Origin: Longimicrobiales bacterium
GTDB taxonomy: Bacteria > Gemmatimonadota > Gemmatimonadetes > Longimicrobiales > Gaopeijiaceae
NCBI GenBank assembly: GCA_965202985.1
Contig: CBDBCF010000001.1
Location: 544,001-608,000, forward strand
Direction: 5' to 3'
Length of the DNA stretch: 64,000 nt
Shown: positions 1 through 64,000 of the stretch, one piece after another
Layout: the number at the start of each line of letters is the position of its first letter
Position numbering within the stretch: position 1 is the first letter of the stretch
The notes under the pieces: generated by a model
Databases searched by the model: none
Told to the model about the DNA's origin: nothing
What the model saw: the letters and a program-made list of their open reading frames with translations, nothing else
Position numbers and translations under genes: made by a program

Positions 1-2259
1 TTCGAGTACGTGGTGCAGGCGGGCGACGTGGACGCCGACGGGCTGAGCATCGCCGCGAACGCATTGGAGCTGAACGGCGGCTCGTTCACGGCGCCGGGCG
101 ACACGACGCCGGCCGTCCTGACGCACGACTCGCTGCCGACGAGCGCGGCGCACAAGGTGGACGGGCGCCGGGCGTCCGGCGACGCCGAGCCGGAGGAGAA
201 TCGGCCGCCGGAAGTCGTGTCGGCGATCGCGCCCATGACGATCGAGGTGGCAAGCCCGGCGGCGGTCGTCGACCTGTCGGCGCACTTCCGCGACCCGGAC
301 GGCGACGAACTCGGCTACTCCGCCGTCTCGGCAGCGCCGCGCTCGGTGCGGGCGGACGTGACGGGCGGCACCTTGACGGTCGCGCCGCTGGCGGTGGGCG
401 AGTCGCTGGTGACGGTGCGGGCGGCGGACCCCGACGGTGCGGAGGCGGAGCAGAGCTTCATGGTGACGGTCGAGGCGTCGCGTGCGGACCGCGCCCGGAT
501 CATGAAGCGTTCGCTGGCCGCGTTCGGCCGTGCCGTCGGGACCGAGACGGTGGAAGCGATCGGCGGGCGGCTGGGCGCGGCGGACGACGGTCCCGGCGCA
601 GCGGCGGGCGAGGCGCATCTCCAAGTCGGCGGCCGGTTGCTGTCGTGCGTGGGCGCCGGCGAACGCTGCGGCTTGGGGGAGCTGGCCCGACAGGCCGCCG
701 ACGTGCTCGGCTTGCGAGCGTCGCAGGGCGCGGGCAGCCTGGCGTCGGCGCTGTGGGCGGCCGCGAAGGGGAGCCACGACGCGGGCGCGCTGCGCGGGCT
801 GGCCGGCGCCTTCGGACGACCAGGCGAGACCGGCGCAACGGCCGTCTTCGGCACGTCTGGCAGCTTCGGCCCGACGGCGAACCTCGGTCCAACGGCGCAC
901 CTCGGCTCGGCGGCCGGCTACGGCGTCGGCGGCTTCGGCGCAACGGCCGACGGGGCGGCTGCCCCCGACGCCCGCTTTGCCGGCCCGCGCGGCGGCCGCG
1001 CCGGCTGGGGGCGGCTGGTCAGCGTGGACCCCGTGTCGCGCGAGGAGTTGCTGGCGCGTTCGTCGTTCCGGTTCTCGCCGGGCACCGGCCGGCGGGCGAC
1101 GCCCGGCGGCTGGACGTTCTGGGGCCAAGCCAACGCCGGCGGATTCAAGGGCCGGCCCGAAGACGACCTCGCGCTCGACGGCACGGTCCGCTCGGCATAC
1201 CTGGGCGCCGACTACCGGTTCGGAACGGGGCCGCTGGTCGGCTTGGCGCTGTCGCGCACGACCAGCTCGATCGGCTTCGAGAGCGGGGTCAACGGCACGG
1301 GCGCCGTGGACGCCCGCCTGACCAGCTTGTACCCGTACGCGCAGTGGTCGCCGCGCGCCGGGTTGAGCCTGTGGGGGCTGGTCGGCGCGGGCCGCGGCAC
1401 GGCCGAGCTGTCGGAGGACGCGACGGGCCGCGACTTCGCGACGAACATCGGGATGGCGATGACGGCGGCGGGCGCGCGCCAGCGGCTGACGGGCGTGCTG
1501 GCCGTCAAGGCGGACGCCTTCGCGGTGCGCACCGACGCCGAGGAGGCTCGCGGGTTGGCGGGCGTCGTGGCCAACATCCAGCGGTTGCGCTTGGCGTCGG
1601 AGGTCGGGGGCCGTTGGGGCTTGTCGGGCGGCACGGCGTTCACCTCGCGGATCGAGCTGGGCGCTCGGTTCGACGGCGGCGACGCGGAGACGGGGGCGGG
1701 CGCGGAGGCGGGCGGGGGGATCGGCTACGTGCACGAGGGCATCGGGTTGAGCGTGGACGCGCGCGGTCGGGCGCTGGTGGCGCATCAGGCGTCGTCGTTG
1801 CGGGAGTGGGGCGCGAGCGTCGCGGTCCGTCTGCAGCCGAGTCGCGAAGCGGGCGGCTTGTCGTTCGCCATCGAGCCGACCTGGGGCAACGCGGCAAGCG
1901 GCATGGCGATGCTGTGGCGCGACGGGCCGGCGGGCGGCACGGGCGCGGGCGGCGCGGCCCTGGGCACCTCGTCCGCGTGGCAAGCCGGGGGCGGGCCGCT
2001 TGCGGGCGGGCGCGCAAGCTCGAGCGCGGACCGTCTCCGGATGGAGATGGACTACGCGATCGTGTTGCCGGACGGGGGCCGCGTGGCGCCGTTTGGGCGG
2101 TGGACGGCCGAGAGTGGTTCGGCGCGCTGGCTGAATGTGGGAGTTCGGCTGTCCGTGCTGGAAGCGGCGACGCTCGACCTGTTCGGCGAGCAGGTGTCGG
2201 GCGGCGCCCAGCCCGCCGATCGCCGGCTCGGCCTGCAGGGAGCCGTTCGGTTCAGGTGA
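1..2259 (+). CDS. Autotransporter-like surface protein, 5' truncated (cadherin/Ig-like domain + C-terminal outer-membrane beta-barrel)
   Basis: Frame open from window edge; NRPP...DLSAHFRDPDGDEL cadherin-like module; amphipathic beta-strands (WTFWGQ, YLGADYRF, LYPYAQW) ending in terminal F. Confidence 0.75.
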   Translation, partial: FEYVVQAGDVDADGLSIAANALELNGGSFTAPGDTTPAVLTHDSLPTSAAHKVDGRRASGDAEPEENRPPEVVSAIAPMTIEVASPAAVVDLSAHFRDPDGDELGYSAVSAAPRSVRADVTGGTLTVAPLAVGESLVTVRAADPDGAEAEQSFMVTVEASRADRARIMKRSLAAFGRAVGTETVEAIGGRLGAADDGPGAAAGEAHLQVGGRLLSCVGAGERCGLGELARQAADVLGLRASQGAGSLASALWAAAKGSHDAGALRGLAGAFGRPGETGATAVFGTSGSFGPTANLGPTAHLGSAAGYGVGGFGATADGAAAPDARFAGPRGGRAGWGRLVSVDPVSREELLARSSFRFSPGTGRRATPGGWTFWGQANAGGFKGRPEDDLALDGTVRSAYLGADYRFGTGPLVGLALSRTTSSIGFESGVNGTGAVDARLTSLYPYAQWSPRAGLSLWGLVGAGRGTAELSEDATGRDFATNIGMAMTAAGARQRLTGVLAVKADAFAVRTDAEEARGLAGVVANIQRLRLASEVGGRWGLSGGTAFTSRIELGARFDGGDAETGAGAEAGGGIGYVHEGIGLSVDARGRALVAHQASSLREWGASVAVRLQPSREAGGLSFAIEPTWGNAASGMAMLWRDGPAGGTGAGGAALGTSSAWQAGGGPLAGGRASSSADRLRMEMDYAIVLPDGGRVAPFGRWTAESGSARWLNVGVRLSVLEAATLDLFGEQVSGGAQPADRRLGLQGAVRFR

Positions 2260-2299
2260 CCGTCTACCCTTTCCGTTGCGCACCGCCAGTCTCCGGTCG

Positions 2300-2848
2300 C
2301 TACTCCACCCCCGCCACTGTGCTCCGGCACTCCAGCAGTATCGTGTCTCGCCAGCGGCCGTCGTGAAATCGCCCGATCCGCTCGCGTGTGCCCACCACGC
2401 GGAAGCCTGCCCGCTTGTGCGCTCGAACGGACGCCACGTTTTCGGGGAACACGCTGGCTTGGAGGGTCCAGACGCCCGCTTCGTCGGCGGCGCGGGTCAG
2501 CGCCAGCAGGAGTCGCCCGCCTAGCCCTTGACCGCGCGCGTCCTGTGCCACGTAGACCATGACCTCGCACACGCCGGCGTACACGGGCCGGGCGGAGACG
2601 GCGCCGATGCACGCGAACCCAACCACGCGCCCGTTCGCTTCCGCCACGATCCGGCAGTCCGGCCGACGGGCAGCATCCCATTCGTCCCAACCGGGGACCC
2701 GAGTCTCGAAGGTGGCGTCGCCGCTGTCGATCCCCTGTCGATATATCGCGGCCACGGCCGGCCAGTCGCTTGGCGCCATGGGGCGCAGCGCGGCTGGGAG
2801 CGCGTCGCGGCGTCGGCCGCCGGTATGCGCGCGGCCTAGCTGCGTCAT
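2300..2848 (-). CDS. GNAT N-acetyltransferase (phosphinothricin acetyltransferase/YncA-like)
   Basis: IYRQGIDSGDATFET, VYVAQDARGQGLG (motif A), FPENVASVRAHKRAGF; start MTQ overlaps upstream gene stop. Confidence 0.85.
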   Translation of the reverse strand: MTQLGRAHTGGRRRDALPAALRPMAPSDWPAVAAIYRQGIDSGDATFETRVPGWDEWDAARRPDCRIVAEANGRVVGFACIGAVSARPVYAGVCEVMVYVAQDARGQGLGGRLLLALTRAADEAGVWTLQASVFPENVASVRAHKRAGFRVVGTRERIGRFHDGRWRDTILLECRSTVAGVE

Positions 2849-3726
2849 CCGCCCTCGGCAGCGCCGTCCTTGAACGACCCCGTGCGCAGGAACCGGACCA
2901 CTGCGTCGGCGGCGTGGCGGCTGTTCATGATGAAGGTGTGCGAGCGAGGCAATACGATCATGGGCACATCCGCCAGCCTGGCGCGCTCGACGGCGACGAT
3001 GCCGTCGTCGGGACCCTCGATGACCACCGACCCCACCGGGTTCAAGCTGCGGTTGCCCATGATCACGCCTACCTCGAAAGCGGGGGGCGGCAACATGGCG
3101 GGAAGGTCCTCCATCCCGGTGCCCAGGGCTCGCCCCGAGGGCCCAAGGGCGTCCGACGCAAGGGGGATCTCCCGCAGCCGCTCTGCCAGTTCGCTGCCTT
3201 GGTTGGGCGGCGAAAGGAGGACGACGCGACCCAGCGAATCGGGGGGCGAGGCCGCCAAGTAGCTGCGCACCACGATGCCGCCCAGAGAATGGCCGACGAA
3301 GTGAACGCGACGCGCCTCCAAGCAACAGCTTTCCACCTCTGCGCGCACGCTCGCCACATGCTCGGACACGGACGCCGAAAGCGACTCGTAGCCGACGACG
3401 GCGACCTCGTATCCGGCCCAACGAAGGCGCTGCGCAAGAACGGCCATGGAGTGCTCGGTGCGCCCAAGCCCATGGACGAGCACCACGAATTCGGGCGCTT
3501 CCTGCGCATCGGGCGGCGGGGCGGCCTCGGGACTGCACGCCAGCGCGGCGCAAAGAAGGCTCCAGCGCCGGACACGACTCCGAGAGACGCGCACACGCCT
3601 CCACCAGCGGGGCGCACGGCTCCGAGACGAGGACGCACGGCACCAAGGCCGGAGTGCACGCTTCGGGGACTGGGACGCACGGCACCGACCGCGGAGCGTG
3701 CCTGTCAATGGTCGAAACGGCTTCAT
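2845..3726 (-). CDS. Alpha/beta hydrolase (lipase/esterase), probable lipoprotein
   Basis: VVLVHGLGR oxyanion motif, GHSLGG nucleophile elbow, DDGIV and HTFIM; lipobox-like LAC; start uncertain. Confidence 0.85.
   Translation of the reverse strand: MKPFRPLTGTLRGRCRASQSPKRALRPWCRASSSRSRAPRWWRRVRVSRSRVRRWSLLCAALACSPEAAPPPDAQEAPEFVVLVHGLGRTEHSMAVLAQRLRWAGYEVAVVGYESLSASVSEHVASVRAEVESCCLEARRVHFVGHSLGGIVVRSYLAASPPDSLGRVVLLSPPNQGSELAERLREIPLASDALGPSGRALGTGMEDLPAMLPPPAFEVGVIMGNRSLNPVGSVVIEGPDDGIVAVERARLADVPMIVLPRSHTFIMNSRHAADAVVRFLRTGSFKDGAAEGG
3572..3697. repeat. Six degenerate 21-bp tandem units (RCACG...)
   Basis: Units at 3572, 3593, 3614, 3635, 3656, 3677 all begin acacg/gcacg. Confidence 0.7.
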
Positions 3727-3843
3727 TGCTCCAATATACGTATCCGGCGTGGTCTGGTTCCGGCGGCACGGGTCCGCTTGCTCATACAAGCGCCACTGGG
3801 CTACGATGGGCGTGTGCGGGGTCAACCATTAGCATAGGGAACG

Positions 3844-6800
3844 ATGCACGAAGCGACGCGAGGACCGAGTACGCGAGGGACAAGAACGCCGGGACGAGTG
3901 AGGCGGAAGACGAGCCGGGCGTTGGCGGGGATCATTGTTGCCGTGATTGCGGCGGCCTGTGAAGGGTCGGTCGAACCCGAACCTCCGCGCGCCGCATCGA
4001 TCGCTGTCTCGCCGGCATCGGCTGGGCTGGCGTTCCTGGGAGACACGGCCGTCTTCGTCGCAGTCGTGAGAGATCAGTACGGCGCCGAGTTCAGCGCCTC
4101 GCCGAGCTGGTCCAGCAGCGACCCGACCGTGTTCACGATCAGCGGCGCGGGCGTTGCGACGGCCGTGGGAAACGGCACCGGCGTGGTGACCGCATCGCTC
4201 CTGGACCTGAGCGCCACGGCCACGGTCGAGGTGGCGCAGCAAGCGGCGTCGGTCGAAGTCGTCTCCGGCGGCGACCAGAGCGCCAGGCAGGGCCGAGCGC
4301 TGGGCGATTCCATAGTCGTGCGGGTCGTCGACGCGGGCGGCGCGGGAGTGTCGGGCGTGCGTGTCTCGTTCACGCCTGCGGAGGGGGACGGAAGCGTGGC
4401 GCCGGGCTCGGCGACCAGCGATTCGGCGGGGCTGGCGGCAACGGCCTGGACGCTGGGCGACTATCCGGGCGAGCAGCGATTGGCGGTGGCGGTGACCGCC
4501 CCGGGCGGCCCGTCGGTGGACATCTCGGCGACGGCGCTTACGCCGGAAGAGACGGTGGCGTCGCTCGAAGTTGCGTCGGGAGGCGAGCAGCGCGTTCGGC
4601 GCGGGCGTGCGCTGGGCGATTCCATAGTCGTACGGGCCACGGACGCGGAAGGCGAAGTCGTCGAGGGCGCAGTGATCGTGTTTGCGCCCGCAGAGGGGAA
4701 CGGGTCGACCTCGCCCGACTCGGTGACCAGCGATTCGGCGGGGTTGGCAGCGACGTTGTGGACGCTAGGCGACCCCCTGGGCGAGCAGCGGCTGGCGGCA
4801 TCGGCAGCCACGGTCGGCAGCCCGACGGTGGAGGTCTCGGCGACGGCGCTCACGCCGGAAGAGACGGTGGCGTCGCTTGCAGTCGTTGCGGGGGACGAGC
4901 AACGCGGTCGGCGGGCGCGCGCGCTGGGAGATTCCATAGTCGTACGGGCCACGGATGCGGAAGGCGAAGTCGTCGAGGGCGCAGTGATCGTGTTTGCGCC
5001 TGCCGACGGGAACGGGACGGTCGCGCCCGACTCGGTGACCAGCGACTCCGCCGGGCTGGCGGCAACGGCCTGGACATTGGGCGACGAACTGGGCGCGCAA
5101 CAACTGGCGGCGTCGGTGGCCACAGCCGGCGGCCCGACGGTGGACATCTCGGCCACGGCGGTCACGCCGGAAGAGGCGGTCGCGTCGCTCGAAGTCGCGT
5201 CGGGGGGCGAACAGCGCGGTCGGCGCGGGCGCGCGCTGGGCGATTCCATAGTCGTGCGGGCCACGGACGCAGAGGGCGAAGCCGTCAAAGGAGCCGTGAT
5301 CGTCTTCGTGCCCCCGGAGGGAAACGGTACGGTCGCGCCCGATTCGGTGGTCAGCGACTCCGCTGGGCTGGCGGCAACGGCCTGGACGCTGGGCGACCGC
5401 CTGGGCCAGCAGCGCTTGACGGCGTCGGCAGCCACGCCCGGCGGCCCGACGGTGGACGTCTCGGCCACGGCGGTCACGCCGGAAGAGGCGGTCGCGTCGC
5501 TTGAAGTCTTGTCGGGAAGCGGGCAACAGGCAGTGCAAGGCAGCACGCTGGGCGATTCCATAGTCGTCAAGGCCACAGACGCGGAGGGCGAAGCCGTCGA
5601 GGGCGCCGTGATCGTCTTCGCGCCTGCCGACGGACACGGCGTCGCATACCCGGACTCGGCAGCCACCGACCCCACCGGAACCGCCCGGACAGCTTGGACG
5701 CTGGGCGACCGGCCCGGCGACCAGAACCTAGTGGTCACCGTCGCCGTTGCAGGCGGTCCCTCCGTGCAAGCCACGGCCACCGCCACGCGTCGCGACAACC
5801 GTCCGCCGGAAGTGGCCGAGTCGCTCCCGCTGCACATCCTGACCGCCGGCGGGCGACAACTGAGGCTGGACGGTTCCGATCACTTCTACGATGTAGACGG
5901 CGACCCCATCTCCTATTCCGCGGCATCGAGTCAACCCGCCGTCGTGGACGTGTCCGTGGGAAGCTTCGGCGTCATCACGCTGACCACCGGATCGCCTGGG
6001 ATCACCGACATCGCGTTGGTCGCGACCGACCCCAGCGGCGCCGTCGGGCACCTGTACTTCTCGGCGATCGTGTTGCAGGTACCGGGCAGCGCCACCTTCG
6101 ACATCGATCTCGTTTGGCTGTCTCCCGGTTCCAGGCGTCAGAACCAAGCGCTTCGCAGCGCGGCCGCGCGCTGGCAACAGGTTGTGACAGCGGACATTCC
6201 GAACGTCCAGTTCTCGGGCCAGGAATACAACTGGTGCGGCTTGCAATTCCGCATCTACGCGGAACTCGACGACCTCGCGGTGTTTACCGTCATCAGAAAC
6301 ATCGACGGCGCCGGCGGCACGCTGGGACTGGCGGGACCGTGCGTAGTCCGCTCAGAAGGGTTGTTGCCTATGTTCGCCACCGTCGTATTCGATTCGTCCG
6401 ACCTGGACCGCTTCGACGACGTGGGCCTCTCGGACTTGGCACTTCACGAGCTGGGTCACACCCTTGGAATCGGCACGCTGTGGGGCAACTTCGGCCTATT
6501 GCAAGACCCGTCCGTGCCCGACAACGCCGGCGCCGACACGCACTTCACGGGCCCGAGCGCCGTTGCGGCCTTCAACGACGCCGGCGGCCTCGGCCACTCC
6601 GGCGGAAAGGTTCCCGTGGAGAACAAAGGAGTGCAGGGCTCCAGCGATTCCCATTGGCGCGATTCGGTCTTCGGCAACGAGCTGATGAACCCGTACTACC
6701 AATCCGAGAAGAGTCCGCTCAGCGCCATCACGATCCAGTCGCTGGCCGACATGGGCTATGCGGTAGACGTCGCCCAGGCCGACCCGTACACGCTGCCCGC

Positions 6801-6924
6801 CTTTGGCTTGCGGGAGAAAGGTGTGCCGCCCACCGGCGCCGTGTCGTACGGGGCCGACGCATATCGCGGGCCGCTGGCCGTGGTCGGCAGGAACGGCAGA
6901 CTGGTCCGCGTGCTGCAGAGGTGA
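3844..6924 (+). CDS. Lipoprotein with Ig-like repeats and C-terminal leishmanolysin-like (M8) zinc metalloprotease
   Basis: Lipobox AAAC; Big_2-like domain; five 104-aa Big_1-like repeats; HELGH zinc motif, SHW third ligand, ELM Met-turn. Confidence 0.85.
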   Translation: MHEATRGPSTRGTRTPGRVRRKTSRALAGIIVAVIAAACEGSVEPEPPRAASIAVSPASAGLAFLGDTAVFVAVVRDQYGAEFSASPSWSSSDPTVFTISGAGVATAVGNGTGVVTASLLDLSATATVEVAQQAASVEVVSGGDQSARQGRALGDSIVVRVVDAGGAGVSGVRVSFTPAEGDGSVAPGSATSDSAGLAATAWTLGDYPGEQRLAVAVTAPGGPSVDISATALTPEETVASLEVASGGEQRVRRGRALGDSIVVRATDAEGEVVEGAVIVFAPAEGNGSTSPDSVTSDSAGLAATLWTLGDPLGEQRLAASAATVGSPTVEVSATALTPEETVASLAVVAGDEQRGRRARALGDSIVVRATDAEGEVVEGAVIVFAPADGNGTVAPDSVTSDSAGLAATAWTLGDELGAQQLAASVATAGGPTVDISATAVTPEEAVASLEVASGGEQRGRRGRALGDSIVVRATDAEGEAVKGAVIVFVPPEGNGTVAPDSVVSDSAGLAATAWTLGDRLGQQRLTASAATPGGPTVDVSATAVTPEEAVASLEVLSGSGQQAVQGSTLGDSIVVKATDAEGEAVEGAVIVFAPADGHGVAYPDSAATDPTGTARTAWTLGDRPGDQNLVVTVAVAGGPSVQATATATRRDNRPPEVAESLPLHILTAGGRQLRLDGSDHFYDVDGDPISYSAASSQPAVVDVSVGSFGVITLTTGSPGITDIALVATDPSGAVGHLYFSAIVLQVPGSATFDIDLVWLSPGSRRQNQALRSAAARWQQVVTADIPNVQFSGQEYNWCGLQFRIYAELDDLAVFTVIRNIDGAGGTLGLAGPCVVRSEGLLPMFATVVFDSSDLDRFDDVGLSDLALHELGHTLGIGTLWGNFGLLQDPSVPDNAGADTHFTGPSAVAAFNDAGGLGHSGGKVPVENKGVQGSSDSHWRDSVFGNELMNPYYQSEKSPLSAITIQSLADMGYAVDVAQADPYTLPAFGLREKGVPPTGAVSYGADAYRGPLAVVGRNGRLVRVLQR
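4244..5790 (+). repeat. Five intragenic 312-bp repeats (Ig-like domains)
   Basis: gattccatagtcgt recurs at 4306, 4618, 4930, 5242, 5554 (exact 312-bp period). Confidence 0.95.
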
Positions 6925-6931
6925 TTTCGCG

Positions 6932-8212
6932 CTAGGGCGTTCGTTCGAAGAACAACCCGTCGGGCAAGAAGGCGCTTCCCACCGTCTCCCGGTCGGCGGC
7001 CGCAACGCCTGCGCGGCGCATCGCCTCTTCCCATTGCGATCGCACGGTCCGGACCACGTTGCCGAAGATCGCCTCCGCGTCTTCGCGGCCCAACAGAAAG
7101 CGCCCGGCGCCGGCCATCAAGTTGTCCTTCCTGGCCCGTCGCCCTTGCGGACCGCATATCATGCACAGGTCCCGCTCCTGCGCGTGCGTTGGGCTGGGCG
7201 TGAGGTCGTACGCCGGAGCCAAGCGCCACGCGCGGCCGCGTGCCAGAACCGCGTGGTTGCGCGGATGGTCGTCGTCGTTGGAGACGGCGGCGTTGAAGCA
7301 CATCCGCGTGAAGAGTTGGCGCAGGTCGTCCGTCGGCCGAGCGCTGGTGCGCCGCACTTCGTCGGCCAACGCCAAGTAGGACCAGCGCTCGCGGCCCGTC
7401 GGCGAATCGTCAGTGCGCAATAGGGTCAGCGCGCTGGCCATCCGATGCCGAAGCCAACCCGCGCCGTCGTCGGAACGCTCGCGGTCGAAGCGGCGGACCA
7501 AGAGCACGTCCCGGTCCCCGGCGCGTTCGATCCGGCTTCGGGCCGCGCCGATGCCGCACTCCTGGGCCAGCATCAGCAGGGCGTGCTCCACACGGGGCTC
7601 GTTCCATCGGTCCTGGGGCCGACTGAACTTGGCCAGCCAGAGCGCGTCCGCGTCCTCCACGACCGCTTTGGGCCTTGCGCCGCCCATGGACGTGCCCTCG
7701 TCGAAGATCGCCTGGACGGCTTCGTCGACCGCCCCGTCCCCGGTCGGCTTGGCGACCCTCCCGGATGCCGCTGCCTCCGCGGCAGCCTGCAGATCGGCCA
7801 ACTGCACCGTTCCCGGAAACAGGAGGCGCGGAGTCGGCGGGTCCGTCGTGGCGCTGAACCCGAGAGCGCCGGCGCGGTCGTCGGGTCCCTCCGTCAGGTA
7901 GTCGAACTCCGCAAGCGGCGCCCTGCCCAGCCGGCGCTCGATCAGGAATCGCCCCCAGTAGTCCGGCATGGCGTCCCGTAGCGCCCCGAACAACCCCGCC
8001 ATCCGGCCCGTCCGGTAAACGCGGTCCGCGAGCCGAAGCTCCACCGGGTCGAACTCCAACGCCTCCGGGCGCTCCAAGTAGCTCCGGCCGTACACGAACT
8101 CGCCCGCGGCCGCCCCCGCCGGGCCGTGTCGCAGGCGGAACCGCCCGGCGGTCGTGAACTCCACGTCACCCGGCAGCACGATGCAGACGTAGCAACTCCG
8201 GTCAGAAGTCAT
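6932..8212 (-). CDS. HipA-family Ser/Thr kinase toxin
   Basis: DAMPDYWGR (HipA_N-like), GTSMGGARPK, DDHPRNH, LAPAYD. Confidence 0.9.
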   Translation of the reverse strand: MTSDRSCYVCIVLPGDVEFTTAGRFRLRHGPAGAAAGEFVYGRSYLERPEALEFDPVELRLADRVYRTGRMAGLFGALRDAMPDYWGRFLIERRLGRAPLAEFDYLTEGPDDRAGALGFSATTDPPTPRLLFPGTVQLADLQAAAEAAASGRVAKPTGDGAVDEAVQAIFDEGTSMGGARPKAVVEDADALWLAKFSRPQDRWNEPRVEHALLMLAQECGIGAARSRIERAGDRDVLLVRRFDRERSDDGAGWLRHRMASALTLLRTDDSPTGRERWSYLALADEVRRTSARPTDDLRQLFTRMCFNAAVSNDDDHPRNHAVLARGRAWRLAPAYDLTPSPTHAQERDLCMICGPQGRRARKDNLMAGAGRFLLGREDAEAIFGNVVRTVRSQWEEAMRRAGVAAADRETVGSAFLPDGLFFERTP

Positions 8213-8543
8213 TGTCCAACGCCCGGCTCCGGCGCGCGCGGCGAGGCAGCGCCGCCCGCTCCAGCGCCTGACCTTCTTGGTCGCGCTCCGGGGCCGCCAC
8301 GTCCTTCGCCTGTTCCAGCAGGCCTACCGCCCACAGCGCCGCGAAGTAGGCGGCGGCCGAGGTGCCGGGCTTGCCGTGCTCCACGTCGGCCACGGTGTAG
8401 CGGGAGACGCCCATGCGCTCGGCCAAGTCCTCCATCCGCAGGCGGCGGCGAAGGCGGGCCGTGCGGATGTTGCCGCCCAGAGTCCGAAGGGCGTCCTCGA
8501 CGGCGGCCGGCGGGTTGGTCGTCAACGGCGTTCGCGTCGGCAT
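8202..8543 (-). CDS. XRE-family HTH antitoxin
   Basis: LGGNIRTARLRRRLRMEDLAERMGVSRYTVADVEHG; overlaps HipA start. Confidence 0.85.
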   Translation of the reverse strand: MPTRTPLTTNPPAAVEDALRTLGGNIRTARLRRRLRMEDLAERMGVSRYTVADVEHGKPGTSAAAYFAALWAVGLLEQAKDVAAPERDQEGQALERAALPRRARRSRALDNDF

Positions 8544-8787
8544 GTTGGTTTTACTCCACAGAAACAAGGTTTACGATGCTTTATGATAACACATAGTGTA
8601 GATGCAACGACTTCGCGCTGCCGGCCCGTCCACCGGCCCTCCCGGACGGCCGCGCAAGTTCGTCTTGGGTCCGCGCGCCGGACTTGAAGGCGCTCCGCTA
8701 TGCCCCGAGCAACTTGCCCATCCGTCGCCGCGAGCCGATGATGACGCCGTTTCTGCCTAGCCACCCTGCACGCCCAAGGACCCGCCC

Positions 8788-11766
8788 ATGCTTTCCGTCC
8801 TTCTCGCAGCCCTGACCGTCCAAGCGGTCCCCGTCGCGCAAGCGGCTCCCGCTCGGCAAGCGGTTCCGGCCCAGCAGGCCATTGACGAGCCCTACACGGC
8901 GCTGATCGCGGAAGCGACGACCGAGCCGTTCTTCGCCACGCCCTTGGTGGACCACCTGCCGTACAGCGAGACCGTGCCCACGCCGCTGGACCACTTGGGA
9001 CACATCGCGGGCGCACCGGACGTGCTGAGCTACCCGGCGGAGGTCCACGCCTACATGCGGGCGCTGGCCGACGCCTCGCCGCGGGTGCAGGTCTTCACGA
9101 TCGGCGAGTCGGAGGAAGGGCGGGAGGTCGTCCTGGTGGTCGTCGGTTCGGAGGAGTCGATCGCGGGGCTGGAAGCGAACAAGGCGGCGCTCCATGCGCT
9201 GGCCGATCCCAGGGTCACGTCGCCCGAGGAGGCCGAACGGATCATCGACGCGGCCAAGCCCGTCTACTGGTCGGTGGGCGCCATTCATTCGCCCGAGACG
9301 GGGTCGCCGGAAATGTTCATGGAGCTGGCGTACCGCCTGGCCGTCGGCGAGAGCGAGTTCATTCGTCAAATCCGAGACGGCTTGGTGTACATGATCACGC
9401 CGGTTCTCGAGGTGGACGGGCGGGCCAAGGTCGTGGACCTGCACATGGGCAAGCGCGCGGACCCCGACGCGAACCTGCCGACGCGGCCCCTCTACTGGGG
9501 CAAGTACGTCGCGCACGACAACAACCGCGACAACATCGGCCAGGCGCTGGCGCTGTCGCGCACCGTCACGCGCACGTACTTGGAGCATCGACCCACCGTT
9601 CTTCACGACCATCACGAATCCGCGTCGTACTTGTATGCATCCACGGGCCGCGGACCGTACAACGCTTGGCTGGACCCCATTGTCATCAACGAATGGAACC
9701 GCCTGGCGTACAAGGAAGTGCAGGACATGACGGCGTTCGGCGTGCCCGGCGTCTACACGCACGACTTCTACGACGGCTGGGGCGCCAACTACATGATGTG
9801 GGTCGCGCAGATGCGCAACTCAATCGGGCGGTTCTACGAGACCCAGGGGGCCGGCGACGCCTCTACGCGCATCATCCGCTCAAACGTGGAGCGGCAATGG
9901 CACCGGCCCAGCACTCCGCTCAGGGAAGTCGTCTGGAGCATTCGCAACAACGTCAACTTGCAGCAGAGCGCGGTCTTGATCGCCATGCACGAGGTTGCGA
10001 CCAACCGACAAGAGTTCTTGCGCAACTTCTACCGCAAGTCCCAGCGGTCCGTGGCCAAGGCGCGGAGCGAGGGTCCGGCCGCGTACGTCTTGCCGGCGGA
10101 CGAACCCCGGCCCGGCCAGCAGGCGCGTCTGCTCAAGCTGCTGGCCGATCACGCCTTCGAGGTCCACCGCGCCGACGACGACATCCAGCTGGACGACGAT
10201 CTCGTCTTCCCGGAGGGCAGCTACGTGGTGCGCATGGATCAGCCCTTCTCGCGGGGCGCCGACATGCTCCTGGACAAGCAGCACTACAACCCGAACGACC
10301 CCCGGCCCTACGACGACGTGGGCTGGACGGTCGGCCCGCTCTTCAATGCGCGGACGGTTCGCGTAGAGGACATGGCCATTCTGGACATGGACATGACCCG
10401 GCTGGACTCCGTATCCGTGTCGAGCGGGGGCCAGGCGGGCCGAGGCGGCGTCGAAGGAGGCCGGGGCAGCATCTACCTGGTCGACTACAACGCGGACAAC
10501 GCGCTGGCGGCGTTCCGCTTCGCCCACGACAGCCTGACGGTCATGGCGGCCAGCGCCCCCTTCGAAGACGACGATCGCGCCTTCCGAGCGGGCAGCTTCG
10601 TGATCCGCCAGGCCGACAACCCGTCCGCGGACTTGGCGGCGCTTCTGGACCAAGCGGGGCGCGAATACGGCTTCACCGCCCGTCGCACGCGCAACGAGCC
10701 CGAAGTTCCGCTTCACGAGACGCGCGTGCCACGGGTCGCGGTCGTGCACACGTGGACCAACACGCAGGACGAAGGTTGGCTGCGCATCGGCCTGGACGAG
10801 TACGGCATTCCCTACGACTACATCTCGGTGCACGAGGTGCGCGACAACCCCGACTTGCGCCGCGACTACGATGTCGTGGTCATGGGCCATCAGCGCGGAG
10901 ACGCCATGAGCCTTGTGCGCGGCCTTCGAGCCGACGCCCCGGTGCCTTGGCAGGCCACCGAAGTCACGCCCAACATCGGCCGCCAGGACTCCACGTCCGA
11001 CATGCGGGGCGGGCTGGGACTGGAAGGGGTCCTGCACCTGAAGCGCTTCGTCGAGGACGGCGGCGTCTTCGTGGCCATGGCGGGCGCGTCGCGCTTGCCC
11101 ATCCACTTCGGCTTGGCCGACGGCGTGTCGATCCGCAACACGCCCGATCTGTGGGCTCGCGGCGGCGTGTTCTCGACGAGGGTGGTCGACCCCGAGAGCC
11201 CGATCGCCTACGGCTACGACGACCTGGGCGTGGCGTTCAACTCCGGCCCGGTCTTCCAATTGGGCGGCAGCGGCGGGTTCGCTCGAGGGGCGGGCGCTGG
11301 GCAGAACCGCGGCCCCGGCGACACGACGGCCCGCCGAAGCGGACGCGGCGGCGCCGACGAACCCGACATCGTGCAAGGCAGGGCGCGCGACATGGGCGAG
11401 TCGGGCGTGGCAGCCTTCCGGCAAGCGCAAGAGGACAACGAGCAGCCGTCCGGCCCCGGACTGTCGTTCGGGCCGCGCACCGACCACATCCGCGTGGTCA
11501 TGCGCTTCGCCGCCAGGGTGGAGGACCTGCTCGTGAGCGGCGGCTTGCGGAATGGCCAGCCCCTGACCAACGCGCCCGCCGTCGTGGACGTGCCATTGGG
11601 CGCCGGCCACGTCGTGCTCTTCTCGTTCAACCCCTTCTGGCGCTCGCACACGCACGGCTCGTACGCCCTGCTCTTCAACGTCCTGATGCACCACGGCAAC
11701 CTGTCCGCACCGGCGGAGGACGCCATCGCCCCTGCTTGCGCCGGATCGTCCTGCCCCCCACTCTGA
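8788..11766 (+). CDS. Secreted M14-family zinc carboxypeptidase with C-terminal GATase-like domain
   Basis: Signal peptide; IHSPE, DNNRD, HDHH motifs; FVEDGGVFVA. Confidence 0.85.
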   Translation: MLSVLLAALTVQAVPVAQAAPARQAVPAQQAIDEPYTALIAEATTEPFFATPLVDHLPYSETVPTPLDHLGHIAGAPDVLSYPAEVHAYMRALADASPRVQVFTIGESEEGREVVLVVVGSEESIAGLEANKAALHALADPRVTSPEEAERIIDAAKPVYWSVGAIHSPETGSPEMFMELAYRLAVGESEFIRQIRDGLVYMITPVLEVDGRAKVVDLHMGKRADPDANLPTRPLYWGKYVAHDNNRDNIGQALALSRTVTRTYLEHRPTVLHDHHESASYLYASTGRGPYNAWLDPIVINEWNRLAYKEVQDMTAFGVPGVYTHDFYDGWGANYMMWVAQMRNSIGRFYETQGAGDASTRIIRSNVERQWHRPSTPLREVVWSIRNNVNLQQSAVLIAMHEVATNRQEFLRNFYRKSQRSVAKARSEGPAAYVLPADEPRPGQQARLLKLLADHAFEVHRADDDIQLDDDLVFPEGSYVVRMDQPFSRGADMLLDKQHYNPNDPRPYDDVGWTVGPLFNARTVRVEDMAILDMDMTRLDSVSVSSGGQAGRGGVEGGRGSIYLVDYNADNALAAFRFAHDSLTVMAASAPFEDDDRAFRAGSFVIRQADNPSADLAALLDQAGREYGFTARRTRNEPEVPLHETRVPRVAVVHTWTNTQDEGWLRIGLDEYGIPYDYISVHEVRDNPDLRRDYDVVVMGHQRGDAMSLVRGLRADAPVPWQATEVTPNIGRQDSTSDMRGGLGLEGVLHLKRFVEDGGVFVAMAGASRLPIHFGLADGVSIRNTPDLWARGGVFSTRVVDPESPIAYGYDDLGVAFNSGPVFQLGGSGGFARGAGAGQNRGPGDTTARRSGRGGADEPDIVQGRARDMGESGVAAFRQAQEDNEQPSGPGLSFGPRTDHIRVVMRFAARVEDLLVSGGLRNGQPLTNAPAVVDVPLGAGHVVLFSFNPFWRSHTHGSYALLFNVLMHHGNLSAPAEDAIAPACAGSSCPPL

Positions 11767-11841
11767 CTTGAACGTGGCCCAAACAGCCATTCCTTCGCCC
11801 AGACGACCACCCTTTCGCCCCCCGAGACCAAGAGGCCGCCG

Positions 11842-13311
11842 ATGACGCGCCGCACGAACGGATCGCTTCGCCGCACGAACGGAGCCCGCAACCGAGAGGC
11901 CAAGCGAGACGCACTCCGCGCCAGCCGAGACGCACTCCGCCGGAACGGGGCCAGCCGCCGAACCTTCCTCCGGAACGCCGGCGCCACCGCGCTTCTGGGA
12001 GCGGCGGGCGTCCGAAGCGCCGTCGCCCAGGAAACGCCCGCGTCGTCGTCCGCGTCGTCCGTGGCGGGTGGGTCGGTCGCGCCGGGGGCGGCCGAGTTCG
12101 ACTTCGACGAGGTATACGAGCGCAAGGGCACCGACAGCGTGCGCTGGGACAAGGCCGTGGAGCAGTTCGGCCCCGGCATCGTGGCCGGCATGGGCGTGGC
12201 CGACATGGACTTCCGCACCGCCCCGTGCGTGACCCAGGCCGTGGCGGAGCGCTGCCGGCACGAGAACTGGGGGTACCTGCACCGCCCGGCCTCGTACGCC
12301 GAAGCCGTTGCCGACTGGAACGAGCGGCGCTACGGCCTGCGGGTCGATCCCGAGTCGGTCGTCTTCACCGCCGGCGTGAATCCGGCGCTCATCGCGGCGC
12401 TGCACACCTTCACGCCGCCCGGCGGCCGCGTCCTCATGACCACGCCCACCTACACCGGCTTCTACACGGACCTGCGGTTCACGCACACCGTGGCGGAAGA
12501 GTGCCCGATGACGGTGGACAACGGCCGCTACGCCATCGACTTCGACGACTTCGAGCGACGCGCCCGGCGTTGCAGCACGTTCATCCTCTGCAACCCGCAC
12601 AACCCCACGGGCAACTGCTGGTCCCCCGAAGACTTGGCGCGCATGGGCGAGATCTGCCTCAAGCACAGGGTCGTCGTGCTGGCCGACGAAATCCATTGCG
12701 ACTTCGTGACCAAGGGCGCTCGCTACACGCCGTTCGCCAGCCTGCCGGACGCGGACGTGGTGGACAACAGCCTCACCTTCAAGTCGGCCAGCAAGTCGTT
12801 CAGCTTGGCGGCGATGAAGGTGGCGTGGTACTCCGCCAGCAACCGCGACTACCTGGAGCGCGTCAAGAGCAACACGCGGGCGGACTTGAGCACCTTGGGC
12901 ATGGTTGCCACCGAGGCGGCGCTGCAAGAGGGCGAGCCCTGGCTGGACGCGCTTCTCGACTACTTGGACGCCAACCACGACTTCGTCGAGTCGTACGTGC
13001 GTCGTCATCTGCCCGACGTGCGCTACGCCAAGGCCGAGGGCACGTACCTGGCTTGGCTGGACATGGCCGACTTCGCAGACCGAATCGGCGCGGTCGAGAC
13101 GGCCAAGCGCGAGACCGCGAAGGCGCCCGAGCCGGTTGCGCCCGAGCAGGTTGTGCAGCGATGGTTCGCCGAGCACGCCGGCGTCTTCCTGAACCCGGGG
13201 TCCAGCTACGGAACCGGCGGCGCGGGGCACATGCGCATGAACGTGGCCTCGCCCCGCAAGACCGTCGAACTGGCCCTGAACAACATGGCCGAAGCCATGG
13301 CAAACGCTTGA
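11842..13311 (+). CDS. MalY/PatB-family PLP C-S lyase with twin-arginine signal
   Basis: SRRTFLR + hydrophobic stretch; MGVADMDF, LCNPHNPTG, ADEIH, SASKSFSL. Confidence 0.9.
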   Translation: MTRRTNGSLRRTNGARNREAKRDALRASRDALRRNGASRRTFLRNAGATALLGAAGVRSAVAQETPASSSASSVAGGSVAPGAAEFDFDEVYERKGTDSVRWDKAVEQFGPGIVAGMGVADMDFRTAPCVTQAVAERCRHENWGYLHRPASYAEAVADWNERRYGLRVDPESVVFTAGVNPALIAALHTFTPPGGRVLMTTPTYTGFYTDLRFTHTVAEECPMTVDNGRYAIDFDDFERRARRCSTFILCNPHNPTGNCWSPEDLARMGEICLKHRVVVLADEIHCDFVTKGARYTPFASLPDADVVDNSLTFKSASKSFSLAAMKVAWYSASNRDYLERVKSNTRADLSTLGMVATEAALQEGEPWLDALLDYLDANHDFVESYVRRHLPDVRYAKAEGTYLAWLDMADFADRIGAVETAKRETAKAPEPVAPEQVVQRWFAEHAGVFLNPGSSYGTGGAGHMRMNVASPRKTVELALNNMAEAMANA

Positions 13312-13367
13312 CCGCACGCACGATTCCACCCGCGGCGCGAACCGCCGCAGAAAGGACACGCACGTTC

Positions 13368-14984
13368 ATGACCACAAGCATCTTCATCCGCAAGGCGGTC
13401 CGCAGCGCAACGGCAGCGGCAGCCCTGATCGCCGTCGTCGCCTTCGCCGCCCCGTCCGAGGCGCGCGCCCAGCTCGACAACGTGGGCTCGATCGACTTCC
13501 CCACATCGGCGACCGGCGCGGCGCAGGATCACTTCCTGCGGGGCGTGGCCATCCTGCACAGCTTCGGCTGGAAGCAGGCCCGCGAGCAGTTTCACGCGGC
13601 ACAGGAGATCGATCCGGGCTTCGCCATGGCCTATTGGGCCGAATCGCTGGCGTACAACCACCCGCTGGTCACCGAGATGGACCCGACCGAGCCTCGCAAG
13701 GCTCTGATGCGACTGGCGCCCACGCCCGAGGAGCGCATCGCCATGGCGCCCACGGACCGCGAGAAGGGGTTCATGAAGGCGGTGGAGATCCTGTGGGGCG
13801 ACGGCGACCACGAGAAGCGGCGCGTCGAGTACATGGAGGCGATGGGCAAGCTGCACGAAGCGTACCCGGACGACCCCGAGATCGCCGCCTTCTACGCCCT
13901 GTCCCTGCTGGGCGCCACGCGCGCCACCGGCGACCTGGGCGAGCGCTGGAACGTCCGCGCCGGCACGATCGCGCTCAAGCTGTTCAACCAGAACCCGGAC
14001 CACCCGGGCGCCGCCCACTACACCATCCATTCCTTCGACAATCCGCTCATGGCGCCGCTTGCGTTGGACGCGGCCTACGCCTTTGCGGACATCGCGCCGG
14101 TGGTGTCGCACGCGCGCCACATGCCCACGCACATCTTCATCCAGCACGGCATGTGGGACCTGGTGGCGGGACACAATCAGTCGGCCTACGACGTGGCGGT
14201 CGAGCTTTGGCAGCCCGGCGACGCTCTGGGCGACGCGGTGCACGCCCTGGACTGGGGCCAGTACGGCGACCTGCAGCGCGGCGACTACGCCAAGGCGCGG
14301 CTGTGGATAGAGCGCCTAGCGGACATGGTGGAGCACGAAGGCTTTGCCGCCGGAGGCGCCCGGGGCGTAGCTGGAAGCGAACGGGCCAAGGGCGCCCTGC
14401 CGCTCCTCAAGGCGCGCTACGTCGTGGACACGGAGGAGTGGGAGGTGCGCCCCGTGTCGGAAGACGCCTCCACGCACGAGCTGCTGGCCACCGGCCTGAG
14501 CGCCGCCCGCACCGGCGACATGGCCGCCTTGGAGGCCGCCGTCGAGGCCATGGCGAACAAGTCGGACGGCGAGGGCTACGACCACGTCATGCACTTGCAG
14601 CTGAAGGGACTGCTGCTCGCGGCCAACGACGACGCCGACAAGGCCGTGGCGACGATGGACAGGGCGGTGGCGACCGTCGAGGCCATGGCGCCGCCCCGAG
14701 GCTCCGCCAACCCGGTCAAGCCCGTGCACGAGCTCTACGGCGAAGTGCTGCTGGACCTGGACCGTCCCGCCGACGCCGTGGCGATGTTCGAGACCTCGCT
14801 GTTGCGGATGCCCAACCGGCCCCGCTCGCTGCTGGGCTTGGCGCGGGCGCTGGCCGCTTCCGGCGAACACGAGCGCGCGGTCGTGGCCTACCGCCAAGTC
14901 GCCGAGCTGTGGGACGGGCGCGAAGGCCTGCCCGGACTGGCCGAAGCGCACGGGTTCGTGAACGGCGGCGGCGGGGGGTCCTAA
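13368..14984 (+). CDS. Secreted TPR-like protein
   Basis: Signal peptide ending ARA; AQDHFLRGVAILHSF, HPGAAHYTIH, HARHMPTHIF, TPR-like helices. Confidence 0.75.
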   Translation: MTTSIFIRKAVRSATAAAALIAVVAFAAPSEARAQLDNVGSIDFPTSATGAAQDHFLRGVAILHSFGWKQAREQFHAAQEIDPGFAMAYWAESLAYNHPLVTEMDPTEPRKALMRLAPTPEERIAMAPTDREKGFMKAVEILWGDGDHEKRRVEYMEAMGKLHEAYPDDPEIAAFYALSLLGATRATGDLGERWNVRAGTIALKLFNQNPDHPGAAHYTIHSFDNPLMAPLALDAAYAFADIAPVVSHARHMPTHIFIQHGMWDLVAGHNQSAYDVAVELWQPGDALGDAVHALDWGQYGDLQRGDYAKARLWIERLADMVEHEGFAAGGARGVAGSERAKGALPLLKARYVVDTEEWEVRPVSEDASTHELLATGLSAARTGDMAALEAAVEAMANKSDGEGYDHVMHLQLKGLLLAANDDADKAVATMDRAVATVEAMAPPRGSANPVKPVHELYGEVLLDLDRPADAVAMFETSLLRMPNRPRSLLGLARALAASGEHERAVVAYRQVAELWDGREGLPGLAEAHGFVNGGGGGS

Positions 14985-14996
14985 GGCGGAGAGCGC

Positions 14997-15932
14997 CTAC
15001 TCGTCCAGCGTCTTCTCCAGCTGCCGGATCGCGCTGCGATCGCGTTCCGAGCTTTCGTGGATCTTGTCGGCCAGGAACTCGACGTTGTCGTAGGGCGCGG
15101 CTCCGGCCAGCATGCCCAGCTGCGAACGGTCCGCGCTTCCCAGCGCACTGGCGATGTTCTGCGCCTCCGCCAGGAAGTGCTGGGCCAGCGCCTCGACGGT
15201 GCCCTGGGCGTGCGCAATAGCCGAATCGGCCCTTCCCGACAGATCTTCCAGCCGCTTGACCTCCGTCAGGTCGGTGTTGCTGCGGTCCATGACGGCCAGC
15301 TTGGCCTCGCAACGGTGGTAGAACTGGCGCAGCACCTCGGCCCGGCCGTCCACCTCGCCCAGCGCCGAACGCAGCTTGGCCTCCAGCTTGCGCGCCGTCC
15401 GAAGCTGAAGCGAAGCCAGCTCGCTGTCCGGCTCTTCCCGAATCCGCTCGTCCCAGTAGGCGACCCGGCCCTCGGCCTCGTCCAGCGCCGTCGCCAGCGG
15501 GGCCCGCGCACGCCCCCACTCGGAACCGGGACCCAGGGTCCGCGCCCGGTGCGCTTCCACCCGCTTGCGCAGCAGCCGGAGGGCGAAGCCGTGCACCGCC
15601 GACACCGCGACCGCGTCTCCGGCCCGATACGCCGCCACGCCCTCGCGGACAATGCGACGAACCCGCGCGGCGCGACTGATCGCCGGCATCGCGAGTGCCC
15701 CTGCCACGCCCCCGACCAGCAAGAAGGCCCCGATCTCCGACAGTCCCGACAGGAAGCTTCCAAGGAACGACACTGCCAGGAAGCCCACGAACAGCGTGAG
15801 GCAGCCCGTGCAGCCGGAACTGAAGGCGGCCCCCAAGACCTGCCCCCACTTCACGGCCTCCTTGTCCACCGTCTCGTGCGCCACCTTCGTGTAGTAGCGC
15901 TGGGCCAAGCTGTCGAACTCGAGCGAAGTCAC
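14997..15932 (-). CDS. Hypothetical membrane protein (2 TM + long coiled coil); paralog of 37758..38690
   Basis: N-terminal hydrophobic segments; near-identical C-terminal region to paralog. Confidence 0.8.
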   Translation of the reverse strand: MTSLEFDSLAQRYYTKVAHETVDKEAVKWGQVLGAAFSSGCTGCLTLFVGFLAVSFLGSFLSGLSEIGAFLLVGGVAGALAMPAISRAARVRRIVREGVAAYRAGDAVAVSAVHGFALRLLRKRVEAHRARTLGPGSEWGRARAPLATALDEAEGRVAYWDERIREEPDSELASLQLRTARKLEAKLRSALGEVDGRAEVLRQFYHRCEAKLAVMDRSNTDLTEVKRLEDLSGRADSAIAHAQGTVEALAQHFLAEAQNIASALGSADRSQLGMLAGAAPYDNVEFLADKIHESSERDRSAIRQLEKTLDE

Positions 15933-16007
15933 GGTCCCCGGCTATCTGCGCGCAGGCCCCTGTCGGGCCGCTCGATCATGGTTCGACCGCGCTCCGATCG
16001 CTCGTGC

Positions 16008-16328
16008 TCAGTCGGCTGCCGACGACGCCCCGCCTTCGTCTTGCTCGTCGTCCAAGCCGGCACTCCGCTCCCGTCGTGCGTTCCACCACCGGCGCGCCTG
16101 CCGGAACGGATACCAGACCAAGCCGACCACCGTTGTGAACATCAGCCAGCCCACGGCCAGCAACGCCCCGATCGCAGCCAGCCCGGCGCCGGGACCGATG
16201 TAGGCCGCGAGCACGTCCTGGGTTGCGCGTGCGCCATCGGCAACCCCGGTGCCGGGGGCCAGAGCCAGCGCCGCAAGGACTCCGATCGTTGCGGCGCGTC
16301 TGGTAGCGGCAAGAAAAGGGGATGCCAT
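16008..16328 (-). CDS. Small membrane protein (AYIGPGAG motif)
   Basis: Signal-like N-terminus plus TM helix followed by basic tail. Confidence 0.55.
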   Translation of the reverse strand: MASPFLAATRRAATIGVLAALALAPGTGVADGARATQDVLAAYIGPGAGLAAIGALLAVGWLMFTTVVGLVWYPFRQARRWWNARRERSAGLDDEQDEGGASSAAD

Positions 16329-16360
16329 GCTGTCCGCGCGAATTATCGTCTTGTCCCGGA

Positions 16361-18346
16361 TCATTTGCGTCTCTCTCTGTTACGTGCAGCCGACTTATCG
16401 AAATCTGCATCAAGCCTCTCCAACGTCGCCATGAGCTGAAGGACCTTTTGCTCTTGGTTGAGATACTCGGCGTAGCTTCGCTCCGCTTCCAGGACGAGCT
16501 GATCGTACGTCACCCAGCGGGCGTCGATTGCCTCCATCATCCTTCTGTTTTCCTTCTTGTGCTCGTCGGTGTCGTCGGGAAGCGGAGGCCTTCCGAGGAT
16601 GGTGACCAACTGAATCGGTCTTGGGTCGTCTGGAAACCTCTGCGACAAACACTTCTGCAATGCATTCCTGTATTTTCGCAATTGACCGACCAATACGTGT
16701 GTCTTGACCGCCTTTTCGTGTCTCTTCAATTCTACGATTACATGAGTGCCTACAGCCGTTCGGTAGCGAATGTCGATTCGACCCCTCTTTTCCTCGTCCG
16801 AAAGCTTCAGGTTCCCTTCCGTCGAAAATTCTCTCATCACCGTCGATTCGATGTGAGCATCGGAGGTGGCGCGCTCCAGAGATGGATGAAGGAGCCAAAG
16901 ATGATCAAAAATAAAATCCTGCAGTATCTTCTCCAGGGCCGTTGGCGCAATGTTGATCAATTTCCGGATCACACCGAGTCGGCCCTTGACGATGTCGTAG
17001 TAGTGAACTGCTTCAACCTCGTCAATGCCTCGGATCAGCCTCGACAGCACCTGAAAATCTCTCTCGGTCTCAATGTTGTCCAGGTCGCTTAGCATGTCCC
17101 GAAGCGAGAGTTTCTCAAACGCGAGAATGCTTGCTTTGTAGATCTCCTTCTTTGCGGCCACGTCGGGCAGCGCCAGCGATTCGATTTTTCCGAACAGATT
17201 CTTCGCCATCCTCTTCCTGTCCGGGCCAAGCTGTCCATACCATTCACTGATGCTCGGATAGACAAGTGCTCGCTTTGTGCCATCTTCCTTTCTTAGCGTC
17301 GCCCACTGGTCTCTGATCCTTCTGAGCGCTCGGTGTACGAACTCCTTGACCGCCTTGTAACGCAGATCATCTTCCTTTACGCTTTGGCGGCCACTCGTGA
17401 CAATGTCTTCTCCGTCGTTATCCAGGAAGTCGGCGTTGATTTCGCCGACAATGTATTGCGCGTAAACTCCCGCTTCCTTGAAATCCGGCAATATGTTCTC
17501 ATGCACTAGCCGACCTCGAGACAAAAGTACGATCGAATTGTTGACGTCGTTGAGCGTCTCGGGCCGGTCCACCGTACCAATCCATCCACTGATGTCGTGA
17601 TTCTGTCCCCCTATCCGAATGGTCGAATCCATTGGCGTCGTCTGCCTAATGGACCCGAACGAGTTTTGTGTCGCATCGCCTCCAAGGGTCCAGATAAATT
17701 CGAGCTTGTCGTAGTAAGCGCGATCCTGGGGTCCAATCGATTCGCCGTCGATCAAGACCCGAAAGTCATGGACCTGGCCGATGATGCTGAATCTTCGCGC
17801 GAGGCGCCTCTTGAGATGAGGTCCTGTACGCGTCAGCGCTTTGTCCAACTCCCGAAGCACAAGTCGAGTGCCCGTCGCCATGCCGGAAACTTGTGGCGAA
17901 ATTGGTTCTGGATTGTAGGTGGCAGAATCGTCGAGGCGAATGCGCTCTTCGATATCTTGCCGATCCATCCGGAACGCGAAGGGCTCGTGGTCATCCTGAC
18001 GGGTATGCACTTCAACAACCCGCGCAATGGCGAAAGTTGCCAGCTTGCCTATGCCCTTGCGTCCCATCACCAGGCGGCCTAGTTGTGTCGTGGTGTCATG
18101 CTGTCGGCGCTGGTAGCCCACCTTTAAAAAGCGATCGTTGATGTCGTCCATGGTCATGCCGCAACCGTCGTCGGTCACCTCGATGACTCCGGCGTCAATG
18201 TTCAACTGGATCAACACGTTGGACGCATCAGCGTCCCATGCATTTGCAACGAGTTCGGACAGCACGGCGGGGATGTTGCTATACAGGCCGATCCCCAGGT
18301 GGTTGAGAACGTTCAAGCTCAGGGTCATCCGGTATTGGGGAGGCAT
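16361..18346 (-). CDS. GHKL/MORC-type ATPase fused to PD-(D/E)xK nuclease (HgiDII/BbrUII-like restriction enzyme)
   Basis: ELVANAWDA, DDGCGM, GRKGIGK, GTRL; C-terminal RIDI...IVELKR; lower GC; next to C5 MTase. Confidence 0.85.
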   Translation of the reverse strand: MPPQYRMTLSLNVLNHLGIGLYSNIPAVLSELVANAWDADASNVLIQLNIDAGVIEVTDDGCGMTMDDINDRFLKVGYQRRQHDTTTQLGRLVMGRKGIGKLATFAIARVVEVHTRQDDHEPFAFRMDRQDIEERIRLDDSATYNPEPISPQVSGMATGTRLVLRELDKALTRTGPHLKRRLARRFSIIGQVHDFRVLIDGESIGPQDRAYYDKLEFIWTLGGDATQNSFGSIRQTTPMDSTIRIGGQNHDISGWIGTVDRPETLNDVNNSIVLLSRGRLVHENILPDFKEAGVYAQYIVGEINADFLDNDGEDIVTSGRQSVKEDDLRYKAVKEFVHRALRRIRDQWATLRKEDGTKRALVYPSISEWYGQLGPDRKRMAKNLFGKIESLALPDVAAKKEIYKASILAFEKLSLRDMLSDLDNIETERDFQVLSRLIRGIDEVEAVHYYDIVKGRLGVIRKLINIAPTALEKILQDFIFDHLWLLHPSLERATSDAHIESTVMREFSTEGNLKLSDEEKRGRIDIRYRTAVGTHVIVELKRHEKAVKTHVLVGQLRKYRNALQKCLSQRFPDDPRPIQLVTILGRPPLPDDTDEHKKENRRMMEAIDARWVTYDQLVLEAERSYAEYLNQEQKVLQLMATLERLDADFDKSAARNRERRK

Positions 18347-18419
18347 AGCGACCGGGTTCGGCGTCCGCAACGCGGAGTCGCCTTCCCGTACCATGGGGCG
18401 AACCGCAAGCCCTACGGCA

Positions 18420-19520
18420 CTACCGGTAGGCGACATGTTCCGCCACGCTCGCCGCAATCGCCTCTCCCATGGCCACCGGCACGGCATTGCCGATCTGGCG
18501 GCCCACGTGTTCGAAGGTCGCCCGCTGCCCCGGCGGAACGAAGTCGTAGTCTGGGGGGAACGTTTGTAGCAGGGCGGCTTCGCGCAGGGAGATTGCGCGG
18601 TCCTGTTCGGGGTGCCCGAACCGGCCCCGGCCGTAGCTGAAACAACCAGTCGTGATCGTGGGCGACGGCTCGTCCCACGCCATGCGGCCGTATACGTTCC
18701 TGTACCACTTTCCGGAGCGCTTGCGGTGGCAACGGGTAACGAGGTCGCTCGGCCAGTCGTGCCAAGTGCCGCCGGGGACCGACGCCCTAATCCGTCGCAG
18801 GTTCATGTCGGACAGCTTGGCGGCGGCGTGGAGCGGATCGCGGGAATGGACTTGTCCGGAGGAGATGGGCGGCAGCACTCCGATGAATTCGCGCACCGTG
18901 CGCGGACGCCGGCGCGGGTCTGTCGGAGCCTTGAGCACCAGCCGTCCCAGCTTGGACGCAAGCAAGACCAAGCGCTTTCGCCGTTGGGGCACGCCGTAGC
19001 GAGTGCAATCCACGACCCGAACCGAAACCTCGTACTCTTCCTCCAGCCGTTCGACAAACTGGCCGAATACCTCGCCGCCTCGGAACGAGACCAGTCGGGG
19101 AACGTTTTCCATGGACACGACATCAGGCCCGAGTTCCATGATGCGCTCTGCAAACAGAGGGACGAGCGACCACTTGTCGGTTCGGCGCTTCGTCGCCTCG
19201 GGGGTGTAGGACGAGAATGGGGCGCAGGGCGCGCATCCTACTAGAATCCGTCGCGTCCCTGGAGGGTAGAGCGCCGCCAAGTCGCCAGCCGAAAGGGTAT
19301 CCAGGGACGCATGGACGAACTTGGCCCGATTGTTCCGCTCGAACGGATACCGGCAGGCCGGGTCCACGTCGATCCCCGCGACGACCCGAAACCCTGCTCG
19401 GCGGAACCCCTGGCTGAGCCCCCCTGCCCCGCAGAAGACGTCGACCACGGTCCAGTCCTCTCGAGCCGACGTCTCCGATGCCCCCACTACGGTCGCGGAC
19501 TTCACGGCTTGATCCCCCAT
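18420..19520 (-). CDS. DNA (cytosine-5) methyltransferase
   Basis: DVFCGAGG (I), GCAPC (IV), ENV (VI), QRRKR (VIII), QIGNAVP (X). Confidence 0.95.
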   Translation of the reverse strand: MGDQAVKSATVVGASETSAREDWTVVDVFCGAGGLSQGFRRAGFRVVAGIDVDPACRYPFERNNRAKFVHASLDTLSAGDLAALYPPGTRRILVGCAPCAPFSSYTPEATKRRTDKWSLVPLFAERIMELGPDVVSMENVPRLVSFRGGEVFGQFVERLEEEYEVSVRVVDCTRYGVPQRRKRLVLLASKLGRLVLKAPTDPRRRPRTVREFIGVLPPISSGQVHSRDPLHAAAKLSDMNLRRIRASVPGGTWHDWPSDLVTRCHRKRSGKWYRNVYGRMAWDEPSPTITTGCFSYGRGRFGHPEQDRAISLREAALLQTFPPDYDFVPPGQRATFEHVGRQIGNAVPVAMGEAIAASVAEHVAYR

Positions 19521-19707
19521 TTCGGTCCGATCCTCCTCCGCACGGTGCTTCGAATGCCCCGGTGGCACCCCGGAAATGTCGTTGCGACGCGCCCGGCCCG
19601 CAACCCGAGCCCGGGTCCGCGGCGAAGTGGCCCGCTAGGCTAGGCTTTTTCGCGGACGGCGCGCTAGATTCTCCCAGTGCTCGTTGGATTGCCCGACCAG
19701 GAGGACT

Positions 19708-19983
19708 ATGCTGGACGCTCTTCGGGCAGAAAGGAAGCTCAACATGCTAGGCGGACTCGGAATCCAGGAACTCGGCCTGCTACTCCCTGCGGCTCTCCCG
19801 TCCCTGCTGATCGTCGCGGCCCTGGTGGTGATCGCGGTCAAGACGGTCCAGACGGCGAGGGCGGTGGACGAGATATCGAGTTCCATGAGGGCGGTCAACA
19901 GACAGTTGCAGAAGATCGCGGGCGCCCTTGGGGAGCCGGAAGCGCGGCAGGGAACAGGACCGGAGCGGCCACAGTCCGAATAG
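19708..19983 (+). CDS. Small single-TM hypothetical protein
   Basis: GGAGG RBS before ATG 19708; LGIQEL + hydrophobic helix; alternative start 19744. Confidence 0.5.
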   Translation: MLDALRAERKLNMLGGLGIQELGLLLPAALPSLLIVAALVVIAVKTVQTARAVDEISSSMRAVNRQLQKIAGALGEPEARQGTGPERPQSE

Positions 19984-20069
19984 GACACGGGCCGTCGCGA
20001 CTTGGCGGTCCATTCGCGGAACGCCGATTCGATTTGTCCCGATCGGCAATCTGATTTACAATCCGTGCC

Positions 20070-21272
20070 ATGATCGTTCGCACACTTGAGCCGTGTCTGC
20101 GCCGGGCCGCCCGCGAGTCGCCGGTGGTCGCGGTCACCGGCCCCCGCCAGTCGGGCAAGACGACCTTGTGTCGGGCGTGCTTCCCGGACCACGAGTACGT
20201 GAGCCTGGAGGCGCTGGACATGCGCGAGTTCGCGGAGACCGATCCGAGGGGGTTTCTGGCCCAGCACTCCGGCCCCGTGGTGTTCGACGAAGTTCAGCGG
20301 GCGCCCACCCTGTTCTCGTATCTGCAGGGAGACGTGGACGCGGACCCGGCGCCGGGCCGATTCGTGCTGACCGGTTCGCAGCACTTCGGCCTGACGGAAG
20401 CGATCAGCCAGTCGCTGGCCGGTCGGGTGTCCGCGCTCAACCTTCTGCCGCTGAGCCTGGAGGAGATCGGGCGCTTTCCGTCCAAGACGCGCCCCCTTCC
20501 CAGCGCCCCCGACGACCTTTGGGCCACCGTGTGGACGGGCGGCTATCCCCGAATCCACGACAAGAACCTTCGGGCGGATCAATGGCTGGCCGGGTACGCC
20601 GACACTTACGTCCAGCAGGACGTTCGCCAGGTGCTCCAGGTGACCAACCTGATCGCCTTCACCACCTTCTTGCGCTTGGCGGCGGGGCGCACGGCCCAAG
20701 AGCTCAACCTGTCGTCGCTGGGGTCGGACGCGGGCGTGGCCCACGGGACCGTCCGGGGATGGCTTTCGGTGCTCGAAGCCAGCTTCGTCGTCTTTCGCGC
20801 GGCCCCGTGGCTGCGGAACTTCCGCAAGCGCTTGGTCAAGGCGCCCAAGCTGCACTTCGTGGACTCCGGGCTCGCGTGTCACTTGCTCGGGATTCGCGAC
20901 CCCGACCAGCTGCGCGTCCACCCGCTGCGGGGCGCGCTGTTCGAGAGCTGGTGCGCCTCCGAGGTCCTCAAAGCGCGCGTGCATCGAGGCGAGACGGGCG
21001 ACCTCTTCCACCTTCGCGAGGCGAGAGGCGTGGAGCTGGACTTGGTGGTCGAGTCGGCCCGCCGCACGATCGCCGTGGAGATGAAGTCGGGCGCCACCGT
21101 CGCGTCCGAGTTCTTTCGGGCGCTGGAGACGTTCCCCGATCGCGCCCGGCACGCCAACCCGCACCTGGAGCCCGTCGCCCGGCTGATCTACGGCGGGGGC
21201 GGCCCGCTGGGGCGCCGGAGCAGCGCCGAGGTCGTTCCCTGGGCCGCCATCCAAGACATGGACTGGACGTGA
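20070..21272 (+). CDS. AAA_14 ATPase + DUF4143 protein
   Basis: GPRQSGKT, FDEVQ, LTGS, GGYP, KLHFVDSGL, ELDLVVE..AVEMK. Confidence 0.9.
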   Translation: MIVRTLEPCLRRAARESPVVAVTGPRQSGKTTLCRACFPDHEYVSLEALDMREFAETDPRGFLAQHSGPVVFDEVQRAPTLFSYLQGDVDADPAPGRFVLTGSQHFGLTEAISQSLAGRVSALNLLPLSLEEIGRFPSKTRPLPSAPDDLWATVWTGGYPRIHDKNLRADQWLAGYADTYVQQDVRQVLQVTNLIAFTTFLRLAAGRTAQELNLSSLGSDAGVAHGTVRGWLSVLEASFVVFRAAPWLRNFRKRLVKAPKLHFVDSGLACHLLGIRDPDQLRVHPLRGALFESWCASEVLKARVHRGETGDLFHLREARGVELDLVVESARRTIAVEMKSGATVASEFFRALETFPDRARHANPHLEPVARLIYGGGGPLGRRSSAEVVPWAAIQDMDWT

Positions 21273-21317
21273 CCCCGCGCGGCAACGTCCAGTCCGCGGC
21301 GCCCCGGCGCCCGCAAG

Positions 21318-22748
21318 TCAGTTGATCCCCACGCGCCCTTCCACATCGGCCAGCATCGACGGCGAGTCGTAGCCCACGCCGTCCTTGAAGACGACGGTGA
21401 CGTTGCGCACCACCGACGGGTCCGCCGTCAGGTCGCCGCGCATGACCACCAAGTCCGCGAGCTTGCCGGCCTCCACGGTCCCCAGGTCGCCGAACACGCC
21501 CAGTACGCGGGCGCCGTTGGCGGTCAGGACTTGCACGGCCTCTTCGGGGGCGAAGCCGGCCTCGATGAAGAGCTCGTAGTTGCGCTGGTCGCCGTAGCCG
21601 GGCAGTGCGCCGCCGTTGCCGGTGGGGTCCACGCCCGCCGCGAGCAGGCCGCCGGCGTCGTGGAACGCCTTCTCGTAGGCCATGGCGTTGAGGAATCCGG
21701 CCTCGGGGCGTCCGATCTCGTCGATCTGGGCCTTGGCCGCCAGATAATCCTCCCGGACGGCCGGCGCCATGGCTCGAAGGGTCCGCTCGTCCCTCGTCGG
21801 GCGTCCCTGCACGAACAGCTCGTACACGGCCAGTGTGGAGGTCATCGCCACGTCGGCGTCGATCATGGCCTTGAAGGTGGCTTGCACTTCGGGGCTGCTC
21901 ACGTCCACGCGCGCGACGGTGTCGCGCAGGTCGGCGGGGCATTCGTCCTTGACCTTGTCGGGCGAGTAGTCGCTGTTCGTGGTCAGGCCGTGCTCGATGT
22001 TGTCGATCCCCAGCGCCACCGCCTCGGTGAAGCTGATCGAGCACAAGTGACCCGTCACCTTCAGCCCCGCCTTGTGCGCCTCGTCGATCGCGGCGGCCAG
22101 CTCGTTGGTGCGGATCGTGGTGTACGCCTTGAGCCACGTGGCGCCCTCGGCCGCCCAGTACCGCACGAACCGCCGCGCCTGCTCGGCGCTCCGGAACCGC
22201 GTCATGATCTCCAGGCTCTCGTCGCCGGTCATGTACGGCGCGGTGATGTGAATGCGCGGCCCCGGCTGCAAGCCCCGTTCGATCTCGTCCTTCAAGTTGA
22301 GCTCGGCATAGGTGGCCAAGCTGCCGGTCGTCCGGATCGTGGTCACGCCCGACGCCAAGTACAAGCGCTGGCCCGTGTAGCTCATCGGGTTCATCCGCCC
22401 GCCCGCCGCCATGTAGAACATGTGGTTGTGCAGCCCCACCATGCCGGGCATGACCGTGTGGCCGGACAGGTCCAAGACGTGCGCGTCGTCGGGCACTCGG
22501 ACGTCGGCGTCGGCCCCGACCGCCGCGATCCGGTTCCCCTCCACGAGAACCGTCTGGCCGCGCCGCGCGGGTCCGCCGGCGCCGTCCAGCAGCGTCGCAC
22601 CCGTCAGCGCGATCACGGGCGCGTCAATGGCCACATAGGACGCCGCCTCCGATTCAGGGGACGGACGCTGGGCAAGGGCGTCGGCGGCGCGCGCAACTTG
22701 TGTACAGGCGAGCGCGACGAAGACGGCGGTCAAAGTTCGGATCGACAT
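21318..22748 (-). CDS. Secreted amidohydrolase-family protein
   Basis: Signal peptide; MPGMVGLHNH, GVTTIR, IEHG, GTVEAGKLADLVV. Confidence 0.9.
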   Translation of the reverse strand: MSIRTLTAVFVALACTQVARAADALAQRPSPESEAASYVAIDAPVIALTGATLLDGAGGPARRGQTVLVEGNRIAAVGADADVRVPDDAHVLDLSGHTVMPGMVGLHNHMFYMAAGGRMNPMSYTGQRLYLASGVTTIRTTGSLATYAELNLKDEIERGLQPGPRIHITAPYMTGDESLEIMTRFRSAEQARRFVRYWAAEGATWLKAYTTIRTNELAAAIDEAHKAGLKVTGHLCSISFTEAVALGIDNIEHGLTTNSDYSPDKVKDECPADLRDTVARVDVSSPEVQATFKAMIDADVAMTSTLAVYELFVQGRPTRDERTLRAMAPAVREDYLAAKAQIDEIGRPEAGFLNAMAYEKAFHDAGGLLAAGVDPTGNGGALPGYGDQRNYELFIEAGFAPEEAVQVLTANGARVLGVFGDLGTVEAGKLADLVVMRGDLTADPSVVRNVTVVFKDGVGYDSPSMLADVEGRVGIN

Positions 22749-22829
22749 CGGGCGGCTCCTTCGGCCGGTGAGTGTTCGTGTTGGATTGGCGTCGGTCAGG
22801 GGAAGGCGGCCGTCACGGGCCGGCGGCGG

Positions 22830-25124
22830 TCACGGATTGACGGTGAACATCATGCGCATCCCGGACTCCAGGTGCTCGGAGATGTGGCAGTGGGCCATCC
22901 ACCGGCCCGGATTGGTCACTTCGAGAAGGATGTCGGTCGTGGTTCCGGTGGGCAACAGGACGGTGTCCTTCCATGCCAAGTTCTCGTTCGGCACGCCGTT
23001 GCGCGCCAGCACAAGGAACCGCTGGCCGTGAATGTGAAACGGGTGCTGCATGGCATGAAACGAGCGCCGTTCGTTGTGCAGCCGAAGCTTGACCACGTCG
23101 CCCACGGAGAACTCCCACTCGATCTCCATGTTCTCGCGCCCGCTGGCCGGTTCGCGCACGATCCACCGCACCTCTTCCGACGTGGAGTTCCAGTTCATCA
23201 TGGGCATTGTGCCGCTCCACTCCACCGGATGGAAGTACGCGGAGTCGAAGCGCATGAGCCGGTCCACGACGAAGGGGATGTCGCCGGTCTCCAGCGTGAA
23301 CGTGAGATCGTGGTCCACCGGGGCGTCGAAGTACTCCCGGAACAGGGCGATCTCGCGGGCCGCGTGAAGGTTCGCGCGCGCGCTGTCGAAGGCCAAGGCG
23401 GCGCTGGACCGCCGGCCCGCCGAAGCCAGCGCACTCGGGGCCACGCGCACCGTTCCCAGCGTGTCCGTCTCCTGGAAGAACCGGCCGCCCAGGTGGTCGA
23501 TTCCCTGTACCCGGTTGAGCATTGCATAGTCCCCGGGTTGGTCGAAGCGCACATGCGCAACGTACCGCTCGGCCGGACTCAGCACGATGCTCTCCACCCA
23601 CTCCTCGCGCTCGAAGGCGCCCACGTCCGTGCCGACGACCTTCATTCGCGCGCGTCGGACGTCCCCCGGCGTTCCGAACGACACGTTGAACGTTCGCGTG
23701 TTCGACACGTTGGTCAGGTAGAGGCGGACCACCTCGTCGGCGCGCACGTTCAGTTCGTAGTCCGGCTCGCCGTTGACCAGCATCAAGTTGCCGAACCGTC
23801 CCATGAACGCATGCGTGGCGCGGTCGGCGCCGAAGGGCAGGGGCTGATCCATGGCTGGACCGGTCATGAGGAAGTCGTCCAGCATGAGCGCCTCTTCCCG
23901 ATCCGCCGGGCCGTAGTAGTCGGGCTGTCGGGGCTCGACCAGCATGTTGCCGTACAGGCCCAGGTCCTTCAGCACGTCTTCGCGGTGGTGCGGGTGGTAC
24001 CAGTAGATGCCCGGGTCCTTGAAGTGCACTGTGTACCGGAACGTCTCGCCGGGCGCCACGGGCTCCTGCGTGACGCCGGGCACGCCGTCGGAGGCGTTGT
24101 CCAAGCGCAGGCCGTGCCAGTGGATCGTCGTCGGCCACGGCACCGAATTCGTGAAGTCCACCGTGACCGTCGCGGCCTCGGGCACGTGCAGCAGCGGCCC
24201 CGGGTACTGGCCGTTGAAGGCGTACATGACGTGATCGGTTCCGCGGATGCGCCTGCGCACCAGACCGGCCTCCAGAGCTATTGCGCCGCCGTCCTCGATG
24301 CGACGGATCCGGCGGGGACGGGCCAAGGGCAGGTCGGAGAGGTCGGCGACTGCCGGCAGAAAGGGCTCGGCGCCCGGCGGCGCCAGCTCCATGAGCGCGG
24401 GGAACATCGTCAGGCCGGACATCATCCCCGGCCGGGGCCATTGACCGGGGGCCGCTGCCGCGCCCATTCCGTGATGATGCCGGTTGGCCGCGTCCGGCGC
24501 GCCCGTCGTCCCCGTCGCTCCGATCAGAAACTCCTGCATGTCGGGCGGCGACATGCGAGCGCTGGGCGACGTGGCCCGCAGCACAAGTCGGCCCGCCCAT
24601 TCGTCGCCGTCCGGCTGCGCCTCCGCCGTGATCAGGACCATGAACTTGTTGAGCCCGATCTCGCCGATGCTTCGAGTTCCGTTCCCGACCGGCCCCAAGT
24701 TCACGACGGTGTCGAACAACGGCGTCGCCAGCCACGCGACGAAGTGCTCGTAGTCGCCCAGCGAAGTCGGGTTCGGCAAGTCTTCCAGCGTCAAGACGCC
24801 CTCGTACAGGTGACGGCCCGCCGCATCCACGGCGACGCCGAACGGCGAAGGCGGCGTGCGCAGCTCCAGCCGCCCGGACGCAGGCTCCATGCCCGGTCGA
24901 GCCGTCAGGAACACGCAGTACAGATCGCGGCTGGGCTGCAACACGGCGCCGTCCGTCGGGGCCGAGTCGTCGCAGGGCGAAGAGCGGGGCTGGAAAGCGG
25001 CCGACGAAACCGGCAAAGGCACGGCCAGCGCCAGCAACGCCGCAACCGCAGCTCCGCCGACACGGCGCGCAACGACCGCCGACGGGCGGCGCCCAGCGGC
25101 CGACGTTCCGGCTTCCCGCGACAT
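22830..25124 (-). CDS. Multicopper oxidase with N-terminal extension
   Basis: IHWHG, YWYHPH, HPFHIHG, HCHISEHLESGM copper motifs. Confidence 0.92.
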   Translation of the reverse strand: MSREAGTSAAGRRPSAVVARRVGGAAVAALLALAVPLPVSSAAFQPRSSPCDDSAPTDGAVLQPSRDLYCVFLTARPGMEPASGRLELRTPPSPFGVAVDAAGRHLYEGVLTLEDLPNPTSLGDYEHFVAWLATPLFDTVVNLGPVGNGTRSIGEIGLNKFMVLITAEAQPDGDEWAGRLVLRATSPSARMSPPDMQEFLIGATGTTGAPDAANRHHHGMGAAAAPGQWPRPGMMSGLTMFPALMELAPPGAEPFLPAVADLSDLPLARPRRIRRIEDGGAIALEAGLVRRRIRGTDHVMYAFNGQYPGPLLHVPEAATVTVDFTNSVPWPTTIHWHGLRLDNASDGVPGVTQEPVAPGETFRYTVHFKDPGIYWYHPHHREDVLKDLGLYGNMLVEPRQPDYYGPADREEALMLDDFLMTGPAMDQPLPFGADRATHAFMGRFGNLMLVNGEPDYELNVRADEVVRLYLTNVSNTRTFNVSFGTPGDVRRARMKVVGTDVGAFEREEWVESIVLSPAERYVAHVRFDQPGDYAMLNRVQGIDHLGGRFFQETDTLGTVRVAPSALASAGRRSSAALAFDSARANLHAAREIALFREYFDAPVDHDLTFTLETGDIPFVVDRLMRFDSAYFHPVEWSGTMPMMNWNSTSEEVRWIVREPASGRENMEIEWEFSVGDVVKLRLHNERRSFHAMQHPFHIHGQRFLVLARNGVPNENLAWKDTVLLPTGTTTDILLEVTNPGRWMAHCHISEHLESGMRMMFTVNP

Positions 25125-25126
25125 CC

Positions 25127-26119
25127 TTACAGCCCCGCCTGCTCCTTGACGTACTGCGCGGCCTCCAAGTGCGTGGCGAACCAGACTTCCTCGCCGCGCA
25201 GCTTGATGTACTGGATCAGCTCCTCCAGCACGACGATCCGCGAGCGGTGGCCGATCACGTGCGGATGCATCGTCAAGAGAAACATGGTGCCTTCTCGGTA
25301 GGCGCCGTCGAAGTCGTCCTTCCATACTTGCAGCACTTCTCGGGGGTTGGCGTAGCGGTCGCCCAGCGGGTTGAGCAGCGGTGCGTCGTCCAGAATCCAC
25401 TCGACCGGCAGCTCCACCATGCCCGTGGGCTCGCCGTGCGCGTCGATCTCGTAGGGGCGGTCGTCGGCCATCAGCGACGAATCGTACAGGAAGCCCATCT
25501 CGCGGATGATCTCCAAGGTGTTGTCGCTGAAGTTCCACGAAGGCGCGCGGTAGCCCAGCGGCCGGACGCCGGTGACGCGGGTCAAGTAGTCCACGGCCCG
25601 TTGCAGAAGCGCGCGTTCGGTCTCTCGGTCCAGGCTGGAGTTGAGTTCGTGAATCCAACCGTGAACGGCGAACTCGTGGTGGCCGGCGGCCTGGATCAGG
25701 TCGATCTGCGACGGATCCAGCACCAAGCTGACGGCGGGGACGAAGAACGAAGCCGGGACGCCTTCCCGATCCAGCAGGTCGACGACGCGCGGCAACGCCA
25801 CGCGGGCGCCGAATTGGCCTCGCGACAAGGAACCGACAGTGGCGTCGCCGTAGCGAAGCCCCGTCACGGTCTCGTTGTCCACGTCGAACGACAGCAGCAC
25901 GGCCACCCGCGCGGCGCCCGGCCACGTCGCCGGCTGGAGGCTTCTTCCCGCCCGAACAGCGTTGACCGTCGTCGCCACGCGCTCGTCCGACCAAGTCCAG
26001 CCTGGTTCGTTCTCCGGCGGCCCGGACTCCGCATCGGGGTGAGCGTCCACCGGGCGACACGCCGAAACGGCGGCCAAGCACGCCAGCCAACGCGCCCCGG
26101 CGCGAATTCGGGCTCTCAT
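25127..26119 (-). CDS. Polysaccharide deacetylase (PuuE/PgdA-like), lipoprotein
   Basis: LSFDVD, HGWIH, YRAPSW, LTMHPH; lipobox-like VSAC. Confidence 0.88.
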   Translation of the reverse strand: MRARIRAGARWLACLAAVSACRPVDAHPDAESGPPENEPGWTWSDERVATTVNAVRAGRSLQPATWPGAARVAVLLSFDVDNETVTGLRYGDATVGSLSRGQFGARVALPRVVDLLDREGVPASFFVPAVSLVLDPSQIDLIQAAGHHEFAVHGWIHELNSSLDRETERALLQRAVDYLTRVTGVRPLGYRAPSWNFSDNTLEIIREMGFLYDSSLMADDRPYEIDAHGEPTGMVELPVEWILDDAPLLNPLGDRYANPREVLQVWKDDFDGAYREGTMFLLTMHPHVIGHRSRIVVLEELIQYIKLRGEEVWFATHLEAAQYVKEQAGL

Positions 26120-28110
26120 TGCGGGCGCTCCCAGCGCTCCCGATTCTCCCGGCCCTCTTCTCCGTCCAGCATCCCCAGGTCCCGCACCGTCTCGACGATG
26201 CGCACGAACTCGCCCCGGTATCCGCGCGGGTCCGCGCCCTTGCTCGCTCCCGCCAACCGGATCACGTCGTCCAAGGTGTAGTCGGCCGAATGGGGCGACT
26301 CGCGCAACAGCATCCCGAAGCCGGCGACGGCCGCGGCAAAGCGAAAGTCGTCGGACGGCGAACCCGCCTCGGCGTCCACGGGCTGGGCCAGCAGCTTGCT
26401 GGCGGTTTCGTCCGGCTCCTTGTAGCGCACCTTCACGTAGAGAAGTTCGCCGTCGAAGGCGGTCGGGGCGCCCTCCGATTCCCCCGTGCCCCGCGACTCC
26501 CCGCTCCCTCGCCCCGGCTGGTAGCGCAGCGGCTCGGCGGTTCCGCCCCTGGGGACCTCCATTCCGGCGGGCACGACCTCGTACAGGGCGGTCACGGTGT
26601 GGCCGGCGCCCAGCTCGCCGGCGTCCTTGGCGTCGTCGGCAAAGTCTTCGTCGTCCAGAAGTCGGTTCTCGTAGCCGATCAGGCGGTAGCCGGCGGCCTG
26701 GGCCGGGTTGAACTCGACTTGCAGCTTTACGTCCTTGGCCAGGGTCAGCAGCGTGCCGCCCATCTCTTCGACCAGCACCTTGCGCGCTTCCAGCAGGTTG
26801 TCCAGATAGTGAAAGTTGCCGTTTCCGTGGTCGGCGATCTGCTCCATCTTCGAGTCCTTCAGGTTGCCCGTGCCGAAACCGAGCACCGTCAGGAAGACGC
26901 CGTCGTCCCGCTGCTTCTCGATCAGCTGCACCATCTCGGCGTCGCTGGACGCGCCCACGTTGAAGTCGCCGTCCGTAGCCAGGATTACGCGGTTGTTGCC
27001 GCCCTCCACGAAGTGCTTGCGCGCCACGTCGTACGCCAAGCGAATCCCCTCGCCGCCCGCCGTGCTGCCGCCCGCGCGCAAGTCCTCCAGCGCCGCCAGG
27101 ATTTCGCCCCGCTGGTTGCCCGGCGTTGAAGGCAGCGCCAGCCCCGCCGCGCCCGCGTACACGGCAATCGCCACGCGGTCGCTGGGGCGCAGCTGCTCCA
27201 CCAACAGCGCGAACGCCTTCTTGAGCAGCGGCAGCTTGTCCAGCGACGCCATCGACCCCGACACGTCCAGCAGGAAGACCAAGTTGCTGGGCGGCAAATG
27301 CGCCGTCTCGACCGCACGCGCGCGCAGACCGATCCGCACCAGTCGATGCTCCGGCTTCCAAGGCGCGTGCCACACCTCCGTGGTCACGGCGAAGGGGTGT
27401 TCGCCGAACAGGGATTCCGTCCGCCCCCAGTCGTAGGGGAAGTAGTTGATCATCTCCTCGATGCGCACGGCGTCCACAGGCGGGCGTTCACCGGACTGGA
27501 CGAAGCGCCGGACGTTGGCGTACGAAGCCCGGTCCACATCGATCGAGAAGGTGGAGAGGGGCGACGTGGCGACGCGCTGGAAGTCGTTCTCGCGGATGTG
27601 CGCGTAGGACTCGGTGTTGAAACCGGGCGGCGGCGCCCACGAAATGCCCATCGACCGCGCCAGCATCCGGGGCTGGCCAGCGGCTTCCGGCGCGACGACG
27701 GCCTCGTGCATGGCGGCGCCCGGCCCCCCCGGCATCAGCGCGAACGACACTAACGCGGTCTGGCCGGCGACGACGGTCACCGCCTCCTGCCCGGACACGT
27801 ATCCCGACGCGCGCGCCTCCAGCACGTGCTGTCCCGCCGGGACGCGGCGCAGGCCGAAGCGGCCTGAAGGTCCCGCCTGCACGCTGGTCCCCGTGCCCAC
27901 CAGCACGACCTCCGCGTTGGCCACCGGGAGGCCGGTGACGGCGTCGGTCACCTCGCCTTCGACGATGCCGGTCTGGGCACCGGCGTGAGCCGGGGACGCC
28001 GCCGCCAGCAAGGCAAGCAGGCAGGCGAGGCGGGCCAGCGCAAGCCACGGGGCCGGCGCCGCAGCGGCAAGGCGCGTGGACTGGGCGTTTCCGGCATCGA
28101 TGCGTGTCAT
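26116..28110 (-). CDS. YfbK-like vWA domain protein with carboxypeptidase-regulatory-like N-domain
   Basis: STFSIDVDRASY, FLLDVSGSM MIDAS, ILATDGDFNVG, YRLIGYENR. Confidence 0.92.
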   Translation of the reverse strand: MTRIDAGNAQSTRLAAAAPAPWLALARLACLLALLAAASPAHAGAQTGIVEGEVTDAVTGLPVANAEVVLVGTGTSVQAGPSGRFGLRRVPAGQHVLEARASGYVSGQEAVTVVAGQTALVSFALMPGGPGAAMHEAVVAPEAAGQPRMLARSMGISWAPPPGFNTESYAHIRENDFQRVATSPLSTFSIDVDRASYANVRRFVQSGERPPVDAVRIEEMINYFPYDWGRTESLFGEHPFAVTTEVWHAPWKPEHRLVRIGLRARAVETAHLPPSNLVFLLDVSGSMASLDKLPLLKKAFALLVEQLRPSDRVAIAVYAGAAGLALPSTPGNQRGEILAALEDLRAGGSTAGGEGIRLAYDVARKHFVEGGNNRVILATDGDFNVGASSDAEMVQLIEKQRDDGVFLTVLGFGTGNLKDSKMEQIADHGNGNFHYLDNLLEARKVLVEEMGGTLLTLAKDVKLQVEFNPAQAAGYRLIGYENRLLDDEDFADDAKDAGELGAGHTVTALYEVVPAGMEVPRGGTAEPLRYQPGRGSGESRGTGESEGAPTAFDGELLYVKVRYKEPDETASKLLAQPVDAEAGSPSDDFRFAAAVAGFGMLLRESPHSADYTLDDVIRLAGASKGADPRGYRGEFVRIVETVRDLGMLDGEEGRENRERWERPQ

Positions 28111-28222
28111 GGTTCTTACCCTTCCGTCGCAGAAATGGAACAAATTGTCGGGTAGCCGAGTACTCCCTGTTTGTTGCCACGCGAACCGGGCATCGTTGCC
28201 CGTCCCCAACAAGGAGATTCCC

Positions 28223-28819
28223 ATGCTGACGAAGAAAACGCCAGCCCGCCCCGCCCTCGGCGCGACTCTGGCCACCGCACTCGCCGCCCTGCTGGCACTC
28301 CCGCTCTTGCCCGGCGCGGTCGTCGGCCAGACTACGGACGGCGCCGTCACCAAGGACCCCACGCCGATCGCGCGCGCCGCGACCGGGACCTACTTCCACG
28401 CCAGCTTCGGCGCGACCTCGTTGATGGGCTACGACGACGGATACGCCCTGACCGCCGGGCTCGGCGACTACGCCGTCTTCAACCGCTTCCGCGGCGAAGC
28501 GGAGCTGTCGTTGACGTCCATGTCGAGCGTCAGCGCGCTGACGGCGACGGCCAACGCCTACTACGACTACCACAACCGCACCGCGTGGACACCGTTCGTC
28601 GGATTGGGCGTCGGCATCGGGTCCGAAGCGTACTCCGGCGGCGGGGGCCGCGGATGGAGCGAGCCGGCGTACAGCAGACTCCATGGCACGATCCACGGCA
28701 ACCTGGGCGTGGCTTACGCGGCTACCGACGACCTGACGGCGCAATTGGCACTTCGGGCGTTCGGCGGGCCGGGGACCGAACGGGGTTGGGTCCAGATGGG
28801 CGTGCGCCTCAACCGCTGA
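28223..28819 (+). CDS. Small outer-membrane beta-barrel protein, copy 1
   Basis: AAGGAG RBS, signal peptide, FRGEAEL, ANAYYD, PFVGLGVG. Confidence 0.8.
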   Translation: MLTKKTPARPALGATLATALAALLALPLLPGAVVGQTTDGAVTKDPTPIARAATGTYFHASFGATSLMGYDDGYALTAGLGDYAVFNRFRGEAELSLTSMSSVSALTATANAYYDYHNRTAWTPFVGLGVGIGSEAYSGGGGRGWSEPAYSRLHGTIHGNLGVAYAATDDLTAQLALRAFGGPGTERGWVQMGVRLNR

Positions 28820-28926
28820 CCCCGCTCGCCAACACTCGCCAAGACAACCCGCCAAGCGTCCGAATGCGTCGCAACTGCTAGGGCGATTGTGCTTCGCCGT
28901 CGCCCGTCCCGACAAAGGAGACTCCC

Positions 28927-29556
28927 ATGCTGACGAAGAAAACGCCGGCCCGCCCGACGCGCGCCGCCCTTCCCGCACTCGCCGCCTTGCTGGCCCTCCC
29001 GCTCTTGCCCGGCGCGGCCGTCGGCCAGTCCGCGGACGGCGCCGTCACCAAGGACCCCACCCCTGTCGCGCACACCGCCACCGGGAACTACTTCCGGGTC
29101 GGCTTGGGCATGACCTCGTTGGTCCGGTACGACGAGGGAATCGCCCTGATCGCCGCACTCGGCGACCACGCCGTCTTCGACCGCTTCCGGGGCGAGGTGG
29201 AGCTGTCGTTCGCGTCCGTGTCCGGCATCGGGTTCTGCGAGGAGTTCCGATGCTACGAGAACGGTGTCCGCACGTTGGCGCTGACGGCCAACGCCTACTA
29301 CGACTACCACAACCGCACCGCGTGGACGCCGTTTGTAGGATTGGGCGTCGGCATCGAGTCCGAAGCGTACTCCGGCGGCTGGGACCGTGGATGGCGCCAA
29401 CGGGCGCACAGCCAGTTCCAGGGCCGAGTCCACGGCAACCTGGGCGTCGCCTACGCGGCCACGGACGACTTGGCCGTGCAACTGGCGTGGCGGGCGTTCG
29501 GTCAGACGGGGGCCGACCAAGGCTGGCTCCACTTGGGAGTGCGCCTCAACCGCTGA
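28927..29556 (+). CDS. Small outer-membrane beta-barrel protein, copy 2
   Basis: Tandem paralog including the RBS region. Confidence 0.8.
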   Translation: MLTKKTPARPTRAALPALAALLALPLLPGAAVGQSADGAVTKDPTPVAHTATGNYFRVGLGMTSLVRYDEGIALIAALGDHAVFDRFRGEVELSFASVSGIGFCEEFRCYENGVRTLALTANAYYDYHNRTAWTPFVGLGVGIESEAYSGGWDRGWRQRAHSQFQGRVHGNLGVAYAATDDLAVQLAWRAFGQTGADQGWLHLGVRLNR

Positions 29557-29599
29557 CCGGCTCTTGGCGCAGGTCGCCCGGGCGCAGGCGCTCCGCCGC

Positions 29600-30907
29600 C
29601 TACCTGCACGCCTCCGTTTGCGGCAGCACGCGGGCGAACGCCGGCGCGGCCCCGCCGGTTCCGGGCTCGAAGTATCCCACGTGTTCCAGCATGAAGCGCC
29701 GGATCGCGCGGGCGGCCTTGGCGGCGTAGGCGCGTCGGTTCTCGTGCGTGTCGCGCAGGCCGGCGAAGTGGTGCTCGAGCTGAATGCCGCTGACGAGTTC
29801 GCCGTCGTCCATCGAGCCGTGGCGGCGCGTGCCGTATCCGCCTCGGAAGTAGGCCGTTCCCCTGGGCGAAGGGTCCGCCGGACTGGGAATCGACGGCAAA
29901 CCCTCTTCTTGCAGGAGCCCTCCGAACGACGTGGCGCCGCGTAGTAGTTCGGAGAACGGCAGCGGCGAGTCGCGCCCCAGCTCCCGGATGCTCGTGCAGC
30001 GCACCACGGCCAGCGAGTTGAGCGCGGCGTCGGGCCGGTCGAGCTGCTCGGCGGTCAGCAGGTAGCCCAGCTCGATGCGGTCGATGTCGTGCGCATGGCC
30101 GTGGATGTCCAGGTACAGCCCCTCGCCGGCGGGGTGCCAAACGGCGGTGCGCGCGATTTCGGTGAACTCGTGGAACTCCCGCCAGGCCTGTTCCGCGTAG
30201 GCGTTTCCCTGCGCGGCCTCTTCGATCTCCCGGTTGGGGTCCAGCTTGATCCTGTGCAGGTGCGACAGGACCACGTGCGGCGCGAACCCCGTCAGCTCCA
30301 CAAGCGCGTCGGCCATGGCGACGGCGAGTTCCAACGTGTTGCGGTCGGCGCGGACGACGCCGTAGCTGCGGTCGGGCGTCTCGCGGGGAAGAAGCGTGCC
30401 CCCGTGCGAGGCCGCCAGGATCACGGGCAGCCGGCCGGGCACGTACTCCACGTACCGCCGACGCCCGAAGTAGCGACGACCGGGCTCGTAGCGCGCGACC
30501 CGATCGGGCACGTAGACCTCCACCCGCGCCGTCCCGCGAACACCCTCCGCCTCCGCGGTCACCGTGGTGGCGCCGCTGGAGACGCCCGTGGCTTGGCCGG
30601 CCGCCGCCCCCGCCGTCGCGACCCTCGCCACGTCCGGGTCGGCCACGGACCACTCGACCGCCGCCTGCACGCGCCTCCCCCCGTCGTCCAGCACCACCGC
30701 CTCGAAGCGCGTCGCCGCGCCGGCCCCCACGATCAGCGCCTCCGCCGGCTCCACCTGCACAGACGCCACGACCGGCCCGGCAGCGCCCCCGCTCCCACCG
30801 CCCCCGCCGCACGAGACCACCAAGCAGACGGCGACCAGGCACAGGGCGGCCAAGCACGAGGGAGCCGCGGACCAAGTCCGCCGGTCCGGCCGCCAAGGTT
30901 CGGTCAT
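29600..30907 (-). CDS. Lipoprotein: Ig-like (Big_2) domain + N-formylglutamate amidohydrolase-like domain
   Basis: VVSC lipobox; VEWSVADPDVARV; ASHGG, KLDPNR, LDIHGH, IQLE. Confidence 0.75.
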   Translation of the reverse strand: MTEPWRPDRRTWSAAPSCLAALCLVAVCLVVSCGGGGGSGGAAGPVVASVQVEPAEALIVGAGAATRFEAVVLDDGGRRVQAAVEWSVADPDVARVATAGAAAGQATGVSSGATTVTAEAEGVRGTARVEVYVPDRVARYEPGRRYFGRRRYVEYVPGRLPVILAASHGGTLLPRETPDRSYGVVRADRNTLELAVAMADALVELTGFAPHVVLSHLHRIKLDPNREIEEAAQGNAYAEQAWREFHEFTEIARTAVWHPAGEGLYLDIHGHAHDIDRIELGYLLTAEQLDRPDAALNSLAVVRCTSIRELGRDSPLPFSELLRGATSFGGLLQEEGLPSIPSPADPSPRGTAYFRGGYGTRRHGSMDDGELVSGIQLEHHFAGLRDTHENRRAYAAKAARAIRRFMLEHVGYFEPGTGGAAPAFARVLPQTEACR

Positions 30908-31515
30908 GCCCCCGAGTCTTGCCCGTCCTCCGCGGGGTCTCCCCCCGGCTCCCGCCCCGGCGGATACCAGCAGTCCTCGGTGCGGCTCGTGTCCACCAGC
31001 TGCGTGACCTGCCAACCCGCGTCGGGGGTCTTGTAGAGCTCGAAGGCGTCGGTGCCGCAGTGCGAGAACTCGCCGTCCAGGTAGAAGGCGTACTTGGTCC
31101 ACATCTGGGCCAGCCGCCCGTCCACGTGAACGGCCCAGTCCCAGATCGGCTCTTCCCAGACCTGCTCCTTGTCCCTGCCGATCGCCGACACGATCCCGTC
31201 GGCGGACGAGAAGCTGATGCCGCTGTCGTTGGCGCGTCCCAGCCGGGCCTCGGGGTGGAAAACCGACGCGGCCATCTCGCCGTCGTTGGCGTTCATGGCG
31301 TCGAAGAGCCGCTGGACCACGGCGACCACGGCCGCTTCCTCTTCGGCGGGCGTCTGGGGGGCCGGGTGGGCGGCAAGCTCGGCCGGCGGCAGCGCGACGG
31401 CCAGCGAGTTCTCGACGGACGGCGGCGTCTCGACGGACGGCGAAACCACGGCCGCGCCGGCGACAAGGGCGGTTGCGGCCACGGCCGCGGCAACAGCGAG
31501 CGAGGCAGTCTTCAT
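30904..31515 (-). CDS. Secreted NTF2-like protein
   Basis: Signal peptide; VQRLFDAM, LAQMWTKYAFY...HCGTDAF. Confidence 0.8.
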   Translation of the reverse strand: MKTASLAVAAAVAATALVAGAAVVSPSVETPPSVENSLAVALPPAELAAHPAPQTPAEEEAAVVAVVQRLFDAMNANDGEMAASVFHPEARLGRANDSGISFSSADGIVSAIGRDKEQVWEEPIWDWAVHVDGRLAQMWTKYAFYLDGEFSHCGTDAFELYKTPDAGWQVTQLVDTSRTEDCWYPPGREPGGDPAEDGQDSGA

Positions 31516-31689
31516 TGGGCGGAATCTCCTTGTTGTCCTTGGGGATGAGCGCCGCGAACGGGCCAGTCCGGCCCAGCCGGAGCAGCGGTCGCTCGGGAAG
31601 ACTCATTATAGCGAGGGAACATTTTCGGTCGAGCTGGGTATAACCGTCATGGGGGGCGGCGTGCCGCCCCATCGGTACCCCACTCCAAC

Positions 31690-32256
31690 ATGGAGATCAC
31701 GACCATGGAGAACACCGACATCGACAGCCGACCCGACGCCGCCTGGGAGGTCCTGGGCACCTTGGTCCGCCGGCACAACCCGGTGCTGATCCGCGTCGCC
31801 CAGTCCTTCGCCGGCCCCAGCGTCGAAGCGGAGGACATCGTTCAAGAGGCGCTGATCGTCGCACACAACAGCTTCGGCGAACTCCGGAACACGGACAATC
31901 CGCTGCCCTGGCTCAAGAAGATCGTCAGGAACACGGGCCTGGAAGTCTCCAGAAAGCGGAAGCGCCGCGCGGAAGCCCGGAAGAAATGGGCGGCGAAGGC
32001 GGGGCCGACCCAGATCGGGGAACGGTGCTCGATTCCGAAGGAACTCCTCAAGATCGCCCTCTGGCGCACCGTGGAGGCCCTTCCCGAACTCCAGCGGACG
32101 GTTGTTCTGCTGCGGGTTCGCGAGGGCATGACGATCGCCGAGATCGCCGAACGCATCGACCGGTCCCCCGGCACGGTCAAGGCCAGCCTCCACCGTGCGC
32201 GCGCGACGCTGCGCGCTGAACTGGGGGAAGACTTCCAGCTTTCGGCTGGGACGTAA
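31690..32256 (+). CDS. ECF-type RNA polymerase sigma factor
   Basis: Region 2 AEDIVQEA/WLKKIVRN; region 4 LPELQRTVVLLR..EIAERI..GTVKASLHRAR. Confidence 0.9.
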   Translation: MEITTMENTDIDSRPDAAWEVLGTLVRRHNPVLIRVAQSFAGPSVEAEDIVQEALIVAHNSFGELRNTDNPLPWLKKIVRNTGLEVSRKRKRRAEARKKWAAKAGPTQIGERCSIPKELLKIALWRTVEALPELQRTVVLLRVREGMTIAEIAERIDRSPGTVKASLHRARATLRAELGEDFQLSAGT

Positions 32257-32313
32257 ACCAAAACTCCCCTTCGTCCCATCTACTGGGTAACCGTGGCGGG
32301 AGACGATGGCTCC
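32253..32313 (+). promoter_or_regulatory. Conserved cassette leader, copy 1: GTAAACC-N17-CATCTA (putative ECF promoter)
   Basis: Repeated at 34740 and 43617; -35-like box contains the ECF stop codon. Confidence 0.7.
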
Positions 32314-32353
32314 CTCCTCGGCAGTTTACCCTCCCTAATCCAAGGAGTCACTT

Positions 32354-32575
32354 ATGGAATCCATCAAGAAGCTGGGCGTTGTGCTGGCGCTGGCCGTGCT
32401 GAGCCTCCTGGCCGCACCGACCATGCCCGCCGAGCCCCTCGGCAGCGCGGTCGAGACGGAGCTAGCGGCCGCCAACGACGTGTGGCGGGCTTACTACGTC
32501 CAGCCCGGGGTCTTTCTCTGCATCCTTGCCGTCTGCTACGACGGTTGGTGCTGCGAGATAATACCGCCTGCCTAA
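32354..32575 (+). CDS. Secreted Cys-rich peptide A1 (C-x4-C-x4-CC-EI-x-P)
   Basis: AAGGAG RBS; signal peptide; paralog at 34837. Confidence 0.85.
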   Translation: MESIKKLGVVLALAVLSLLAAPTMPAEPLGSAVETELAAANDVWRAYYVQPGVFLCILAVCYDGWCCEIIPPA

Positions 32576-32621
32576 GGTCTCAACGACCTGGGATGGCGAA
32601 GCCGTAGCGTCGCCCCGGCCG

Positions 32622-32660
32622 AGGCCGGGCTCCGGACAAGATCGAGCCGGGGCCCGGCCA
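32622..32660 (+). other. GC-rich hairpin between peptide and propeller genes
   Basis: ggccgggctccgg...ccggggcccggcc; homologous copy at 45265..45309. Confidence 0.6.
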
Positions 32661-32691
32661 AGTCGACTCACTAGACGGTGGAGCGTAAGTT

Positions 32692-33735
32692 ATGTTGACG
32701 AACCGGAGTCTCCAGGACCCGTTGCTGTCGATGTTGGTGCTCGTCGTTGCTTCATCCGCATGCGTAGACGACGCCCGCCACCCCCGGCCAGCGTCGTTTC
32801 CATTCTCGCCCGACGCCGCCGTCGCCGAATTCTCGGACATGTTCGAGGTCGTGGACTCGCTGGTCTTGGAGGAAAACGACAGCACGTTGGTGGGCCTGCC
32901 GATCGTTAGCTTCGACGGTGCCCACTTCGTGACGGCGGACATGTACTCGCATCAAGTACGTGTCTATACGAAGAGAGGGGAACTCGTCTCGTCGACAGGA
33001 AGTCGAGGAGAGGGCCCCGGGCAGTTTCGTAGTCCGGTATCGGCCCGGCGAACACGGGAAGGCGGTATTCTCGTGACCGACCCCGGGACGTGGCGATCAA
33101 CGCATTACAGATCCGATGCTTTGCGAAATCCCGAGGTCACTCCGCTTCCGGCGTCGATCGTGACGTTTGATCAGATTGATCTGGGCGACGAGCGTACCCT
33201 GTTGCTCGGGCCGAACCTCACCACATCACTTGACAGCGTCGGGCGCACTCTCCACATTTGGAATGCCAATTCCGCAGAGATTGACGTCAGCTTTTTCTCC
33301 AACCCGTTTCCACAGCACTTGGCAGAGGCCGCGGCATTTTATGCCACCGTAGAGGCAGAGGTCGCCGAGGACACGATATGGGCAGCGGCGGCACTTTCGG
33401 ACAGTGTGTATGCATTTGACCTGGACGGCGCTCAGATCAAGGCGATTCCGTTGCCGTTGAGCGAACAGGCTAGCTCGATGGAGCTTCTCTGGGTCATCAA
33501 CGCCATGTACCTCCTTCACGACGGCGACATCGCAATATGGCTAAGTTGGACAACGGCGCCCCAGACGCAGGAGGTGACGCACTACCTTGCGATCGTGGAC
33601 CGCCACGGCGAACCGACGGCCTTGCTTCGCGATACGCCCAAACTGTACGTCGTGGCAGACGACCTGTTCTACTTCCAGAATCCGAACCACCTCGAGCCCA
33701 CGCAGTGGATCGCGGCACGTCGGAGGAATTCATAA
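32692..33735 (+). CDS. 6-bladed beta-propeller lipoprotein P1
   Basis: SSAC lipobox; GSRGEGPGQF; DTIWA; paralogs at 35175 and 45370. Confidence 0.85.
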   Translation: MLTNRSLQDPLLSMLVLVVASSACVDDARHPRPASFPFSPDAAVAEFSDMFEVVDSLVLEENDSTLVGLPIVSFDGAHFVTADMYSHQVRVYTKRGELVSSTGSRGEGPGQFRSPVSARRTREGGILVTDPGTWRSTHYRSDALRNPEVTPLPASIVTFDQIDLGDERTLLLGPNLTTSLDSVGRTLHIWNANSAEIDVSFFSNPFPQHLAEAAAFYATVEAEVAEDTIWAAAALSDSVYAFDLDGAQIKAIPLPLSEQASSMELLWVINAMYLLHDGDIAIWLSWTTAPQTQEVTHYLAIVDRHGEPTALLRDTPKLYVVADDLFYFQNPNHLEPTQWIAARRRNS

Positions 33736-34272
33736 GTGACGACGGCCACTCGGCGATTTGCCAGGTTGGTCGCCCACGGGGTCGGGGCGATTTCCGTGGC
33801 GGTGGCATCCATGGCTGGGTGTAGGGCCGACTCGGAAAGAACGTTGCCGCTGACCGTCGGCGATTCTGCACCCTCTATCGGACTTTCTGATTCCATCCCG
33901 GGGCTGATCTGGGTGTTCCGCAAAGAGTCCTGCCTGGGATGCGGCTTGGGGTCTGCGGCATCGGAGATGGCGCTGGTCAGCCGCCGACTCAGTGGTCGCG
34001 TGGAAATTCTTGCGGTGGCCGTAGGCGCCGAGACGAACGCGGACCGCAGGTTGGTGGAGGCATTCCTGCAACGCCGCCGGGTCCGCACGACCGTCGTACC
34101 GATCAGCGCCCGGAGCCACGCCAGCATCTTTGGGAATGCGCCGATTCCGTCCCTGTACCTGACTCATGAGGGGCGGGTCCAGATGGTGCTGGACTTGGGC
34201 CACGAAGAGGCGCTGGATAGCCAGTTCGTCCGCTTGGACAGCGTCCTGGATATCCTGCTTCCACGGCCCTAG
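33736..34272 (+). CDS. Exported thioredoxin-fold protein (CLGC)
   Basis: VGDSAP, WVFRKESCLGC, cis-Pro-like APIPSLYL; starts immediately after P1 stop. Confidence 0.7.
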   Translation: MTTATRRFARLVAHGVGAISVAVASMAGCRADSERTLPLTVGDSAPSIGLSDSIPGLIWVFRKESCLGCGLGSAASEMALVSRRLSGRVEILAVAVGAETNADRRLVEAFLQRRRVRTTVVPISARSHASIFGNAPIPSLYLTHEGRVQMVLDLGHEEALDSQFVRLDSVLDILLPRP

Positions 34273-34508
34273 CCCGGACTAGGAACGTGTAGTCCATAGC
34301 CGATCGGTGGGGGACGCCGAGATGAACACCGGGCGATTTTGGGCGTCGGAGGGCGTACAACGGCAGTGAGAGGCTGGATCCGAGCGAAAAATAGGGCGCG
34401 TAGGCCGTGCGGATCGCCCGCTTCTCCCCAATTTGCCCACCACTACACCTTCCAGACAAAGGGCGCGGGCTTATGCCCTACGGGCTCCTAGCCCGGATCT
34501 CTCACAAG

Positions 34509-34545
<37 letters not shown>

Positions 34546-34739
34546 TTCCGGGACGACCGGGACCCAAGCCGCGTCTAGCCGACTTGGGCGTTCTCGAGCC
34601 GGTTCAGCGTTGGCCTTGACCGCCAGGACGGCGCATCCCTTGCGCAGGGCGGGAGCGTCGTCAACACCTGCGACGCACAGCCGGGACTCGCGGGCGGCAC
34701 GGCACAGGCACGGTTGGCTCGGGCCCCGAACTGGCTCCC

Positions 34740-34798
34740 GTAAACCAAATCGACCTTCGTCCCATCTATTGGGCAACCGTGGCGGGGACGATGGCTCC
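34740..34798 (+). promoter_or_regulatory. Conserved cassette leader, copy 2: GTAAACC-N16-CATCTA
   Basis: Aligns with 32253..32313 including aaccgtggcggg.gacgatggctcc. Confidence 0.7.
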
Positions 34799-34836
34799 GG
34801 TCTCGGTTCCAACCTTCCTCAACACAAGGAGGACAC

Positions 34837-35053
34837 AAGAACACCATCAAGAAGCTAGCAGTCGGGCTGGTCCTGGCCGTAGCGTGCCTCCTGGCCGCTC
34901 CCGCCGTGCCCGTCGAGCCCATCAGCGACGCGGTGGAGACGGAGCTGGAGGCCAGCAGCCGGCGGTACCAGGCCCAACAGTTCTCGGACGTCATTAGTCT
35001 GCCACCCCAAGCCGTGCTCGGGTGGACTGTGTTGCGAGATCTCGCCCTTCTAG
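34837..35053 (+). pseudogene. Secreted Cys-rich peptide A2 (start AAG instead of ATG; frameshift at about 34990)
   Basis: AGGAGG RBS; (K)NTIKKLAVGLVLAVACLLAAPAVPVEPISDAVETELEA.. then shifted frame SLVCHPKPCSGGLCCEISPF*. Confidence 0.85.
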
Positions 35054-35174
35054 GCTAGGATAAGAGTCCTTAGCAACGGGCGAAACACGCAGCACGCCAG
35101 AACCACTTTGGGGGGCTCGTCCTTCGACGCGCTTTTGCCAGGCAACGAGGGGCGGGCCTCCCAAGAGCTCGCTC

Positions 35175-36254
35175 ATGCAAGTAAATCTCTCACAAACCAA
35201 CACTAGGACACATTCCATGTGCCGTCGCGCCTCTGGTTTCGCTTCCGTCTTCGTCTTGGCGATTATCCACGCCGCATGCGGCGGGACCGCTCCATCCGAG
35301 CTTCCCGCTTCGTATCCGTTTGCTCCCGACGCCGGACCGCTCTCGGCGTTCTCAGACGTCTTCGAGGTCGTGGATTCCCTAGAGCTCGAGGAAAACGACA
35401 GCGTGGTCGTTGCTACGCCCGTGATCAGCTTCGACGGAGACCGCTTCCTCATGGCTGACGTGTACTCCTTCCAGGTCCGTGAGTACGCTGTAGACGGCTC
35501 GCTCCTGTTCGCCGCGGGACGGAGGGGCAGTGGACCGGGCGAGTACCTTGCCCCGATGCGTGCCAGCCGTGCCCTGGACGGTGGGATTCTGGTTATCGAC
35601 GGGCCCGCCATGCGATCCACCTACTACCCTCCCAGCGCTCCGCGCGACCCTAGGACCGAGGAGCTGCCGTTCTTTGCCTACAAGCAGATCGAACTGAGCA
35701 TGGACCGGCGGCTTGTGGCCGGAAGCGCGCTATCGCACACGCCGGGGCAGCCGACGCCCATGTTGCACATATGGAACGTTCGCACCGGGGATTTGGAACG
35801 AAGCTTCCTGACCGACCCCTTTCCAAAGCATCTCGAGTCCATAGCCATGTCGAAAGCAGCCGTGGACGTGATGGTGCGCAGGGACACGATCTGGGCTGTT
35901 TCCGCGTTGTCGGACAGTGTCCATGCCTTCGGGATGGACGGCTCCAGGATTGGCACTATTCCTTTACCGCTTGTTCACCTCTCGGATCAGGAGCGGCCCA
36001 ATTTGATCTGGGACATCACGCAACTGCATCTCCTCGGAGAGGACGAAATCTTGGTCGAGCTGGGCTATGGCGATCGAACAACGGGAGACTTCAAGAAGTA
36101 CGTCGCAATTGTAGATCGCAAGGGCAACCCGAGAGCCATGCTTTCCGACACCCCAACGCTACGTGTGGTAGCGGACGACCTGTTTTACTTCCAGAACCCG
36201 GGCCACTTGGAGCCGAATCGATGGGTCGTGGCTCGACGAAAGGACCAGTCGTGA
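35175..36254 (+). CDS. 6-bladed beta-propeller lipoprotein P2
   Basis: HAAC lipobox; FEVVDSLELEENDS; GRRGSGPGEY; paralog of P1; start may be 35217. Confidence 0.85.
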   Translation: MQVNLSQTNTRTHSMCRRASGFASVFVLAIIHAACGGTAPSELPASYPFAPDAGPLSAFSDVFEVVDSLELEENDSVVVATPVISFDGDRFLMADVYSFQVREYAVDGSLLFAAGRRGSGPGEYLAPMRASRALDGGILVIDGPAMRSTYYPPSAPRDPRTEELPFFAYKQIELSMDRRLVAGSALSHTPGQPTPMLHIWNVRTGDLERSFLTDPFPKHLESIAMSKAAVDVMVRRDTIWAVSALSDSVHAFGMDGSRIGTIPLPLVHLSDQERPNLIWDITQLHLLGEDEILVELGYGDRTTGDFKKYVAIVDRKGNPRAMLSDTPTLRVVADDLFYFQNPGHLEPNRWVVARRKDQS

Positions 36255-37380
36255 CGACCCTGCTCCTGGTCGTCCCGTTGGCTTCCGTCGTCGCGGGCGG
36301 CGAGCCGGTCCGGGCACAGCAGTCCGTCGGACCCGCTTTGATCTTGGAAGACAGCGTGGTTCTCCAGGAGACACGGGACGCGTACGTCGGTCAGCCGGTT
36401 GAGATGTTTCTGGGCAACGACGGCTCGCTGTTCGTCGTCGACGGGTTCTCGAACAGCGTGGTGCGCTTCGACCAATCGGGGCGGCTGGTCGGTACCTACG
36501 GACGGCAGGGCCAAGGCCCGGGCGAGTTTTCCTACATCGGCTTCGGCGGGTTCGCCCAAGAGATCCTGGGAGTCGTCGACGGTCGGCCTCCGCGGCAGGA
36601 AATCGAGTTCTTCGACGTGGAGTCCGGCCGCCACTTGGGGAGGGCCGCGACGTCCGACATGGTGACGGCCGTGACAGCCCACGGGGGGAAGCTCTGGGTG
36701 GGAGGCGTGAATACCGACGAATGGAAGGGCTTGGGGGTCAAGCCCCTCCGTGCCCTGCCGGGCGGCGAGATTCGCTGGACCGCGTCCCGATTCCCAAGCC
36801 GTACTCGGAGAGCCAACTGCTTCTGTGGATTGGCGGAAGCGCTCGGTTGCATGCCGGCAACGCGGACCTCCTTGTCGGATACATGGCAAGTCCGTTTCTA
36901 ATGCGCGTCGACCCCAAAGGAGACGTGCTCGACACGATACCGCTCATAGCCGGTAAGCGCCGCGGCGTGCCCGCCGAAGACAAGCTGCTCGACATGGCGA
37001 ACAGCCATCAGGCCGGCAAAACGACCTACGAAGAGATATTCAGCGCTTGGTCGTCGCTGATGAACCTGTCCAGAAACGACGGCTTCGTCTTCACCGTTCA
37101 CCAGGACAGCGAGCTGCACGGCCAGCAGGTTGCCGGCAAGCTCTACGTGAGCAGCCTGCGCGAAGACGGCACGAAACAGTGTCCCGACACGCCGGTGCCC
37201 ACCTCGGACGTGGGGCGGCCCGTCGCGGCGTTTCGGGGTGCCAACCTCTTCGTCCTGGACCAGCGGATCGACGCCGGCGAGCCAGATCGCGCTCAGACCG
37301 TCGTGCGAAGGTTCACGGTCGATCCCACCGAGTGCACGGGCGAAGTCAGGGGCGGCGAGCGGGCTCGACGAGCAGGTTGA
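36251..37380 (+). pseudogene. 6-bladed beta-propeller protein P3, frameshifted near 36770
   Basis: Signal peptide and GRQGQGPGEF in one frame; DSLDRVPIPKPY... continues in another frame. Confidence 0.75.
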
Positions 37381-37403
37381 CGACCAGCCGCACCATCCGG
37401 TCC
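37345..37403. repeat. 59-bp direct repeat, copy 1 (3' end of Fic gene)
   Basis: 58/59 identical to 38759..38817. Confidence 0.95.
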
Positions 37404-37757
37404 ACCTCCGGCGGCAACGCGCGTTGGCGTCGCAGGGAACTTGACCGACCGCTCATTGTCTGCCAACATCCCGAGGTTCAACCATGCGTGCACTCTCGAC
37501 TACGGATTCACAATGGGAGCCTCGAACACTCGCGCTCATGACGTCGCGACTCGCACCTCCGTCACCGGAGGCATGGCGGCCGACGGGGTCCTTGCGGCGC
37601 CGGTCGTTGGTGGAATGCGCGACGAGAGCCGAATGTGCGTCTGGGCGGCGAGCGAGGTAAAGGCGGGGCGTCGTCGGCAGTCGACTGAACATGAGCAGTC
37701 GGAATCTGGTCGAAGAGCGGCACGACAAAGGGCCTGCGCACACGTAGGCGGGAGCCC

Positions 37758-38690
37758 ATGACTTCGCTCTATGACGACAGCTTGGCTCGGCCGTACTACA
37801 CGAAGGTGGCGCACGAGAAGGTGGACAGGGCGAACTTCGAGGATAAAGATGAGGTCATATTCTCTTTACTGGGGATAGGACTGGCCGCTATCGTGGGTGC
37901 GGCAACGCTTAAGGGACTGAATCCTGTTGTGTCCTTGGTTATCTTGTCTCCGTTTGCTTTGCTTACGGGGCTGGCGATCCGTCGCAGAGTGCGTAATCGT
38001 CTCAGCACCGAGCGGGATCGACGCATTGACCGCATTGTCCGCGATGGCGTCGCGGCGTATCAGGCCGGAGACGAGGACGCCGTGTCTGCGGTGCACGATT
38101 TTACCCTTCGGTTGTTGCGCAGGCGGGTGGAAGAGCAACGGAAGCAGACCCTGGGACCCTCGTCGGAGTGGGAGCTTGCGCGTGCACCGCTAGCGACGGC
38201 GCTGGACGACGTGGAGGTCGAGGTCGCCTACTGGGACGAGCGGATTCGGGAAGAGCCGAACAGCGAGCTGGCTTCGCTTCAGCTCCAGACGGCCCGCAAG
38301 CTGGAGGCCAAGCTGCGTTCGGCGCTGGGCAAGGTAGACGGCCGGGCTGAGGTGCTGCGCCAGTTCTACCACCGTTGCGAGGCCAAGCTCGCCGTCATGG
38401 ACCGCAGCAACACCGACCTGACGAAGGTCAAGCGACTGGAGGAGCTGTCGGTAAGGGCCGATTCGGCTATTGCGCACGCCCAGGGAACCGTCGAAGCACT
38501 GGCCCAGCACTTCCTGACGGAGGCGCAAAACATCGCCAGCGCGCTGGGAAGTGCGGACCATTCTCAGTTGAGTATGCTGGCCGGGGCCGCGCCCGTCGAC
38601 AACATCGAGTTCCTGGCCGACAAGATCCACGAGAGGTCGGAACGCAATCGGAGTACTATCCGGCAACTGGAGAAGGCGCTGGACGAATAG
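37758..38690 (+). CDS. Hypothetical membrane protein, paralog of 14997..15932
   Basis: Shared MTSL..DSLA..YYTKVAHE N-terminus and near-identical coiled-coil C-terminus. Confidence 0.8.
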   Translation: MTSLYDDSLARPYYTKVAHEKVDRANFEDKDEVIFSLLGIGLAAIVGAATLKGLNPVVSLVILSPFALLTGLAIRRRVRNRLSTERDRRIDRIVRDGVAAYQAGDEDAVSAVHDFTLRLLRRRVEEQRKQTLGPSSEWELARAPLATALDDVEVEVAYWDERIREEPNSELASLQLQTARKLEAKLRSALGKVDGRAEVLRQFYHRCEAKLAVMDRSNTDLTKVKRLEELSVRADSAIAHAQGTVEALAQHFLTEAQNIASALGSADHSQLSMLAGAAPVDNIEFLADKIHERSERNRSTIRQLEKALDE

Positions 38691-38758
38691 CGACGCGCGT
38701 CCGACGAACAGCGAAGCGTCCCCGCGGGTCCGAACGGCGGGCGAGGCGAAAGCGAAGC

Positions 38759-38817
38759 GTCAGGGGCGGCGGGCGGGCTCGACGAGCAGGTTGACGACCA
38801 GCCGCACCATCCGGTCC
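38759..38817. repeat. 59-bp direct repeat, copy 2
   Basis: Matches 37345..37403. Confidence 0.95.
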
Positions 38818-39299
38818 TTCTCGGCGGGCGCACTCTCGGCGACGAGCAGGGTGAGCGTCGTCAACGCTTGCGGCGTGATGTCGCGCCCGATGCCCTCCTG
38901 CTTCAAGTAGATCAGGAAGAGAAGCGAGGCGATGCGCTTGTTGCCGTCGCTGAAGGGATGGTCCTTTACCACGAAGTAGAGAAGGTGGGCCGCCTTCTCC
39001 TCTCGCGAACGATACAGCGGCTCGCCGAACATCGTCTGCTCGATGGCGCCCAGGATGCCGGCAAGCGCATCGTTCCGCGCCCTGCCGAAGAGCGGCGACG
39101 CCTCGCCCCTCGCGATCAGCTCCCGTTTGAGTTCGGCGACGGCGCGGTTGGCGGCGTCGGGCGTGAGGACCTTGCGCGACGGGCATGCGTCGCTGGGGAC
39201 TTCGAGTTCGCCCTCGTCGTACTTGGCGAGCAGACGCCACGTCTCGGCGTAGTCGGCGATGAGCCCCGCCGACGTGGAATCGGTCGCCCCTTCGCTCAC
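38760..39299 (-). CDS. Fic/DOC family protein (C-terminal half of RhuM/Fic/DOC type)
   Basis: HPFSDGNKRIA Fic motif; GTG start overlaps VapC stop. Confidence 0.88.
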   Translation of the reverse strand: MSEGATDSTSAGLIADYAETWRLLAKYDEGELEVPSDACPSRKVLTPDAANRAVAELKRELIARGEASPLFGRARNDALAGILGAIEQTMFGEPLYRSREEKAAHLLYFVVKDHPFSDGNKRIASLLFLIYLKQEGIGRDITPQALTTLTLLVAESAPAEKDRMVRLVVNLLVEPARRP

Positions 39300-39688
39300 T
39301 TGCCCACGACTTCCACGGTCACGCCGCGCAGCTTGAGGCCGGTCCAGCGGGGGTCGGCGGTCAGCGCGGGCAGGTCCAGCCGCCGAGCCGTGGCCAGACA
39401 GGCCCATGCGCCCATGGTCAAGCCCAGTCGCCGGGTCTTCCGCTCGTAGGCGCCCGCCAGCAGCGCGGTCTCGGCGTCCAGGGGCACGGTCTCGATGCCC
39501 AGCTCCGTCACCACGTCGGCCACTTCCCCCGCCGTCCAGCCGTCCCTCCGGAGAAAGCCGGCGACTTCGGCGACGTTCACCGTGGAGATCGACGCCCCCC
39601 GCTTGAGCGCCTCCTCGACCCGTCCGGCGCCCGGCTCGTCAAAGACGGCAGTCAAGAGGGCCGAAGCGTCCAACACGAAGCGGCCCAT
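39296..39688 (-). CDS. vapC: VapC/PIN-domain toxin
   Basis: VLDASALL, ISTVNVAEV, CLATA, LTAD. Confidence 0.88.
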   Translation of the reverse strand: MGRFVLDASALLTAVFDEPGAGRVEEALKRGASISTVNVAEVAGFLRRDGWTAGEVADVVTELGIETVPLDAETALLAGAYERKTRRLGLTMGAWACLATARRLDLPALTADPRWTGLKLRGVTVEVVGK

Positions 39689-39690
39689 CG

Positions 39691-40029
39691 CTACTCCTTC
39701 TCGGCGTCGCCGCCACGACCGGCGATGAAGGCTTCCACGGCGTTCCCGGAGGGTCGTCCGGCGGTCGCCCGCTTGCGCATGGCGATGCCCCGCAGTCGGT
39801 CGAGGGCCGCGTCCACCGTTCGCAGCCGGATCGAGTCGCCCTGGAGGCTGGCCACCAACTCCGTCCGGCCCCGGATGCCCAGCGCCCGGCGAAACTTGGC
39901 GGGCACCACCAGCCGCCCGGCCTTGTCGACGACCACCTGCTCGGTGTCGGCCAAGCGGCCCGGCCGCTTTTCGCCATTCGGCGGCCGATCTGCCATTGAC
40001 ACGGGTTCCTGCCGTTCTTGGTCGTTCAT
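39691..40029 (-). CDS. AbrB/MazE-family antitoxin
   Basis: VDKAGRLVVPAKFRRALGI; start uncertain. Confidence 0.85.
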   Translation of the reverse strand: MNDQERQEPVSMADRPPNGEKRPGRLADTEQVVVDKAGRLVVPAKFRRALGIRGRTELVASLQGDSIRLRTVDAALDRLRGIAMRKRATAGRPSGNAVEAFIAGRGGDAEKE

Positions 40030-40062
40030 GCCATGTCTCCGTATGTGTACCATGGTGAGGAA

Positions 40063-40071
40063 ATCATACCA
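40063..40071 (-). promoter_or_regulatory. Possible extended -10 (TGnTATGAT) for the AbrB operon
   Basis: AT-rich intergenic tract upstream of AbrB. Confidence 0.35.
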
Positions 40072-40171
40072 CATTCTTGCCAATATGCCCAAGGCGGTCA
40101 AGATTGCCATTCAAGATCGTCCTCCCGTTCCCCACGCAAGCACCACGACGCCCATCGTGAAGGAAGCAGAC

Positions 40172-40687
40172 ATGCGGTACCCCATCGGCCTGTTCTCCCC
40201 GCCCGATCCCGTGACTCCGGCGCACGTCGACGCCTGGATTGCCGAGATCGAGGTCCTGCCCACCGACCTTCGGCGTACCGTGGCTCCCCTGACGGACCAG
40301 CAGCTCGACACGCCGTATCGCCCGTCCGGGTGGACCGTTCGGCAGGTCGTCCACCACCTGGCGGACAGCCACATGAACAGCTGCGTCCGGTTCAAGTGGG
40401 CGCTCACCGAGGACCGGCCCACGATCAAGACCTACGACGAGCAGGGTTGGGCGGAGATGCCCGACTACCGGGGGCCGATCGCCGTCTCCCTCGACTTGCT
40501 GGACGCCCTCCACCGCCGCTGGGCGAGGTTGCTGCGGGGGCTGGACGGGTCCCAGCTGCGGCGCGAGTTCGTGCATCCCGACACCGGCCCCGCGGTTCTG
40601 GCGGAGACGGTCGGCGTCTATGCATGGCACGGGCGGCATCACCTTGCGCACATCGAACGGCTCATGGAGCGCGAGGGCTGGCGGTAG
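40172..40687 (+). CDS. YfiT-like DinB-superfamily thiol S-transferase
   Basis: MRYPIG, LDTPYRPSGWTVRQVVHHLADSH, YAWHGRHHLAHI. Confidence 0.9.
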   Translation: MRYPIGLFSPPDPVTPAHVDAWIAEIEVLPTDLRRTVAPLTDQQLDTPYRPSGWTVRQVVHHLADSHMNSCVRFKWALTEDRPTIKTYDEQGWAEMPDYRGPIAVSLDLLDALHRRWARLLRGLDGSQLRREFVHPDTGPAVLAETVGVYAWHGRHHLAHIERLMEREGWR

Positions 40688-41660
40688 GCCGCGCCTCCGC
40701 TTCGGTCCAATACCCGATGATCTTGTAGACCAGCTTCGCGACCAGGAAGTCGGGCGCGACAAGGCCCGGAATGGGCGCATGCTCCACTACGTCCGCACCG
40801 ACGACCCGACGCTCCGCGAAGACGCGCCGCAGGAACGTGGTGGCTTGGCGCCAAGTGCCGCCGCCGGGCTCGGGCGTGCCCGTCGACGGAACCAGCGACG
40901 GATCGAAGAAGTCCACGTCGAAGGTGAGGTAGACCGGATCGCCCAGCGCTTCCAGCGCCCGGTCCATCCAGCCGTCGTCTTCCGCCATGGCTTCGCCCGT
41001 GAACGCGGTCACGTTGTCCCGCTCCTGCGCGACCCTCCACTCTTCTGCGCCGATCCCCCGGACGCCCACCGAGACCAAATCAACCACGTCGACCACGCGG
41101 CCCATGGCGCAGGCGTGCGAATAGGGGCTGCCGTCGAAGGCGTCCCGCAGGTCCAGGTGGGCGTCCATCTGGAGGACGGCGAGGCGGCCGTCGCAGCGAG
41201 CCGCGTGGGCCAGGATCGCCGGGGCCGACACCGAGTGTTCGCCGCCGAGCATGATCACGCGCCGACCTGCGGCGGCGTCCAGGACGAGGCCGAACGCGCG
41301 TTCCAGCTCCGCCATGGCTCGGTCCGCCGCGCCCCGTTCCAGCTCCAGCGCCGGGAAGGTGTAGACGCCCTCCTCCGACGGGTCGCGGCCCAGCTCCTGG
41401 TCGTACAGCTCCACGTAGCGGGATGCGTCGATGATCGCCTGGGGGCCGCGGCGCGTGTCCGTGCCCCAGCTGGCGGTGGCTTCATAGGGCACCGGCAGGA
41501 GCCACGTGCCCGCCTCGCCGTGGGTCGCCTTGGCCCCGTCCATCCCCAAGAAGACGCGCGGGAGTTCCCACGGAAGCATGGACAAGCCCGACGGCAACTC
41601 GTGGATCGTGCCCTTCCCGGACCGGCTCGCGGTCTCCGGGTCTCTTCGGTTCGGCGTCAT
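40662..41660 (-). CDS. speB: Agmatinase
   Basis: GGEHS, DAHLD, TFDVDFFDPS, TGTPEPGG. Confidence 0.9.
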   Translation of the reverse strand: MTPNRRDPETASRSGKGTIHELPSGLSMLPWELPRVFLGMDGAKATHGEAGTWLLPVPYEATASWGTDTRRGPQAIIDASRYVELYDQELGRDPSEEGVYTFPALELERGAADRAMAELERAFGLVLDAAAGRRVIMLGGEHSVSAPAILAHAARCDGRLAVLQMDAHLDLRDAFDGSPYSHACAMGRVVDVVDLVSVGVRGIGAEEWRVAQERDNVTAFTGEAMAEDDGWMDRALEALGDPVYLTFDVDFFDPSLVPSTGTPEPGGGTWRQATTFLRRVFAERRVVGADVVEHAPIPGLVAPDFLVAKLVYKIIGYWTEAEARPTASPRAP

Positions 41661-41785
41661 CGCAAAGCGTCCTCCGGCCAACTTGCCTTCTTTGCCCAGT
41701 CAATGGATTCTGGAAGGAAGGCGGCCGCCGGCCAACCGGCAAGCCGCCGAACGTCCGTGAGCCCAATCGCCCGCCGGAGTTCGCC

Positions 41786-43543
41786 GTGGCCATAGACGCA
41801 TCGCAGTTCTGGAGCCAGGTCCGACTCGGCGAAGACTCGGAACTCGAGTTCAAGGAGGTCCGGTTCAGGGGCGCTCGCCTGTCGTCGCCGAAGCGACCTG
41901 CCATTGCCGACGAGCTGGCAGCGCTGGCCAATTCGCAGGGCGGTCGTCTGGTCTTCGGCGTCACCGACAAGCGCCAAGTCCAGTTGCTGGACCCGGAAAA
42001 GCTGGACGCGGTCGCCGACTTCGTGACCGAACTCTGCGCCGACAGCATCGACCCGCCGCTGGACTTCAGCCTTCACCGAGTTCCGACGCCCGAGCAGCCC
42101 GACCACGGGGTGCTGGTCGTGGAGGTACCGGCGCGGCGCGCCGTGCATCGTTCGCCGGGCGGGTTTTTCCGCCGACGGGGAGCCAGCAAGCGGCTCATGG
42201 CGTCTGCCGAGATCCGGCGGCTTCGGGCGAACGGCCGCTTGAGCGTCAAGTCCGCGGATACCCAGGTGGTGGCTGGCACCGGTGTCGCCGCTCTGGATCC
42301 CAGCCTTTGGCGCCGGTACGCCAGTTCGCGGTCGGGGGACGACGACGAGATCGCGTTGAGCAAGCTCAAGTTCGTCAAGGAGGACGCCCAAGGGGTGGTC
42401 CGAGCGACGGTGGGAGGCGTGCTCTTGGCCAGCCGGGACCCCCGCGAATGGCTGCCGGGCGCCTTCATTCATGCGGTCTGCTACGACGACGACCGCATGG
42501 ACGGGGATCGCTAGCTGGATGCGCAGGACATCACCGGACCGCTCGACCAGCAGATTCGGGACGCGGTGCGGTTCGTCGCGCGCAACCGCCGCGTCGCCGC
42601 CCGCAAGGAACCTGCGCGTCGCGACGTGCCCGCGCCGTCTTCGAAGCCATTGTCAACGCCCTGGTCCACCGCGACTACGCCGTTTCCGGCTCCAAGACGC
42701 CTCTTCATGTTCGACGACCGGCTGGAGCTCTACTCTCCCGGCAACCTTGGCAACTCCATGAGCGTGGAGGACTTGCGAACGAGTCAGTTCACGCGCAACG
42801 AGCTGCTGGCGTCGCGGTTGGGCCAGTGTCCGGTCGGCGAGGTGGCGGGCGCCGGCAGTCGGCTGTACTTCATCGAGCGACGGGGCGAGGGAGTCGGCGT
42901 GATCGAAGACGAGACGTTTGCGCTCGCCGGGCGCAAGCCTCTCTTCGAGGTCGTCGGCGACCGGGAGCTGAAGCTGGTCCTGCCGTCAGCCAGTCCGCCC
43001 GTGCCGGACGGCGTCAGTGCCCCGGTCGCCGTCGTCCATGCCGACACGGGCCAACCCCTCCGAGACATCCACGTCCTCATGGTCTACCCCAACAAGACCT
43101 TCCGCGAGGCGCGCACCGACGCCTTCGGCCACGCCGACTTCGAGCTCTACGCCAAGCTCCCCATGACCGTGTTCTGCGCGGCCCATGGCTTCGCTGCCCA
43201 AGTCGTGTCGGATTGGCGGCCTGGGGACGGCGCCGAGCCAGCGTCCGAGGTGCAAATGCGTCCAGTCCCCGACGGCGGTTCCGTGATCTTTCCCGACCGG
43301 ACCGGCCACGTGCCAGGGCTGCGTGGCAGGTTGAACCCCATCCGCGACAGCCTCGATCGCCTGTACGTCTACGCCGACAACGTCGCAGTCAACACCGGCG
43401 TCCCCCAGCCGGTTCACTTCCAGCTCGACGAGCCCCTCGATATGACCGACGCCCACGGGGCCACGGTCACCGTCCGGTTCCGCGAGGTGATCGGCGCATC
43501 CAGCGTGTTGGATTATGCCCTCGGGCTGTCGTCCGTCCGGTAA
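41786..43543 (+). pseudogene. AlbA_2 (Schlafen) + HATPase_c_4 protein, disrupted
   Basis: GEDSELEFKE, ALANSQGG; in-frame TAG at 42512; EAIVNALVHRDY lies in a shifted frame; FDDRLELYSPG resumes. Confidence 0.85.
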
Positions 43544-43616
43544 CGCCCGGGGCAGCGAATGCGCCCTCTTTTGTGAGAGGCCGTGCGTGGTCCATCGGAC
43601 GCACTTCATTGCCCAC

Positions 43617-43646
43617 GTAAACCAAATCGCCCCTTCGTCCCATCTA
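43617..43646 (+). promoter_or_regulatory. Conserved cassette leader, copy 3: GTAAACC-N17-CATCTA
   Basis: gtaaaccaaatcgccccttcgtcccatcta matches copies 1 and 2. Confidence 0.7.
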
Positions 43647-43826
43647 CATGGTACCGCGGCGAGAGACATTGGGCCGATCAGCCATCAGTCAGGGGGTTGG
43701 CGAACGGCTTCGGATATTGCGGAAGGACATGCGCTCGTGTACCTTGAAAACACATGTCGCCGGACCGGGGGCCGCTTCGGGCTGCCCGGAAAGCGATCAG
43801 CCCTGCAAGATGGAGGTGACCAAGCG

Positions 43827-44135
43827 ATGCTGGATCGGATAACGAGGAAACTGCTGCTGGGCGTCGCGCTTCTTCCTATCGCGGTAGCTTGCGACGGAAG
43901 CGGGGTAACGTCAGCCCAGGTCTCGACGCCCGAGGAGTTTGAGGCGCACCTGATCGATGAGGGGGCGACTCCCGTCGTGGCACGACTCATTCGACACGCC
44001 ATCGAACTCGAGGACGGCGAGGTGCTTCGCTTTGGGCCCACAGGCTCGCTAGCCGATACCGACCGGGTGTTGCGAAGGTACAGCCTGCCGGACGGGATGG
44101 AGGCTGTCGTCGTTCCTAAAGGAGGGGACAGATGA
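43827..44135 (+). CDS. Small lipoprotein (102 aa)
   Basis: GGAGGT RBS; MLDRITRKLLLGVALLPIAVAC lipobox; ATGA overlap with next gene. Confidence 0.75.
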   Translation: MLDRITRKLLLGVALLPIAVACDGSGVTSAQVSTPEEFEAHLIDEGATPVVARLIRHAIELEDGEVLRFGPTGSLADTDRVLRRYSLPDGMEAVVVPKGGDR

Positions 44136-44397
44136 GCCGCAAGGGACTACCCTTTTTCCTGCGACGGCTCTGCTGCTGGTTCACGGAGCAGTATCTGTGT
44201 CAGGTCAGGACGAGCACCCGGAACCTGACTGCTCGACAGACGAGGACAAGCCAAGTCGGTGGAAGCCGTGGACTTGGGATAACTGGGACGACTTCAAGGA
44301 CTGCATACTAGACGAGATGCGGGAAGGCTGTCGCCGGGGATCTATCCACGAGGTGCACGATCAGACGCACTTCCACTGTACTGAGGACGCTTCATGA
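44132..44397 (+). pseudogene. Secreted 4-Cys peptide B1 (1-nt frameshift at about 44160)
   Basis: MSRKGLPFF/ATALLLVHGAVSVSG signal joined to QDEHPEPDCS...WDDFKDCILDEMREGCRRG...HFHCTEDAS. Confidence 0.7.
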
Positions 44398-44654
44398 ACA
44401 CATCTAAGGGGGTTGCGAGGGCCTTGGTTCTTGGGAGCTTGGTCCTAATTTTCTTCCCAGTGCCCGAAGAAGCGCGCCCTCAGTCGGAGTCGGAGGGGTG
44501 CTCTCTGCACTGGACGGAGGAGACGGACGACGAAGACTGGAAGGAGTTTCTGGGAGTGCGCCGATAGGAGTACGAGAGGTGTGACCGCCAGGGCGAGCTG
44601 TCGATGACAAGACACGGCGACCACTACGACCTGCATTTCAAGGGCAGTTGCTAG
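44394..44654 (+). pseudogene. Secreted 4-Cys peptide B2 (in-frame TAG at 44565 from apparent +1/-1 indels)
   Basis: ATGA-coupled; signal MNTSKGVARALVLGSLVLIFFPVPEEARP; reconstructs to GCSLHW...WKEFLECADxEYERCDRQG...HFKGSC. Confidence 0.65.
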
Positions 44655-44663
44655 GAGGGCGAA

Positions 44664-44918
44664 ATGGCAATAGTGCCGGATCGCGCCGAGCGTTTTCGGA
44701 CCGCGCTGGTCTGCGGTTGGGTTGGGTGGCTTCTGGCCTACGCCTATACCCTGTGGCAGTGCTGGGCTTGTGGCGTGGGGAGCGAAAGACTGCTGGTCGC
44801 CGTGGCCAGTCCTTTTTCCGTTGCGATGGCGACTGCGGGAGCGTTGCTCGGCTGGATCGCGACGGCGGTTCGCCAGCGTAAGGCGCGAAAATCCGTTTCG
44901 GGGCGGCCCGAGGCCTAA
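44664..44918 (+). CDS. Small two-TM membrane protein
   Basis: GGAGG RBS; two hydrophobic helices with WQCWAC loop; basic tail. Confidence 0.6.
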   Translation: MAIVPDRAERFRTALVCGWVGWLLAYAYTLWQCWACGVGSERLLVAVASPFSVAMATAGALLGWIATAVRQRKARKSVSGRPEA

Positions 44919-45007
44919 GGTTCCGGTAGCTCGGACCGGATCGGGAGCCGACGAGGCCGCAGGTTCGGCGTCCCCAGGCCGAGCCGAACCACGGACTTGG
45001 CCCGACC

Positions 45008-45090
45008 AAGGTCTACGTGGACCACCTGCAGAACGGCCACGGCCGCCTGATCGCGGCGTCGTACTGCGTGCGCCCCCTTCCCGGTGCCGA
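45008..45090 (+). pseudogene. Fragment of LigD-type primase-polymerase domain
   Basis: KVYVDHLQNGHGRLIAASYCVRPLPGA resembles the LigD Pol motif KxYxDYLQNxxGxTxAAPYSVRxxPGA. Confidence 0.65.
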
Positions 45091-45369
45091 CCCGATCCAC
45101 ACCCAGATCACGCCCATCGTGCACCTGGGCAAGGCCTACCTGGAGGAAAACCGGCGTAGGGTCATTCTCCTTCCCAGGCAAGCCGTTGCCCCTCGGCAGA
45201 CGCTAGGGTAAGGTGGGCGTAAGTTAGCCTGACATCTAAGCTAGGAACGGCGGGCCGCACGGCCAGGCCGGGCTCCGGCGTCGGTGCAGATCGAGCCGCG
45301 GCCCGGCCATTCACTTTGCGAACGAATCGGAGCCACAAAATGCTAGCCTTTCGCGCAAAACCCCTAACC

Positions 45370-46410
45370 ATGCGCGCACACATCCTTTCCCGGCTGGTCG
45401 TCGCAGTGCTGGCAACGTTCGTCGTTCAGGCGGCGTGCGGGGACGCCTCCAGCCGGCCGGCGGCATCGTATCCTTTCGCGGCCGACGCGGATCGGGCCGT
45501 CGCCGACTTCGCCGAAGTCTTTCGAGTCGTGGACACGCTTGTCATGGCGGAGAACGACAGCGTCGTGATCGGGAGTCCGCTCGTCCGCTTCGACGGCGAG
45601 GACTTTGTAATGGCGGACCTCTTCTCTGCACAGGTCCGTTTGTATACCCGACGCGGCGAACTGCTGTGGGCACGGGGACAGCACGGCGACGGACCCGGCG
45701 AGTTTCTTTCTCCGGTGTCGGCCCGCCGAACAACCGACGGACGGGTGGTCGTGGCAGACATTTCGGCCACGAGGGCAACCTACTTCGAGCCCACATTGGA
45801 CCTTGAACCTGCGACAGCAGATGTCCCGTTCCTGACCCTGGACTACATCGACGTGGGCAATGGACGGCGGTTGATCGTGGGCGAAGCGCTAGGCGCATCG
45901 GGCCGTCCCCAAAGCATGCTTCACTTGTGGGACGCCGCATCGCGCACCGTGGAACGCTCGTTCATGGCCGATCCGTTTCCGCCGGAGCTGGCCGCGGCTT
46001 GGGAGAACGTGCTGTACGTGGACGCCCAAGTCGCAAGGGACACGATCTGGGCCGTGTCGGCCCTTTCCGACAGCGTGTACGCGTTCCTGTTGGACGGCGC
46101 CTCGGCCGGTACGGTTCCCCTGCCGTTGAGCCCGCAACCGGAGACGGACGGGGACTTGGCCCCCCTTTGGCTGGCAGCGCACGTGCACATGCTCGACGAC
46201 GGCGACATCGCGGTTCAGCTCTACGACGTCGACATGGAAACGCAGGCGCGCACATGGCACTTGGCCGTGGTCGGGCGAGACGGAGCGCCGAAAGCACTGC
46301 TCCGCGACACGCCCAAGCTGTACGTGGTGGCGAACGACCTGTTCTACTTCCAGAGTCCAGACCACCTAGAACCGAACCGATGGATCGCGGCCCGTCGGAA
46401 GGGCGGCTGA
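45370..46410 (+). CDS. 6-bladed beta-propeller lipoprotein P4
   Basis: QAAC lipobox; GQHGDGPGEF; LRDTPKLYVVANDLFYFQ shared with P1/P2. Confidence 0.85.
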   Translation: MRAHILSRLVVAVLATFVVQAACGDASSRPAASYPFAADADRAVADFAEVFRVVDTLVMAENDSVVIGSPLVRFDGEDFVMADLFSAQVRLYTRRGELLWARGQHGDGPGEFLSPVSARRTTDGRVVVADISATRATYFEPTLDLEPATADVPFLTLDYIDVGNGRRLIVGEALGASGRPQSMLHLWDAASRTVERSFMADPFPPELAAAWENVLYVDAQVARDTIWAVSALSDSVYAFLLDGASAGTVPLPLSPQPETDGDLAPLWLAAHVHMLDDGDIAVQLYDVDMETQARTWHLAVVGRDGAPKALLRDTPKLYVVANDLFYFQSPDHLEPNRWIAARRKGG

Positions 46411-46438
46411 CGGAAGCCGCCGCCGAGGGGGCCGTCGC

Positions 46439-46840
46439 CTACGAGGAGGAAGTTGCCCGGTTGCGACGCCGAACGCCGAGCGCCACGCAGGCGAACGATG
46501 CGATCCAACACCAGTACCCGATCAGCAGGTCGTCCACCGAGCCGCTGTCCGCCATTGCTCGTCCGGTCCAATAGAGGAAGTTGAACGCGGTCGCACCCGC
46601 CAGGGCCGGAAGCGCCCAACGCGCCCGCTTCGCAAAGGTGGCGACGGGCAAGAGCACGTTCGTGAGCGCGCTTGCGATGCTCCCGACTCTGGTCGTGTCG
46701 ATGAAGAGCGCGAGCACGAGGGCCTCCCAGCCTCGCGATATCCCAAACGAAGAGTCGGCCGGTAGCGCCAGCGAGACCCCGAACAGGAGCCACCCGACTG
46801 CGAGAAGGTAGGTCGAACGTCTGTCGCTGGCGTCGTCCAT
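46439..46840 (-). CDS. Hypothetical membrane protein
   Basis: GGAGG RBS; four hydrophobic segments; SLALPA and LLIGYWCW. Confidence 0.65.
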   Translation of the reverse strand: MDDASDRRSTYLLAVGWLLFGVSLALPADSSFGISRGWEALVLALFIDTTRVGSIASALTNVLLPVATFAKRARWALPALAGATAFNFLYWTGRAMADSGSVDDLLIGYWCWIASFACVALGVRRRNRATSSS

Positions 46841-46946
46841 GGTTCCTCCCGAGTCGTGCGTGATTCGCCCGGCCCCGCCCGATTCGCGTAGCTTACGGCC
46901 CGCCGCCAGCAGCTGGCAATAGAGGCCGTCCCCGTCCCATCCAGCC

Positions 46947-48041
46947 ATGGAATCGCCCGCACGCCATCAAACCGAGCCCGAGCCGCCGACCGACCGAGCG
47001 ACCACCAAGCGCCCGACCACGCCGGCGGCGGAAGAGATTCTGGGAGGCTACTTCCCCGTTCTGGACCACGGGTTCGTGGCGCTGTTGGACTACATGGGGG
47101 GCGACCAGGCCATCGAGCGCGCGGCTAGGGTCAGCTACGGCCACGGTACGCGCCACGTCTCCCGGACTCGGGGGCTCCTGCGATATCTGCGGCGGCACCT
47201 GCACACCACGCCGTCGGAGATGGTCGAGCTCAAGTTCCACTGCGCGATGCCCGTCTTCGTGGCGCGCCAGTGGATTCGTCACCGCACGGCCTCGGTGAAC
47301 GAGTACAGCGGCCGGTACTCGCTGATGCCGCTGCTGTTCTACCGTCCCGACGAGGAGCAGTTCGCGCTCCAGAGCACGGCCAACAAGCAGGGGCGCACGC
47401 AGCAGCCGCTGCCCGGCTTCGACCAGCACGGACTGGCGCCCGGCTCCGAACTCTACCAAGGCGCAATCGACCGCTGGAACGCGGCCCGCGAGCAAGCCGC
47501 CGAAGCTTATGGCTGGCTGGTGAAGGAAGACGTGGCCCGCGAGCTGGCCCGGATCGACCTGCCGCTGTCCACCTATACGCAGTGGTACTGGAAGATCGAC
47601 CTCCACAACCTGCTCCACTTCCTGACCCTGCGCGTGGACGCCCACGCCCAGTGGGAGATACGGGAGTACGCCCGCGTGATGGCGGGAATGGTCAAGCGGG
47701 TCGCTCCCCTGAGCTACGAGGCGTGGATCGACTACCAAGTGGCGGGGGCGCGTCTGTCGCGGGGAGAACTCGAGGCTTTGTCGCGGTTGGTGTCGGTGCA
47801 AGAGGACGGGGTTGCGGCGCGGGGGGATGGAACGCCAGGCGAAGACGACTGCGCCGGGGCCGCGCGCCTTTCCGACGACGACTTGGAGGGATTGGGCCTG
47901 TCGCCCCGCGAGGTGCGGGAGCTCAAGGCCAAGCTGGCGCCGGGGCCGGTCCCCGAGTTCGACCTGGACTTGGCCGAAATGCGGGACGCCGGGGAGGTGG
48001 AGGCGGAAACGGCGGCGGCGGTGCCCGATGTCGACCGATAG
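46947..48041 (+). CDS. thyX: FAD-dependent thymidylate synthase
   Basis: AARVSY, HTTPSE, RQWIRHRTASVNEYSGRY, HAQWEIR. Confidence 0.95.
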   Translation: MESPARHQTEPEPPTDRATTKRPTTPAAEEILGGYFPVLDHGFVALLDYMGGDQAIERAARVSYGHGTRHVSRTRGLLRYLRRHLHTTPSEMVELKFHCAMPVFVARQWIRHRTASVNEYSGRYSLMPLLFYRPDEEQFALQSTANKQGRTQQPLPGFDQHGLAPGSELYQGAIDRWNAAREQAAEAYGWLVKEDVARELARIDLPLSTYTQWYWKIDLHNLLHFLTLRVDAHAQWEIREYARVMAGMVKRVAPLSYEAWIDYQVAGARLSRGELEALSRLVSVQEDGVAARGDGTPGEDDCAGAARLSDDDLEGLGLSPREVRELKAKLAPGPVPEFDLDLAEMRDAGEVEAETAAAVPDVDR

Positions 48042-48774
48042 CCGACGCTCGCGGGCGGGGTCGGGTCGGCGTCGGGCGGCCTCCGAGAGGCGGTGCGCGG
48101 CAGCAGGCGTTCGACGGACGGGACGGACGGCGACAGCAACGATGGCGGGTGCGCTTCTGGGAGTCGCCAGCGCGGTGCTGGCGGGCTGGGCACCGGGAGC
48201 GAGCGCCCTGGCCGCCCAGGAGCACGAACTTCGTCAGTGGGACGTGTTGCGCGTCACCGGGGCGACGGTGCTTCGGGGCGGACCCGCGTCGCCGCCCAGG
48301 CTGCTCCCCGTCGCCTTGGAGGGCAGAGTGGCAGGGATGCGGGGCGATACGCTGCTCTTTGAGACGAAAGACGAGCCGATCTACTGGATCCCTTTGAGCG
48401 CGGGCCCGCCCCTGGTGGAGCGTCGCGCGCAGGTCACGGACAGGACCCGACTGACTCTGGTGTCGTCGGCGGTAGCGGGTGCGGCGGGCGCGACGTTTGC
48501 CTGGGGGCTCCACGACGGCTGCGGCGATCGGCCGCCCTCCCTGGCGAGCGCCTGCGACGAAAGGGAAAGCGGGAGCCGCGCGGCGTTGCGGGGCTTCGTT
48601 GCCGGGGTTGCGATCGGCGCGGCGGCGGGGCTCGTCTTGAGTCGCTTCGCCAAGCGATGGGGATGGGTGCCCGTGCCCGCCGACGCGATCCGCTACAGGC
48701 CTTGGCCGACTACGGACGACTCGGTTCGGCGCTCCGGCGGCGGTCTTCGTCCGCGGCTCGGGCCGCGTCGATGA
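48028..48774 (+). CDS. Hypothetical exported/membrane protein
   Basis: Signal-like segment ending ALAAQ; C-terminal Gly-rich hydrophobic hairpin; start may be 48142. Confidence 0.55.
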   Translation: MSTDSRRSRAGSGRRRAASERRCAAAGVRRTGRTATATMAGALLGVASAVLAGWAPGASALAAQEHELRQWDVLRVTGATVLRGGPASPPRLLPVALEGRVAGMRGDTLLFETKDEPIYWIPLSAGPPLVERRAQVTDRTRLTLVSSAVAGAAGATFAWGLHDGCGDRPPSLASACDERESGSRAALRGFVAGVAIGAAAGLVLSRFAKRWGWVPVPADAIRYRPWPTTDDSVRRSGGGLRPRLGPRR

Positions 48775-49150
48775 TCGCTTCCATGTGGGACAGGTACGCG
48801 TCCAGCGCGCGCCGGCCCTCGGATGTGAGTCGGTACCGCGTGACTGGCATTCGCTTGCCGCGTCGCTTGTCGCGGGACACGTAGCCGGCTTCCTCCAGCT
48901 TCCGAAGGTGGACCGACAGGTTGCCGTCGGTCAGGCCCAAGACGTTCTTCAGGTCCGAAAACGCCAGCGACTCCTCGGGAGCCAGTGCCGACGCGATTCC
49001 CAGCCGGACGCGCTGGTGAACCATGTTGTCCAGTTTTCCGGCGCTTCGGCCGGCTTGGCGCCGACGCCGTCCCTGTGCACCACCACCGGGTTCGCCGCTG
49101 CGTCCGTCCTGCGAACCGACGCGCGCCCGCGCACTGCTTCCCTCCGCCAC
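48710..49150 (-). CDS. Winged-helix transcriptional regulator (HTH_34-like)
   Basis: LDNMVHQRVRLGI, FSDLK..LGLTDGNLSVHLRKLEEAGYV. Confidence 0.85.
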   Translation of the reverse strand: MAEGSSARARVGSQDGRSGEPGGGAQGRRRRQAGRSAGKLDNMVHQRVRLGIASALAPEESLAFSDLKNVLGLTDGNLSVHLRKLEEAGYVSRDKRRGKRMPVTRYRLTSEGRRALDAYLSHMEAIIDAARAADEDRRRSAEPSRP

Positions 49151-49157
49151 CGCCCGT

Positions 49158-49751
49158 TCAGCTCCCGTACCTGCGCAGGACGAAGAGTCCGCCGGCCAGG
49201 TGGATGCCCCCGAACCCCATCGCCATGAAGTGGTCCCCCCACGCCGGACCCGCGGCCACGGCGGCGATTCCCGTCGCCATGAACGCCGCGCCCATGACGG
49301 GGATCGCGGGAACCGCCCACAGCCCTGCGGCCGACAGTCCCCCGCCGAACACCAACAGCCACATGGCCGGCAACAGCTCGGTTGCGCCGGCGGCATGCAG
49401 CGCGAACGTCAGCGCCCCGCCCGCGAAGACCGTCGGCCCCAGCCCCAGAACGAACCGGCGGCCGGCACCTCGGGCCAAAGGCTGCCCCGCCCTTCGAGCC
49501 TTGACGGCAATCGACGAGGCGCCGACCGCAAACGCCAGCGCCGCGGCCGCGAGCCAAGTCGCCAGCCAGGGGCCCGCACTCGGCTGGGAATGGGCCACGG
49601 GCGCGGCACCTGCGGCCACCGCGCTGACGCCGACGCCGCCCCAGCCCGAGAACGCCGTGAATCGGCTCGACCGGTCCATCGTCCGCCGGATGTAGGCCAG
49701 GTCGCTTGCGGCCTTGCCGTGAACCGCACGGACTTGCGTTGCGTCGGTCAT
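49158..49751 (-). CDS. Multi-pass membrane protein
   Basis: DLAYIRRTMDRSSRFTAFSGW then about 6 TM; FGGIH. Confidence 0.8.
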   Translation of the reverse strand: MTDATQVRAVHGKAASDLAYIRRTMDRSSRFTAFSGWGGVGVSAVAAGAAPVAHSQPSAGPWLATWLAAAALAFAVGASSIAVKARRAGQPLARGAGRRFVLGLGPTVFAGGALTFALHAAGATELLPAMWLLVFGGGLSAAGLWAVPAIPVMGAAFMATGIAAVAAGPAWGDHFMAMGFGGIHLAGGLFVLRRYGS

Positions 49752-49787
49752 GCGGCTCGTTCGCGGGTCATGCGGTCCGCTGGTCGG

Positions 49788-50747
49788 TCACGCCGCCCGC
49801 TCGTAGGTGTAGAGGAAGTTGGTGAAGCCTCGGTCGTAGTCCGACAGGCCGTTTTGACCGGTGAGCTTCATGCGGGCGTCGTAGACCTCCCTCATCGCGC
49901 GGGCCAGCGCTCCCCCCTTCCCCTCGGGCGGGCGCAGGCGGCGGAAGTCCTCCAGGACGCTGCCCTCCAGCGGGGTGGAGTCCAGCAGCTCGGCGTAGCG
50001 GTCGGGGTCGTCGCCGTCCAGCACGCGCAAGTTGCGGTAGACGCGCTCGGCCAAGGCCGCCCGCCGAAGACGCCCGTCGCGAGAACCGGCCAGAGCCAAG
50101 TAGGCCAGCGCCTGGGCCTCGAGCTCCTTCAGGTAGCCCTTCCTGTGGCAGAACTCGTGCGCCAGGATGTGGGGCTCGAAGACGCCCGTGTCGCGGAAGA
50201 CGGCCACATCGCCCGACAGGATGTCGCAGCTGCCCGAGGCGAAGGGCATGATCAGCCGCGCCAGCGTCATCTCGCGCACCGAGCTGCTGGTTTCGACCCG
50301 CTGCCCGGTGACCCCGGCCAAGTACGACGTGAGACGCTCGTTCACGTCGACGGCCAGCTCGGCGCGGGTGCGGCGGCTTCGCGGCGCGTCGTCGCGGTCG
50401 GAGGCGTCCTTGCGGTCGCGGGCATCCACGCCGTCGGGGTCCTCCACGGCCATGAGCGCTTCGGAGTAGCGAGCCACGTCGTCCAGCCGCCGGGACTCGG
50501 GCATCTCGTCCATGTGGCGCACGTCCGACCCGAAGGTCCGAAGGAAGTCGATCTTCTTGACGCCGCGCCGACTGGCCCAGTCGCCCAGCGCGCTGCCGGC
50601 GTAGGCGCCCAACGCCGCCGCCTGAATCAGCCGTCCGGGGAGGGTGGCGCCGATCAACAGCCGCGACGCGATGGGGGCGGCGAACACCAGATCGGCCAGC
50701 GCAATGGGCGAATAGGTCGCGCTGTTGGGGATGCGTATCGTCTCCAT
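49788..50747 (-). CDS. DUF3810-like HExxH putative zinc metallopeptidase
   Basis: PHILAHEFCHRKGYLKELEAQALAYLA. Confidence 0.7.
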   Translation of the reverse strand: METIRIPNSATYSPIALADLVFAAPIASRLLIGATLPGRLIQAAALGAYAGSALGDWASRRGVKKIDFLRTFGSDVRHMDEMPESRRLDDVARYSEALMAVEDPDGVDARDRKDASDRDDAPRSRRTRAELAVDVNERLTSYLAGVTGQRVETSSSVREMTLARLIMPFASGSCDILSGDVAVFRDTGVFEPHILAHEFCHRKGYLKELEAQALAYLALAGSRDGRLRRAALAERVYRNLRVLDGDDPDRYAELLDSTPLEGSVLEDFRRLRPPEGKGGALARAMREVYDARMKLTGQNGLSDYDRGFTNFLYTYERAA

Positions 50748-50896
50748 CTCCGCCTCCGTTGGGAGTCTCGCTCACATGGCGCGGGTTCGCGGCGACGACG
50801 CCCTCCTCGAGCGGACCGCGCTCCTTCGCCTGCGGACGCGCGCCATTATTGATAAGGTACGCCAACATTACCGCCGCAAGGGATGGAGGTTTCAAC

Positions 50897-52195
50897 TTGG
50901 AGACGCCGGAGTCCCCCGAAAGCGCTCCCGCGGACGAGCCGACACGCGCCGACGCGCCCAGGGACGCCCCCGCCAACCGAAGCGCGCCTGCGCCCTTGGC
51001 CGGCGTGCGCGTGGCCGACTTCTCCCAGAACTTGGCGGGTCCGTACGCGACGCAGATCCTGGGCGACCTGGGGGCGAACGTGGTCAAGGTGGAGCCGCCG
51101 GGGGGCGACCCGGCCAGGCGATGGGGTCCTCCGTTCTTGGCCGGCCAGAGCGCCCTGTTCCAGGCGGCCAACCGGAACAAGCGGAGCGTGGTGCTGGACC
51201 TGAAGACCTCCGCCGGGCGCGCCCAGGCCCAGGAGTTGGCGGCGGGGGCGGACGTGGTGGTCCAGGCGCTGCGCCTCGGCGTCGCGGCTCGGCTGGGGAT
51301 CGGATACGAATCGGTGCGGCGCGCCAACCCCGCGGTCGTCTACGTGTCGGTGACCTCTCACGGCCCGGACGGCCCGTTGAAGGACGACCCGGGCTACGAC
51401 CCGCTGATGCAGGCTCGTTCGGGCCTGATGTCGGTGACCGGCGAGGCGGGCGGCAAGCCCGTTCGCGTGGGCGCGTCGGTGGTGGATTTGGGGACGGGCA
51501 TGTGGATTGCGCTGGCCGTGACGAGCGCCTTGATGGAGCGGGCGCGCACCGGCCGGGGCCGCCATGTCGAGGCGTCGCTGCTGGACACGGCGCTGGCCTG
51601 GATGTCGTATCATCTCACGAGCTTCCTGGTCACGGGAGCCGACCCGCAGCCCCAGGGCACCGCCATCGCCATGATCGCGCCCTATCAGGCCTTCCCCTGC
51701 ACCGACGGAGAAGTCGTGATCGCCGCCGGCACCGACGCCATCTTCCGACGCCTGTGCACCGCGCTGGAGTTGGACCTGGCGTCGGACCCGCGCTACTCGG
51801 ACAACGCCGGCCGCGTGGCGCATCGGGAACCGCTGGCCGCCCGGCTGTCGGAGCGCACGAGGCGCCTTCCCGTGGCCGCGCTGCTGGACCTGTTGCGGGA
51901 GCACCGCGTGCCGGCGGCGCCGATCCACACCGTCGCGTCGGCCCTGGCGGACCCCCAGACGAAGGCGGCCGACATGCTGCGGCCGTGTCCCCATCCCTTG
52001 GCCGAGGACTACATGGACGTGCCCATGCCCCTGCGTTGGGACGGAAGCCGGGCGCCGCTTCGGCGCGTGCCGCCGGAGACGGGCCAGCATCAGGACGAGG
52101 TGTTCCCGGAAGGGGGCGGCGTCCGCTGGGGAAACGGGGACCGCCGGGAAGGCGGGCGCGTCGGCGTCCAGACGCCGGGAGATCGGCCGTGCTGA
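50897..52195 (+). CDS. CaiB/BaiF family III CoA-transferase
   Basis: PLAGVRVADF, AGPYATQILGDLGA, NRNKRS, PGYD; GGAGG + TTG start. Confidence 0.92.
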   Translation: METPESPESAPADEPTRADAPRDAPANRSAPAPLAGVRVADFSQNLAGPYATQILGDLGANVVKVEPPGGDPARRWGPPFLAGQSALFQAANRNKRSVVLDLKTSAGRAQAQELAAGADVVVQALRLGVAARLGIGYESVRRANPAVVYVSVTSHGPDGPLKDDPGYDPLMQARSGLMSVTGEAGGKPVRVGASVVDLGTGMWIALAVTSALMERARTGRGRHVEASLLDTALAWMSYHLTSFLVTGADPQPQGTAIAMIAPYQAFPCTDGEVVIAAGTDAIFRRLCTALELDLASDPRYSDNAGRVAHREPLAARLSERTRRLPVAALLDLLREHRVPAAPIHTVASALADPQTKAADMLRPCPHPLAEDYMDVPMPLRWDGSRAPLRRVPPETGQHQDEVFPEGGGVRWGNGDRREGGRVGVQTPGDRPC

Positions 52196-53500
52196 CGCGG
52201 TTGCGCGCCAGGGGCTACAAGTCGCTTGGAGACGTGGAGACGACGTTCGAGCAGCTGTCCGTGCTGTTCGGCCCCAACGCCGCGGGCAAGAGCAACATCC
52301 TGGACGCGCTCCAGCTGCTGTCGAGGATCGCCACAAGCCGCACGCTGAAGGAAGCCTTCGACCCTCCGTACCGCGGAAAGCCCTTGGAGTCGTTCAGCTT
52401 CGGGAAGGGCGGCGTCAAGGAGCACCTGTCCAGAGAACAGTTGCGCTTCACCCTCGAGGCGGACATTCGCCTGTCCGATGCGGTGGTCGAGAGCGTCGAT
52501 CGGAGGATCCGGGAAATGCGGCATCCCGGACGCAAGGGCAACGGTGGCGAAGCTCGCGGAAGGCCGGCGGCGCTAGTCCGGGAGCGCAACCTTCGCTACC
52601 GCGTCGAAGTGGAGATGCTTCCCAGGTCGGGCGTCTTGAGGTTGGCCGACGAGTACTTGGCCGCACTGACCGACGACGGCAAACCGAAGGCGAATCGCAA
52701 ACCGTTCCTGGAACGCAAGGGCGACAAGCTTCACCTTCGCATCGAGAGACAGTCGCATCCGCGGTACTACGATCGCTTCTTGGATCACAGCATCTTGTCG
52801 ATGCCGCACTACCCGCCGCACTACCCCCATGTCGCGGCGGCGCGAAAAGAGCTCGAGAGCTGGATGTTCTTCTACTTCGAGCCGCGGGAACGTATGCGCG
52901 CCTCCAATCCAGTCAAGGAGGTGCGCCACATCGGACTCATGGGCGAGGAGCTCGCGACCTTCTTGAACACCGCAAAGGCCACGAACCCGAAGGGATTCAA
53001 AGGGATCGAGAAGTCGTTGCAGGTCCTTGTTCCGGGAATCGACGGCATCGAAGTGGACGTGAACGAACTGGGCGAGGTCGAACTCCGCCTGCGAGAGGGC
53101 GACGTTTCCGTGCCGGCCCGCGTAGTCTCCGAAGGCACGTTGCGATTGCTAGGGCTGCTTGCCTTGGGCGGGATCGACGAAGCGCCCTCCTTGGTGGGTT
53201 TCGAAGAGCCGGAGAACGGGGGTTCACCCGCGTCGAATTCGCCTGATCGCCGAGTTCCTGAGGACATGCATGCAGCTGAAGACGACTCAGTACATCGTCA
53301 CAACCCATTCGCCGATCCTTCCCGACCACCTGCCCAACCGCTCCCTTCTCGCCGTCCGCCGAGACAACGGCGAGACGCGCGCCGAACCGTTGGCCGCCTG
53401 GGGATCGCTGGCCCGCGGCCAAGCCATTGGCGAGGCTCTGTCCGACGAGCAGGAGCTTTCGATCTCCGAACGGATTATGAGAGGCGACTTCGGTGCATGA
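52189..53500 (+). pseudogene. AAA_21/ABC-type ATPase, +1 frameshift in G5 run at 53218-53222
   Basis: GPNAAGKSN, SEGTLR, FEEPEN then GVHP..IVTTHSP in shifted frame. Confidence 0.85.
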
Positions 53501-54092
53501 GATCGCCCTGTTTGTGGAGGACGACGCTCACGAGCGCGTGGTGGGCGCCTTGGTGCGGCGAGTCGCCGAGGAGCAAGGGGTTCGGGTCTCGATCAACTGG
53601 CGAAGTACGCGAGGAGGACACGGCCGGGTCGCACGAGAGTTCAAGCAGTGCCTTCGTGGTCTGGAGCGGTCCGACGGTTCGGTTGCCAGCATGGTGGTGG
53701 TTGCAACCGATGCCAACTGCAAGCGACGCTCGCAGCGATCCAAGGAAATCAACGTGGACGCGCCAGTGCCGATCGTTCAGGCCATCCCCGATCCCCATGT
53801 CGAGCGCTGGTTGTTGCTTGACGGAGCGGCGTTCAAGGAGGTCTTTGGGGCAGGATGCCGCGCGCCGGACCGCAAGTGTCGACGCGACCGATACAAGGAG
53901 CTTCTTGTACAGGCAATCCACGCTGCCGGTACCCAGCCGTTGCTAGGAGGGATCGAGTACGCGGAGGACATTGTGAACAAGATGGATCTGGCTCGCGCGA
54001 GCCGCGCAGACCCGTCGTTGGATCAGTTCCTGCGCGACCTGCGGGCCGGACTCTCGCAACTCGCCCGCAGCCCCCTTTCGAAAGGCATATGA
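53493..54092 (+). CDS. DUF4276/RloB-like TOPRIM-type protein
   Basis: FVEDDAHE, VATDAN, PHVERWLLLD; coupled to ATPase. Confidence 0.7.
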   Translation: MHEIALFVEDDAHERVVGALVRRVAEEQGVRVSINWRSTRGGHGRVAREFKQCLRGLERSDGSVASMVVVATDANCKRRSQRSKEINVDAPVPIVQAIPDPHVERWLLLDGAAFKEVFGAGCRAPDRKCRRDRYKELLVQAIHAAGTQPLLGGIEYAEDIVNKMDLARASRADPSLDQFLRDLRAGLSQLARSPLSKGI

Positions 54093-54093
54093 C

Positions 54094-55503
54094 GTGACTC
54101 GAATCCCTGTTCTTCTCTTCCTTGCCGCCGCCCTGCACGCCTGCACGGCCGACGCCGAACCCGACCCGGATGCTCCTGTTCTCGTCGACGGCGGCACAGT
54201 CGTGGTCATGGACGACGCCGGGACGGTGCTGGAGGGGGGCGCGGTGATCGTGGAGGACTCGCGCATCGTCCGGCTGTTGACCGCCGACGAGCCCCGACCA
54301 TCGGGCGTTCAGGTGATCGACGCGACGGGCCACCTGGTGATCCCGGGCCTGGTGAACGTCCACGGCCACGCCGCCATGTCCCTCCTGCGGGGCTTGGCCG
54401 ACGACCTGCCCCTCATGACGTGGCTGGAAGAGCACATCTTCCCCGTGGAGGCGGAGCTGGTCGCCCCGGAGTTCGTGTACTGGGGCACCCTGCTGTCGGC
54501 GGTGGAGATGCTGCGCAGCGGAACCACCACCTTCGCGGACATGTACTACTTCCCAGACGACGTGGCGCGGGCCGTCGCCCTCGCCGGCATTCGAGCGGTC
54601 ACGGGACCGGGGATCATCGGCTTTCCCGCGCCCGACTTCGCCACGCCCGATGCTTCCTTGGAGTCGGCGCCCGCCTTCTTCGAGCGCTGGGCGGGCCATC
54701 CGCTGCTGACGCTCGGGGTGTCGGCGCACGCGCTGTACACGACGCCTCTGGACGCCGTGGAACAGGCGGTCCGCTTGGCCAACGAGCGCAGCGCCGTCTT
54801 CCAGATCCACACGGCGGAAGACGCAAGCGAGGACTCGGTGGCGCGGGCCGCCACGGGGATGGGCGTGGTGGAGGCGTTGGAGTCGGTCGGTGCGTTGCGG
54901 CCGGGGACGGTGCTGGCCCACGCGATCTACCTGTCGGACGCGGACATCGCGCGGGTGGCGGCCAGCGGCGCGGGGCTGGCGCACAACCCGCAGAGCAACA
55001 TGAAGCTGGGGATCCCGGACGCGGCGCCCGTGGCTGCGGCGCTGGCCGCCGGAGTGCCGGTGGGGCTGGGCACCGACGGCCCCGCCAGCAACAACGATCT
55101 GGACCTGTTCGACGAGATGGACGCGGCGGCCAAGCTGGCCAAGTTCGCGTCGGGCGACCCTTCGGTTCTGCCGGCGGAGACGGTCTTTCGCATGGCCACG
55201 GCGGGCGGCGCGCGGGTGCTGAACCTGCACGACCGGATCGGCTCGTTGGAGCCCGGCAAGCTGGCCGACATCGTGCTCGTGGACGCGGGCCGCCCCGGAC
55301 TGGTCCCCCTGTACCGCGTCTATTCGCACCTGGTCTACGCCGCGCGGGGAAGCGACGTGGCCACGGTCCTGGTCGGGGGGCGCGTGGTAGTCCGCGACGG
55401 CCGCGCGACCACCGTGGACGAAGCGCAGGTGACGGCGCGCGCCCGCGAGTTCGGCGGCAGGGTTCGCGAAGTCGTGGAGGCGGTGAGCGGAGGCGCTCGG
55501 TAG
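54094..55503 (+). CDS. MTA/SAH deaminase-like amidohydrolase
   Basis: PGLVNVHGH, SGTTTFADMY, IHTAE, AHNPQSNMKL, GTDG. Confidence 0.9.
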   Translation: MTRIPVLLFLAAALHACTADAEPDPDAPVLVDGGTVVVMDDAGTVLEGGAVIVEDSRIVRLLTADEPRPSGVQVIDATGHLVIPGLVNVHGHAAMSLLRGLADDLPLMTWLEEHIFPVEAELVAPEFVYWGTLLSAVEMLRSGTTTFADMYYFPDDVARAVALAGIRAVTGPGIIGFPAPDFATPDASLESAPAFFERWAGHPLLTLGVSAHALYTTPLDAVEQAVRLANERSAVFQIHTAEDASEDSVARAATGMGVVEALESVGALRPGTVLAHAIYLSDADIARVAASGAGLAHNPQSNMKLGIPDAAPVAAALAAGVPVGLGTDGPASNNDLDLFDEMDAAAKLAKFASGDPSVLPAETVFRMATAGGARVLNLHDRIGSLEPGKLADIVLVDAGRPGLVPLYRVYSHLVYAARGSDVATVLVGGRVVVRDGRATTVDEAQVTARAREFGGRVREVVEAVSGGAR

Positions 55504-55585
55504 CGCCGGGTAAAACCCTACGGCGTCGTTCCTCGTATCTTCCGACGAGGGGTTCGGCGTTCCACCTTGCGGAAAGGAGACCCGC

Positions 55586-56650
55586 ATGTCCCGGAGGCGA
55601 TGGCTTCGCGGTCTGGCCGCGGTGGCTGCGCTGGTGCTGGACTTCTTGGTCCTGCGTCCGGCGGGCGATCCGGACCCGAGCGCGGGAACCGGCCTGCAGG
55701 TCTTTGCGCCGGGCGACTTCGCGGCGGCCATGGCCCTCCAGGAGCGCCACAACCAGGACCTGCTCGCATTGCCCGGCGTGGCGGGGACCGCCGTCGCCTT
55801 GGGGCTGGACGGCCGGCCGGTCGTCAAGGTGTACCTGACCGCGGCCGGCGTGGCGGGCTTGCCGGCAAGCCTGGACGGCCACGCGCTGGCGACCGAGGTC
55901 ACCGGAGCCTTCTACGCCCTGGGCGCCGCGCCTTCCGGCAACGAGGACGCCCCGGATCCCCGGCGGTCGTTCCCCCGCCCCGTTCCCATCGGCGTTTCCA
56001 CCGGACAAGTGGACGTGACCGCGGGCACGATCGGCGCCCGGGTCGTGTCGGGAACGCGCGTGTTCGCGCTGAGCAACAACCACGTCTACGCCAACAAGAA
56101 CGATGCGACCCTGGGCGACCGCATCCTTCAACCCGGACGGGTGGACGGAGGCGCGGACCCGGCGGACGCCATCGGCACCCTTCACGACTACGAGCCGATT
56201 CGGTTCTGCTCGCCGTTCCCGGTCTGCCCCGGCAACCGCATCGACGCGGCCGTCGCGGCGACCACGCCGGGGCAGCTGGGCAACGCCACGCCCGCGAACG
56301 GCTACGGCGTTCCCCGCACTGCAACGGCGACCGCCAAGCTGGGGATGGCGGTGCAGAAGTACGGGCGAACCACTGGTCACACCACCGGGCGCGTCGGCGG
56401 CTTGAACGCGACGATCAACGTCGGCTTCCGCGACGGCACCGCCCGCTTCACGGGCCAGATCGTCATTTCGCAGGCCGGCTTCTCGGGGCCGGGCGACTCG
56501 GGCTCGCTGATCGTGTCGGGCGGGTCCGGGGAGGACAGCCGCCGTCCCGTGGGGCTCCTGTTCGCCGGCAGCGAGACGAGCACCTTGGCCAACCCCATCG
56601 ACTGGGTGCTGGACCGCTTCGACGTTCAAGTGGACGGGGACGGGAGCTGA
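55586..56650 (+). CDS. Trypsin-like serine protease with N-terminal pro-like domain
   Basis: SNNHV (His), IDAA (Asp), GDSGS (Ser); KYGRTTG. Confidence 0.85.
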   Translation: MSRRRWLRGLAAVAALVLDFLVLRPAGDPDPSAGTGLQVFAPGDFAAAMALQERHNQDLLALPGVAGTAVALGLDGRPVVKVYLTAAGVAGLPASLDGHALATEVTGAFYALGAAPSGNEDAPDPRRSFPRPVPIGVSTGQVDVTAGTIGARVVSGTRVFALSNNHVYANKNDATLGDRILQPGRVDGGADPADAIGTLHDYEPIRFCSPFPVCPGNRIDAAVAATTPGQLGNATPANGYGVPRTATATAKLGMAVQKYGRTTGHTTGRVGGLNATINVGFRDGTARFTGQIVISQAGFSGPGDSGSLIVSGGSGEDSRRPVGLLFAGSETSTLANPIDWVLDRFDVQVDGDGS

Positions 56651-56655
56651 CCGGC

Positions 56656-56874
56656 GTGGACGCCTTCGACCGGGCGCTGGCCCAGGTCGCGCGCAAGGTG
56701 ATCAACCTGCCGGGCGTGGCGGGCACGGCCGCCGGCACGAGCGGGGGCAAGCCGTGCGTCGTCGTTTACCTGGAACGGGACGACGCCGGCCTGCGAAAGC
56801 GCATCCCCGCGTCCCACTCCGGCGTGCCCGTGGTCGTCGAGGTGACGGGGGCGTTCGGTTTGCGCTCGGGCTAG
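56656..56874 (+). CDS. Small protein homologous to the upstream protease N-terminal domain
   Basis: LPGVAGTA..G.P.VxVYL...PAS..G...EVTGAF shared with the protease. Confidence 0.75.
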   Translation: MDAFDRALAQVARKVINLPGVAGTAAGTSGGKPCVVVYLERDDAGLRKRIPASHSGVPVVVEVTGAFGLRSG

Positions 56875-56933
56875 CGCCAGCCTACGTTGCCCGGGGCGCT
56901 TGACGCCGCTCCCCGCCTCTAGGAGGACTCCCG

Positions 56934-58154
56934 ATGATCAACGCTTGCGGCAGGACAGACCGCCGGGCCGCGTTGGCCGTCACGTCCGTGGCGCTTGTCG
57001 GGCTCCTCGGCGGCTGCGCCGACGACGGGTCCTCCCCGGGCGCCGCCGCGGTCGTTCGGGACACACTGCCTTGGGGCGTCGAGCGCGTCGTCAGCTCTCC
57101 CGCCTTGGAACCGGACTGGATCCTCGTCGAAGAGGTGCGAGTCGGGGCCGTCGACGGCGAGGGCCCCGAGTCGTTTGCTTACATCAAGGGGCTGGCGGTG
57201 CTCGACGACGGCAGCACTGCCGTGCTGGATTCCCCGGCGGGAGAGGTGCGCGTCTTCGGCCCCGACGGCGCTCACTTGGCCACGCACGGCCGGGCTGGCG
57301 AGGGGCCCGGCGAGTTCCAGGACGCCAACGGGCTTATGCTGGCCCCGGACGGCCGGCTGTGGGTGCCCGACGAGCGAGCCGGACGCGTATCGGTCTTCGA
57401 TCCGATCGACGGCTTCGTCGAGTCCTTCCGCTTCGAGACCACCAGCATCGGATGGCTGTGGAGCGGCCGAATGGGCTCCGACGGGCGCGTCTTCAAGCCC
57501 GCCACGGAAGGGGAGAGCCCTGGGCGGCGGAACGTCCTTCGCGTCTACGACCAGACGATGACGGAGGTGGTGTCGATGCCGATGCCGGGCAACGCCGATT
57601 TCAGCTTGGATCAGCCTTCGGCCTTTTGCTGGTCGTCGTCCGGAGGCGCCATGGGTTGCATCGGCGTGCCGTGGTATCCGGTGTCGGTCCGGCACATCGA
57701 CCCGTCGGGCGCCGTCTGGACCACCGCCGGAGGCAGCCCCGCCTATCGGATCAGCAAGTGGACGCCCGGCGGGGACACTGCCCTCGTGGCCGTCGTGGAG
57801 CGGTCGCCTGTTTCCGTCACCACAACGGAACGGGACTCGGCGGAGGCGCTGGTCCGCGACAGGATGCCCGAAGGGGCGGAGTTCGATCTGTCCCGAATCC
57901 CCCAGGTCAAGCCGCTGGTGCGGGACATCTTCGTCACTTCCGAGGGGCACGTATGGGTGCAGACTCGCATGCCCGGCTTCGAGACCGCCTTCGACGTGCT
58001 CGCGGCGGACGGCGGCCTCATGGGCACGGCAACGTGGGATGCGCAGCTGGGGTCGAGGGTAGAGCCGGTCGTTCGGAGCAATTCGCTCTGGGCGGTGGTC
58101 GTGGACGAGCTGGGCGTGCAGTACGTGGTCCGAGCTCGGCTGGAGCCTGCATAG
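56934..58154 (+). CDS. 6-bladed beta-propeller lipoprotein (distant from P1-P4)
   Basis: AGGAGG RBS; LGGC lipobox; GRAGEGPGEF; DELGVQYVVR. Confidence 0.85.
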   Translation: MINACGRTDRRAALAVTSVALVGLLGGCADDGSSPGAAAVVRDTLPWGVERVVSSPALEPDWILVEEVRVGAVDGEGPESFAYIKGLAVLDDGSTAVLDSPAGEVRVFGPDGAHLATHGRAGEGPGEFQDANGLMLAPDGRLWVPDERAGRVSVFDPIDGFVESFRFETTSIGWLWSGRMGSDGRVFKPATEGESPGRRNVLRVYDQTMTEVVSMPMPGNADFSLDQPSAFCWSSSGGAMGCIGVPWYPVSVRHIDPSGAVWTTAGGSPAYRISKWTPGGDTALVAVVERSPVSVTTTERDSAEALVRDRMPEGAEFDLSRIPQVKPLVRDIFVTSEGHVWVQTRMPGFETAFDVLAADGGLMGTATWDAQLGSRVEPVVRSNSLWAVVVDELGVQYVVRARLEPA

Positions 58155-58156
58155 CG

Positions 58157-59311
58157 ATGGCCGGACGCGCGGTTGGTCGTCGGACGTTCCTGGGGGGCGC
58201 GGCTGCAGCCGTGGGAGCGCTGGGCGTGGCGCCGGGAGGACTGCGGGCGGCGTTGGCGCGCTATGCTCCCGAGTCCCGCTTCTCGTCGCAGGACCCCGGC
58301 GACTACGACGCGATGGCCCGGCTGTCGTCCAACGAGAACCCCTACGGGCCGCTGCCCAAGGCCATGGAAGCCATGGAGCAGGCGTGGAAGTACGCCAACC
58401 GCTACCGGTACCCCGACGGCAACGTGCGGCAGGTCGTCGCGGACTATCTCGGGGTCGACTCGGAGAACGTCCTGTTGACCGCCGGTTCGGAAGAGGTGCT
58501 CAAGGCGGTCGGGAACGCGTTGCTGGGGACAGGCAAGAAGGTGGTGGGCGTCGAGCCTTCCTACGGGTCCGTGTACCGCTACGCCACGGGCATCCACGCG
58601 GACGCCGTCAAGCTGGCCCTGCTGGAGGACCACACCCAGGACGTCCCGGCCATGATTCGGGCCGTCGAGCGGCACCACCGCCAGGTCGGATTCGTCTACC
58701 TGTGCAACCCGAACAACCCTACGGGCGCCGTGGTGCCGGCGACCGAAGTGCGCCGGCTGCTGGACGCAATCCCCGACGACGTGCCGGTGCTGGTGGACGA
58801 AGCATACCACCACTTCGTGGAGGACCCGCGCTACGAGAGCGCCGTGCCCTACGTGAGGGAAGGCCGGAACGTGATCGTGGCCCGCACCTTCTCCAAGATC
58901 TACGGCATGGCGGGGATGCGGCTGGGGTACGCGGTTGCGGCGCCCGAGACGCTGGCGCGGATTCGCACCTTCAGCACGGGGACGATCAACACCCTGGTCA
59001 AGTGGGGCGGCGCCGCGTCGATTCAGGACGCGGAGGGGGAGGCGCGGGTTCGGGCCGAGACGTTGCGCCTGCGCAAGCGGAGCACCGAGCAGCTGGCCGG
59101 CTGGGGCTTCGAGGTGATCCCTTCCGAAACGAACTTCTTCATGGTGCGGACCGGGCGCCCGGTGCAAGAGGTGCGGGCTCGGTTCTGGGACGAAATGGTG
59201 GCCGTGGGCCGGCCCTTCCCGCCGATGCTGGACTGGTTGCGCGTGTCGGTGGGCACGGAAGAGGAGATGGACCGCTTCACCGCTGCTTTCAGGAAGATCT
59301 TCGCGGTCTGA
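58157..59311 (+). CDS. HisC-like class I/II aminotransferase with twin-arginine signal
   Basis: GRRTFLG; LSSNENPYGP, CNPNNPTG, VDEAY, RTFSKIYGMAGMRLGY. Confidence 0.9.
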   Translation: MAGRAVGRRTFLGGAAAAVGALGVAPGGLRAALARYAPESRFSSQDPGDYDAMARLSSNENPYGPLPKAMEAMEQAWKYANRYRYPDGNVRQVVADYLGVDSENVLLTAGSEEVLKAVGNALLGTGKKVVGVEPSYGSVYRYATGIHADAVKLALLEDHTQDVPAMIRAVERHHRQVGFVYLCNPNNPTGAVVPATEVRRLLDAIPDDVPVLVDEAYHHFVEDPRYESAVPYVREGRNVIVARTFSKIYGMAGMRLGYAVAAPETLARIRTFSTGTINTLVKWGGAASIQDAEGEARVRAETLRLRKRSTEQLAGWGFEVIPSETNFFMVRTGRPVQEVRARFWDEMVAVGRPFPPMLDWLRVSVGTEEEMDRFTAAFRKIFAV

Positions 59312-59396
59312 ACGGGCTGCGCGAAGGGGAACTGCCCAGCCGGCGCGCACGCGGACGGCCTAGCCGGCGTGCAGGCGCGAGCGTCCGACCGGACCC

Positions 59397-62300
59397 TTGA
59401 GCGCGCGGCCACCGGGCGGAAGCGTTTCGGGCGATGTTCGCGCGGAGGACGTTCGCGCGGAGGAAGAGGCTGCCGCGGTCGCTCGGGGCGCCTTTGGCAT
59501 CGAGGGCGCGGCTTGGGCCCTTCCGGGCGAGTTCGACCTGAACTTCAAGGTTGCGGCGCCGGGGCGGACCATGGTGCTCAAGATCGCCCCGACGGCGCGG
59601 CATTTGGCCTTGGAGCTGGCCGCTGCTTGCGTTGCGCACGTCGGGCGCGCGCGCCTGTCCCGAAGCGTTCCGCGCCTAGTGCCGCCTGCCGGTCGCGCGC
59701 AGCGGTCGGGGGAAGGCGCCAAAGGCACCCCCGCCGATGCTGGGGCCAGGGGTGCGTCGCCCATCGTGGACGTGGCGTTTCGGGGCCAGCCTCACGTGGC
59801 GACGGCGTTCACATGGGTGGAAGGTATCCCGCTGGCGGAGCTGCGGCCTCGCAGCGCGGCGGTGCTGGAGGCGCTGGGCGCCTTTCTGGCCGAGCTTGGG
59901 CGTTCGTTGTCGGGGTTCGATCACCCCGCGTTGGATCGCCGGTTCCCGTGGCGGCTCGAGTCGGCGCGGCAGACGGTGGAGGCGCACGTGGATCTGCTGG
60001 CCCCCGAGGAAGCCGCGCTGGTTCGGGCGACGGCGGAGCGCGCGTGGCGGCGGGCGGGTCCAGCTGTCGGCGAGCTGCCGCGCGGCGTGATCCACAACGA
60101 CGCCAACGACTACAACGTGCTGATCCATCCGTCGTTGCCGGCGCCGCAGCTGTCGGGCGTCATCGACTTCGGCGACGTGGCGAAGGGCTGGCGAGTCGCG
60201 GACCCGGCGGTGGCCGCGGCCTACGCCATGACGGAGTTGCCGGACCCGTTGGAGGCGGCGTGCGCCGTGGCGCGCGGCTGCTCGGCGGAGCGGCGGCTGG
60301 ACGCGGCGGAGTGCCGGGCGTTCCTGCCGTTGGCCGCGCTGCGCCTCTGCCTGTCGGTGTGCATCCAGGCGCGGCAGATGCGGGAGCAACCCGAAAACGA
60401 CTACTTGGCCGTGAGCCAGGCGCCGGCGTGGGCGCTTCTGAGGCGGCTCTCGGGGATCGACTGGCGCTTGGCGGAGTTTCGGGTGCGCGGTGCGTGCGGC
60501 CTGGAGCCCAACCCGGCCCGCGGGACCGTGTCCAAGTGGATCGTCCGTGCCCGCCCCCGGTCGCCGATCATGTCGCCCCAGGTGCTGGCCCGGCCCTGCG
60601 TGCTGGACCTTTCGGCGGCAAGCCCGGACCTGCCGTACGCCGCCGAGGCCGCCTCCGTCGACGACGCGATCCGCTGGGTCGAAGAATCGATCTCGGCGGC
60701 CGACGCCACCGCTGGAATCGGGCGCTACGGCGAGGCGCGGCTTCTCTACGACGCCCTCGGCTTCAAGTCGCGCGGCAACGACGGCCCGGAAGCGCGAACG
60801 GTGCACCTGGGGCTGGACGTCTTCGCACCTGCCGGGTCCGAGGTTCGCGCCCCAATGAGCGGCACGGTCGTCTCGGTCGCGGACAACGGCCAGGAGCTCG
60901 ACTACGGTCCCACGGTGATTCTGCGCCACGTTGCCGAGTGCGGGGCCGGGTTCCACACGCTGTACGGCCACCTGGACCGCGCCACACTGGACCACTTGAC
61001 GCCAGGCGACGCGGTCTCGGCCGGCGACGTCGTGGGCTGGCTGGGCGACTTCACCGCGAACGGCGGATGGCCGCCCCACCTGCACTTCCAAGTCGTGGCC
61101 CTGGACCCGCTCTTCGACCCGGACGCGCGCGACTTTGCGGCGCCGACCCAGGCGGGTCGCTCCCCGCGCCCAGGCCGCAGCAACTTTCCGGGCGTCGCCA
61201 GACCCCGCTTGCGGGCGCTTTGGGAATCTGTCTCCCCCGATCCCACGGCCTTGGCCGGGCTGCCTGGGCACAGCTCGGAGGGCGACGACGGCGGAGGCGC
61301 TTCGGGCGCCCGGGACGCTGCCGACGACGACCCGGGGGCGTTCGGCGCGACACGGGACCCGAGCGCCGAGGCCCGTCGAATCCTGCGAACCCGGCACGCC
61401 CGCATGGCGCCGAACCTGGGCCTGTCGTACGACCGGCCCGTTCACGTGGTTCGCGGCGCGGGCACCTGCCTCTTCGACAGCGAGGGGCGGCGTTACCTGG
61501 ACACGGTCAACAACGTGGCCCACGTCGGGCACTCCAACCCCCGAGTCGCGCGGGCGATCGCCCGCCAGAGCCGAGTCCTGAACACCAATACGCGATACCT
61601 CCACGGCGAGATCGCGACGCTGGCCGAAGAGCTGACGGCCCGCTTCCCCGCCCCGCTCGAAGTGGTCTTTCTGGTGTGCTCGGGCAGCGAGGCCAACGAG
61701 CTGGCCCTTCGCTTGGCGCGTCGCCACACGGGCCGCGAGGGCGTGGTCGTGCTCGAAGGCGGGTACCACGGCAACACCGGCGGCCTGGTCGAGATCAGTC
61801 CGTACAAGTTCGACGGTCCGGGCGGGGGAGGGCGAAGCGCGCGCGTCGCCGTGGCCCCCATGCCCGATCCCTACCGGGGTCGGCACCGACGCGACCTGGC
61901 CGCCGGAACGCCGGACGCGGACCTGGGCGCTCGCTACGCCGAGGGGGTCGCACGGGCGCTGGCGGAGCTGTCGGCGCGCGGGCCGGGGGCGGCGGCGTTC
62001 GTGGCGGAGGGGATCCTGGGCTGCGGGGGACAGATCGAACCGCCCGTCGGGTACTTGCAGGCCGCCTACGCGCACACGCGTCGAGCGGGGGGCGTCTGCG
62101 TGGCGGACGAGGTGCAGACCGGCTTCGGGCGGGTGGGCGACGCCTTTTGGAGCTTCGAGCTTCAAGGGGTCGCGCCCGACATCGTCACGCTGGGCAAGCC
62201 CATGGGCAACGGCCACCCGGTTGCCGCCGTGGTGACCACTCGCGAGATCGCCGCCTCGTTCGACGACGGCATGGAGTACTTCAACACCTTCGGCGGCAAC

Positions 62301-62690
62301 CCCGTGTCGTGCGCGGCGGCCCGGGCCGTCCTGGCGGAGATCCGGGACCGGGAGCTGCAACGTAGCGCCCGGGAGGTCGGCGGCTTCCTCTTGGATCGCC
62401 TTCGCGGGCTGGCCGACCGCTTTCCGATCGTCGGGGACGTCCGGGGGCGCGGTCTGTTCCTGGGCGTCGAACTCGTTCGCGACCCGGAGTCCCGGACGCC
62501 GTTCCCCGAGGCCGCCGCCTACGTGGTGAACCGAATGCGCGCGCGCAGCGTCCTCACGAGCACCGACGGCCCCGACGCCAACGTGCTGAAGATCAAGCCG
62601 CCGATGGTCTTCTCGTTCGAAGACGCGGCACACCTGGCCGACGAGCTGGAGGTGGTCCTGAGCGAATCGGCGCTGCAGGCCGCCCCTTGA
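59397..62690 (+). CDS. APH-type kinase - M23-like - class III aminotransferase fusion
   Basis: HNDANDYN..IDFGD; HLGLD/HLHFQ; ADEVQTGFGR, TLGKPMGNG; start uncertain. Confidence 0.88.
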   Translation: MSARPPGGSVSGDVRAEDVRAEEEAAAVARGAFGIEGAAWALPGEFDLNFKVAAPGRTMVLKIAPTARHLALELAAACVAHVGRARLSRSVPRLVPPAGRAQRSGEGAKGTPADAGARGASPIVDVAFRGQPHVATAFTWVEGIPLAELRPRSAAVLEALGAFLAELGRSLSGFDHPALDRRFPWRLESARQTVEAHVDLLAPEEAALVRATAERAWRRAGPAVGELPRGVIHNDANDYNVLIHPSLPAPQLSGVIDFGDVAKGWRVADPAVAAAYAMTELPDPLEAACAVARGCSAERRLDAAECRAFLPLAALRLCLSVCIQARQMREQPENDYLAVSQAPAWALLRRLSGIDWRLAEFRVRGACGLEPNPARGTVSKWIVRARPRSPIMSPQVLARPCVLDLSAASPDLPYAAEAASVDDAIRWVEESISAADATAGIGRYGEARLLYDALGFKSRGNDGPEARTVHLGLDVFAPAGSEVRAPMSGTVVSVADNGQELDYGPTVILRHVAECGAGFHTLYGHLDRATLDHLTPGDAVSAGDVVGWLGDFTANGGWPPHLHFQVVALDPLFDPDARDFAAPTQAGRSPRPGRSNFPGVARPRLRALWESVSPDPTALAGLPGHSSEGDDGGGASGARDAADDDPGAFGATRDPSAEARRILRTRHARMAPNLGLSYDRPVHVVRGAGTCLFDSEGRRYLDTVNNVAHVGHSNPRVARAIARQSRVLNTNTRYLHGEIATLAEELTARFPAPLEVVFLVCSGSEANELALRLARRHTGREGVVVLEGGYHGNTGGLVEISPYKFDGPGGGGRSARVAVAPMPDPYRGRHRRDLAAGTPDADLGARYAEGVARALAELSARGPGAAAFVAEGILGCGGQIEPPVGYLQAAYAHTRRAGGVCVADEVQTGFGRVGDAFWSFELQGVAPDIVTLGKPMGNGHPVAAVVTTREIAASFDDGMEYFNTFGGNPVSCAAARAVLAEIRDRELQRSAREVGGFLLDRLRGLADRFPIVGDVRGRGLFLGVELVRDPESRTPFPEAAAYVVNRMRARSVLTSTDGPDANVLKIKPPMVFSFEDAAHLADELEVVLSESALQAAP

Positions 62691-62714
62691 CGCGGAGCGG
62701 GCGCGCCCTGCGGC

Positions 62715-63347
62715 CTACGGACTAAGGCGCCGGCGGATCCACCCCGAACCGTCTGCGGGGCGTTCGTACGCGAACCGGTCGTGGAGCCGATGGGGTCCTT
62801 CCTGCCAAAACTCCACGGCCTCCGGCTCTACGCGGAACCCGGACCAGTGAGGCGGACGGGGAACCGGCCCGTCTCCGAACTCCTGCTCGCGGGCGGCGAC
62901 GGCCGCCTCCAGGGCCCGGCGACTCTCGATCGGCCAGCTCTGTCGCGAAGCCCATGCGCCGATGCGGCTGCCCAGGGGACGACCGGCGTAGTAGGCGTCG
63001 GCCTCTTCGGAGGACACGGGCGACACGGGGCCGCGCACTCGGACTTGCCGGCCCTGACCGCTGGGCGGCTGCCAGTGAAAGGTCAGCCCGGCCCTGGCGT
63101 GCCGGCTCAGAGCGCAGGCCTTGTTCGACTTCAAATTGGTGTAGAAGACGAAGCCTCGGGCGTCGCAATGCCTGACCAGAACCATCCGGCCCTCCGGTGT
63201 CCGGTTCGGCCCCAAGGTGGACAAGCACGCCGCCTCCGCGAGCACGACGCCCGGGTCGGCCTGGGCTTCGGCGAACCAAAGGCGGAACTGCTCGACCGGA
63301 TCGTCGGAGAGATCGCCCGCCGACAACGCGCGCCAGCGACTGCCCAC
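62715..63347 (-). CDS. pdxH: Pyridoxamine 5'-phosphate oxidase
   Basis: RMVL, FVFYTN, RQVRV, RPPHWSGF, EFWQ..RLHDR. Confidence 0.92.
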   Translation of the reverse strand: MGSRWRALSAGDLSDDPVEQFRLWFAEAQADPGVVLAEAACLSTLGPNRTPEGRMVLVRHCDARGFVFYTNLKSNKACALSRHARAGLTFHWQPPSGQGRQVRVRGPVSPVSSEEADAYYAGRPLGSRIGAWASRQSWPIESRRALEAAVAAREQEFGDGPVPRPPHWSGFRVEPEAVEFWQEGPHRLHDRFAYERPADGSGWIRRRLSP

Positions 63348-63354
63348 TTGCGGT

Positions 63355-64000
63355 CTAGGCCCCCGTCCCCGCGGGGCTCGGCATCCCCATCTGGTGCGCC
63401 AGCGACTCTTCCAGCCCCGGGAACGCGAACTCGAACCCTGTGCTTCGGGACGCCTCCGGCAGCACGCGGGCGCCCTCCAACAGCAGCGTCGTTCCCATCT
63501 CGCCGAAGAGCCCCTTGACCGCCAGCGACGGCACGGGCACCAGCGTCGGACGCTTGAGCACCCGACCCAGAACCGTGGCGAACGTGGCGTTGGGCACGGG
63601 GTTCGGCGCCGTGGCGTTCATCGGCCCGCGCGCGGACGGCGTCGTCACGGCGTGGAAGATCAGCGCGACCAAGTCGTCGTGGTCGATCCAGCTCACGTAC
63701 TGGCGCCCCGATCCCAACCGACCGCCGACGCCCAGCTTGAACGGCAAAAGCATGGTTCCCAGAGCGCCCCCGGCGGGGCTGAGCACAAGTCCGGCGCGCA
63801 CGTTGACGACGCGAACCCCGGACCGCTTCGCCTTGTTCGCCTCCGCTTCCCACACTTGGCAGAGGTCCGGCAGGAAACCCTTGCCCGGCTTGGAGTCCTC
63901 GTCCACGCGCTCGGCCCCTCGATTGCCGTAGACGCCGATCGCCGAAGCCGACACCAGCACTTCCGGCGGGTCGCGCAGCACGTTCAGCGCTTCCACCAAG
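63355..64000 (-). CDS. TIGR01777-family NAD-dependent epimerase (5' truncated)
   Basis: SASAIGVYG, FLPDLCQVWE, GSGRQYVSWI, GPMNATAPNP. Confidence 0.9.
   Translation of the reverse strand, partial: LVEALNVLRDPPEVLVSASAIGVYGNRGAERVDEDSKPGKGFLPDLCQVWEAEANKAKRSGVRVVNVRAGLVLSPAGGALGTMLLPFKLGVGGRLGSGRQYVSWIDHDDLVALIFHAVTTPSARGPMNATAPNPVPNATFATVLGRVLKRPTLVPVPSLAVKGLFGEMGTTLLLEGARVLPEASRSTGFEFAFPGLEESLAHQMGMPSPAGTGA

Follow-up and report, generated by a model that had tools for sequence, protein, structure and literature searches.

Judged from gene content and linkage, a secreted four-cysteine peptide, a β-propeller lipoprotein and a thioredoxin-like lipoprotein are a conserved three-gene unit, of which one intact copy lies in the window (the whole 64,000-nucleotide stretch of DNA analyzed). 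In the reading preferred here, to which a probability of roughly 45% is assigned, the peptide would be a folded, secreted antagonist, the propeller an immunity protein that sequesters it, and the thioredoxin-like protein the likely source of its disulfides. This reading draws on gene content, linkage, a propeller-thioredoxin fusion in locus L080, a Cys frame that stays fixed while the core changes fast, and a propeller pocket that is hypervariable. A constant leader, a variable core, a partner that is always there and orphan partners are present, as in polymorphic toxin-immunity systems. The peptide likely acts against other bacteria, its putative targets, with the propeller likely providing self-protection by sequestration.

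Organization of the three cassettes

The features, in window coordinates, are as follows.

31690..32256, + strand: ECF sigma factor gene (Pfam Sigma70_r2 and r4_2, NCBIfam TIGR02937 above cut-off)
32253..32282, + strand: promoter-like motif 1, GTAAACC-N17-CATCTA, overlapping the ECF stop codon
32354..32575, + strand: peptide 1, intact, 73-aa precursor with a C-x4-C-x4-CC core (ORF and hairpin model)
32611..32660, + strand: intergenic hairpin in the peptide 1/P1 gap (repeat D13; folding z -1.9, marginal)
32692..33735, + strand: P1, six-bladed DUF5128/NHL-type propeller lipoprotein, lipobox Cys24 (Pfam, model, fold search)
33736..34272, + strand: thioredoxin-fold (TlpA/ResA-like) lipoprotein, CLGC (profile and fold similarity)
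34740..34768, + strand: promoter-like motif 2, 16-nt spacer (genome motif search)
34837..35053, + strand: peptide 2 pseudogene, paralogue of peptide 1 (start codon absent, frameshift near 34992)
35175..36254, + strand: P2, intact propeller lipoprotein, start 35175 or 35217 (paralogy to P1)
36251..37380, + strand: P3, frameshifted propeller of a different DUF5128 subfamily (frameshift near 36772)
43617..43646, + strand: promoter-like motif 3 (genome motif search)
43827..44918, + strand: strain-variable small genes between motif 3 and P4 (outside the peptide family by profile)
45260..45309, + strand: second intergenic hairpin copy, 5' of P4 (repeat match)
45370..46410, + strand: P4, intact orphan propeller lipoprotein (paralogy; family peptide absent nearby)

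Cassette 1 is the only intact one of the three, with ECF gene, motif, peptide, propeller and thioredoxin-like lipoprotein; about 6 kb of the span 31690–46410 holds unrelated genes (Fic, PIN with AbrB/MazE-like, DinB, arginase family and Schlafen/RecG-C). The original prediction placed an ECF gene directly before cassette 1, one leader motif at 32253, 34740 and 43617, and paralogous propellers with shared sequence motifs behind it, and these points hold: the ECF gene encodes Sigma70 regions 2 and 4 only, the motif occurs at just these three places in the genome, and P1, P2 and P4 carry the named motifs at 46–49% identity. It also expected four-Cys peptides in each cassette, which is borne out for peptide 1 and fails for the other two. 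The peptide 2 gene is broken, by the lost start codon and the frameshift, and an intact relative of it exists (P0028). Its lesions have identical letters in a contig of run X1, which is possibly the window's own source; since the frameshift is identical there, it is not an error of this assembly step. The P3 frameshift is present in the window strain, and the frame is open in contigs of three other runs.

In cassette 3 the small genes comprise a 102-aa lipoprotein-like ORF, an 84-aa membrane ORF and two exported Cys-containing ORFs, both broken (44132–44397 and 44394–44654) and with other Cys spacing. The peptide-family profile gave no match to the small ORFs of this cassette, the two Cys ORFs were absent in a search of five close genomes, and contigs of runs X3 and X4 lose their match at 44453, inside this group. 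Family membership of these ORFs is thus ruled out by profile, Cys spacing and breakage. Because they are unrelated and damaged, P4 is an orphan; no family peptide was found within 1.5 kb of it. The two hairpin copies are 76% identical, and the one before P4 suggests that this propeller formerly stood downstream of a family peptide. On the antagonist-immunity reading, the window cassette would have been duplicated and peptides 2 and 3 lost, leaving P2 and P4 intact in the manner of orphan immunity genes.

A family of disulfide-rich peptides

The signal/pro leader of peptide 1 ends in ETELAAA and is followed by a predicted β-hairpin (strands 46–50 and 53–56, in a model of low confidence, pLDDT 60) and the Cys core; the peptide fold is uncertain in both models, alone and in complex. 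Across the family the four Cys are invariant in the frame C-x3/4-C-x4-9-CC, within cores of about 35 residues, behind leaders some 40 aa long that include a hydrophobic core and, in 40 of 69, the motif [AVSL]-x-A-Q. Such precursors would be exported by Sec and cleaved after the A-x-A motif, often leaving a Gln. Neither Pfam nor NCBIfam searches recognise the peptides, which define a bacterial disulfide-rich family outside both collections. Of the 28 small exported ORFs with at least four Cys in this genome, 12 have a propeller within 1.5 kb (background 4%).

Leader and core evolve very differently. Column identity in 10 window-type peptides is 58% in the leader and 20% in the core, and in the duplicated cassettes of L024 no leader base (0/123) differs against 30 of 93 core bases. 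The L024 cores give pN 0.36 and pS 0.18, an excess based on 19 synonymous sites, and the propellers of the same cassettes give pN 0.04. Net charge of the 69 cores runs from -7 to +5 with a mode of +1; such near-neutral cores are unlike typical cationic antimicrobials, which counts against the antagonist reading.

Could the peptides instead be ECF-induced buffers of metals or oxidants, with the propeller as a docking protein? Bufferins would be the comparison, and the four invariant Cys, Sec export and the ECF link would fit. The fast core change and hypervariable pocket are unexpected for a metal sponge, and no modifying-enzyme family was seen in the 42 neighbouring ORFs scanned, so that this role is improbable.

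Propellers and thioredoxin-like lipoproteins

P1 scores 26.0 bits against PF17170 (DUF5128; cut-off 22.9), P2 falls below at 19.3, and a Pfam scan of P4 gives no match. P1 is modelled as a six-bladed NHL-like propeller (pLDDT 80) with fold neighbours at TM 0.62 in the Bacteroides exported proteins BF0058 (4raa) and BVU_1028 (3s9j), and the lipobox Cys24 is kept in 37 of 37 aligned propellers. The genome encodes 93 propeller ORFs, among which the peptide-linked clade is a distinct subfamily; for most of the 93 no peptide neighbour is detectable.

The CxxC thioredoxin-like protein that had been described for cassette 1 is present as a CLGC thioredoxin-fold lipoprotein directly 3' of P1. A Pfam scan gives it no match; the best PDB sequence matches of its profile are weak and of ResA/TlpA/StoA type (E 0.004–0.015), and its Atlas neighbours are AhpC-TSA/Redoxin/TlpA clusters. 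The CxxC lies where helix 1 begins; in 22 thioredoxin sequences its second Cys is invariant and the first at least 90% conserved. It would form or isomerise the two peptide disulfides together with the genome's VKOR or DsbD relay. Its supposed status as an add-on does not stand, as it accompanies 28 of 30 peptide loci: as far as gene content tells, it is a core member of the trio and not an accessory.

Linkage across related genomes

A peptide-only profile matched in 43 of 301 genomes. All 30 loci returned have a clade propeller within 1.5 kb. Both partners are present at 23 of 23 loci outside the profile-building set, at two additional weak matches (L081 and L082) and at 8 of 8 further new loci, four genomes of another order included; this makes 33 of 33 new peptide loci. 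Many of the loci are orthologues of one site and hence not independent. The proposed linkage in relatives therefore holds from the peptide side and only partly from the propeller side: among 14 matches of a propeller-first search, six had an intact peptide, one a broken one and seven lacked one, in one case at a contig edge. At the ancestral chromosomal site, one to three dissimilar peptides, stably inherited, share a single propeller. No publication on a peptide-propeller-thioredoxin module was found in the literature.

The main rival to an antagonistic function is a pure folding role, which we consider rather unlikely but far from negligible: propeller and thioredoxin would be a dedicated two-part folding machine, a split version of NHLRC2/SOQ1, in which the propeller would keep hold of the hairpin as the CxxC protein makes or shuffles the disulfides, releasing the peptide once these are set, with no immunity and a separate role outside. 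In L080 the two partners are fused in frame, with the second signal peptide lost, no peptide locus lacks a propeller, and as many as three peptides share a single propeller and thioredoxin, an arrangement more in keeping with a maturation machine than with strict immunity. The thioredoxin-like and propeller domains of NHLRC2 share one cleft (PMC6107167). Against it stand the intact orphan propellers P4, L015 and L016, which have neither peptide nor thioredoxin, P2, which adjoins a dead peptide, the extra propellers in L026 and L027, and the imbalance of 93 propeller ORFs to four thioredoxin-profile matches in this genome; a machine lacking its substrate is expected to decay, so intact orphans speak against it. 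Sequestration by an immunity propeller has its own difficulty at this genome's ancestral site, where the propeller carries an internal deletion beside an intact peptide (a close copy lies elsewhere), which counts against immunity.

Six holders of the trio are recorded as sponge (5 runs, 2 studies) or as coded organisms. These records would suit peptides aimed at the sponge host or its predators, the propellers being eukaryotic-like surface proteins paired with them only for display. The closest folds to P1 are animal NHL domains, and the precursor layout resembles that of animal disulfide peptides. That match is generic, however, at 12–14% identity, and the trio extends to a second family of the order and to a different order (L023, L081, L102, L105, L107 and L108); a host-directed role has accordingly little to recommend it. 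The bacterium of the window is itself sponge-associated.

Predicted complex and pocket variation

P1 is predicted to bind peptide 1. In the complex model the peptide hairpin sits in the top pocket of the propeller with a score of 0.64, against 0.02 for the best of three controls, on a scale whose mark 116 of 157 solved complexes and 2 of 215 mismatched pairs attain; these counts are only roughly valid here. The complex prediction favours peptide 1 with P1 over these controls; its runs share at least 61% of contacts, with partner pLDDT of 47–49. The 25 contact positions form a hypervariable pocket, with 16% column identity versus 44% in bottom loops and 55% in strands (18 window-type propellers). 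Propeller top faces are variable in general, which counts against the antagonist-immunity reading.

Co-variation of peptide and propeller, also anticipated, was not found: in 30 pairs, pocket and peptide did not co-diverge beyond ancestry (partial r -0.01; 1812 of 2000 matched random sets as high), and in the closest pairs changes were not significantly enriched in the pocket (for example L024, 4/25 versus 23/285, p 0.16). What survives of the original prediction is the pairing of a polymorphic disulfide peptide with a propeller on the surface, through linkage, complex, pocket and core; strict one-to-one cognate pairing lacks support, given one propeller for one to three peptides and the negative co-divergence result. 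With cores of about 35 residues and partners that are soluble minus the lipid anchor, the module lends itself to assays of binding, folding and activity that need no culture of the host.

The trio offers a candidate ligand and role for DUF5128 six-bladed propellers, a greatly expanded family without known function. A broader and speculative proposal, which we regard as somewhat unlikely, is that these propellers are a large, fast-diversifying peptide-binding repertoire (93 here) that would read or neutralise matching bacterial hairpin peptides, each locked by disulfides and combining a constant leader with a hypervariable core, while the linked thioredoxin works on the peptide once it is bound. 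If so, dense sponge microbiomes would harbour an undescribed system for competition or kin recognition, which would also be a bacterial model for substrate choice by Trx-NHL proteins.

The ECF sigma factor and its candidate promoter

The pattern GTAAACC-N16/17-CATCTA has three copies in the 3.86 Mb genome where 0.006 are expected. The closest ECF relative in another genome (G003, 51% identical) adjoins the same motif, which there points at a propeller gene. Apart from this, the pattern gave five matches in 3 of 201 genomes, and a reversed-pattern control also gave five. GTAAACC-N17-CATCTA is likely this ECF's promoter, a -35/-10 pair from which the adjacent ECF would transcribe the island copy. 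Control by ECF, as originally proposed, is likely for the window copy, since the closest relative stands beside the same motif; it is no part of the conserved system, since an ECF search at ancestral-site loci gave 0 of 21.

These genes invite a further interpretation, in which the peptide would serve as a strain-specific signal and the propeller as a surface receptor feeding, via some partner, into ECF transcription, with orphans eavesdropping. Near-neutral peptides and a hypervariable pocket would suit it, as would the clustering of ECF genes near propellers (in this genome, 9 of the 16 ECF-like genes are within 3 kb of one; background 14%) and the setting of the closest foreign ECF matches, 4 of 4 of which adjoin propeller, or Cys-peptide and thioredoxin, genes. 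Some of these four have anti-sigma-like ORFs nearby, read from translations. The window ECF has no anti-sigma gene behind it, no ECF match occurs at the 21 ancestral-site loci, and no kinase/transducer family occurs among the 42 ORFs scanned of 95 neighbours, where modifying-enzyme families were likewise absent. Signalling is therefore an unlikely function.

Comparison with known systems

In Bacteroidota, NVEALA (PF14055) neighbourhoods hold peptides beside six-bladed propellers and a thioredoxin-like gene. The present peptides resemble them in signal peptide, spacer ending in A-x-A, Cys core and neighbours, but PF14055 matches 0 of 46 peptides and nothing in the genome, and the Cys frame here is C-x3/4-C-x4-9-CC. 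The term NVEALA was not found in the literature searched. With DUF5128 (PF17170), 4raa and 3s9j, P1 shares its fold, and the peptide-linked clade is set apart as a subfamily of its own.

Bacteroidetocins (class IIf bacteriocins) of Bacteroidales are likewise secreted four-Cys peptides of Gram-negative hosts, and their clusters include a gene for a dedicated thiol oxidoreductase (PMC6671954), a feature seen here at 28 of 30 peptide loci. Those clusters encode double-glycine leaders of 15–16 aa together with an ABC transporter/peptidase and a five-TM protein and lack an immunity gene, and the word propeller is absent from that paper (PMC6671954). Here, in contrast, the leader is Sec-type and about 40 aa long, a propeller lipoprotein is always present, and no ABC transporter with C39 peptidase or five-TM protein occurs among 27 window ORFs and 42 scanned of 95 neighbours.

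NHLRC2 and SOQ1 resemble the trio in that a six-bladed NHL propeller works together with a domain of thioredoxin type (PMC6107167); here one relative, L080, fuses the two. In the sections consulted, NHLRC2 has a CCINC motif, places Trx ahead of the propeller, conserves its cleft and shows no conserved operon (PMC6107167), whereas the present proteins have CxxC, are usually separate lipoproteins, show the reverse order when fused, and have a variable pocket and a co-encoded peptide gene. NHLRC2 is absent from the PDB sequence matches of both the propeller and thioredoxin profiles, and membership of the NHLRC2/SOQ1 family was rejected, as the CCINC-type motif, an N-terminal Trx and sequence homology were all lacking. 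Should the propeller pocket select substrates for the thioredoxin, the trio would be a model for NHLRC2/SOQ1, whose ligand is not known according to the same sections (PMC6107167). The thioredoxin-like lipoproteins are closest, though weakly, to ResA/TlpA/StoA, from the PDB sequence matches, with a predicted role as oxidase, reductase or isomerase and a CLGC/CLTC dipeptide.

Cassettes of the Window

Of the three cassettes in the window, one is intact and two are degraded; each is led by the same motif, and they are laid out as follows.

31690-32256, ECF sigma factor gene with Sigma70 regions, its end overlapping the motif GTAAACC-N17-CATCTA
32253, motif leading cassette 1
32354-32575, peptide 1
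32692-33735, P1, propeller lipoprotein
34510-34542, intergenic run of 33 G, downstream of the thioredoxin-like gene and upstream of motif 2
34740, motif leading cassette 2
34837-35053, peptide 2
35175-36254, P2, paralogous propeller lipoprotein
36251-37380, P3, of another DUF5128 subfamily
37345-37415 and 38759-38829, direct repeats of 71 bp, 92% identical
37758-38690, gene for a 310-aa membrane protein, between the repeats
43617, motif leading cassette 3
45370-46410, P4, paralogous propeller lipoprotein

Cassette 1 is complete. It comprises a 73-residue peptide with the pattern C-x4-C-x4-CC, the lipoprotein P1, assigned to the six-bladed NHL-like propellers by structure model and fold search, and a CLGC thioredoxin-like lipoprotein with weak resemblance to ResA/TlpA. 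Cassette 2 is a duplicate in which the peptide lacks a start codon and is frameshifted, while the reading frame of P2 is intact; P0028 is an intact relative of the broken peptide. Identical letters for 34560-36889 occur in a contig of sequencing run X1, possibly the window's own source. P3 is frameshifted in the window and open in contigs of runs X3, X4 and X7. It is followed by about 6 kb of unrelated genes and then by cassette 3, which retains the motif and an intact P4. The small ORFs between this motif and P4 are damaged and differ from the family in cysteine pattern; with no match to the peptide family profile and no counterpart found in five close genomes, they were rejected as family peptides. 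The original prediction of three peptide/propeller cassettes therefore stands for the first, but the second has a broken peptide and the third has ORFs from outside the family.

Slippage or the assembly itself could account for the run of 33 G. Since position 37358 directly adjoins 38773 in one contig of run X4, the membrane-protein gene is a removable insert. The span originally proposed as the system also holds, at 38760-40110 and 41786-43543, a Fic-domain gene, a PIN toxin with an AbrB/MazE-like antitoxin, and a Schlafen AlbA_2 plus RecG-C gene split into two ORFs. Two paralogous genes for outer-membrane beta-barrels stand in tandem at 28076-29556, and the sequence upstream of them is repeated.

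Linkage of Peptide, Propeller and Thioredoxin

In the same genus and in a neighboring one, relatives of P1 adjoin peptides sharing the same four invariant cysteines. A peptide-only profile built from 18 peptides matched 43 of the 301 genomes searched in the order. Each of the 30 returned loci had a propeller of the clade within 1.5 kb, and 28 had the thioredoxin; seven had served as training loci, and among the other 23 both partner genes were present without exception (23/23). Two weaker matches that were fetched (L081, L082) likewise have both. A second profile of 46 rows matched 23 of the 401 genomes searched in the phylum, four of them in another order, and both partners accompany all eight new true peptide loci. 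One further match (L110) was false, a signal peptide only, devoid of cysteines, and was dropped before this count. Elsewhere, the JGI metagenome search gave only two distant propellers, a plasmid tblastn one weak and unrelated match, and the Atlas search with peptide 1 scores of at most 0.80. At L081 (genome G099) RND efflux genes surround the trio, and the first CxxC cysteine is replaced.

Most peptide loci are orthologs of one chromosomal site, between phosphomannomutase and PIG-L deacetylase genes (42 of 95 neighbor ORFs scanned), and the loci are therefore not independent. This ancestral site has a single propeller gene and a single thioredoxin gene, placed ahead of or around one to three different peptides. 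The window's propellers form a separate branch (18 sequences, support 100/100) with variable surroundings and tandem duplications. At L080, the locus of another relative, an in-frame fusion combines propeller and thioredoxin and lacks the second signal peptide. Compared with a sequestered antagonistic peptide, a pure folding machine would better explain this fusion, as well as an operon of one propeller and many peptides; overall, such a machine is the less likely of the two and the main rival reading.

The trio is real and, within the open-access main texts covered by the search, undescribed. Bacteroidetocin clusters also combine a four-cysteine peptide with an oxidoreductase, but their leader and exporter differ and the propeller is absent (PMC6671954). 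NHLRC2/SOQ1 pairs the same two folds, although without peptide or operon (PMC6107167). The trio resembles a known kind of system, disulfide-peptide clusters with a dedicated oxidoreductase, and its new element would be the predicted peptide-binding propeller. Pfam and NCBIfam searches with the peptides gave no convincing family, NVEALA included, and a Pfam search of peptides and genome gave no NVEALA match; membership of the NVEALA family was rejected.

Predicted Binding and Variation

In the ESMFold2 complex, residues 45-57 of peptide 1 occupy the top pocket of P1 with a score of 0.64, versus 0.02 for the best of three controls. Of 157 solved complexes 116 attain the score mark, as do 2 of 215 mismatched pairs; because custom alignments were used here, these counts apply only approximately. 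At least 61% of contacts agree between runs, with a partner pLDDT of only 47-49. Across the 18 window-type propellers, variation peaks at the 25 contact positions (16% column identity, versus 44% in the bottom loops and 55% in the strands); among 18 ancestral-site orthologs they are 41% identical, a value not significantly lower than that of the bottom loops (p 0.10). A role of the propeller as an enzyme was rejected as unlikely, since these positions hold no invariant residue in the window-type clade and the top fold matches include no enzyme.

Duplicated cassettes at L024, in a relative, differ at 0 of 123 bases in the peptide leaders and at 30 of 93 in the cores (pN 0.36, pS 0.18), and their propellers are little changed (pN 0.04). 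The variable pocket and fast core agree with the polymorphic peptide and cognate partner originally proposed, but two results speak against strict pairing: among 30 pairs, pocket and peptide hairpin show no co-divergence beyond ancestry, and the closest pairs have no significant excess of changes in the pocket. Peptide cores are near neutral in charge. As [AVSL]-x-A-Q precedes the core in 40 of 69 precursors, signal-peptidase cleavage is suggested, possibly leaving pyroglutamate. The peptide would be exported, the thioredoxin would set its disulfides and the propeller would capture its hairpin; as one joint chemistry, these steps are considered probable.

Propellers Without Peptides

A propeller-first search gave 14 matches, six with an intact peptide, one with a broken peptide and seven with none. 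Related propeller ORFs number 93 in the window's genome (G000) and fall into 64 clusters. Comparison of positions there shows that all eight ORFs with a hydrophobic leader and a terminal C-C-CC pattern adjoin a propeller; of 28 small exported ORFs having four or more cysteines, 12 lie within 1.5 kb of one, versus a 4% background. From these searches in both directions and the neighborhoods in this genome, peptides seem to need a propeller while propellers persist alone. The reading favored overall, at a probability of roughly 45%, is an antagonistic peptide with a sequestering propeller partner. It is favored since some propellers are orphans, P2 and P4 have stayed intact although their peptides are lost, and both core and pocket change fast. 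Readings as signal and receptor, as a host-directed product or as a metal buffer are weaker.

At C2:840725-841666 of this genome the ancestral-site propeller has an internal deletion, with thioredoxin and peptide intact; a close intact copy lies at C1:1717171-1718844 with another peptide. Two proteins from the protein search suggest a tandem propeller array beside an ECF remnant: P0004 starts with a stretch resembling the N-terminus of the ECF, joined to a propeller, the start of P0005 resembles read-through of a preceding propeller, and the two share one longest-contig size. Three tandem small exported four-cysteine ORFs with Gly/Ala-rich bacteriocin-like cores lie at C1:1690509-1691392 (-), with no propeller within 29 kb. 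A sister module of ECF gene(s), an exported eight-cysteine CC..CC..CC peptide and propeller arrays was seen at the following loci.

G000 C1:159000-167000, with GGAAC-N17-CATCTA-type motifs
G000 C1:2089000-2096000
G000 C1:2256000-2263000
L024:3766-5200, with a CxxC protein between ECF and peptide

ECF Sigma Factor and Motifs

Beyond the copy at the ECF gene, the only occurrences of GTAAACC-N17-CATCTA in the genome are those at 34740 and 43617 (three observed in total, 0.006 expected); the other five exact matches in 201 genomes are at control level. The closest ECF relative found (in G003, 51% identical) is divergently oriented beside this motif, and the motif there faces a propeller gene. The three other close ECF matches adjoin a propeller (L015) or, as read from translations, Cys-rich peptide and CxxC ORFs (L085, L086). 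In G000, 9 of the 16 ECF-like genes have a propeller within 3 kb, versus a 14% background. No ECF match occurs at the 21 ancestral-site loci or at L025 and L027, and the ECF was rejected as a core part of the trio; L025 retains a near copy of the motif upstream of its peptide. The ECF control originally proposed is thus likely for the window's island copy, given the motif beside the G003 relative, but it does not define the trio. At L082 (genome G233) an ECF gene on the same strand immediately precedes the trio.

A second conserved motif, GATCCAGCTATCCAAACGCCC, has ten copies in G000, two just before propeller genes, and also lies upstream of the ancestral trio in the related genomes G001-G003. 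It is probably a promoter or operator of another regulon.

Copies of GATCCAGCTATCCAAACGCCC in G000
C1: 527913, 795691, 861476, 1606098, 1717239, 2331227, 2876037
C2: 49017, 286623, 841583

Host Genome

The 11 runs with the stretch or part of it are labeled sponge metagenome (five), marine metagenome (three) or coded organisms (three), and from these records the Gemmatimonadota host is probably sponge-associated. No RNA run is listed among them, which says nothing for or against expression. In the host's 3.86-Mb, 92%-complete genome (68% GC), of which the window is C1:544001-608000, DsbB was looked for and not found; one VKOR and two DsbD/CcdA are present. The genome also has a cluster of 17 tRNA genes (C1:1863700-1865556) and a selenocysteine tRNA (C1:2901324).
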